IMG/VR virus record: IMGVR_UViG_3300029822_001172
Span: 1 to 22,155 of that record
Origin: a virus
Reading direction: 5' to 3' (one strand)
DNA: 22,155 bases
Shown here: positions 1 to 22,155 of the stretch, piece by piece
Layout of the letters: every line of letters starts with the position of its first letter
Position numbering within the stretch: the first letter of the stretch is position 1
Notes under the pieces: model-generated
Databases searched by the model: none
Told to the model about the DNA's origin: nothing
Seen by the model: only the letters and a program-made list of their open reading frames with translations
Made by a program: the position numbers and the translations under genes

Positions 1-1083
1 TACCATCCCGTAACCCGTCCAGGCAGGGTTCGAGCTATTAAGGGTAATTTTTGTGCCTGTGATTACGTTATCCTTTACATATAGGGTAGTTGGAGCCCCC
101 GCAGAAGTATACACGAGAAATCCGGCGTTATAGCAATCTTCTATAGTGTTTCTCTCGAAGGTCGCGCCGTTCCACCCACCAATGGCTATACCGGAATTAT
201 ACGCTATCGTGGTAATCCTGCCGGTTCCACGGATTATATTATCGTGAACGTGAAGCCCTTTGTTTGACTGGTTAGGTCCGGTTCCATACTCGATGATCCA
301 CATCCCTTCCCCCCATGCGTTCACAATCTCGTTTCCGTAGACCTCTATGTCTGACATATCGTAAGTATCGTCCCCATGCTCGATTTGTATCCCTGGATTG
401 CCTGCCAGGGAATTCAAGGCGTACGGTTCCATGTAGTTGTTGAATATTTTTCCATGTCCGGTATTATAGACTCTATGCGCTGAATTGGTTCTGATTAGCG
501 TTCTATTCCCAAAAATGAGGAAGTTCCGAGACCGTAAGAAGAAACAGCCATCGTGCCCCATCCTTTCCACTTTATTATTAAAAAAGTAAAGCGTGTCGCT
601 GTTGGACATTCGCATCCCGTCGCTTTGCCCATCATGAATATACATATCATGCATTGAAATATTTGTTGCATTTGTAAAAAACATTATAATGTAATTTAGT
701 TTTCCATGCACATAACCGGCTTGATTATCTTTATTTGCATCGATTTCGAAGTTGTGGACCTCGACATTTCTGATAGGGTTGACTCTCTGTTTCAAAAGAG
801 GTTCTGTGCCAGGGTCCTGGGTCGTGTAAATGTTAGCCCAGCCTGCATTATTCTTTAGCCTGAGTTTTGCGGTTTTGTCGCCTGTAAGGATGGTATTATT
901 CCCAACAAGCAACCAGGAAGTAAGCTCATAAGTAAAAGGTCCTCTCAGATAGACCGTTACTGGGTTGGCATCTGTCCCGGAATTATGAGCGTATAAAAGA
1001 GCCTGGTTAATCTGGATGTCGTCGGCTGTTCCGTCTACGGTGTATTCATCAGTTCCCAGGCTCGAAACGTAAACCGTAGTCAT
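1..1083 (-). CDS. Disaggregatase-like right-handed beta-helix protein (putative tailspike/depolymerase); 3' end outside the window
   Basis: Absent from the ORF track because there is no stop in the window. Manual translation gives 361 open codons: MTTVYVSSLGTDEYTVDGTADDIQINQALLYAH...VYLRGPFTYELTSWLLVGNNTILTGD...MHDMYIHDGQSDGMR...MGHDGCF...RTNSAHRV...GNPGIQIEH...DIEVYGNEI. The ATG overlaps the upstream TGA (ATGA at 1080-1083). Motifs recall Methanosarcina disaggregatase-related proteins. Confidence 0.85.
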   Translation of the reverse strand, partial: MTTVYVSSLGTDEYTVDGTADDIQINQALLYAHNSGTDANPVTVYLRGPFTYELTSWLLVGNNTILTGDKTAKLRLKNNAGWANIYTTQDPGTEPLLKQRVNPIRNVEVHNFEIDANKDNQAGYVHGKLNYIIMFFTNATNISMHDMYIHDGQSDGMRMSNSDTLYFFNNKVERMGHDGCFFLRSRNFLIFGNRTLIRTNSAHRVYNTGHGKIFNNYMEPYALNSLAGNPGIQIEHGDDTYDMSDIEVYGNEIVNAWGEGMWIIEYGTGPNQSNKGLHVHDNIIRGTGRITTIAYNSGIAIGGWNGATFERNTIEDCYNAGFLVYTSAGAPTTLYVKDNVITGTKITLNSSNPAWTGYGMV

Positions 1084-4000
1084 GCTAGGGACACCGTTAC
1101 TATTTTACCACTCGCTGTCTGCACTACAGCAGTTTTATTTTCCTCATTTATACTCAGGACCGTGCAACTTTCCGGAGTAAGCTGTTTTTCAAGTCTGTCC
1201 TCTACAATAGATTGTGTAGTATCGACCAGATCATCTATGATTGGTTTATAATATCCTGGACTTAGGAAGTCACTCCAAGGAGCAGGTACAATAGGATCAA
1301 TTACTGAATAGATGTTATCTGTAATTGCTGTGATGTTCACTATTTCCAGTTTATGCTCGCTAATATGCTTTATATCTGAAATCCTAAGCCATCTTGGACG
1401 GGGTACTCCTGAAACATCGACAAGATGTGTTGAGTTTTCGGCGTCCCTTGGATCATTAGCAGCAACAAATTTAACTTGTTGTGATTGTGTGAGCCCCTGC
1501 AGCTTATCAGAAAATTCAGGACCAAATCTAATACGCTGGTACAACTCAAAGTCGAACCGGTCCACAAAAGACATAGTAACCTTAACGCGTTTAGAAAGGA
1601 AATATAAAAGCCATTTTATGGCTTCACGCTCGGCTGTGCTGCCCTTTTCCGTGATCGCGTTATCTTCAATAATATATACTTTAGGTTTTTGTTCTCCTGT
1701 ATAGACCTCATAAGAAAATGCTTGAGCGACTACACTTTCCCCGTTCTCGCTAAGGACTCCATAAACTAGGACAGAGTTATATTTTTCCTCGCTTTCGTTT
1801 GTGACCTGGGGATCGCTGGCGAGCTTGCAGTCGTCGACGTTCAGCTCCAGAGGGGCAGGCAGATCAAACCCGTTAACTGGCTCGTCAATCCTTTCAGGTG
1901 GGACGAAATAAAATTCAGGTCGTATTATAGGGGTCCCGTCCATTTCCCTGGTTATTAGCCTGGTCTGATACAGGCATCCTGCGTATTTTGCAAGCTCCTT
2001 TATTGCCTCTAGTTTTTTGGTTTTAGGATCGAAAACAAACTGTTTAGGCTCTTTGTTAGTATCTATAAGCGTTTTAGGATACACCCCAGACTTTTCAGGC
2101 TCTAAAATCCTTACAAGCCAGTTAGGGACTGTATCCACTGCTGTATCAATTACCTGATATACCCAGGGGACTGGCTGAGTTACTAGGTTTATACTGTTAT
2201 CCGCCGCGTGCATTTTTACGGTTTGGGAATAATGTCCGTGAGTCGGCGAATTAGTTATTATTTTTCCATGGAATAATAAGCGAGGGTTGCCATGCGAGTC
2301 ATATGCATTATGTTTTATCGTGCTGCCTTCTGGAGGGACAGTAAGGTTTTGGAACTCTGTAGAGAGTTGAATGTAGGCGTCATTAATGGATCGATTGACT
2401 TCACAGGATACAATAGCATAATCGCCAAGCTCTCGACGCTCTTTAAAAGTTGGTTCCCCTGGGACCATTCCCATAAAAGACGAGGGTAACTTTATGTATT
2501 CATAATAAATTTGTGGAGTCTTCCACTGTGGGCGGTGGGAGAGCTGTATCTCTGGTATAATTTCGATACTTGTTTCGGTCGTGGTCTCGTAATATATCGC
2601 CCCTGTTTTCCTTGTCAGCTTTCCAAGAGTTCCAGATATATTGGTAATTTTCCGGACCCTGACCCAATCAACGACTAGATCACCTTTATTTGTGGTACTG
2701 TAAAACGAAATCGGGATAGATTCAGAAGGGGTTGTTACGGTCATGGTTCGACGGTAATTATCGTCTACAAAAAATCCAACACTTCCCAATTCGTAAGTTA
2801 TCCCGTATTTGTGGAATGTTGTACCGCCTCTATTTATCCCATCGTCTGTATTTGTAGAGGCAGAACCGTTATGCGTATGCGTATGATCGTTGTAATTTGT
2901 CCCCGACGCTCCTAACCAGCACGCCCTTTGGTTAGTTGCCGACCAGAAGCCGCAGATTGTTTGATTTTGGTTAGGATGGTACATTCTCATTTCTACTATA
3001 TGACCAGGACCAAACACCGTGGATCCTCGGATTAAACTATTCTGTACCGTACTCCCTAAAATCATAGTTGAGTTGGTAACTGAGGCTACCCCTCCTGCTA
3101 GAGTCCATTCAGGTCCAAGAGTAGAACCTTCGAAATCATCCCAAATGTCGAAAACATCAGATGCGGAACTCTCAGAAGCAGCTAGACCATTCCCGAAAAA
3201 GAACAATATCTTATCATGATCTTTAGGGAGCTTAACCCATACAGAAAACTCGGTCGATGTTGTGGTCTCCAGATAGTAAGATAACTTATTCCCTGCCAGG
3301 TCATAAAATCTTAAATCTCTGCCGTCTGCTGTCATGCCTGGACGGTATGGAATAGAGAGGAGGATCTGCTCGCCTCCGGTAGCCGAGGAAGTCGCCGAGA
3401 GGTTAACGTCCTGCTGATATTTCCAGCCTGGAAGCTGCCAGACCCCGCCCCCGCCTCCTATGTTAGGGGTTACGGTTACGGTCGTCTCTGTCTGTGGGAC
3501 TCCGACTATAGAGGGGTCGCTCTTTGTTTTAGCGACCCCGTTACCGTAATAAAATTTTATCCGGGTGGTCCCTGCAGGGATCTCGACCCAGCAGTCCAGG
3601 AAGTCGAGCCCAGTATCAAAGATGTTAAATTTTAGCTCTTTATCGTCGAGATCTGTATATCTCAGGTCTCGACCGTCGAGGGTCATGCCTGGCTGAATAG
3701 GGAGCTTAACCCGTGCCGGGCTCTCCTGATCCCCGAGATATATTTCTCCCCGGTACTTCCAGAGAGGATAAGGACTTCTGAGCTGTGGATTATAAAAAAG
3801 CGGGCGCCTAAACATGACGTTAGCTTTCATCCCCAACTGAGTATTAATATTTTTTAAAAATGACTTTATATTTACGGATGGATACATTCCAATCCTGGTA
3901 TTTGCTTCTGTAATTGCATTATCCCAAGGGTAGCCCTTTGGCTGAGTTGTATATTTTCTTCCTGTTGTAAGGACTGGCATCGTTTCCGTAAAGTCCCTGA

Positions 4001-4787
4001 CCCTAACCCAATCTACCCTAAGATCTCCTTTATTTACTTCCGAATAAAAGGAAACTGGCAGCGATACATTACCTGGTAGTGTTTCCGCTAAATATGTCCT
4101 TTCAGAATAATTCACAAAAAAGCGGGCCTGAGAAATTGAATTAGCTGCGGCATATACATAATAAGCGCCTGCCCTGTTTACTCCGTCATCTCTCCACGTT
4201 CCAGAACTTCCGTTATGCGTAAATCTATGATCGTTGTTTACTGCCTGAGTAGAACCCTGCCAAGCTACTGTTTTTTGAGTGCTTGTATTCCTGAAGCCTA
4301 TAATACATCTGTTTTTATCTGCATGAGAAGCCCTGGCTTCTACTATTGTATTAGGTGCGAAGGTTTTGTATGTTTCTAAAATACAATTCAGTGAAGCGTT
4401 TTGCATTGTAAGAATTGAACCGGATACCGTCGCTGAACCATGAATGAGTTTCCAAATTGAATTATCAAGTTTATCGAAATGGTCAAAAAACGTAAATACG
4501 CCCTTACCATCGCTTTTAGAAGTTACTCCACCATTTCCATAATGTAAGTAAAATAAATCAGTATTGGGAGGAAGTCTAAACCAGATAAAAACCTGGTTAA
4601 ACTCCGTTACTGATTCTATAAAATATGGGATTTCGGTTCCGGATCTAGTAGAGGCTCTTATATCCCTGAAATCCGCCCTCATCCCTGGACGATAGAGCAA
4701 GGCGATGTTAGCCAGGAAATCCTTAGTCGTCGAAAATCCCGTGACATGGACTTCTAGCTTATACTTCCAAGCGATGAAATGCTGCAC
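1080..4787 (-). CDS. Tail tip/baseplate hub protein with three N-terminal DUF2341-like adhesin modules
   Basis: 1235 aa, GTG start. Three repeats of WKY...PGM..D.RD.R...W(V/F)...YGNG; repeats 1 and 3 continue into a lectin-like beta-sandwich ending DWVRVR. The C-terminal ~500 aa is hub-like by position and pattern. Confidence 0.8.
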   Translation of the reverse strand: MQHFIAWKYKLEVHVTGFSTTKDFLANIALLYRPGMRADFRDIRASTRSGTEIPYFIESVTEFNQVFIWFRLPPNTDLFYLHYGNGGVTSKSDGKGVFTFFDHFDKLDNSIWKLIHGSATVSGSILTMQNASLNCILETYKTFAPNTIVEARASHADKNRCIIGFRNTSTQKTVAWQGSTQAVNNDHRFTHNGSSGTWRDDGVNRAGAYYVYAAANSISQARFFVNYSERTYLAETLPGNVSLPVSFYSEVNKGDLRVDWVRVRDFTETMPVLTTGRKYTTQPKGYPWDNAITEANTRIGMYPSVNIKSFLKNINTQLGMKANVMFRRPLFYNPQLRSPYPLWKYRGEIYLGDQESPARVKLPIQPGMTLDGRDLRYTDLDDKELKFNIFDTGLDFLDCWVEIPAGTTRIKFYYGNGVAKTKSDPSIVGVPQTETTVTVTPNIGGGGGVWQLPGWKYQQDVNLSATSSATGGEQILLSIPYRPGMTADGRDLRFYDLAGNKLSYYLETTTSTEFSVWVKLPKDHDKILFFFGNGLAASESSASDVFDIWDDFEGSTLGPEWTLAGGVASVTNSTMILGSTVQNSLIRGSTVFGPGHIVEMRMYHPNQNQTICGFWSATNQRACWLGASGTNYNDHTHTHNGSASTNTDDGINRGGTTFHKYGITYELGSVGFFVDDNYRRTMTVTTPSESIPISFYSTTNKGDLVVDWVRVRKITNISGTLGKLTRKTGAIYYETTTETSIEIIPEIQLSHRPQWKTPQIYYEYIKLPSSFMGMVPGEPTFKERRELGDYAIVSCEVNRSINDAYIQLSTEFQNLTVPPEGSTIKHNAYDSHGNPRLLFHGKIITNSPTHGHYSQTVKMHAADNSINLVTQPVPWVYQVIDTAVDTVPNWLVRILEPEKSGVYPKTLIDTNKEPKQFVFDPKTKKLEAIKELAKYAGCLYQTRLITREMDGTPIIRPEFYFVPPERIDEPVNGFDLPAPLELNVDDCKLASDPQVTNESEEKYNSVLVYGVLSENGESVVAQAFSYEVYTGEQKPKVYIIEDNAITEKGSTAEREAIKWLLYFLSKRVKVTMSFVDRFDFELYQRIRFGPEFSDKLQGLTQSQQVKFVAANDPRDAENSTHLVDVSGVPRPRWLRISDIKHISEHKLEIVNITAITDNIYSVIDPIVPAPWSDFLSPGYYKPIIDDLVDTTQSIVEDRLEKQLTPESCTVLSINEENKTAVVQTASGKIVTVSLA

Positions 4788-4802
4788 ATTTCCACCCTAT
4801 CA

Positions 4803-5195
4803 TTAAGGTTTCTGCACAATTGCCCAGAGTGAACAGCCTGTTATTGCCTGCCCAGTGTCCAGGTTTACCACTCTAGCCCTTACATAACGGGCGGCTCTCT
4901 GCATCTGCACGAAGCCCTGGACCTGATGGCCTGCGTCTACCTGCACGTCCCCTGAGTCGCAGGGATCGGCATAAGTCCCGATGGTGAAACTTTGTGAAGC
5001 TCCTGCAGGATCTGCATAGAGGTCTATTCTTGCGCCCTTTGTTGCGCTTGCGTGAAACATCATTTGGTATCCAATGCCGAAGTCAACCGCATCGTTCAGG
5101 TCCACGCCTGTACTTGCGGCACTTGCGCTGTTTGCCGCTACGGTTACGCTGTCAAGTATAAGAGTTGGTGTTTTCGAAAGTGCCATATTTATCAC
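4803..5195 (-). CDS. Hypothetical virion protein (beta-rich, jelly-roll-like)
   Basis: 130 aa ORF with AGGTGA RBS, tightly packed in the tail operon; ARYVRARVVN strand motif. Confidence 0.6.
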   Translation of the reverse strand: MINMALSKTPTLILDSVTVAANSASAASTGVDLNDAVDFGIGYQMMFHASATKGARIDLYADPAGASQSFTIGTYADPCDSGDVQVDAGHQVQGFVQMQRAARYVRARVVNLDTGQAITGCSLWAIVQKP

Positions 5196-5196
5196 C

Positions 5197-5793
5197 TCAT
5201 TCCGGTACTACTGTACCAATTCCTTGTATAAGCTGTGATCTAATAGCGTCTTCTGGTGTTGAAATTCTGTTATTATATGCCGTGATTAGCTTGTCCCGGC
5301 ATGAATCAAGACCCGCGTTTCTATTCCATGTGATTTTCACATTTCTTGCTTGGGATCTGTCCTGATCTTTTCCAAGAACAGCAGCCGATACTTCGCATAT
5401 ATCAGCACTTATAATCCTAACGTCTATTGAATCTGCAATGATGATTTCGTCTTTGTTGACTCCTATTTTCTCGACCTTCTCGTATCCCGCAGGATCGCCA
5501 GAGAAAATAACCTCCGGGATAGTTACGAGGCCCATGCCGTAAAGAACCAGCGCCCTATAAGCGATCTTCTCGGCTTCTTTCCTAAAGTAGTCGATAGCCT
5601 CTTCCTTTGCCAGAATTAGAGCATTATTTAAGGCTTCCATAGTCTGAGCTTTAGGAATTACTATAAAGTCTCTCTGTGGGTTGCTGCCGTCTGCGTAGGT
5701 ATTAGCAGTATCCTTCAGAACAATGTGGATAGCACCGTCATCATCCACGGTATAAGGGGGATCGTCGACAGGAACGATATTAAGCGTGACCAT
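5197..5793 (-). CDS. Hypothetical protein in the tail module
   Basis: 198 aa ORF, co-oriented and tightly packed, preceded by AAGGAG. Confidence 0.6.
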   Translation of the reverse strand: MVTLNIVPVDDPPYTVDDDGAIHIVLKDTANTYADGSNPQRDFIVIPKAQTMEALNNALILAKEEAIDYFRKEAEKIAYRALVLYGMGLVTIPEVIFSGDPAGYEKVEKIGVNKDEIIIADSIDVRIISADICEVSAAVLGKDQDRSQARNVKITWNRNAGLDSCRDKLITAYNNRISTPEDAIRSQLIQGIGTVVPE

Positions 5794-5806
5794 TTTCCAG
5801 AGCTCC

Positions 5807-6193
5807 TTAGATGGATGTTACCCTTGTATTTGTGTTCGTAATCGTGATCTCGACGCTCTCACCGTCGGAATAGTTTTTATTTTCCGAGAGCACATGCCTT
5901 AAGAACATGTCACCGCCTACGGAAGCGTTGAATATCCCCAGTTCTCGAATAGTCACAGGGCCTGTAAACGCATACAATATAGACCACTGTGAAATCCCAA
6001 GACTGACATAAGATACGGTCGCCTGCGCCCTCTGTGCTCCGTACTGTGTATTTTCGTTCTCAAGTGCGGTACTTGCTGTACTCTCTGCCCCCGCTCCTGT
6101 GCCTGTAGCCATATAGACAAAAGGATCAGGAGGGGACGCCCCTATAATCATTCTTGCAGCTGCTTCAAGGGCTTTATCTGTTAGCGTCGCGAT
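5807..6193 (-). CDS. Small tail/baseplate structural protein; start is either ATC at 6193 or ATG at 6151
   Basis: FVYMATGTG...TALENE...IRELGIFNASVGGDMFLR pattern typical of archaeal-virus tail proteins. The frame is open upstream of the ATG (IATLTDKALEAAARM). A strong RBS GAGGAGGT lies 6 nt before the ATC. Confidence 0.65.
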   Translation of the reverse strand: MATLTDKALEAAARMIIGASPPDPFVYMATGTGAGAESTASTALENENTQYGAQRAQATVSYVSLGISQWSILYAFTGPVTIRELGIFNASVGGDMFLRHVLSENKNYSDGESVEITITNTNTRVTSI

Positions 6194-6309
6194 ACTAAGA
6201 CCTCCTCTTTTCCATCTGAATGTATCCTGATATGCTCGGTTATGTTGCCCTCGCGGTCCCTAGATTTGATATCAATGACCGTAAGGGACGCTGTTTCTGT
6301 TGCTGTCAA
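6181..6309 (-). CDS. 42-aa ORF (MTATETASLTVIDIKSRDREGNITEHIRIHSDGKEEVLVSRR)
   Basis: The TTG start overlaps the stop of the upstream gene (TTGA) and the ORF overlaps the downstream gene. It resembles the missing N-terminus of that downstream protein family. Confidence 0.5.
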   Translation of the reverse strand: MTATETASLTVIDIKSRDREGNITEHIRIHSDGKEEVLVSRR

Positions 6310-6653
6310 TGTTGATCGACCTTTGAAAATTTTATATTGTATACGAATTTTCCGGATCCCCGGACAACTTCCTTGATTCCACCAACCCCCGAAATATAAC
6401 AGTCTGGAAAACTTTCACCTTCTATAACCAGAGTGCCGAATGTGCCGATGGCGTCCGCTAGATTGGAGATCTCGGTATAATCCTCTGTATAGCAGTCGAA
6501 AGAGCGGGGGAAATCTCGTTTTTTGTTGCTTATAGCAGCGAAAAAATCGCCGTTATAAAGCTGCACTTCCTTCGCTGTTACCGTGAAATTTTTTTCAGTG
6601 TCTTGATAAGCAGTTACCGGAAGCCCTGCGAAAGTCACTGATAAAAAGCTCAT
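6306..6653 (-). CDS. Putative distal tail (Dit-like) protein
   Basis: 115 aa immediately after the tape measure with ATGA overlap; beta-rich; assignment mainly positional. Confidence 0.6.
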   Translation of the reverse strand: MSFLSVTFAGLPVTAYQDTEKNFTVTAKEVQLYNGDFFAAISNKKRDFPRSFDCYTEDYTEISNLADAIGTFGTLVIEGESFPDCYISGVGGIKEVVRGSGKFVYNIKFSKVDQH

Positions 6654-9600
6654 TTGTAAAGCCCCCTTGCCCTGCGTTTGTTTGCGGTTTGTCTTTCGAT
6701 CTCTGCGATTATTGCCTGCAGGTCAATACCATTGCTTATGGTATTGGGGCCAATGCTTATGGTGTCCCCTCCGTACGTGGTAGAAGAGTTTGTAATATTT
6801 GAGATCCTGCTGAATCCAGCTGATAGAGAAGAATCTATAGGGCTTCTGAGTCCTGATAGTGCGCTTCTCAGATCTCCAGACATGGACCTGACTTTTTTGA
6901 TTGAAGCCTCGATAGGATCTGAAAAAGCGGCATCCCAGTTAGGTAGAACATGGAAAGGACCTTTTTCAGCAGGAGAAGAAGGCAGGTAAGATTTCAGTTC
7001 CTTCAGGGAGTCCTTGGCCTTTTTAATTGCTTTACTGAATCCAGACGATATAGAATCATACAGAGCGTCCATTATAGCCCGTCCTGCAGCTGAGAAACTT
7101 GATACCAGGGCTTTTACATCCGAGGCTATACCTTTTACTGCGTTTACTACCTGAGAGCCTGCGGTCTTCGTGGAGCTTATGATATTGTTCCAGCGCGTTT
7201 TCCAATCGTTCAGTAAGCTTAACACGGCTGATTTTATAGAGTTGAACCTGCTCTGCATGTTAGAGAGCATGGAAGAAAGACTGCTGCTTATGTTACTTGC
7301 AGCTGTTTTTGTAGCAGATACAAAATTATTCCAGTGTGTTTTCCAGGCACTAAGGATCGAAGCAGCTGCTGACTTTATCGAGTTAAATTTAGAAGTGACA
7401 TAAGAAAGCATGGAAGAAAGAGCACTATTCAAAGCTGACGCGGCTGAACTCGTTGCGCTCTTGAAATTGTTCCAGTGACTCTTCCAGGCTGAGAGGATAG
7501 AAGAGGCTGCGCTCTTGATCTGGTTGAATCGGCTCTGAACATAAGAGAGCATGGAAGAAAGGGCACTTGACAGAGCTGAAGCAGCTGCTGAGGTTGCAGC
7601 CTTGAAGTTGTTCCAATGAGTTTCCCATGCGGCTAGGATAGAAGCCGCGGATGTTTTGATGCTTGCAAACCGGGCCTGAATGTTTGAGTATAGAGTGCCT
7701 AAATAGCTGGATATTGCACCTGCAGCTGTGCTGATGGCTGTCTGGAAATTCGTCCAGTGAGTGCGCCAGGAAGCAAGCAGGCTCTGCCCTGCAGCTATCA
7801 AGGAATTATACCTGCTCTGGAGTCCAGCATACATACTCTGAACCGCTGAAATAATCACATTTCCGACAGTCGAGAAAACCGTTTTGATTGTATCCCAGAT
7901 CGTTGAGAGGTTCGTTTTCAGGTTTCCGGCTGCCATTATCAGCCCATGCCATAGCTGCTGCAGCGTATTCGAAAAGTTTCTTACAGCTGTTTCTATGGTG
8001 GTTTTTGCAGCCTGGAATTTTCCTTGAATGTCAAACCAGTTGTTTTTCCAAGCTAAACCAAACGCAACAAGTGCGGCTGCAACTAGACCGAATGAGGTAG
8101 CTAGAAGAGCTATAGCTTCGATCACGATTGGGATTACGGTATATGCTATAATTCCAAACGCTGTACTTAGAGCAGGTAATATAGTAGCAGAAATAAAACT
8201 AATAGCTCCAGCCAGGGCTCCACCTGTACCGAACGCGGCGGCTAAAGTCCCAATTGATGAGACCACGGCACCGATCGCGACCAGGACAGGCCCGAGAGCT
8301 GCTATAAAAGCGGTAACTGCAAGTATTACAACCTTAACCGGCTGTGGTAGTTTGTTAAAAGCATCAGCGACTGTTGCGATAACATTTACGGCTCCTTCGA
8401 AAGCAGGAATTAAGGTATCAGTGATGAGGGGCACGATTGTATCTTGGATGATAGGAAGGAGACGGACACCCATTTCGGTAGTTGCATTTTTAATGTCCGC
8501 ACTCATTGACTCGAATGCGTAGCTAGTAGTGTCACTTATTTTTGCAAACGCTTCGTCGGTCTGGCCTGCGCTGCGCTCCATCTCATCCATGACATCTGTG
8601 AGGATCGCACCGTCTCTGGATGTCAATGTCAGCACAGCATTGCCTGCTTCGATGCTGCCAAACATGTCAGACAGCCGACCGTCTGCTTCCTCTGTATTTA
8701 TTCCGAGTATTTTGAAAGCGTCTGAGACATCTCCACCTTCCTTCCGGAATTCTTTGAATGTTTTTCCGGTAAGAGATTCAAATTCAAGGGATAGCCCGCT
8801 TGTAGGGTCGACAAGCTCTCGCATCCGGTTCTCAAGTTCCTTTGCGGCTGGGCTATTTTCCATAAAACCGTCTTTCATGAGCTTGAGCGCATCTTCGACC
8901 GTCCCGCCTTCTTTAATGAACTGCGGGAAACTTTTTCCAGAGATTTCTTTAAACGTATTGTAGGCGCTCGTGCCTTCTTTTGCAAGTTCATTGAAAAGAC
9001 GAGAAAGCTGAGTGGTTGATTGTGCGGTCGGAGTTCCCTGCGCAGTCATTGCCGCTAGGGCTCCAACTACTTGTTCAAGCGGAATCTGCAAACTCGCAGC
9101 GGTAGGAATTACTTGAGACAGACTCTTCTGAAGTTCTTCGTAGGACATTTTCCCCACGTTGATGCCGGCAAACAAAATATCAGATGCATCCGCAGCGCTC
9201 AGGTTTTCAGCGCCATAGGCATTAATGAGAGATGTTAGAGTGTCGACTGCTACACCTACGTTCGTAGCGCCAGCGACAGCTCCTTTTTGTGCGACTTCTA
9301 AAAATGAGAAAACGTTGTCCTGTGGGACACCTGACCCTATTGCATCATACAATGCAGGGAGGACTTCTTCAGTGGGAACTTTCATGTCTTTAGCAAATTG
9401 AAGCGTATCGGCTGACATCTGGCCGAACGCTTCTTTTGACATGTCAGGAATTAACGTGTATACCTGAGCCATCCCTTTCTCAAATTCCATCCCCTCTTTT
9501 GCCACACCGGCAAAAGCCAAGCCAGCGCCTACGATAGGGACCGTTATTGCAGCTGTCATTGCCGAGCCAGCTGAACTAATCTGAGCCCCGGCAGCATTGA

Positions 9601-9703
9601 GTCTCGTACCGACGTCTCCTACATCTTTCTGGACATCAGATAATACCTTATGTAGGCCATTCATATCGCCTATAATCGAGACTATCAGTTCGCCGACACT
9701 CAT
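6650..9703 (-). CDS. Tail tape measure protein (TP901-like core)
   Basis: 1017 aa, Ala/Ser-rich and helical. N-terminal MSVGELIVSIIGD motif, central hydrophobic segment, Trp-periodic C-terminal repeats; follows the tail chaperones. Confidence 0.95.
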   Translation of the reverse strand: MSVGELIVSIIGDMNGLHKVLSDVQKDVGDVGTRLNAAGAQISSAGSAMTAAITVPIVGAGLAFAGVAKEGMEFEKGMAQVYTLIPDMSKEAFGQMSADTLQFAKDMKVPTEEVLPALYDAIGSGVPQDNVFSFLEVAQKGAVAGATNVGVAVDTLTSLINAYGAENLSAADASDILFAGINVGKMSYEELQKSLSQVIPTAASLQIPLEQVVGALAAMTAQGTPTAQSTTQLSRLFNELAKEGTSAYNTFKEISGKSFPQFIKEGGTVEDALKLMKDGFMENSPAAKELENRMRELVDPTSGLSLEFESLTGKTFKEFRKEGGDVSDAFKILGINTEEADGRLSDMFGSIEAGNAVLTLTSRDGAILTDVMDEMERSAGQTDEAFAKISDTTSYAFESMSADIKNATTEMGVRLLPIIQDTIVPLITDTLIPAFEGAVNVIATVADAFNKLPQPVKVVILAVTAFIAALGPVLVAIGAVVSSIGTLAAAFGTGGALAGAISFISATILPALSTAFGIIAYTVIPIVIEAIALLATSFGLVAAALVAFGLAWKNNWFDIQGKFQAAKTTIETAVRNFSNTLQQLWHGLIMAAGNLKTNLSTIWDTIKTVFSTVGNVIISAVQSMYAGLQSRYNSLIAAGQSLLASWRTHWTNFQTAISTAAGAISSYLGTLYSNIQARFASIKTSAASILAAWETHWNNFKAATSAAASALSSALSSMLSYVQSRFNQIKSAASSILSAWKSHWNNFKSATSSAASALNSALSSMLSYVTSKFNSIKSAAASILSAWKTHWNNFVSATKTAASNISSSLSSMLSNMQSRFNSIKSAVLSLLNDWKTRWNNIISSTKTAGSQVVNAVKGIASDVKALVSSFSAAGRAIMDALYDSISSGFSKAIKKAKDSLKELKSYLPSSPAEKGPFHVLPNWDAAFSDPIEASIKKVRSMSGDLRSALSGLRSPIDSSLSAGFSRISNITNSSTTYGGDTISIGPNTISNGIDLQAIIAEIERQTANKRRARGLYK
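7180..7830 (-). repeat. Five tandem 141-bp (47-aa) repeats inside the tape measure gene
   Basis: W-x-x-(H/R)-W-(N/T)-N motif codons recur at plus-strand positions 7188, 7329, 7470, 7611 and 7752, exactly 141 bp apart. Confidence 0.9.
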
Positions 9704-9737
9704 TTTTCAACCTAGATTTTATAGGAACGTTTTTTGA

Positions 9738-10024
9738 TTACCTAGAAACTTTCCATGCACCGTTCTCGTTTTTCCCTTCTGGATGGGCCTCTTTGAATTT
9801 CTCCAGTCCCGAAACACCGCTGGATTTCCCAGCCTCCGCGGGATCTTTATCCTGCATGATTTCTCCGAGGACTCCCCAGAACACCTGAGCCTTCAACTTC
9901 CTAGCTTCCCAACCCTTCCGATAGTACATTATGATTTGATCCAGGGTCATTTCGTCTAGAAGCCTTTCAGGTGTAGCCCAGGCGTACATCTCACCGAGTT
10001 GAGAGATTATCTCCCAAATCGTCA
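9738..10024 (-). CDS. Tail assembly chaperone C-terminal part (gpT-like), reached by -1 frameshift
   Basis: The track ORF (ATG 9989) stays open upstream to the slippery site: LTIWEIISQLGEMYAWATPERLLDEMTLDQII. Confidence 0.8.
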
Positions 10025-10031
10025 GTTTTTT
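9999..10031 (-). other. Programmed -1 ribosomal frameshift signal: A AAA AAC plus downstream hairpin
   Basis: Heptamer at 10031-10025 in the correct phase, a 7-nt spacer, then an 8-bp stem TTGGGAGA-taa-TCTCTCAA (10017-9999, one G-U pair). Confidence 0.85.
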
Positions 10032-10393
10032 CCGTCTTCACCCCCAGCTTTTCCCTCATCATTCAGCTGAGTTATCCCTGAGAAAACGAACTTTACAAAC
10101 TTCATTAGATCGGCAATGGACAGGTTGTCAAGAAGCCAGTCCTTGGTGATTTTCTCGTTTGATTTCTCGCAAATTATCCCAACGATGTCAATGATGTCCT
10201 CCAGTACTGACATGTCAAGTGATTCCTCAGATGCGTTTTCAAACTTCTTGATGTCGTGCTTTTTCGAGAACGCAATGAACTTCAATGAGACTCTAGCCGG
10301 GATTTTGGAAATATCTACGGTTTCGCCAAGCAGTACGGCGGTTCTTTTCGGGGGTTCAAGAATTTCGAAATTTGTAAGTAGATCTTCAGTCAA
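10022..10393 (-). CDS. Tail assembly chaperone (gpG-like)
   Basis: 123 aa, TTG start, between major tail protein and tape measure; ends GGA AAA AAC TGA. Confidence 0.85.
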   Translation of the reverse strand: MTEDLLTNFEILEPPKRTAVLLGETVDISKIPARVSLKFIAFSKKHDIKKFENASEESLDMSVLEDIIDIVGIICEKSNEKITKDWLLDNLSIADLMKFVKFVFSGITQLNDEGKAGGEDGKN

Positions 10394-10395
10394 TT

Positions 10396-11196
10396 TTAGA
10401 CCCCCTGCTCATCAACAATCATAAATAGCTGGTCGCCCGCGGTCCTGGTAGTGTCACATATACCCTTGAGTGTTATCGTGGGTTTCAATGGCTCGTCGCC
10501 GTCGTCTGCTGGCAGGGTTAGCTCTATCCCTCCCTGGTTTTTGGCTGCATAGACAGTGATCTCGAATTTCTTCCCGGCTGCATTGGTATTTGTGAGCCTG
10601 GCCACTCTAGCCGATATGGTATTTTTCCCACCGCTTGACAGGGTAACGGCTGTATATGGAGTGTAAGAATAGCTTACCTTTATTCCGTCACCGTCCGTAA
10701 TTACTGTGCTTCCTGCAACCCTGGCAATGCAGGTATAGCCCTCTTCATCGACTGCAATAACATAATCTGTATTCCTGGCGGCTTCATTATCTTCAGAGTC
10801 AGTGACTACAATAGAAGCTGCCTCGGAGCCGTCGCCGTTCTTGTGGGCAAGCCTGACAAAATTAGTATCGGTCAGTGTATGGGTTTCTGCGCTTACAGGA
10901 GTTGCCGAACCTTCAACGCTGCCGAGGGTATCAATCCCGCCTCGGATCAGGTTGAGATTTGTGAGGTTGACTTCCCACATCTCGAATTCTACAGTTGCGC
11001 TGTGGTCCTTTACACCGACTATGATTTCAGGGGCATTGTCGGGTTTCAGGGTTACGGGTGTGTATTCCTCGGTAAATTTTATGCCGGTTGCGAGTCCCAG
11101 GTTTACTAGGGACGCTTCAGATTCTCCGACTTCGATTTTTGCCGAACCGAAGCGGATAGTCTCAGAATGTTGTGTGCTTGTCTGGTATGTTGTCAA
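10396..11196 (-). CDS. Major tail (tube) protein
   Basis: 266 aa, TTG start with AGGTGA RBS; IRFGSAKIEVG...NLGLATGIKF N-terminus; canonical position. Confidence 0.85.
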   Translation of the reverse strand: MTTYQTSTQHSETIRFGSAKIEVGESEASLVNLGLATGIKFTEEYTPVTLKPDNAPEIIVGVKDHSATVEFEMWEVNLTNLNLIRGGIDTLGSVEGSATPVSAETHTLTDTNFVRLAHKNGDGSEAASIVVTDSEDNEAARNTDYVIAVDEEGYTCIARVAGSTVITDGDGIKVSYSYTPYTAVTLSSGGKNTISARVARLTNTNAAGKKFEITVYAAKNQGGIELTLPADDGDEPLKPTITLKGICDTTRTAGDQLFMIVDEQGV

Positions 11197-11200
11197 GTGT

Positions 11201-11569
11201 TCACCTTCTGTAAATTATCTTAAAGTCATAGGGGATATGATAAACTCCTGTTTCGGAGTCGTAAGAATCGAAAGAAGATAGTGGAACGATTATCTCTATG
11301 TTATGACCGTTTATAGTGCCGGAATACCCATTTAAAGCATTTTCAACGGCTGCTTTAATTTGTTTCACTTGTGAATAGTCATTAGAAAAAATATCAATCT
11401 GAAAGCGGGGGGTACCCGTAATTCGATTGAATGGTTCGGATACCTGGAAATATGAAAGAGCCGGGAGAGTACAATCTAGGGGAAGCTGAACAGGGTATAT
11501 TCGAGTACCTACAAGAGCGTATAGGGTTGGATCTGCAAGCAGGATAGTTCGTAATGCTTCCTCTATCAT
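11201..11569 (-). CDS. Tail terminator / DUF3168-like protein
   Basis: MIEEALRTILLAD..L.ALVGTRIYP...LP and RFQIDIFS motifs. Confidence 0.85.
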   Translation of the reverse strand: MIEEALRTILLADPTLYALVGTRIYPVQLPLDCTLPALSYFQVSEPFNRITGTPRFQIDIFSNDYSQVKQIKAAVENALNGYSGTINGHNIEIIVPLSSFDSYDSETGVYHIPYDFKIIYRR

Positions 11570-11946
11570 TTGTACCGTCCGATAAGCTGGTTAAGTCGCG
11601 TTTCAAATGCTGCCTGTATCTCGTTTGTGTTTTCATCGAGTGCAGGTCTTAAATACGGTTGTGCTCTCTGATATCTAGTTCCAAATTCGACATGCGGCGC
11701 GTATTCAATGTCAGTACCAACTTGACTTTCGATTCTCCCAGGCGTTTTATTCTGTTTCATTTCTCTGAGTGACCGCCTGAGAGTGCCGGTATCAACAGGA
11801 CACCTTATTTTCGCATCCCTTTCAACTACTGCTGCGCCTGCGCTTACTGCCTGTGATAAGATAATCTGAAGTTCTTTATCAAGTGCCTTAAATTTCGATT
11901 GGAGTTCTTTAACTCCCTCAATTTTCACCGTGAACATATCGGACAT
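11566..11946 (-). CDS. HK97 gp10-like neck/tail-completion protein
   Basis: AKIRCPVDTGTLRRS, YAPHVEFGT and QPYLRPA motifs. Probable start is ATG 11946; the track start of 11973 overlaps the small upstream ORF. Confidence 0.85.
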   Translation of the reverse strand: MSDMFTVKIEGVKELQSKFKALDKELQIILSQAVSAGAAVVERDAKIRCPVDTGTLRRSLREMKQNKTPGRIESQVGTDIEYAPHVEFGTRYQRAQPYLRPALDENTNEIQAAFETRLNQLIGRYK

Positions 11947-11947
11947 A

Positions 11948-12097
11948 TCAGATTTTCCCGAAAAGCAGCTCAATCTCCCCTTCTTTCCTGTCGTTCCGCT
12001 CCTGGGTTATCAGTTCTTTCAGGTCATTTTTTAGACAGTCTCTATTTTTCTCACATTCCCCTCGGTATACCAGTGTAGGGGGGTGTGTAGGGGCCAT
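11948..12097 (-). CDS. 49-aa ORF (MAPTHPPTLVYRGECEKNRDCLKNDLKELITQERNDRKEGEIELLFGKI)
   Basis: Manual translation. The ATG lies 1 nt after the upstream TAA, and its TGA lies 1 nt before the next ATG, so it fills the gap exactly. Confidence 0.55.
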   Translation of the reverse strand: MAPTHPPTLVYRGECEKNRDCLKNDLKELITQERNDRKEGEIELLFGKI

Positions 12098-12098
12098 G

Positions 12099-12695
12099 TT
12101 ACCGCTTCTCTACCGCCTTCAGGCTTGCCTCGATATGATCTATACTACCACTGAAAAAATTTTCATATATTGAAACGTTGGTAACTTCATAAGTATGATT
12201 ATATCCGGATTCTGTGCTTGTTATGTGGTCACCTCCCATGACTACAGCGTCAGCCGGGAGAAATACAATAGTCTCGGATGCCACGTATTTTCCAGACTCA
12301 TAATAGGGAAGTGAGCCGCCAGTTTGTCTTGTGTTTGCGAATTTGCAAGCGTATTCCGTGCTGGCCGTTGTAGTTTGTGGGGTTCCTACTCCGTTTGTGT
12401 GGGGGATCGCAGGACCGGAGGCCGTAGCTCTGCCTGTGCCAGTGTCACTAATTGATTCACTTTCGAAGGTTCCTGAAACATTAGATAAGATTAGATACCC
12501 GGCTGCATTTCCAGATGACCAGGAGCCGGAGGACAGCGTAATACTTTTTATCGTACTTCTAGCTTCGGAGGTTGCACCTGTCAGGACGGACCCGACAGTA
12601 AAAACAGCAGTCCCCGAGGTGAAATTGAGTTTCTGATCCTGGGATGTGCTGATTACCTGGCAGGTATGCAACATTCCGAAGTTAAGAGAGTTCAT
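12099..12695 (-). CDS. Putative head-closure protein with an inserted Ser/Thr/Gly-rich beta domain
   Basis: Position after the adaptor. The C-terminal IVFLPAD...GGDHIT...YEV...DHIEASLK pattern is head-closure-like. Confidence 0.6.
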   Translation of the reverse strand: MNSLNFGMLHTCQVISTSQDQKLNFTSGTAVFTVGSVLTGATSEARSTIKSITLSSGSWSSGNAAGYLILSNVSGTFESESISDTGTGRATASGPAIPHTNGVGTPQTTTASTEYACKFANTRQTGGSLPYYESGKYVASETIVFLPADAVVMGGDHITSTESGYNHTYEVTNVSIYENFFSGSIDHIEASLKAVEKR

Positions 12696-13078
12696 AAAGT
12701 ATTGTTCACCGTCCCGAATCCGACGCGCCCGAATGGTATTGAAACATTGAGGACTTTCACGGAGTCCTTATATTTCTGAATCAGCTCAGCCGCTTTTTCA
12801 TCGTATGCTTTGATATCTGCGTCTATTGTGTTCTGTTGCTGGCTGTTTCCCTGCTGGATGCTTGCCGCCATCTCTCCGGTAGTTTTCATTTTCCGAAGAG
12901 TGGCAGCCCATGCCGCGTTTTTTCCGGCGAGAATTAGCAGAGGGTTGCTAGAAGCTGTTACCTCGGCTAGTGCCAGGACCTCGGCAGATACCTCGGTGAT
13001 AATATCAAGGATATCTGAATCCGTGAGGGTTGAGCTGTAGACCCTGGCGCGAACTTCAGCAACAGAACACAAGACCAT
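12692..13078 (-). CDS. Putative head-tail adaptor (gp6/gp15-like)
   Basis: 128 aa helical protein directly after the MCP; LCSVAEVRARV...LTDSDILDII N-terminus. Confidence 0.65.
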   Translation of the reverse strand: MVLCSVAEVRARVYSSTLTDSDILDIITEVSAEVLALAEVTASSNPLLILAGKNAAWAATLRKMKTTGEMAASIQQGNSQQQNTIDADIKAYDEKAAELIQKYKDSVKVLNVSIPFGRVGFGTVNNTL

Positions 13079-13087
13079 TCAAAGACC

Positions 13088-13963
13088 TCAGATAACGGAT
13101 ATCTTGCAGATTGCCTTATCCTGCTTGATCCTGAGAATTCCCGCGCTGTAAACTCTTCCTGTCAGGTCTCCCGTGTCTGGATGCTCTGAATCGATACCAT
13201 GCTCAACGGTATAATTCTGAGTTAGATAGAAATCGAAATATGCTTTCCCTACCGATGGAGTCGGTAGAACGAGTCCGTCCGAATCTGGGAGGACTGTATC
13301 AGGTACGGCATAGATTGCACCGCCGTTCAGCATACTCTCGACTATCGGTTTTTCAAGCTGTCCAGAAGTGCTGTGAACGCTACTCTCAAGCTCTCCGTAA
13401 TTCGTGAAGCCGAGAACCATGTTTAGGGGCATGTTGTATGCGGGAACTCCGTAGCCTGCCATAGTCGTTTTTGCTCCGGCAAGTGCTTTTATTGCGTTGC
13501 CCCATGTGCCGAAGTCGTTTGACGTGGAATAGTCGGAACCCGCGCCCTGATACAGCCCTAGGATATCGTAGTTTGTACCGTCGTTTTTCACGCCCTGGAT
13601 GATTGCCATATCCTCGGCGGTAACAGTCTGATAGCCTGCAGAAAGCGCGGCGGCATTGTCGATATCTACACCACCGACTTTCCAGCTCTCGTACATTCTG
13701 CGAGGAACTTTGTAATCTTTCCAGTACACAGGGATTTTGTTGTTTGTCAGGGCGACGTCAATCATGTCCTCGTTTCCAGAAGTGAAACCATAGGACACAT
13801 AACCTTCGGACATTTCGGTAATTTTGCCCCATTCGACTGAGGAAATACCGAATCCCTGCGCGGGAGTCACGTAAACGAGCTTACGCCCGATGTTAACTTG
13901 TCTCAGAGGGTCAACAAGCTGAGATTCAATTTTCTTTGAAAAAGTTGCAAGTGCATTTGTCAT
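13088..13963 (-). CDS. HK97-fold major capsid protein, family-1 encapsulin (Linocin M18)-like
   Basis: 291 aa with AGGAGG RBS. GRKLVYV...G, IPVYWKDY...AEDMAIIQG and LEKPIVESMLNGGAIYAVP motifs match the encapsulin pattern; context is viral. Confidence 0.88.
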   Translation of the reverse strand: MTNALATFSKKIESQLVDPLRQVNIGRKLVYVTPAQGFGISSVEWGKITEMSEGYVSYGFTSGNEDMIDVALTNNKIPVYWKDYKVPRRMYESWKVGGVDIDNAAALSAGYQTVTAEDMAIIQGVKNDGTNYDILGLYQGAGSDYSTSNDFGTWGNAIKALAGAKTTMAGYGVPAYNMPLNMVLGFTNYGELESSVHSTSGQLEKPIVESMLNGGAIYAVPDTVLPDSDGLVLPTPSVGKAYFDFYLTQNYTVEHGIDSEHPDTGDLTGRVYSAGILRIKQDKAICKISVI

Positions 13964-13975
13964 TGTTTTTCCTCC

Positions 13976-14518
13976 TTAGATCAGGCTCAGGACCATCAGG
14001 TCAGCAGATTCGTCTATGGTTGTCACGGTTTCCATTGCAATTCCTACAACAATACCGCCTATCCCTACTGAACCTGTAATCGTTGGTGTTGTGGATACTA
14101 CCGCACTTGCAGTCGCGGAACCGGTGGTACATGCAGCAGCGAGGGCTTCTGAGACTTCGCCGTTTGCGGCTGCCACAAGCCTGTCTCCCTTTGCGATTGT
14201 CTGATTATCTGCGAGTTTCGCAACGACAACAAAACCGCCGCCATACAGGACAGGAGCCTGAGCATACTGAGCATAGATCGTGTCGACATCTGTAGGCATG
14301 TATCCAGCGTTTGTTACCTGTTCGTATCCAGCCCATCCGATACAATTTTCGCCCGCACCACAAACAACGATATCATTATCATTAGTACCTTTTTTTACAA
14401 GTCTGCCCGGGTAAACATTGGTTGCAGTCTCGACATTGAGTTCCTGTACGAGTGGTTCTCCTGCTACGACTATTTTGTTAGTCGGTTTCCTGAGTCCGAG
14501 ATTAGCCATTATTCCCAC
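13976..14518 (-). CDS. Capsid decoration/cement protein (DUF2190-like)
   Basis: 180 aa between scaffold and MCP; PGRLVKKG...IGWA...IAKGDRLVAAANGEV...VGIAME pattern. Confidence 0.7.
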   Translation of the reverse strand: MGIMANLGLRKPTNKIVVAGEPLVQELNVETATNVYPGRLVKKGTNDNDIVVCGAGENCIGWAGYEQVTNAGYMPTDVDTIYAQYAQAPVLYGGGFVVVAKLADNQTIAKGDRLVAAANGEVSEALAAACTTGSATASAVVSTTPTITGSVGIGGIVVGIAMETVTTIDESADLMVLSLI

Positions 14519-15504
14519 GCTCCGGTTTTAGGATTATATGCGCCTGTGCAGGCTTTGTTTTCGGTCTGTACGTTTCCGGCTGGATACTGTACGCCAGAAG
14601 CTCCGAGTTTTACACCACCCAGATCTTCAGCGAGTTTGTTAAGATCGGCTGCGGTAAGTGTCTTAAAATCTTCGGCTTTTGTCTCAATGCCTAGTTTTTC
14701 CCTGGCACTTGCGAAGGCTGAGAATGCTGTTTCTCTTTCGTTTGCCTTCTGAACTTCCTGCTTATATTCTTCCAGAGCAGAAGCGACAAGTTTCTGAGCT
14801 TCTTCGAGAGTCAGAGAAGAGGCTTTTCCCTTTTCAAGAGAAGCAACGAGAGTATTCTTTTCCTCAAGTTTTCCCTTCAGATCTTCGATAGAAGCTGTCA
14901 GTTCTCCGACTTTTGCCTCAAGCTCTGGGACGGATGCGGCCACCGGCTTGAGTTCTTCAATAATTTTATCTTTTTCTTCAAGCTCAACTTTGAGCTTTTC
15001 GAGTTCTTCTGTTATGGTTTCACCTTCTTCTTGTGATGATGCGATTAACGTAAATTGTGAAAGCGTCCTAAAACGAGAATTCCCATTTTCTGATGCTGTA
15101 ATCTCCCAAGCCGCTTGACTCCACGCGGGATTCCTCACAAGAGTCATAGACCGCGCTTCTATTCCAGTTGCCCATCCTTCAGAATCAATGTTAGAAGCCT
15201 GGACGTAAGTAGACCAGTTTTTTTCCCATGTCCCATCTGCGATTTTCTGAGCGGCTATTGAATCAGTTATCCGCCCTTTTGCTCTGATAACATCACCTTC
15301 ACGCCAAGCGGCAACAATGCGCCCAACTTCTGCGCGGGGATCTTCGGAAAAATCGCAATCGTGTGGATCATCACGCGGGCATATTCGGATAACAGAGGCT
15401 TTTAAGGAGTTGATAGCGTTATCTGCTTCTGATGCGGGTATGCCCCACCCGTTAGCATTTTTTTGATTGAGAGGGAAAGCGAGTCCCTCGATAAAAAGAG
15501 TCAT
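14509..15504 (-). CDS. Prohead protease-scaffold fusion
   Basis: N-terminal domain with IEGLAFP, H...VGRI and SMTLVRNPAW motifs, followed by a long acidic coiled coil. Confidence 0.8.
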   Translation of the reverse strand: MTLFIEGLAFPLNQKNANGWGIPASEADNAINSLKASVIRICPRDDPHDCDFSEDPRAEVGRIVAAWREGDVIRAKGRITDSIAAQKIADGTWEKNWSTYVQASNIDSEGWATGIEARSMTLVRNPAWSQAAWEITASENGNSRFRTLSQFTLIASSQEEGETITEELEKLKVELEEKDKIIEELKPVAASVPELEAKVGELTASIEDLKGKLEEKNTLVASLEKGKASSLTLEEAQKLVASALEEYKQEVQKANERETAFSAFASAREKLGIETKAEDFKTLTAADLNKLAEDLGGVKLGASGVQYPAGNVQTENKACTGAYNPKTGAWE

Positions 15505-15558
15505 TTGTAAATGTTAACGCTGTGAACTGATATATATTTATCTATAAGAATATTGTAG
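15505..15558 (-). promoter_or_regulatory. Putative late promoter of the morphogenesis operon (leaderless or very short leader)
   Basis: TAAATATATA at 15540-15531, 26 nt upstream of the protease ATG; no SD sequence before the ATG. Confidence 0.55.
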
Positions 15559-15660
15559 AAAATAAAAAAATGTAGAATTAAAAAACGGCTTATTGTAAGG
15601 CTCTGTATTGAGTTAAAAATAGAAGGTTAATGTATTTAGACCTGAGAAAAAAGATAATTG
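15555..15660 (-). terminator. Oligo-U tracts ending the leftward accessory transcripts
   Basis: Several T5-T7 runs on the minus strand in a 170-bp AT-rich gap. Confidence 0.4.
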
Positions 15661-15671
15661 ATTATATGAGC

Positions 15672-15908
15672 TTAGAAAAACCGATTAAATGAGGCCTCTT
15701 TTCTCTCAATTATCTTGCATTGTGATTTTGGTATCCAATGTAATTCTCCAGACTTTTTCAGCGCAATTTGAAAAGCTTTTGTAGTCGAACGAAGGATAAC
15801 TACGCCGCTTTTGAACTGGTTGAATATTTCTTTCTCTTTTGCTAGCCAGTCCGGTATTTCGAGTTCGTGACGTGGATATTCTTGAGATGGGATTGTGGAG
15901 AGTTTCAT
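15672..15908 (-). CDS. Hypothetical protein (HWIPKSQC motif)
   Basis: 78 aa with ATGA overlap; the W-I-P-K-S-Q motif is common in small viral proteins. Confidence 0.65.
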   Translation of the reverse strand: MKLSTIPSQEYPRHELEIPDWLAKEKEIFNQFKSGVVILRSTTKAFQIALKKSGELHWIPKSQCKIIERKEASFNRFF

Positions 15909-16210
15909 ATTACCTCAACCCCCTTAACTTCACAAGGTGCAATAACCATAATCTTTCCCTTCATCACGACAAAAAGAGGCGAATGCTTTTCATATGAAAG
16001 ATACATCTTGCCTTCTTCTGGGATCAGATCCTTTCTAAATAGTCCGGTATCTCCCTCTTTTGTTGTTGCCTGGACAAGCCCGCCGCCGATTGGGGACAGG
16101 GATATTACATGTTCTTCTCGCGTGAGGCTGTCGTAAAATTTGAATAGGTTTTCTGGTAGTTCTTCGGGATAGTTTACTGTTAGGGTTATGTCTGGGATAT
16201 CTTTTATCAT
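15905..16210 (-). CDS. Hypothetical protein with sliding-clamp-like C-terminus
   Basis: 101 aa with CGGAG RBS; ends F-RKDLI...YLSY...SPLFVVMKGKIMVIAP. Confidence 0.6.
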   Translation of the reverse strand: MIKDIPDITLTVNYPEELPENLFKFYDSLTREEHVISLSPIGGGLVQATTKEGDTGLFRKDLIPEEGKMYLSYEKHSPLFVVMKGKIMVIAPCEVKGVEVI

Positions 16211-16244
16211 AGTTTGTGGCTCCGTGATTTTTTATGATGGCTGT

Positions 16245-16447
16245 TTATGCCGAGTGTATAGCTTGCATTACGTCACCGAGTTTGACATCTGCTCCACATG
16301 TTTCGCATATGTGATGTTTTATTTCTTCGGTTACTTCTGTTTCTCCGTCCACTGTTTTTATATGGCGAGTTCCACATTTACAAGGTTAAAAATGGGAATC
16401 TCCGTCATTTATGGCGGAGAGGCTTCAACTAATTTATAAGTAGTCAT
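16245..16447 (-). pseudogene. Small Zn-ribbon gene interrupted by a 41-47 bp insertion
   Basis: The ATG overlaps the upstream TGA. As written it reads MTTYKLVEASPP-stop. Removing the insertion restores MTTYKL(EPC/AC/G)KCGTRHIK...CETCGADVKLGDVMQAIHSA. Confidence 0.75.
16382..16428 (+). mobile_element. Miniature IS200/IS605 right-end-like element
   Basis: GGGAATCTCCGTCAT-tt-ATGGCGGAGAGGCTTCAA: a 10-bp hairpin (16399-16420) followed by terminal TCAA. It breaks a reading frame. The left boundary is 16382, 16385 or 16388. Confidence 0.65.
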
Positions 16448-16626
16448 TCGTCCCATTCCTGATGTTTACATTTTTTACAGTGCCAGCCATATGGCACTTT
16501 TCCTTTTTTCCATTCTTCTGCTGTTTCATAAGAGCGTTTAAGATCCTCTCCACACTTTGGACAAATTGGACGTTCAGTTTTACCTCTTCCCTTAAAACGT
16601 GGACGGGGTTTAGTTTCAGAGGTCAT
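16444..16626 (-). CDS. Zn-ribbon protein, paralog of 18035-18244
   Basis: Basic N-terminus followed by PICPKCGE..R.Y...GWHCKKC. Confidence 0.75.
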   Translation of the reverse strand: MTSETKPRPRFKGRGKTERPICPKCGEDLKRSYETAEEWKKGKVPYGWHCKKCKHQEWDE

Positions 16627-16636
16627 TTTTCAGACC

Positions 16637-17062
16637 TCAGAACCATCCTTCTGCATATTCTTGTATTTCTTCATCAGTCAACGTTAGCAGTTTTTCAGAT
16701 GACCCCCATTTATCCCACGCCCAATGTACAATCTCGGTTAATTTGGTGTCGTAAGTTTCATCGGGCGCAGCTTCGTATATTGCATCGATGATTTTATTAA
16801 ACAGAGAGGCTGCGGTTTCTTCATCTCCCCCCCAATCTCCAACGGTTTCAGATGCTGCATAGACTGATTTTGGATTAAACATCTCTTTATAATTTATTAC
16901 CTCTTCAATTTGGTTATCGATGAATTGTTTTTTCCTCTTTTCAAAATCCTCGCCATGCTGTAAATGTTGAATTATGTATTCATCAAGCCATTCTTCTATT
17001 TCTTCCATTGTTTCAAATGTTTCAGAATTTGTATTCGGACCAAAATCTACTCGGTATGGCAT
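16637..17062 (-). CDS. Highly acidic hypothetical protein
   Basis: 141 aa with 34 D/E versus 11 K/R (manual count). Confidence 0.75.
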   Translation of the reverse strand: MPYRVDFGPNTNSETFETMEEIEEWLDEYIIQHLQHGEDFEKRKKQFIDNQIEEVINYKEMFNPKSVYAASETVGDWGGDEETAASLFNKIIDAIYEAAPDETYDTKLTEIVHWAWDKWGSSEKLLTLTDEEIQEYAEGWF

Positions 17063-17173
17063 TTATTTCATCTCCAGAAATTCAAACTGTTCGAGCATTG
17101 CAGGAATATCATCCTGAGTGTGGTGAATTTTCTTCATATCTTGTGGGGTCAGTTGGTAGATTTTTCTTTCCAT
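17063..17173 (-). CDS. 36-aa ORF (MERKIYQLTPQDMKKIHHTQDDIPAMLEQFEFLEMK)
   Basis: AGGAGG RBS at 17186-17181; first gene after promoter copy 1; its TAA abuts the next ATG. Confidence 0.65.
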   Translation of the reverse strand: MERKIYQLTPQDMKKIHHTQDDIPAMLEQFEFLEMK

Positions 17174-17180
17174 CTCTTTT

Positions 17181-17256
17181 CCTCCTATCTTAGCTCAGGG
17201 CACACCGCCCTACTACAATATACTATAAGGCGTTCCAAGTATATATAACTAACTAC
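17181..17256 (-). promoter_or_regulatory. Repeated promoter-hairpin-RBS element, copy 1
   Basis: TTATATATAC...GCCTTATAGTATATTGTAGT-AGGGC-ggtgt-GCCCT-GAGCTAAGAT-AGGAGG. The 47 bp at 17187-17233 are identical to 18774-18820. Confidence 0.85.
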
Positions 17257-17418
17257 GCGGCGTTCATTAAAGTAATACAATAATAAAAACACTAACAAGA
17301 GCCTGAACGATTCTAAGCCATTTAGAGACGTTTTTAAGGAGTGCCCGATGGAATTCTACGGCAATAAGGGAGAAAATGGAACAGCGGGCCTGAGGTTAAG
17401 CCTGTATATTGCTCTGTG

Positions 17419-17456
17419 AGAAAAAAGAAAAAGTAAGAAAAAATAATGAAATTAGT
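17419..17456 (-). terminator. Oligo-U terminator of the cassette 2 transcript
   Basis: TTATTTTTTCTTACTTTTTCTTTTTTCT on the minus strand, just after ORF 17476-17823. Confidence 0.55.
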
Positions 17457-17475
17457 TAATAACCGTCAACGATTT

Positions 17476-17823
17476 TTATACCTTGATTTCGTCTTCGTGA
17501 TCTTTCAACCACTTCTCAAAATGTGGATATTTCTCACATTTTTCAATATCATTAGCTGTGTTAAATATCCAACCACAAACCACACATTCAAATCCCTGCA
17601 TATCATCCATTGCGTCGGGTTTAGTGTTGATTACCCGTTTAGAGATTTCCCCCCCAAAGGTTATCATTTGTGTTTTTTGAGATAGGTATTCTTTCCAGTA
17701 TTGCAAGTGCCCACCGCATATCGGGCATTTTATCTCTACGCCTTCAACTCTCATTTTTTCATATCCAGGTTGTTTATTTCTCCTTACGCATTCCCTCGAT
17801 CTGTTTGTCGGTAACCTATTCAT
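17476..17823 (-). CDS. Zn-ribbon protein
   Basis: 115 aa with CPICG...CVVCG. Confidence 0.75.
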   Translation of the reverse strand: MNRLPTNRSRECVRRNKQPGYEKMRVEGVEIKCPICGGHLQYWKEYLSQKTQMITFGGEISKRVINTKPDAMDDMQGFECVVCGWIFNTANDIEKCEKYPHFEKWLKDHEDEIKV

Positions 17824-17944
17824 TGTTTAGAGCTGGTCTTCGGTTTTGTGTAAATATAGTTTCAATTGCTCTCTTAAGATGCTCGTTGTTTATTAGTTCA
17901 ATTTCATCATTTTCCAGTTTCTCAAAATCTTCTTTTGTTACCAT
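17816..17944 (-). CDS. 42-aa ORF (MVTKEDFEKLENDEIELINNEHLKRAIETIFTQNRRPALNNE)
   Basis: CGGAG RBS; first gene after promoter copy 2; overlaps the next ATG. Confidence 0.6.
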   Translation of the reverse strand: MVTKEDFEKLENDEIELINNEHLKRAIETIFTQNRRPALNNE

Positions 17945-17949
17945 TTAGG

Positions 17950-18017
17950 TTATCTCCGTGTATTAGCTTAGGTTGTACAATATACTATAAGGCGTTCAAA
18001 GTATATATAATTAACTA
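17950..18017 (-). promoter_or_regulatory. Repeated promoter element, copy 2 (hairpin lost)
   Basis: TTATATATAC...ACGCCTTATAGTATATTGTA, followed by CAACCTAAGCTAA instead of the hairpin. Confidence 0.8.
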
Positions 18018-18140
18018 TTTGGTATACCATATAGTTACTCTAATAAAACAAAGTCCTTAATCAAATAATCACAAGTTGAGGAAGGGCAGGACCACCCCGA
18101 CCCTGTATAAGCTCTATTTTTAGTTCCTGCTCTTGTATAT
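17976..18140. repeat. 165-bp direct repeat, copy A (partner 18801-18965)
   Basis: Ungapped alignment at offset 825 with 16 mismatches in 165 bp (~90% identity, manual count). Confidence 0.95.
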
Positions 18141-18244
18141 GCCCTAATACAAATTTCTCCACATTTAGGGCAAATTGGTTTTGGGATTGCCTGTTTACCA
18201 TTTGGCTTAATCTGTCCCTGTCTTCGTTTTTTTCCAGTGTTCAT
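18035..18244 (-). CDS. Zn-ribbon protein with basic N-terminus
   Basis: 69 aa; PICPKCGE..RAY...GWSCPSSTC. Confidence 0.75.
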   Translation of the reverse strand: MNTGKKRRQGQIKPNGKQAIPKPICPKCGEICIRAYTRAGTKNRAYTGSGWSCPSSTCDYLIKDFVLLE

Positions 18245-18757
18245 TTATACCAAGCCAACCGTAGGAGCTACCATATACACACAGTCTGAATATTCAACGA
18301 TCAACGGAATATCTTTACCTCCCTTATATGATAGTGGATCACCAAGGCCCCCAATAACCTCCAAGGCATACCACAGAGGATATAAATATTTCATATCATC
18401 AGTGTCCATATCCTCCTTTTCAATCGGTTTAAAAAACACACCTTTAATATCAAACCTCTTATACAAATTTTCAACGTTGTCCGCCTTTACGATTGTGCAC
18501 AGCTTGTTTTTTAGAGTGAAAACTCCACGTTCTGACCATTCGATATCAGGAACAATATATTTATAAATGTCATCCAAGTCATTTTCAATTTCTTTTTTAT
18601 ATTCGTTCCATGCAATATCGCACGCACCACAGTTGAAACCTTTATTACATATACACGGGTTGTCTAGGTCTACTTCGCATTTATCACCATATTCATAATC
18701 TCTATATGTTGGCGGGAATATCATTTTCTCTTTTTGTTCTTGTGTCAACGTTTCCAT
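18245..18757 (-). CDS. Cys-cluster plus PCNA/sliding-clamp-like domain protein
   Basis: 170 aa with GGAGTGA RBS; C-x7-C-x-C-x4-C-x2-C cluster; C-terminus YPLWYALEVI...GKDIPLIVEYSDCVYMVAP. Confidence 0.65.
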   Translation of the reverse strand: METLTQEQKEKMIFPPTYRDYEYGDKCEVDLDNPCICNKGFNCGACDIAWNEYKKEIENDLDDIYKYIVPDIEWSERGVFTLKNKLCTIVKADNVENLYKRFDIKGVFFKPIEKEDMDTDDMKYLYPLWYALEVIGGLGDPLSYKGGKDIPLIVEYSDCVYMVAPTVGLV

Positions 18758-18761
18758 TCAT

Positions 18762-18843
18762 TTCACTCCTTACATCTTAGCTCAGGGCACACCGCCCTAC
18801 TACAATATACTATAAGGCGTCCCATGTATATATAATTAACTAT
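18762..18843 (-). promoter_or_regulatory. Repeated promoter-hairpin-RBS element, copy 3
   Basis: TATA, TATAGTATATTGTAG, hairpin AGGGC-ggtgt-GCCCT (18784-18798) and RBS. Confidence 0.85.
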
Positions 18844-18965
18844 TTAGCATACCATATAGTTACTCTAATAAAACAAAGTCCTTAATTATATAATCACAAG
18901 TCTCAGATGGGCACGCCCAACCAGACCCTGTATAAGCTCTATTTTTAGTTCCTGCTCTTGTATAT
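18801..18965. repeat. 165-bp direct repeat, copy B (partner 17976-18140)
   Basis: See copy A. Confidence 0.95.
18860..18965 (-). pseudogene. 5'-truncated copy of the Zn-ribbon gene 18035-18244
   Basis: Reads YTRAGTKNRAYTGSGWACPSETCDYIIKDFVLLE-stop. An in-frame TAA lies upstream and there is no start codon. Confidence 0.8.
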
Positions 18966-19073
18966 ACAATTAGTTCCTTAGTGGAAAAGTGGGGTTAATA
19001 TTTCTTTTTTTGTACTATTTTTTGATGAAATTTGGCTTTATTTTAATACAATTCTTACATTTGTACGGATTAT

Positions 19074-19163
19074 ACGAAAAGTACTTATATGAATAGTGCG
19101 TATAGTATATTGTAGTAAGGGCATAAGGCCCTGCGAGAAAATAAGAAAAGGTGAAAAGAAATG
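19074..19163 (+). promoter_or_regulatory. Repeated promoter-hairpin-RBS element, copy 4 (divergent)
   Basis: GAAAAGTACTTATATG (BRE/TATA)...TATAGTATATTGTAGTA-AGGGC-ataag-GCCCT-G...AGGTGA-AAAGAA-ATG. Confidence 0.85.
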
Positions 19164-19403
19164 ATATATGGAAAAATTTTGAACCTAACTCAACATGTAG
19201 CAACCCCTGAACAGGTTGAAGCCGGAGTTTTTGAACCTTCTGCTGAAGACAAGAAGATGATACAGAAACTCCTTACATTTGATGAAATTGCCGAAACTGA
19301 ATCATGGCACATGTACCAAAGGGAAAGTATTGACCAGGTACAGCCTGATGGTTCGGTCAAAAAGACCGCAGTATTCAGGCACTGCGGATTTGTGGAGGTC
19401 TGA
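19161..19403 (+). CDS. Csx20-like (CARF-related ring nuclease) homolog with the central segment missing
   Basis: N-terminal [13 protein letters not shown] and C-terminal [25 protein letters not shown] match my recollection of the Csx20 termini (H-x2-T-x2-Q; R-x-S-x-E...G-x-V-x-K-x2-VF-x-H-x2-F). Only 80 aa. Confidence 0.6.
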
Positions 19404-19405
19404 AA

Positions 19406-20269
19406 ATGACCTCAATAAAAGAACTAAATAGAGACATCGAGGCAAATGCTGTAGAACTTGATTCCGCGCATAGATATGAAAACGGGTATGACTACTCAGA
19501 TGAGGAGTTTTACACTCTTCAGGAAAAACAGAGAAAACTAATTGAAAAAGTTAGAAAAGCACTTGAACCAAAATACGAATTTCCGTACTATGCCCTCATA
19601 AGAGTGCATTCTAAGAGAGATGGAACGTTTCATATTCCTGCCCCAATGTTCAATGGGATGACAAGAAGATCGAAATGGGCAGGGAGTCTCCCAATCGCAG
19701 GAGATAAAAGAGATGGTGAATATTACGAGTGCCCCTTCTGCGGAGAAAAGAGTTTCTATTCGGGTGTATGTGAAGAGTGTAGAAGAGATTTTGAAGTGTG
19801 GGAAAAAGACGGTTACGATGGCCAGTGGGTTGACGGCCCACTTCCGCTTGAGTATAGAAACCATGAAGCTATGAAGAATGCAGCGAAAGATGAACTGCTC
19901 AGAAGAATTGATACAGGTGTTCCCGATCTCGGAATATACTCAGCCGAAATAGTTCTACATGTGGCGTGGGGCGCAGAATGGGAACCTTCGCCTTTCTTGA
20001 AGTGTTCAGACTACTCAGCACAGTGGGCACTCGACAGGATCGAAAAAGAGATCCGAAGTCATGAGAAACTTAAAAAATATGAAGAATATCAAGAAATGAT
20101 CCGTAATTATACTCTCGAAGATGGAGTGCCGCTTGATTATCTCGAAGGTGACGTTATCACAGTTGAAGGCACAAATGAACTCCGCAGGCATGTCAATGGT
20201 GTTTGGCAGCATAAACATCCTGAAGATGGGTATGATTACTGGCATCCTATGGCACGGGTCCACAAATAA
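19406..20269 (+). CDS. Hypothetical protein with a central Zn ribbon
   Basis: 287 aa; CPFCG-x7-CEEC; GGAGGT RBS. Confidence 0.75.
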
Positions 20270-20288
20270 GAAAAGGTGAAAAGAAATG
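20264..20288 (+). repeat. 25-bp exact direct repeat of the RBS-ATG segment at 19139-19163
   Basis: AAATAAGAAAAGGTGAAAAGAAATG occurs at both sites. Confidence 0.95.
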
Positions 20289-20525
20289 CATGACAAGAAA
20301 AAAGTAAAATTCGCGGATGTCCATCCGACAACCCGCGAGAAGTTTAAAATTTTCGTGAGTAAATTAAAACTCGATGGACGCACCATAAATGGGCATCGAG
20401 TAAAAACTCTCGAAGATGGCATGTTATATGCTATGATGCAGGCGGAAAGAGTGCCTGCGCTTGAAGAAGAAAACATGGAATTGAAAGAGAAGATCAAGGA
20501 ATGTGAGTTTCCTGGCTCAGGTTAA
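20286..20525 (+). CDS. Small basic protein with C-terminal coiled coil (possible DNA-binding regulator)
   Basis: 79 aa; Lys-rich N-terminus; LEEENMELKEKIKE heptads. Confidence 0.65.
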   Translation: MHDKKKVKFADVHPTTREKFKIFVSKLKLDGRTINGHRVKTLEDGMLYAMMQAERVPALEEENMELKEKIKECEFPGSG

Positions 20526-20604
20526 TTGAAAAAGGTGTAGAAGTCCTATATGAGATTAATTATGAAATATTAATTTATGAAAAGTGGATAAGGAAGACTT
20601 GAAC

Positions 20605-20760
20605 ATGGCGCTAAGGACTATAAAAAAAAGGCAATGGTACATCTACATGGAACTTGCTTGTTTATGGGGCACCGTCTACTTTGAGGGAGTTTTAAGCACG
20701 GCATGTTTTATTGGAATTATCGTTTCGGCAATAATGTATATTTTCACGGATGAAAGGTGA
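20605..20760 (+). CDS. 51-aa membrane protein
   Basis: Manual translation MALRTIKKRQWYIYMELACLWGTVYFEGVLSTACFIGIIVSAIMYIFTDER: basic N-terminus and two hydrophobic stretches. Confidence 0.5.
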   Translation: MALRTIKKRQWYIYMELACLWGTVYFEGVLSTACFIGIIVSAIMYIFTDER

Positions 20761-20778
20761 CTTATTGGTAATTTTCCA

Positions 20779-20797
20779 TTTCTTTTTTTCTTTTTTG
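20779..20797 (+). terminator. Oligo-U terminator of the rightward cassette
   Basis: TTTCTTTTTTTCTTTTTT just downstream of the last small ORF. Confidence 0.55.
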
Positions 20798-20798
20798 A

Positions 20799-20917
20799 TA
20801 TGTATATATCTCATTTCCTAAGGAGACCAGTATCAGAAGCTTATAATATTCCTTCGGAAAAAATCATAGCACTTAAATACTTCCTAAGCATATTATGTAT
20901 ATCGTTTCCTAAGGAGA
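20799..20917. promoter_or_regulatory. Mini-ORB-like repeats upstream of cdc6 (putative origin or autoregulatory operators)
   Basis: TTTCCTAAGGAGA at 20814 and 20905, each preceded by TATGTATAT; TTCCTTCGGAA at 20849; TTCCTAAGCA at 20881. These fit the TCC-N3-GGA core (one mismatch at 20881). Confidence 0.6.
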
Positions 20918-20925
20918 ATTAAGAC

Positions 20926-22155
20926 ATGACACCAAAAATATCTTTAACAGAAATAATCGCATCTGATAACCGGCTGTTTATGAACAAGCAAGTAGTAAAA
21001 CCTAATTATACACTCAGAGGGATTGATGATATCCTCCATAGAGATGATGAAATAAGAACATATTACGAGTATCTAAAAGATATCTTTAGTGGAGTGTCGC
21101 CAAGTAACATTTTCATCTACGGAAAGCCTGGACTTGGGAAAACTCTAATTACAAAACTCGTTTTTGAAGAAATTAAAAGAGAAGCAGAAGTAAGAGGAAT
21201 AGAACTCTGTATTATAAATATCAACTGTGACGAACTCAGAACAGAACACTCTATTTTACAGAGACTTGTGCGGGAAATCCCTTCAGATGAGCCAAGAAGA
21301 GTTATAGGGAATTCAACCTCTAAGCATAGTGAACACCTGAAGTATTTGATAAATCACTACTCAGGAATAATAATAATCATTCTCGATGAACTTGATAAGG
21401 CCGTAAATCCTGAAATGATCAACAAGATAATAAGAACCGAATCGGAAGCTTCCGGGCAGTTTCCGACTATTGTAGGAATTACAAACGATCTAGGATTAAG
21501 AGATAGGTTCCCGCCACACTTAAAAAGTGTTCTCTGCGAAAATGGATTAATTATCAACCCTTACAACGCTGACCAATTAGCTGATATCCTGAGGGCAAGG
21601 GCAGAAATAGCATTTAAGAAGGATTCCTTAGACGAAATGGTAATTCCTCTATGTGCTGCTTATGCCGCTCAGGACTATGGAGATGTTAGACGAGCTATAG
21701 ACCTTTTAAGAGTTGCCGGAGAAATAGCAGAATCAAGAAGCGGAAAACAGTTAATAGAACAGGATGTTAGAGACGCTTACAACAAGTTAGAGATTGATAG
21801 AGTCATTGAAGTAATTAAAACACTTCCTACACAGTCTAAGGCCGCTCTGCTAGCATGTATATACGTTTATGATTCTCCTAAGGAAAATACCATGAGTAAT
21901 ATATACACTGTATATAGTGGGCTGTGTGATGCTATGGAGATTGATGTATTAACTCAGAGAAGGATAACCGACCTGCTTGCAGAATTAAACCAACTTGGAA
22001 TAATAGAAGGGATTAACGAGTTTAAAGGCAGGTATGGAAGGAAGAAAGTAATTACAAAGATAACTTCAAAAGAACATGCTTTAGAGATTCTTTTTCAGGA
22101 TTATAGAATTAGTACAATTAAGAACATTCCCGCTAGTGCGTTTTTACGGTTTTAA
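20926..22155 (+). CDS. cdc6: Orc1/Cdc6 replication initiator
   Basis: Walker A GKPGLGKT, Walker B IIIILDELD, YNADQLADIL.RA, GDVRRAIDLL, and winged-helix LTQRRITDLLAELNQLGII. Confidence 0.96.
   Translation: MTPKISLTEIIASDNRLFMNKQVVKPNYTLRGIDDILHRDDEIRTYYEYLKDIFSGVSPSNIFIYGKPGLGKTLITKLVFEEIKREAEVRGIELCIININCDELRTEHSILQRLVREIPSDEPRRVIGNSTSKHSEHLKYLINHYSGIIIIILDELDKAVNPEMINKIIRTESEASGQFPTIVGITNDLGLRDRFPPHLKSVLCENGLIINPYNADQLADILRARAEIAFKKDSLDEMVIPLCAAYAAQDYGDVRRAIDLLRVAGEIAESRSGKQLIEQDVRDAYNKLEIDRVIEVIKTLPTQSKAALLACIYVYDSPKENTMSNIYTVYSGLCDAMEIDVLTQRRITDLLAELNQLGIIEGINEFKGRYGRKKVITKITSKEHALEILFQDYRISTIKNIPASAFLRF

Follow-up and report, generated by a model that had tools for sequence, protein, structure and literature searches.

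A leaderless disaggregatase-related protein encoded at the end of the tail operon of a Methanosarcina virus is a candidate tail-tip enzyme for cutting the host matrix

The tail operon of a Methanosarcina virus closes with the gene of a disaggregatase-related protein, which we name V1 and which, in the reading we hold with moderate confidence, acts on the tail tip to cut the extracellular polysaccharide of the host, most likely methanochondroitin. Lacking a leader, V1 would be synthesised in the cytoplasm, in translational coupling with the tail hub, and would be mounted on the tail tip; there it would cleave what is most likely the uronic-acid polymer methanochondroitin, and this cutting of the matrix would open a way for the tail to the S-layer of cells inside aggregates. 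Aggregates are known to shield M. mazei from the virus MetSV (PMC12369344, PMC13437554).

The window analysed here spans an entire IMG/VR record (22,155 bases) that is catalogued as a provirus, with an estimated completeness of 33%, and V1 is the protein encoded at its very start on the minus strand (Table 1). The open frame begins with the ATG at 1083 and continues for 361 residues up to base 1 of the record without meeting a stop. Nine related loci (82-96% identical) were found in IMG/VR, and eight of them reach far enough for the whole gene, which encodes 495 residues in seven loci and 499 in one; a 96%-identical full-length orthologue lies at L002:10001-11485. What the window shows as V1 is thus not a short gene but one truncated at the record end. 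The part absent from the window is the C-terminal third, which holds the final rungs of the helix, the linker and the small beta domain at the C-terminus. The hub protein of the window also appears on a longer contig (31,465 bases), from which it follows that the 22,155-base record was trimmed and a viral gene cut in half. The trimming was probably done by a provirus-border caller, which the host-like look of V1 may have misled. Comparison with six relatives gave a dN/dS of 0.05-0.08 for V1, showing it to be a genuine gene that is strongly constrained by purifying selection.

Table 1. Features of the window and of related viral loci. Positions without a prefix are those of the window; prefixed positions refer to related or other viral loci.
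Feature	Position	Strand	Basis or detail
V1, 5' fragment (residues 1-361 of ~495), leaderless beta-helix protein, disaggregatase-related	1..1083	-	ORF; Pfam PF08480/PF13229/NosD; orthologues
Three consecutive helix rungs of V1 with D155, H177, D178, R198, N200 and R204; presumed active site	472..621	-	conservation; translation check
ATGA start/stop overlap, hub gene/V1	1080..1083	-	sequence; kept in 9/9 related loci
Tail hub protein, 1235 aa	1080..4787	-	N-terminal two thirds DUF2341 x3 + lectin-like repeats; C-terminal third hub
Hub-fold region, residues 740-1235	1083..2570	-	AF2 + Foldseek
Four small genes (130, 198, 114, 115 aa) between tape measure and hub, presumed distal tail parts	4803..6653	-	ORFs; weak family matches
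Tail tape measure protein, 1017 aa	6650..9703	-	PHROG tape-measure families, E down to 3e-76
Protospacer	1619..1655	.	36/37 match, spacer of Methanosarcina genome G058
Protospacer	2665..2700	.	34/36 match, spacer of Methanosarcina genome G007
Protospacer	3314..3349	.	36/36 match, spacer of Methanosarcina genome G058
Protospacer	5195..5228	.	34/34 match, spacer of Methanosarcina genome G007
Protospacer	14638..14673	.	36/36 match, spacer of Methanosarcina genome G058
Giant proteins headed by a V1-type module	L036:6001-10815; L062:5001-9878		
Second disaggregatase-related paralogue	L002:13500-14927; L006:12406-13719; L011:14407-15816		
tRNA-Gln (anticodon TTG)	L002:15710-15782; L006:15960-16037; L009:15450-15522		

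The junction between the hub gene and V1 reads ...GTG TCC CTA GCA TGA / ATG ACT ACG on the minus strand, with the TGA and the ATG sharing two bases, and a GGTG lies 8 nt upstream of the V1 ATG. Both the overlap and the GGTG are kept in 9/9 related loci, which bears out the ATGA coupling to the hub gene that an earlier note had read from the window's letters. The same note had stated that V1 has no signal peptide, and this also held: none was found at the N-terminus (MTTVYVSSLGTDEYTVDG), which contains no hydrophobic stretch and enters the beta-helix at residue 1-3.

The minus strand of the window carries a siphovirus-type late operon, in which scaffold-like and capsid genes, Neck1, a tail terminator, the major tail protein, the tape measure and four small genes, presumed from their position to encode distal tail parts, are followed by the hub and V1. 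In the relatives examined, the gene block after V1 lies on the opposite strand; V1 therefore closes the structural operon. The 1235-residue protein encoded upstream of V1 is, by its predicted fold, a tail hub of the Mu gp44, gp27 and VgrG type, in agreement with what had been proposed for it. Its residues 740-1235 were folded with AF2 from 32 homologues (pLDDT 78.8), and a Foldseek search with the model matched the phage Mu baseplate (9ki1_G, E 6.5e-14) as well as the MuSo2 43-kDa tail protein (3cdd), the tail of the archaeal virus HFTV1 (9h4p_BD), a baseplate chain of 80alpha (6v8i), T4 gp27 and VgrG. The order of domains in this protein is the reverse of that usual in tail-associated hub proteins, the hub module (approximately residues 790-1235) standing at the C-terminus after three DUF2341 domains and two lectin-like repeats. 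A conserved protein of about 710 residues, found in most Methanosarcina genomes, shares 38-45% identity with its DUF2341 domain.

The tape measure, the hub fold and the ATGA coupling place V1 where tailspikes are encoded, in a tail module beside hub and baseplate genes. An N-terminal particle-binding domain was not found in V1, in which the helix starts at once and the only extra domain is C-terminal. The earlier designation of V1 as a tailspike is thus plausible by gene order and by the fusion forms seen elsewhere, but finds no counterpart in an N-terminal anchoring domain. Compared with phage tailspikes and depolymerases (the P22, Sf6 and HK620 tailspikes, the K5A lyase and phi29 gp12), V1 belongs to a different sequence family, lacks the N-terminal adaptor domain, is highly conserved among related viruses instead of hypervariable, and has an archaeal host.

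The fusion forms come from two other viral lineages, where a protein of 1604 or 1625 residues, encoded directly after the tape measure, is headed by the same leaderless beta-helix module. As a gene-fusion argument, these giant proteins suggest that the V1-type module is located at the tail tip. The idea that they simply represent V1 fused to the hub of the window was rejected when BLASTP of the 1604-residue protein against the hub gave results no better than chance. Just downstream of the giant protein in L036 are encoded a protein with Mtd_N and DUF2341 and another with GH16-like and PKD domains.

Each of the eight relatives long enough to include the region carries a second PF08480 paralogue; it has about 400-485 residues, is 30% identical, lies 2-6 kb downstream of V1, and often has a DUF1699 gene in front of it. 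These paralogues form a clade of their own (support 0.992), and the window ends before the region in which they would be expected. In L006 and L011, a protein of 140-184 residues and small proteins predicted to contain membrane segments come after the second paralogue, a gene content that makes this region a possible exit cassette. The second paralogue may therefore serve the exit of the virus from the cell and, because of the small putative membrane proteins that follow it in some relatives, it is a better candidate for such a role than V1.

An exit function for V1 itself is the alternative that survives best, although we regard it as unlikely. V1 would then be a soluble late enzyme that is off the particle, stays in the cytoplasm until it is freed at lysis, and dissolves the matrix so that progeny escape the aggregate. 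A protein with neither leader nor recognisable N-terminal anchor would suit this role, and the last position in the late operon fits a lysis enzyme; the conserved translational coupling of hub and V1, the fusion of the domain to giant proteins in tail position in two other lineages, and the separate second paralogue as the better exit candidate all argue for V1 on the particle. A soluble enzyme would also have a precedent in PeiP and PeiW, which act in lysis. These pseudomurein endoisopeptidases of the viruses psiM1/psiM2 and psiM100 are wall-degrading enzymes (PMC4592898), and they likewise are enzymes of methanogen viruses that degrade the special wall polymer of the host. They differ from V1 in being peptidases that act on pseudomurein in Methanobacteriales, and both their fold and their substrate are unrelated to those of V1.

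V1 belongs to the disaggregatase-related family, as had been proposed. In a Pfam profile search the V1 fragment matched Disaggr_assoc (PF08480) with 53.8 bits against a cut-off of 22.6, with additional matches to PF13229 (Beta_helix) and NosD, and the full-length orthologue P0010, which is 96% identical to V1, scored 57.9 bits with PF08480. The viral proteins score 54-58 bits, whereas the cellular copies in one Methanosarcina genome reach 215-263 bits. Residues 4-361 of V1 align with residues 35-384 of a 1110-residue ORF from a 4.14-Mb Methanosarcina genome (35% identity, 57% positives, E 3e-66) that combines a beta-helix, PF08480 and three PF06848 (DNRLRE) repeats, which we take to be the architecture of disaggregatase (Dag). 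The motifs noticed in the window, namely VYLRGPFTY, MHDMYIHDGQSDGMR, GHDG, RTNSAHR and GNPGIQIE, are all present, and each of them aligns with its counterpart in this cellular protein. Whether the best matches might instead be to unrelated pectate-lyase-like families had been raised as a check, and it came out in favour of the disaggregatase reading. A megablast search of window 1-4800 against GenBank phages found no match, tblastn of a full-length V1 orthologue against 50,697 GenBank phage records found none either, and no PHROG family matches V1.

Homologues of V1 residues 3-393 occur in 59/59 Methanosarcina species genomes, with 2-21 copies per genome at 34-43% identity; PF08480 itself is present in 59/59 Methanosarcina genomes and in 41/225 other genomes of the order. 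V1 is 36% identical to the Dag-type protein and up to 40-43% identical to other cellular paralogues. By these identities, disaggregatase is not a nearer relative of V1 than are hundreds of uncharacterised paralogues of the host in the 34-43% range. DNRLRE repeats (PF06848), of which the Dag-type cellular protein has three, were not found in P0010. With Dag and the cellular disaggregatase-related proteins, V1 shares an enzymatic module of about 390 residues (beta-helix and Disaggr_assoc), the motifs and the conserved polar residues, but it is without their signal peptide, DNRLRE repeats, CBM96 and Ig domains, and it adds a small C-terminal beta domain of its own, a viral tail operon and a separate clade. 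The profile score above cut-off, the collinear alignment and the conserved polar residues place V1 in the family, whereas the lack of the repeats and of a secretion signal, and the fact that Dag is not its closest relative, speak against V1 being a Dag orthologue. The family is moreover plentiful in M. acetivorans, a species generally without methanochondroitin (review PMC12369344), so the family is not tied to this polymer. The identification of V1 as a methanochondroitin depolymerase was therefore not supported, V1 being not specifically related to Dag, devoid of DNRLRE repeats and part of a family that abounds in M. acetivorans; methanochondroitin is nevertheless a plausible substrate.

The fold of V1 was modelled with AF2 on P0010, using an alignment of 51 rows (pLDDT 86.7). 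The model consists of a beta-helix at residues 1-392 (pLDDT >90), a disordered linker at 393-419 and a beta domain at 428-494, and its helix is predicted to be right-handed and parallel, the fold of tailspikes and depolymerases and also that of the AlgE A-module. Six polar residues on three consecutive rungs form the presumed active site, and their conservation among 188 family members is 93% for D155, 94% for H177, 91% for D/E178, 80% for R198, 82% for N200 and 95% for R204; all six are retained in the window V1, in both viral paralogue clades and in cellular proteins. We know of no experimental definition of the catalytic residues of disaggregatase. The conserved polar rungs of V1 align with the active-site rungs of AlgE6 and AlgE4, and the family profile matches AlgE6 by sequence (E 1.5e-10); a PDB sequence search with the single V1 protein gave no match, so that AlgE was reached by the family profile only. 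The catalytic motif of AlgE4 is reportedly YG(F/I)DPH(D/E), with Tyr149, Asp152 and His154. This motif is absent from V1, where the profile alignment sets the family consensus 'lgDglrikr' (SDGMRMS in the window) opposite to it, and D178 is the only V1 counterpart of an AlgE catalytic residue. V1 thus differs from the A-modules of the AlgE4 and AlgE6 mannuronan C-5 epimerases and from alginate epimerase/lyases in lacking the motif, and it also lacks their Ca-binding R-modules. The best fold and profile matches of the module act on polyuronates, with beta-helix adhesins such as PfbA nearly equal to them in fold score. The module is thus built like polyuronate-acting enzymes and may work by hydrolysis or by elimination.

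For the C-terminal beta domain, no Pfam family and no PHROG family was found, and the protein-atlas score of 0.84 is below the meaningful level. The domain occurs only in the V1 protein type, where it may act as an anchor, a trimeriser or a sugar-binding module. A metagenomic protein of 513 residues (P0018) carries the V1-type small beta domain at its N-terminus (residues 4-70), before the beta-helix; from this arrangement the domain appears to have been shuffled, as a movable adaptor would be.

A second alternative, which we consider quite unlikely, leaves V1 on the tail but has it act on another glycan, such as S-layer N-glycans or a different exopolysaccharide, or makes it a non-catalytic receptor-binding protein. 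Just one of the Methanosarcina paralogues of the family has ever been characterised (review PMC12369344), and this, together with the 2-21 copies per genome, the presence of the family in M. acetivorans, described as without methanochondroitin (PMC12369344), and a viral clade that is not nearest to the Dag type, leaves scope for a different substrate. The near-equal fold scores of adhesins would fit a protein that only binds, but the set of acidic, basic and histidine residues is kept under strong purifying selection, which argues for catalysis. Polyuronates are the substrates of the closest matches by fold and by profile, and methanochondroitin contains uronic acid (review PMC12369344), which again favours our reading of V1 as a tail-tip enzyme that cuts this matrix.

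The age of the viral type was examined in a FastTree phylogeny (LG model, rooted at the midpoint) of 188 domain sequences that sampled 16 chromosomal Methanosarcina copies. The viral V1 orthologues fall into a 52-member clade (support 0.988) that contains 0/16 of these chromosomal copies. Within the clade, 38/42 called proteins begin the domain at residue 1 and have no hydrophobic leader, whereas 64/113 proteins outside it have a leader of 11-80 residues, strongly hydrophobic in 60 of these 64. Most members of the clade carry no taxon label and the midpoint root is not secured, which limits the claim to the viral type being old and distinct. Because V1 is only 34-43% identical to all cellular paralogues and sits in a separate, mostly leaderless clade, the viral type appears to be old and distinct from the cellular copies, and not a recent capture. 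The proposal that the virus captured a host enzyme was thus not supported as worded by the phylogeny against host paralogues; a capture is plausible, but any such event would be old and may have run in either direction.

Searching the window DNA against 59 Methanosarcina species genomes produced short near-perfect matches clustered in two complete genomes (3.13 and 3.28 Mb), and the four regions inspected in these are CRISPR arrays with a 37-nt repeat. Five near-perfect spacer matches in two Methanosarcina genomes identify the host as Methanosarcina, and with the siphovirus-type tail module they confirm that V1 is the gene of a virus with this host. Three of the five protospacers lie inside the hub gene. 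A Methanosarcina MAG contains a V1 orthologue with 78% identity, on a contig of 60 kb that looks viral throughout. It is scarcely credible that V1 is instead a host gene left at a badly trimmed provirus border, as its position at the very edge of a trimmed 'provirus' record (against the 31,465-base contig) and the abundance of the family in host chromosomes might suggest, because this is contradicted by synteny in related viral contigs of 35-60 kb, in which V1 and the ATGA junction lie internally and further viral genes, RecT and MCM among them, come after, and also by the separation of the V1 clade from the sampled chromosomal copies.

How archaeal viruses pass the cell envelope is largely unknown, and the question whether more archaeal virions carry enzymes was posed in a 2024 review (PMC10791045). 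Aggregates embedded in methanochondroitin resist MetSV, the one well-studied Methanosarcina virus, and are an obstacle for genetics and for digesters. If our reading of V1 is true, the arms race between capsule and depolymerase would have a counterpart in archaea; V1 would also give mechanistic work a compact disaggregatase-family protein that has no leader, with an enzyme module of about 390 residues, and possibly provide a tool for dispersing aggregates. More tentatively, and without expecting every part of it to hold, we suggest that Methanosarcina tailed viruses bear at the tail tip a matrix-cutting enzyme specific to archaea, and that many of them have a second paralogue for exit; that the methanochondroitin coat, thickened under viral attack, is fought over by virus and host much as bacterial capsules are; and that the whole AlgE-like disaggregatase family uses lyase- or epimerase-type chemistry on uronic acids and not hydrolysis. 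On this tentative view, no enzymatically armed tail would have been described before for a tailed virus of archaea. The AlgE-like fold would in any case offer a concrete, testable idea of the chemistry of the family. In the literature searched, we found no published link between disaggregatase and a virus gene, the nearest being the review of the Methanosarcina surface and a preprint on a plasmid-borne copy.

Three further observations concern the relation of these viruses to Methanosarcina genomes. Two stretches of the V1 gene, 997-1035 and 608-651 (coding DGTADDIQINQAL and MHDMYIHDGQSDG), have 82-87% DNA identity to chromosomal paralogues in many Methanosarcina genomes; the proteins containing them are only about 36% identical overall to these paralogues. 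Some relatives of the window encode a tRNA-Gln, which was considered as an integration site or host marker and dropped, being just 77-85% identical to Methanosarcina tRNAs; judged by this divergence, it is probably a gene of the virus and not an attachment site. Finally, a region of a 5.8-Mb Methanosarcina genome (G002:C1:4683156-4694559) contains, within 12 kb, a stretch distantly related to the hub C-terminus (28% identity), a stretch of DUF2341 (50%) and DNA matching the major-tail-protein region (63%), and is probably a remote integrated provirus.

Follow-up and report, generated by a model that had tools for sequence, protein, structure and literature searches.

A repeated, probable promoter-leader element at the junctions of exchanged gene units in tailed viruses of Methanosarcinaceae-type methanogens

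In T4-type phages, the ORFans of hyperplastic regions are preceded by PeSL cassettes, which combine a repeated strong-promoter-like motif with a hairpin, a Shine-Dalgarno (SD) sequence and a start codon and which recombine homologously without a dedicated recombinase (PMC2839356, PMC4122927). Among archaeal tailed viruses, HF2 and other haloferacalesviruses carry class I and class II intergenic repeats composed of a BRE, a TATA box and a conserved block at the start site; in the class I repeats transcription starts at a G within a conserved 19-bp motif, and mutations in this motif abolish activity (PMC8707807). For the Halogranum virus HGTV-1, a TATA-like region with an inverted repeat lies before most left-arm ORFs (Sencilo et al. 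2013, as relayed in PMC3950731), and according to the same account an explicit parallel with PeSLs was drawn in 2013, roles in transcription and genome shuffling being proposed for the motif. The proven promoters of HF2 and the HGTV-1 motif, as relayed there, run counter to the original prediction for the locus described below, which had held that no archaeal equivalent was described. The expression signals and genome plasticity of methanogen viruses are barely known.

Here we analysed a 22,155-nt stretch of virus DNA (IMG/VR record IMGVR_UViG_3300029822_001172, about 33% of a genome; henceforth referred to as the window), in which a 14-mer, TATAGTATATTGTA (henceforth the box), occurs in four exact copies, three leftward and one rightward as originally predicted. 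With up to two mismatches allowed 0.18 copies would be expected, and none of 100 shuffled windows reached four. The kind of element is known, but the present sequence family is new. We think it probable that it represents a promoter-leader module of a Methanosarcinaceae-type tailed-virus clade that has been multiplied, and exchanged at the box, in the manner of PeSL cassettes. Such a module would carry the PeSL principle over to methanogen viruses, with another role for the hairpin; so far the principle has been demonstrated in T4-type phages, with no more than a suggestion for a single halovirus. The features of the locus are as follows.

16637 to 17173, minus strand: cargo of copy 1, the ORFans ORF36 (truncated relative to a 115-aa ORF of contig L089) and ORF141
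17174 to 17250, minus strand: element copy 1, with TATA at 17240-17248, box at 17214-17227, leader hairpin at 17197-17211 and SD at 17181-17186, heading ORF36 and ORF141
17251 to 17475, minus strand: oligo-T terminator-like tract after ORF115 and a non-coding spacer of ~170 nt
17476 to 17944, minus strand: cargo of copy 2, ORF42 and ORF115 (CxxC Zn-ribbon-like, below Pfam cut-offs)
17945 to 18012, minus strand: element copy 2, with TATA at 18002-18010, box at 17976-17989 and no hairpin, heading ORF42 and ORF115
17976 to 18140: direct repeat arm A (165 nt), comprising box and TATA of copy 2 and the 3' end of ORF69
18035 to 18757, minus strand: cargo of copy 3, ORF170 (an ORFan) and ORF69 (a CxxC Zn ribbon)
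18758 to 18837, minus strand: element copy 3, with TATA at 18827-18835, box at 18801-18814 and hairpin at 18784-18798, heading ORF170 and ORF69
18801 to 18965: direct repeat arm B (165 nt), comprising box and TATA of copy 3 and an ORF69-like 3' remnant
18860 to 18964, minus strand: start-less remnant, the last 34 codons of an ORF69 paralogue (from translation; stop upstream, start codon absent)
19074 to 19160, plus strand: element copy 4, with a weak TATA at 19082-19091, box at 19101-19114, hairpin at 19118-19132 (loop ATAAG) and SD GGTG, heading ORF80, ORF287 and ORF79
19139 to 19163, plus strand: 25-nt leader/SD/ATG string, with an exact second copy at 20264-20288, before ORF79
19161 to 20525, plus strand: cargo of copy 4, ORF80 (Csx20-like), ORF287 (a Zn-ribbon protein conserved in relatives) and ORF79

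The order expected for the element, namely TATA, box over the predicted start site, ribosome-binding site (RBS) and small ORF, holds for all four copies: an A-rich BRE and TATA box precede the box by ~11 nt, and the RBS and ATG follow it after 31-46 nt. Copies 1 and 3 share the 47-bp identical run noted before, which lies within a 76-nt stretch of 92% identity, and the stem AGGGC/GCCCT (AGGGC-N5-GCCCT, with GGTGT or ATAAG as the loop) is found in copies 1, 3 and 4, that is, in three of four as had been stated. The leader of copy 2 diverges straight after the box and folds at only -0.4 kcal/mol, and the box is the only stretch common to all copies. Copy 3 is chimeric, its upstream side resembling copy 2 and its downstream side copy 1. 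An independent assembly, L097, matches window positions 16380-18080, which take in copy 1, at 99.9%; copy 2 is also present in L061, L095 and L097, and the box and hairpin of copy 4 recur in G001, G002, L027 and L065 before different first genes.

Across the window, IMG/VR and metagenome contigs we found 54 distinct element copies heading 31 cargo families, in line with the expectation of variable cargo behind a constant element. The box together with a following GTA (17 nt) is nearly invariant in these copies, while TATA flank, leader and cargo vary, although the scans were baited with the box and its conservation is thus partly a matter of ascertainment. Copies recovered without this bait do vary, by a 1-nt insertion (G003, L089) or by one or two substitutions (G001, L015, L086, L088). 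TATA spacing is constant, and SD and ATG lie 17-69 nt downstream of the box in all 54 copies. Conservation is concentrated in 17 nt around the start site, whereas that of PeSLs is spread over ~100 bp, and a genome carries 1-4 copies as against ~50 PeSLs. Since complete relatives carry only one or two (the complete genome G001 has two elements; G002 has one), the element, judged by these genomes, is no general array. It does, like PeSLs, sit in a variable region before ORFans, as seen on comparing the window with G003.

A promoter role of the element is likely from this geometry, and the original reading of it as an archaeal promoter stands in so far as sequence alone can speak. Together with the GTA, the box would cover about -11 to +6, which places the predicted start of transcription at the G of TTG or no more than 2 nt away. 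The promoter is archaeal (BRE/TATA), as judged by sequence only, in contrast to the sigma-70 promoter of PeSLs, and sigma-70-like (bacterial-type) promoters showed no excess over shuffles. The HF2 repeats are the best experimental analogue of the box, likened to it by architecture, not by sequence; they belong to another host lineage, no leader hairpin has been described for them, and their places in the genome are conserved within the genus, with no report of exchange at them (PMC8707807), whereas the positions of the present element differ among relatives. The HGTV-1 motif, as presented in PMC3950731, differs in sequence, in its haloarchaeal host and in its many more copies, and was described from one genome without comparative junctions. 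The box was not found at the window's late promoter or at its cdc6 promoter. A small-RNA gene or a tRNA-like att site, which we also considered, was rejected, tRNA and Rfam matches both being absent. A scan of GTDB representatives with a 20-mer returned a single chance match, in a Treponema MAG, so these genomes contain no provirus copy and the 20-mer is not a common host sequence. Neither a megablast search with the whole window nor a tblastn search with the capsid protein gave a match among GenBank phages, and Cdc6 matched haloviruses only (22-28% identity).

To judge the leader we relied on the folding of individual sequences. A 5'-terminal hairpin (≤ -4.5 kcal/mol) formed in 22 of the 38 distinct leaders, the other 16 folding at ~0, and the sense strand folded more stably than the antisense strand in 21 cases against none. 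The constant 5' GUAGUAAGG finds a partner in at least ten different 3' arms, in several cases from nucleotide 1 on. Because the 3' arms differ by lineage and stability consistently favours the sense strand, the hairpin appears to be a feature of the RNA, and the folds support selection on it as an RNA structure, as originally proposed; it is nevertheless dispensable, since it is lacking in copy 2 of the window and in 16 of the 38 leaders, and its register differs by lineage. Single hairpins gained only modestly over shuffles (z -1.7 to -2.2). When 16 leaders with a hairpin were submitted to RNAalifold, no consensus structure emerged in a common register, because loops and arms differ; MAFFT had placed these leaders without gaps despite their differing loop lengths and registers. 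Being part of the transcribed leader, the hairpin comes after the predicted start; it is optional and lacks a U-run. In PeSLs, by contrast, the hairpin is placed before the promoter or overlaps it and serves to terminate or attenuate upstream transcription. An origin from REP/RAYT-like sequences or IS200/IS605 ends, to which the GTAG-plus-palindrome appearance and a TnpA gene in G003 had pointed, was rejected: the hairpin sequences are lineage-specific, pair with the transcript 5' end and do not resemble the hairpin beside the G003 tnpA.

Comparison of relatives showed that gene content and gene order between elements are not the same from virus to virus, and that near-identical contigs become unrelated exactly at the box. 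The outcome named beforehand as a refutation, identical content and order in related viruses, was not observed. L073 and L055 agree at 136 of 138 positions as far as the box and are unrelated past it; L089, L073 and the window have three unrelated upstream flanks but match at 100% from a point 2 nt ahead of the box onward. Copy 1 of the window has the upstream side of one L073 element (L073-Pa) and the downstream side of another (L073-Pb), with the crossover within 26 nt of identity and the ORF69 unit missing. Likewise, L070 carries a gene between two elements where L027 has a single element between 100% identical flanks, and L079 differs from L071 in the same way at 81% flank similarity. Two elements flanking a unit in one virus and one chimeric element in another is also the pattern of PeSLs, where RB49 ORF192 compared with phi1 (PMC2839356, PMC4122927) corresponds to L073 compared with the window and to L070 compared with L027. 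At copy 3, L061 is 98% identical to the window as far as ~18845 and unrelated past that point, and in G003, the nearest relative (92-99% identical in virion genes), unrelated genes replace window positions 15585-18978. Element copy pairs with at least one similar flank were discordant in 26 cases and concordant in 6, as against 64 and 102 for random shared 17-mers of the same contigs (odds ratio 6.9); the discordant pairs in this comparison do not represent independent events, and most control anchors fall in conserved genes. Overall, the element is likely to be a recombination point, and the original notion of a recombination handle agrees with these junctions.

The same data bear on whether recombination need be invoked at all. 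If the box were solely an operator or initiator under selection in orthologous promoters, the junctions would reflect faster divergence of the flanks. The box resembles two tandem heptads plus GTA, as would befit the target of a DNA-binding protein, the palindrome (12-15-bp arms) around the TATA in several relatives' lineages, though in none of the window copies, is typical of repressor sites, and the HF2 repeats are promoters with positions kept within a genus (PMC8707807). However, the main junctions are 97-100% identical over at least 100 nt on one side and unalignable on the other, which is impossible by point mutation, and the same cargo occurs at different loci and in opposite orientation in relatives that are 96-99% identical over it; copy number, neighbours and orientation of the elements differ as well. 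A purely regulatory explanation is thus unlikely, and a regulatory role of the box agrees with recombination too.

That the contigs were mis-joined or collapsed at the repeat by short-read assemblers, so that the shuffling is not real, is very unlikely in our judgement. Every relative is a metagenomic contig, many are of small size, and the box marks one end of several (L019, L056, L083, L096 and L098), indicating that the repeat disturbs assembly; two contigs end exactly there. Yet at a troublesome repeat assemblers break contigs and do not join them, the junction identities of 26-47 nt are shorter than the k119 and k127 in two contig names, and the variant contigs differ by 2-10% in their flanks. 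Moreover, the same arrangements come from unrelated projects: that of L089 from four samples, that of L055 and L073 from two, and that of the window in L097 and L061.

Recombination at the box could in principle be site-specific, with the box as core site for a dedicated recombinase or transposase in an integron-like or IS200/IS605-linked cassette system. In integrons, cassettes are promoterless and carry attC at their 3' end, and IntI acts at attI beside a single Pc promoter. The present units resemble such cassettes in being short single-gene units between a recurring sequence at which they are gained and lost, but here each has its own promoter on its 5' side and a linked integrase is absent. 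No attC-like site or recurring 3' palindrome was found at the window elements, the window showed no recombinase gene, and PF00589 had no match in the window, which is only a third of a genome, or in the complete G001 with its two elements, so the integron-like array of the original prediction was not borne out. Junctions at both edges of one short invariant sequence would fit a dedicated enzyme, as would the IS200-type TnpA gene in the variable region of G003 and the tyrosine recombinases encoded in G002 and G003; these integrases, though, lie 13-14 kb from the element, homologous exchange likewise gives junctions at the edges of identity tracts, and the promoter signals of the element stand at a fixed distance from the start codon. 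Other junctions lie elsewhere, at ~18965, ~17490, 17082 and 15585 in the window, and as in-frame fusions shortly after the start of the first gene, by a few codons. We therefore hold a site-specific system to be quite improbable. For classical homologous recombination, 17-26 nt of identity is a short tract.

Most remote of all is the idea that the copies are ORB-like replication-origin repeats, for which copies 3 and 4, inverted around an AT-rich 286-bp spacer near cdc6/orc1, would be the model. The 20-nt arms are indeed inverted 286 nt apart, an Orc1/Cdc6 gene lies 1.8 kb away, and the equivalent region of G003 has five 24-nt iteron-like repeats; elsewhere, however, the copies are mostly tandem and co-directional at a fixed distance from SD and ATG, G002 has a single copy, and placement relative to cdc6 varies.

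Under the explanation that we favour, the element would be a class-specific, probably immediate-early, promoter-leader module, whose A-rich BRE and TATA would recruit host TBP, TFB and RNA polymerase. The predicted transcript would start with GUAGUA, and in about half of the copies its 5' end would fold into a short hairpin ahead of the SD, which most likely stabilises or otherwise modulates the mRNA. In the lineage of the window the module would have multiplied to four copies, each heading 1-3 ORFan genes, and recombination inside the box, presumably homologous, would have deleted, inserted, inverted and re-paired units in related viruses; it may also have an adaptive role. The ~20-nt promoter-leader signature is searchable and would mark one expression class in the clade, with examples of unit exchange at the nucleotide level, and may serve as a cheap bait for early genes, one of them a candidate viral ring nuclease.

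This candidate is ORF80, the sole hint of the counter-defence cargo that had been proposed. Its full-length relatives match the Csx20 profile NF040559 below the cut-off; one of them, P0001, does so over positions 3-122 of 124 with an E value of 6.6e-7, at 29.7 bits against a cut-off of 70, and ORF80 itself lacks ~60 central residues, the Csx20 core. The Csx20-like model reached a pLDDT of 85, and fold searches with it returned generic Rossmann-like folds only (SAVED/CARF Z 4.5-5.1); Foldseek and VIA-align gave no specific match, nor did a PDB profile search. The other cargo consists of ORFans, with no Pfam or PHROG family beyond weak Zn-ribbon matches. The single-sequence AlphaFold model of ORF170 was unusable (pLDDT 44), and an Atlas search with ORF170 and ORF141 gave no match. 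We regard as doubtful the further proposition that the box is the recognition site of a dedicated virus or host factor (a transcription or recombination protein), that the units are actively exchangeable within the viral population, for example as excised circles, and that they preferentially carry first-wave anti-defence genes such as a Csx20-type ring nuclease; if true, the box would be a bait for unknown anti-defence genes of methanogen viruses.

A 165-nt direct repeat (90% identity), absent from the original prediction, links copies 2 and 3; on the upstream side of the promoter it reaches into the 3' end of ORF69, the gene of the 69-aa Zn ribbon. Its arm B is 96.5% identical to the 3' end of the ORF69 of L055, and the start-less remnant of the ORF69 paralogue is, by its sequence, the apparent footprint of an earlier ORF69-promoter junction. 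The ~170-nt spacer, for which no Rfam match was found, accompanies the upstream side of copy 1 in L055 and L073, and the second copy of the 25-nt leader/SD/ATG string is a feature of the window only.

The 14-mer TATAGTATATTGTA (henceforth referred to as the ‘box’) occurs exactly four times in the window, three times leftward and once rightward, where 0.18 copies with up to two mismatches would be expected and none of 100 shuffles reached four. Each of the four is preceded, at a distance of ~11-12 nt, by a TATA box and its A-rich BRE, and is followed 31-46 nt further on by an SD and ATG. Copies 1, 3 and 4 contain the stem AGGGC/GCCCT around one of two loops, a stem that copy 2 lacks; copies 1 and 3 have 47 identical bp in common. 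The original prediction had reported the four copies, the stem in three of them with differing loops and the 47 shared bp, and in these respects it was confirmed, the copy number by comparison with expectation and shuffles.

Element copies and neighbouring features in the window
1-15504, minus strand: virion genes (beta-helix (disaggregatase-related), tape-measure, tail-completion, HK97-gp10-like, HK97/encapsulin-like capsid proteins)
17174-17250, minus strand: element copy 1; cargo ORF36 and ORF141
17945-18012, minus strand: element copy 2; cargo ORF42 and ORF115
18758-18837, minus strand: element copy 3; cargo ORF170 and ORF69
19074-19160, plus strand: element copy 4; cargo ORF80, ORF287 and ORF79
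from 19161 up to the Orc1/Cdc6 gene: rightward block
19161-19403: ORF80, 80 aa, shortened, with ~60 central residues missing relative to its ~130-aa family
20926-22155: Orc1/Cdc6 gene, end of the rightward block

Copies 2 and 3 have in common a 165-nt direct repeat that reaches upstream into the 3' end of a 69-aa Zn-ribbon gene, of which the portion upstream of copy 3 is a 34-codon remnant without a start; copy 3 is thus chimeric, its upstream side being like copy 2 and its downstream side like copy 1. A 25-nt leader/SD/ATG string is also exactly duplicated, before ORF80 (19139-19163) and before ORF79 (20264-20288), the second copy being present only in the window among all fetched loci. Exchange between the two strings would delete ORF80 and ORF287.

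Further copies were collected from related viral and metagenome contigs (designated L) by scanning IMG/VR with a 17-mer and metagenome contigs with a 20-mer, and by retrieving loci via ORF287 and Cdc6 homologues. This yielded 54 distinct copies, all with the same order of BRE/TATA, ~11 variable nt, box plus GTA, a hairpin or directly the SD (GTAAGGAGG), and ATG, and with 31 cargo families behind them, so the variable cargo behind a constant element that had been anticipated from a motif scan was indeed found. The conservation of the box is partly due to ascertainment, and copies reached by other routes have a 1-nt insertion (G003, the closest relative's genome, and L089) or one to two substitutions in it. 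Two co-directional copies, spaced 300-1270 nt apart, occur in 15 contigs. A profile search of relatives' genomes detected two copies in the complete genome G001, one in G002 and a diverged one in G003, indicating that the four-copy array is an expansion in the lineage of the window. In three contigs of higher G+C content (48-52%; L014:6500-6600, L020 and L023) the exact box occurs with a GUAGU/ACUAC 5' hairpin and an SD, and an AT-rich TATA box is absent at the usual distance from the box, suggesting that in another virus group the box may act independently of an upstream TATA.

Archaeal TATA boxes are usually centred at ~-26/-27. Since the TATA box of the element is centred 15.5-17 nt ahead of the box, the predicted transcription start is the G of TTG within the box, which is a pyrimidine-purine step and places the box at ~-11 to +6. 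The box is absent from the late promoter (~15505-15570) and from the region upstream of cdc6, and thus marks one promoter class. At the start of the virion-gene block (15505-15570) a TATA box lies ~25 nt ahead of the ATG, which suggests a leaderless late transcript; the coding strand there is without the box, and the opposite strand has a loose box-like match at 15543-15557. Upstream of the Orc1/Cdc6 gene, two copies (20803-20826 and 20894-20917) of a distinct 24-nt motif ending in TCCTAAGGAGA form a separate repeated signal without the box. In several related lineages a palindrome is centred exactly on the TATA box of the element, its arms (12-15 bp) differing in sequence from one lineage to the next (e.g. 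CCCTAAAAG.. versus TGATCTAAAAC..).

TATA-centred palindromes in relatives
G001 (L045): 12010-12045 and 12735-12768
G002 (L047): 13512-13545
L065, L068, L069, L071 and L079: also present

No such palindrome was detected in the four copies of the window (p 0.56 or higher). Its role in the relatives may be that of a binding site for a dimeric repressor or, in read-through RNA, of a hairpin.

Taken alone, the hairpins of the window have only a modest advantage over shuffles (z -1.7 to -2.2), and a common-register structure sought with RNAalifold was not found. Across the family, leader folding is bimodal: among 38 distinct leaders, 16 have a folding energy of ~0 and 22 one of -4.5 kcal/mol or lower. 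For 21 of these 22 the sense strand gives the more stable structure of the two strands, and for none does the antisense strand, which implies G-U pairs and hence structure at the RNA level. The constant 5' GUAGUAAGG pairs with at least ten different 3' arms, and several hairpins start at nucleotide 1 of the predicted transcript; pairing that includes the first transcript nucleotides supports the predicted start site. Even behind orthologous cargo, hairpins differ or are present in some relatives and missing in others. We therefore read the hairpin as an optional 5'-terminal leader structure, apparently under selection for pairing, which, by analogy, could protect the 5' end or affect translation or promoter escape.

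The proposal that the element is a recombination handle is supported, at the sequence level, by junctions at the box in relatives and by flank discordance (one flank of the box similar, the other not) above that of control anchors. L073 and L055, which are 98% identical over 1470 nt, match at 136 of 138 positions as far as the end of the box plus GTA; past this point they are unrelated, with both leaders and cargo different. Window copy 1 combines the upstream flank of the first L073 element with the leader and cargo of the second, the crossover lying within a 26-nt identity that contains the box, and the ORF69 unit that separates the two elements in L073 is missing; this topology is the same as that of RB49 ORF192 versus phi1, a case of the promoter-early stem-loop (PeSL) cassettes of T4-type phages. 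Starting 2 nt ahead of the box, the sequences of the window, L089 and L073 agree at every position for >100 nt, yet their three upstream flanks are unrelated. In a different lineage, a gene between two elements in one contig is replaced by one element in another (L070 versus L027, flanks 100% identical; L079 versus L071, flank similarity ~0.8). Whole units have also moved: the copy 3-to-ORF115 unit lies downstream of and co-directional with cdc6 in L081 and L061 (98% identity), and leftward, away from cdc6, in the arm adjoining the virion genes in the window, and the block headed by copy 1 is inverted relative to L089, where ORF79 and the ORF58 region flank it. Where at least one flank of a copy pair was similar, 26 pairs were discordant and 6 concordant, compared to 64 and 102 for random shared 17-mers in the same contigs (odds ratio 6.9, p ~1e-5, for pairs that are non-independent and controls that lie mostly in conserved genes).

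Breakpoints at ~18965, ~17490, 17082 and 15585 lie away from the element, as do in-frame fusions in which just 7-12 codons from the start of the Csx20-like gene remain, which indicates that illegitimate events contribute too. At the junction near 17082 (window 17063-17100), where there is no element, 643 nt of L089 (9256-9898) are absent from the window, so that the first gene behind copy 1 has 36 codons instead of 115 and a 123-aa gene is lost. Another mosaic junction among small Zn-ribbon genes is seen in L031:3027-3221, where a stretch from the N-terminal part of ORF69 (91% over 23 aa) and one from inside ORF115 (77% over 22 aa) are fused in a single ORF. In G003 (L032:7635-8083 and 9051-9320), rightward genes, including an IS200/IS605-type Y1 transposase gene, stand in place of the leftward early arm and are followed, just upstream of the copy-4 homologue, by five copies of a 24-nt AT-rich repeat, possibly origin iterons.

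The reality of the ARRANGEMENTS was also examined. Window 16380-18080, with copies 2 and 1, has a 99.9% match in L097, which comes from an unrelated project, and L061 spans copies 3 and 2 at 98%; the L089 arrangement was found in four samples and that of L055/L073 in two. Two independent contigs (L096:1-16 and L098:1-16), one at ~3300x coverage, have their first base exactly 2 nt ahead of the box, at the position where upstream contexts of the window type and of the L089 type diverge, showing that assemblers break at this edge and do not mis-join. These contexts probably co-exist in one community.

Overall, the element is well documented through comparison of sequences, and its probable mechanism matches that of PeSL cassettes, namely modular shuffling mediated by a repeated element. 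However, the PeSL hairpin is a terminator or attenuator, whereas the hairpin here is a leader element, and the promoter type also differs. The view that no archaeal equivalent had been described does not hold: the TATA-plus-inverted-repeat motif of HGTV-1 has been likened to PeSLs (PMC3950731), and the class I repeats of HF2 are experimentally proven promoters that start transcription at a G within a conserved 19-bp motif and lose their activity when this motif is mutated (PMC8707807). By analogy, the HF2 repeats are the best counterpart of the box, although they keep their positions within a genus. The description of the array as integron-like is contradicted by the element lying at the 5' side of its unit and carrying the promoter, and by the absence of an attC-like site. 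Neither an integrase nor another recombinase was found in the window, nor a tyrosine recombinase in G001 despite its two elements. In G002 and G003, 13-14 kb separate the element from the tyrosine recombinase genes.

Counter-defence had been proposed for the cargo as a whole. What stands is a match of full-length ORF80 relatives (~130 aa) to the NCBIfam model CAS_Csx20 over its whole length (E 6.6e-7, below the curated cut-off), Csx20 being a confirmed cA4 ring nuclease; the remaining cargo gave no family assignment. A precomputed table tags the same ~130-aa family as PF27247 (MJ1673), and its fold model is confident (pLDDT 85), with unspecific structure searches. The sequences thus give a hint of counter-defence for one family and not for an array-wide property.

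The source of the window is a tailed archaeal virus, represented by a 22-kb fragment that is ~33% complete and classed as a provirus by IMG/VR; the window covers this record in full. No close isolate, and no close provirus in GTDB representatives, was found. The nearest cellular homologues of its Cdc6 are from Methanosarcina (57%) and from Methanolobus and Methanomethylovorans (42-43%), which together with the disaggregatase domain supports the Methanosarcinaceae-type host assumed in the original prediction. A further Cdc6, 75% identical to that of the window, is encoded by L093, a contig that looks cellular (MtrA, cation ATPases, an integrase fragment and an IS240 transposase) and has no element. 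This Cdc6 may be a copy of the viral initiator carried by a host or an integrated element.

Follow-up and report, generated by a model that had tools for sequence, protein, structure and literature searches.

A Csx20-like gene with an in-frame internal deletion at the head of an early operon in a provirus fragment

Csx20 is a stand-alone cA4 ring nuclease found in type III CRISPR loci, as confirmed experimentally (Hoikkala et al. 2025, PMC12409355), and the His, Arg and acidic residues that it conserves are presumed to constitute the catalytic set (PMC8284326). Phage homologs of csx20 have been published as presumed anti-CRISPRs (Hoikkala 2025, PMC12409355; csx20-aca14, NAR 2026, PMC13551039), with four phage genomes carrying Csx20 described in the one case (PMC12409355) and a csx20-aca14 operon of Pasteurella multocida in the other (PMC13551039). 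Virus-encoded destruction of cA4 that blunts type III signaling is likewise the role of AcrIII-1/Crn2 (DUF1874), for which it is experimentally proven; for the family described below, which differs from AcrIII-1 in fold and in descent, the same role is only proposed. An earlier note on the DNA studied here had read the gene at 19161-19403 as a viral Csx20-like homolog lacking its core, and had put forward its full-length relatives as a candidate distinct viral anti-type III family. In the literature, viral Csx20 homologs already figure as proposed anti-type III genes.

Compared with Csx20, the intact members of this family are homologous over the whole domain of ~125 aa and similar in size, they share the motifs H..T..Q, a Gly-rich loop, Y-x-x-[ST]-x-R, DG and F-x-H-x-x-F, and one of them (locus L112) adjoins Cas10 and Csx1 just as Csx20 does. 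They differ in that most members are found on viruses and mobile elements, outside CRISPR loci, and in scoring 17-41 instead of 138-166 bits against the Csx20 model; the copy studied here additionally lacks the 58 core residues, and the ring-nuclease role of the family is putative. The csx20-aca14 operon has a gene of the same family in the same place, at the front of an early/anti-defense operon. In contrast, the carrier here appears to be a tailed virus that infects archaea of the Methanosarcinaceae, the gene has an internal deletion, and the small downstream protein has no detectable similarity to Aca14. What we add is modest and comprises the exact deletion mechanism, the recognition of the mobile copies as a sister family apart from canonical Csx20, and a description of the contexts in which they occur.

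The provirus fragment and its early operon

The window, by which we mean the whole stretch of 22,155 bases that was analyzed, is an IMG/VR provirus fragment with an estimated completeness of 33% that encodes a tape-measure protein, a major tail protein and an HK97/encapsulin-type capsid protein. The named relatives of the capsid protein come from Methanolobus and Methanosalsum (56-58% identity), which points to a host within the Methanosarcinaceae, a placement made only through these capsid relatives. No match was returned when the entire window was compared with GenBank phages by megablast. The major capsid gene (13088-13963, minus strand) carries PF04454 (linocin/encapsulin-type HK97 fold); its relatives in the databases bear the name 'encapsulin' and are likely mis-annotated proviral capsid genes, and a 96% identical match is filed under an 'Acetivibrionales' MAG, probably from a mis-binned contig.

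The Csx20-like gene lies in a viral early region and not in a type III CRISPR-Cas locus, and it opens a rightward string of genes with the following features:

19074..19138, plus strand: promoter-like element of putative function, consisting of an A/T-rich TATA-like box, TATAGTATATTGTA, followed by the stem AGGGC-N5-GCCCT
19139..19163, plus strand: 25-bp segment with ribosome-binding site (RBS) and ATG, exact copy 1, at the start of the Csx20-like gene
19161..19403, plus strand: Csx20-like (PF27247-type) deletion allele, 80 aa, from the open reading frame, the alignment and the AlphaFold2 model
19318..19323, plus strand: deletion junction, one remaining AAAGGG copy (microhomology), from comparison with intact relatives
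19406..20269, plus strand: gene for a 287-aa protein that bears a weak zinc-ribbon signature; its translation is coupled to that of the Csx20-like gene
20264..20288, plus strand: 25-bp RBS+ATG segment, exact copy 2, at the start of the 79-aa gene and absent there in the related contigs L002-L004
20286..20525, plus strand: gene for a 79-aa protein, candidate ribbon-helix-helix regulator (lead only), at the operon end in all related viruses
from 20926, rightward: Orc1/Cdc6 gene

The 80-aa reading frame begins with ATG, has a Shine-Dalgarno-like GGTGA 8 nt upstream, and contains both the N- and the C-terminal peptide quoted in the earlier note. Its assignment to the first position of a cassette was upheld: the gene comes first behind a putative promoter and 5'UTR region conserved in related viruses, with the sequence upstream of the gene (from 18961) retained at 92-94% in L002-L004. 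Copies of the promoter-like element occur in inverted orientation at 17208-17227 and 18795-18814. In all four viruses the Csx20-like gene stands first and a 75-79-aa gene last, with a differing gene in the middle; L003 and L004 carry a 145-aa gene at this position, and L002 shares only the first 48 aa of the 287-aa protein. The two 25-bp copies bracket the block of Csx20-like gene and 287-aa gene in the window only, which suggests that the cassette may have been exchanged through recombination between ribosome-binding regions.

There are only five homologs of the 79-aa protein, all of them near-identical, and a Pfam search gave no match. Among named Atlas clusters, those nearest to the protein are without exception ribbon-helix-helix families, but their scores of 0.77-0.80 amount to a lead only; BLASTP produced no alignment between the 79-aa protein and the Aca14-type protein of Pasteurella phage Pm86. 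As a hypothesis, it may act as the regulator of the operon. The leftward early region also contains 165-bp direct repeats (17976-18140 and 18801-18965) that are 90% identical and 825 bp apart, as well as a 76-nt promoter-like element that is present three times (17180-17255, 17942-18017 and 18767-18842).

Kinship of the intact family with Csx20

A search of 5.8 billion proteins listed 283 relatives of the window protein, almost all of them 117-140 aa long and all bearing the precomputed Pfam accession PF27247. With a copy of Pfam that lacks PF27247, the window protein and five intact relatives remained unmatched at E<=1 apart from one chance match, and none of the six matched DUF1874 (AcrIII-1/Crn2). 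A PHROGs search gave no match. Against the NCBIfam Csx20 model NF040559, an equivalog with a curated cut-off of 70 bits, the window protein alone gave a weak match restricted to its C-terminus (16.7 bits, E 0.007), whereas intact relatives covered profile positions 2-122 of 124 with 26.6-41.2 bits (E 1e-7 to 2e-10) and cas-linked and phage members scored 17-37 bits. The equivalog cut-off was reached neither by the window protein nor by the family members scored (17-41 bits). We took as genuine Csx20 a set of 21 proteins scoring 138-166 bits, drawn from 401 genomes of the phylum to which a Thermoanaerobacter MAG belongs; that MAG holds both a genuine Csx20 adjoining Cas10 and, on a separate contig, a member of the present family. 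The NF040559 scores were cleanly bimodal, at 138-166 versus 20-49 bits.

Alignment of the 150-sequence family profile with the 21 genuine Csx20 sequences by hhalign extended over 109 columns with a probability of 97.1% and an E value of 7.6e-11, at a profile identity of ~15%. Residues H12, Q18, GGAP, Y107 (of YAFS) and R112 of the family align with H7, Q13, G72/G75/A76, Y93 and R98 of Csx20, while F130, H132 and F135 align with F116, H118 and F121, and the DG motif is matched as well. Near-invariant in the family are H12, R112/E113 and H132, of which H12, R112 and H132 are the counterparts of H7, R98 and H118 in Csx20. PADLOC models of Csx20 also match the family at E 2e-7. Collectively, the profiles indicate that the intact family is a true but distant homolog of Csx20 and forms a separate sister group, and the description of the window protein's termini as Csx20-type agrees with NF040559, hhalign and PADLOC alike. 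It is the intact family that shows this whole-domain homology; the allele in the window is without a complete single domain of ~120-140 aa (central beta-sheet plus Gly-rich loop) and matches through its two ends only.

AlphaFold2 modeled the intact protein from the 150-sequence alignment with a pLDDT of 94.5 and a pTM of 0.85, predicting a strand (6-8), three helices (16-20, 28-38 and 48-63), a second strand (78-82), a further helix (86-97) and a long hairpin (103-118/124-137). Foldseek with the intact model returned nothing from the PDB at E<=0.001; a sequence-profile search of the PDB gave no match at E<=10. The best VIA alignments were with aspartate racemases (Z 6-7), and below them, over the full model, came Cam1 (5.5), Cap4 (5.2), Cap5 (5.1), Sis0811 (4.2), Can2 (4.2), Csx1-Crn2 (4.1-4.4) and Csm6. 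The predicted protein may share its Rossmann-like fold with the Crn1/CARF/SAVED group, at Z values of only 4-5.5, below those of generic racemases, and with no sequence similarity. Such matches are consistent with a CARF-like Rossmann fold and do not discriminate. In a viral structure library, the intact model matched only uncharacterized viral proteins of the same family.

The deletion and the residues it removes

The closest relative of the window protein, P0001 (138 aa), is 100% identical to it on either side of a single 58-aa gap, which falls at about residues 54-111 in the numbering of the intact relative P0003. In nucleotide terms, window segments 18961-19323 and 19318-19549 match the IMG/VR contigs L002, L003 and L004 at 92-97% identity, and between the two matching blocks these contigs hold exactly 174 bp that the window lacks. 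The earlier observation that a central strand-helix segment is missing is borne out by these comparisons. In the intact contigs the 174-bp segment is bounded on both sides by the 6-nt direct repeat AAAGGG, a junction that is the signature of slippage or of microhomology-mediated deletion, and its loss leaves the reading frame intact. We also considered the reverse, that the 174 bp were inserted in the relatives, and ruled it out; the 174 bp code for motifs that members of the whole family and Csx20 alike conserve, and the presence of the segment must therefore be ancestral.

Given that the flanks have not diverged from intact P0001 at the protein level, the deletion event is recent. Relative to L002-L004, 4 codons differ synonymously and 4-5 non-synonymously, too few to be informative. 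Within the cluster at >=90% identity around P0003, all 13 of 13 distinct sequences are 137-142 aa long and occur on dozens of contigs; the deleted form is known from one contig only, P0002 being the window's own product.

Lost with the deletion are the greater part of helix 48-63, the GGAP strand at the center with its loop, helix 86-97 and the YAFS-bearing first half of the hairpin strand (intact model numbering). Of the 33 positions that are invariant or near-invariant, 10 lie within the deleted segment. What remains is beta1-alpha1-alpha2 with the NLTQHxAT..EQ motif and the C-terminal beta-hairpin (RES..DGSV..FRHxGF), including the polar residues H12, R54 (=R112) and H74 (=H132). The 80-aa model, built from a 93-sequence alignment, consists of the N-terminal beta-alpha-alpha unit (pLDDT about 94) and the hairpin joined through a low-confidence linker, and it reaches an overall pLDDT of 77.4 and a pTM of 0.50. 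AlphaFold2 confidence is not a measure of stability, but the fall in confidence agrees with loss of the core.

Another shortened member occurs in Pasteurella phage Pm86 (L158:309-699; MH238467.1 about 55350-55740) as an unannotated 66-aa C-terminal fragment with 45.6% identity over residues 80-136, which overlaps a 66/71-aa ribbon-helix-helix reading frame of the Aca14 type. The N-terminal half of this Csx20-like gene is missing, which makes it another decayed copy. Because the Pm86 arrangement matches the csx20-aca14 operon of P. multocida, the published phage 'csx20 homologs' belong to this sister family. They are part of a large and mostly mobile group with occasional type III, AAA-Csx3 and WYL connections.

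Distribution of the family and competing readings

An exhaustive HMMER scan recovered 1047 family clusters at 50% identity, tandem-doubled and fused forms among them. The family is large and sits mostly, though not exclusively, on viruses and other mobile elements. Full-length viral relatives, which the earlier note had postulated, are present at 56 IMG/VR loci, where the neighbors are early and replication genes (RecT, Pol A, helicases, RNR, PhoH, integrase, terminase); no cas gene was found among 133 viral neighbors. Cultured carriers include Rhodothermus phage RM378 (Rm378p002), Fusobacterium phage JD-Fnp4 and Pasteurella phage Pm86, and plasmids of Azotobacter, Aromatoleum and Caminibacter carry the gene as well. 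A further 70 loci in GTDB genomes, at 40-52% identity, span CPR bacteria, Proteobacteria, Bacteroidales and several archaea. Most neighbors at these loci are without a Pfam match, and clustering of neighbors gave no universally conserved partner gene.

Proximity to cas genes was confined to two of the 70 genome loci. In L112 (Hyphomicrobium) the family member lies between Cas10/RAMP and a Csx1-type CARF effector, and L096 lies near Cas10-type genes. The latter locus (L096:8645-10387; Synergistaceae UBA5560, G005 contig C34) encodes a 580-aa fusion of WYL, WCX and a complete C-terminal Csx20-like domain, situated 9-15 kb from two Cas10-type genes, and the fusion is a candidate cOA-sensing or self-limiting regulator. 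In two Saccharibacteria MAGs (L110:9998-12059 and L108:1332-3460) the Csx20-like gene is directly followed by an AAA-Csx3 gene (500 aa, Crn3-domain), and no Cas10-type gene was found in either genome; the pair may form a cOA-handling module without type III CRISPR. These four loci (L112, L108, L110 and L096) connect the family to cOA signaling, and their members all score as the sister family and not as genuine Csx20. Cas10-type matches were obtained in 15 of 49 host genomes, but the small CPR genomes, about 22 in number, gave none; the family must therefore have some target or context besides type III cOA. Its occurrence beside type III genes and in numerous CPR genomes without Cas10 shows that the family is not exclusively viral.

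We favor, with a probability of roughly 0.6, the reading that the allele was recently inactivated and that the intact virus-borne gene specifies a Csx20-like protein, most likely a cOA-cleaving counter-defense. The intact 138-aa protein would be a small Rossmann-like (CARF-type) protein, presumably a dimer, that is homologous to the cA4 ring nuclease and is expressed first in the early operon. From homology and context, it most likely binds and cleaves the cyclic oligoadenylate of the host type III complex, with the effect that cOA-activated effectors would stay off. The 174 bp would then have been lost in frame from the provirus when the two AAAGGG hexamers recombined or replication slipped from one to the other. 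The remaining 80 aa keep the His/Arg/His residues, and the product is most likely non-functional because the core that positions these conserved residues is gone. On balance the intact form is a credible candidate cOA ring nuclease for counter-defense. Among the results that count against this, the NF040559 scores lie well under the cut-off, about 22 CPR carriers show no Cas10-type gene, and the CARF/SAVED Z values of 4-5.5 rank below generic racemases.

Counting against a dead allele are the in-frame deletion and the retention of the RBS, the start codon, the His/Arg/His residues (H12, R54 and H74) and the coupling to the next gene. With expression signals intact, the 80-aa protein might be a functional minimal variant, acting as a cOA sponge, as a hairpin-dimerizing subunit or in a new role. 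Its N-terminal part still models with high confidence, and an independent short form, P0026 (85 aa), has a similar core gap. An in-frame outcome is expected by chance in one case out of three, however, and the central strand and Gly-rich loop that were lost are invariant in the family and in Csx20. The pTM of the model is down to 0.50, there is no post-deletion sequence divergence that could show purifying selection, and the close relatives are all intact. Moreover, fewer than 110 aa are found in only 4 of the 149 other listed representatives, and the boundaries of the short forms differ, with P0026, P0184, P0188, P0240 and the Pm86 fragment gapped in different places. Sporadic decay within a large mobile family accounts for this pattern better than a conserved mini-architecture does, and we regard a functional minimal variant as improbable. 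Among the three options raised in the earlier note (decayed copy, cOA sponge or minimal variant), the decayed copy is best supported by the short-form pattern, the intact close cluster and the allele model. The restriction of the deleted form to one contig would also be expected if the assembly had collapsed from one AAAGGG hexamer to the other, or if the sample contained the deletion as a minority variant. We give this very little credence: an assembly would need a much longer repeat than 6 nt to collapse, the flanks of the clean junction are collinear with three relatives, and microhomology deletions of such a size are common in vivo.

A different question is what the intact family acts upon. 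It could sense or degrade a different nucleotide signal, either of the CBASS type or of an unknown kind, or it could help to regulate the element itself; the window allele would then be a dead copy of something else. The lack of a Cas10-type gene in the CPR carriers speaks for such a role, as do the recurrence of a TrmB-type regulator beside the family in CPR loci, the use of the domain as the C-terminal module of a WYL regulator, and structural neighbors that are CBASS SAVED receptors as much as CARF proteins. We nevertheless judge it unlikely, given that the only assayed homolog, Csx20, is a cA4 ring nuclease, that the presumed catalytic polar residues are conserved, and that L112 has the same Cas10/Csx1 partnership as genuine Csx20. 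Moreover, the MAGs do not cover whole genomes, and phages may be the carriers of many CPR copies. A more sweeping proposal would make the family a broad counter-signaling enzyme or sponge beyond type III, in CPR and with AAA-Csx3 and TrmB-type partners, and/or the 80-aa form a functional mini-protein (hairpin dimer poison or nucleotide sponge) that tunes host immunity for the provirus; we consider this a long shot.

Under the favored reading of a recently inactivated counter-defense gene, the deletion allele itself is most likely an ordinary broken gene. Should the intact gene encode a ring nuclease, the tailed viruses of Methanosarcinaceae would share a countermeasure proposed for bacteriophages, and the proposal would then span domains. 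The intact allele of the related contigs and the 174-bp deletion allele form a near-isogenic pair and hence a ready natural control.

Several further arrangements were observed in the course of the survey. A TrmB-type winged-helix protein of ~257 aa is encoded 1-5 genes from the Csx20-like gene in 12 loci, mostly of CPR (L059, L064, L068, L069, L072, L082, L086, L090-L092, L101 and L126). Two family copies per locus are present in L014 (6001-6390 and 8095-8490), L061 (4793-5179 and 7761-8147) and L095 (174-545 and 713-1084), and those of L061 flank a 739-aa protein without a family match. Tandem-doubled proteins with lengths of 260-350 aa are numerous in the HMMER scan. Finally, genuine Csx20 domains (150-155 bits) are embedded in frames of 578-607 aa in L140, L142 and L144 (genomes G141, G314 and G234), and these frames presumably correspond to fusions of Csx1 with Csx20 that the literature describes.
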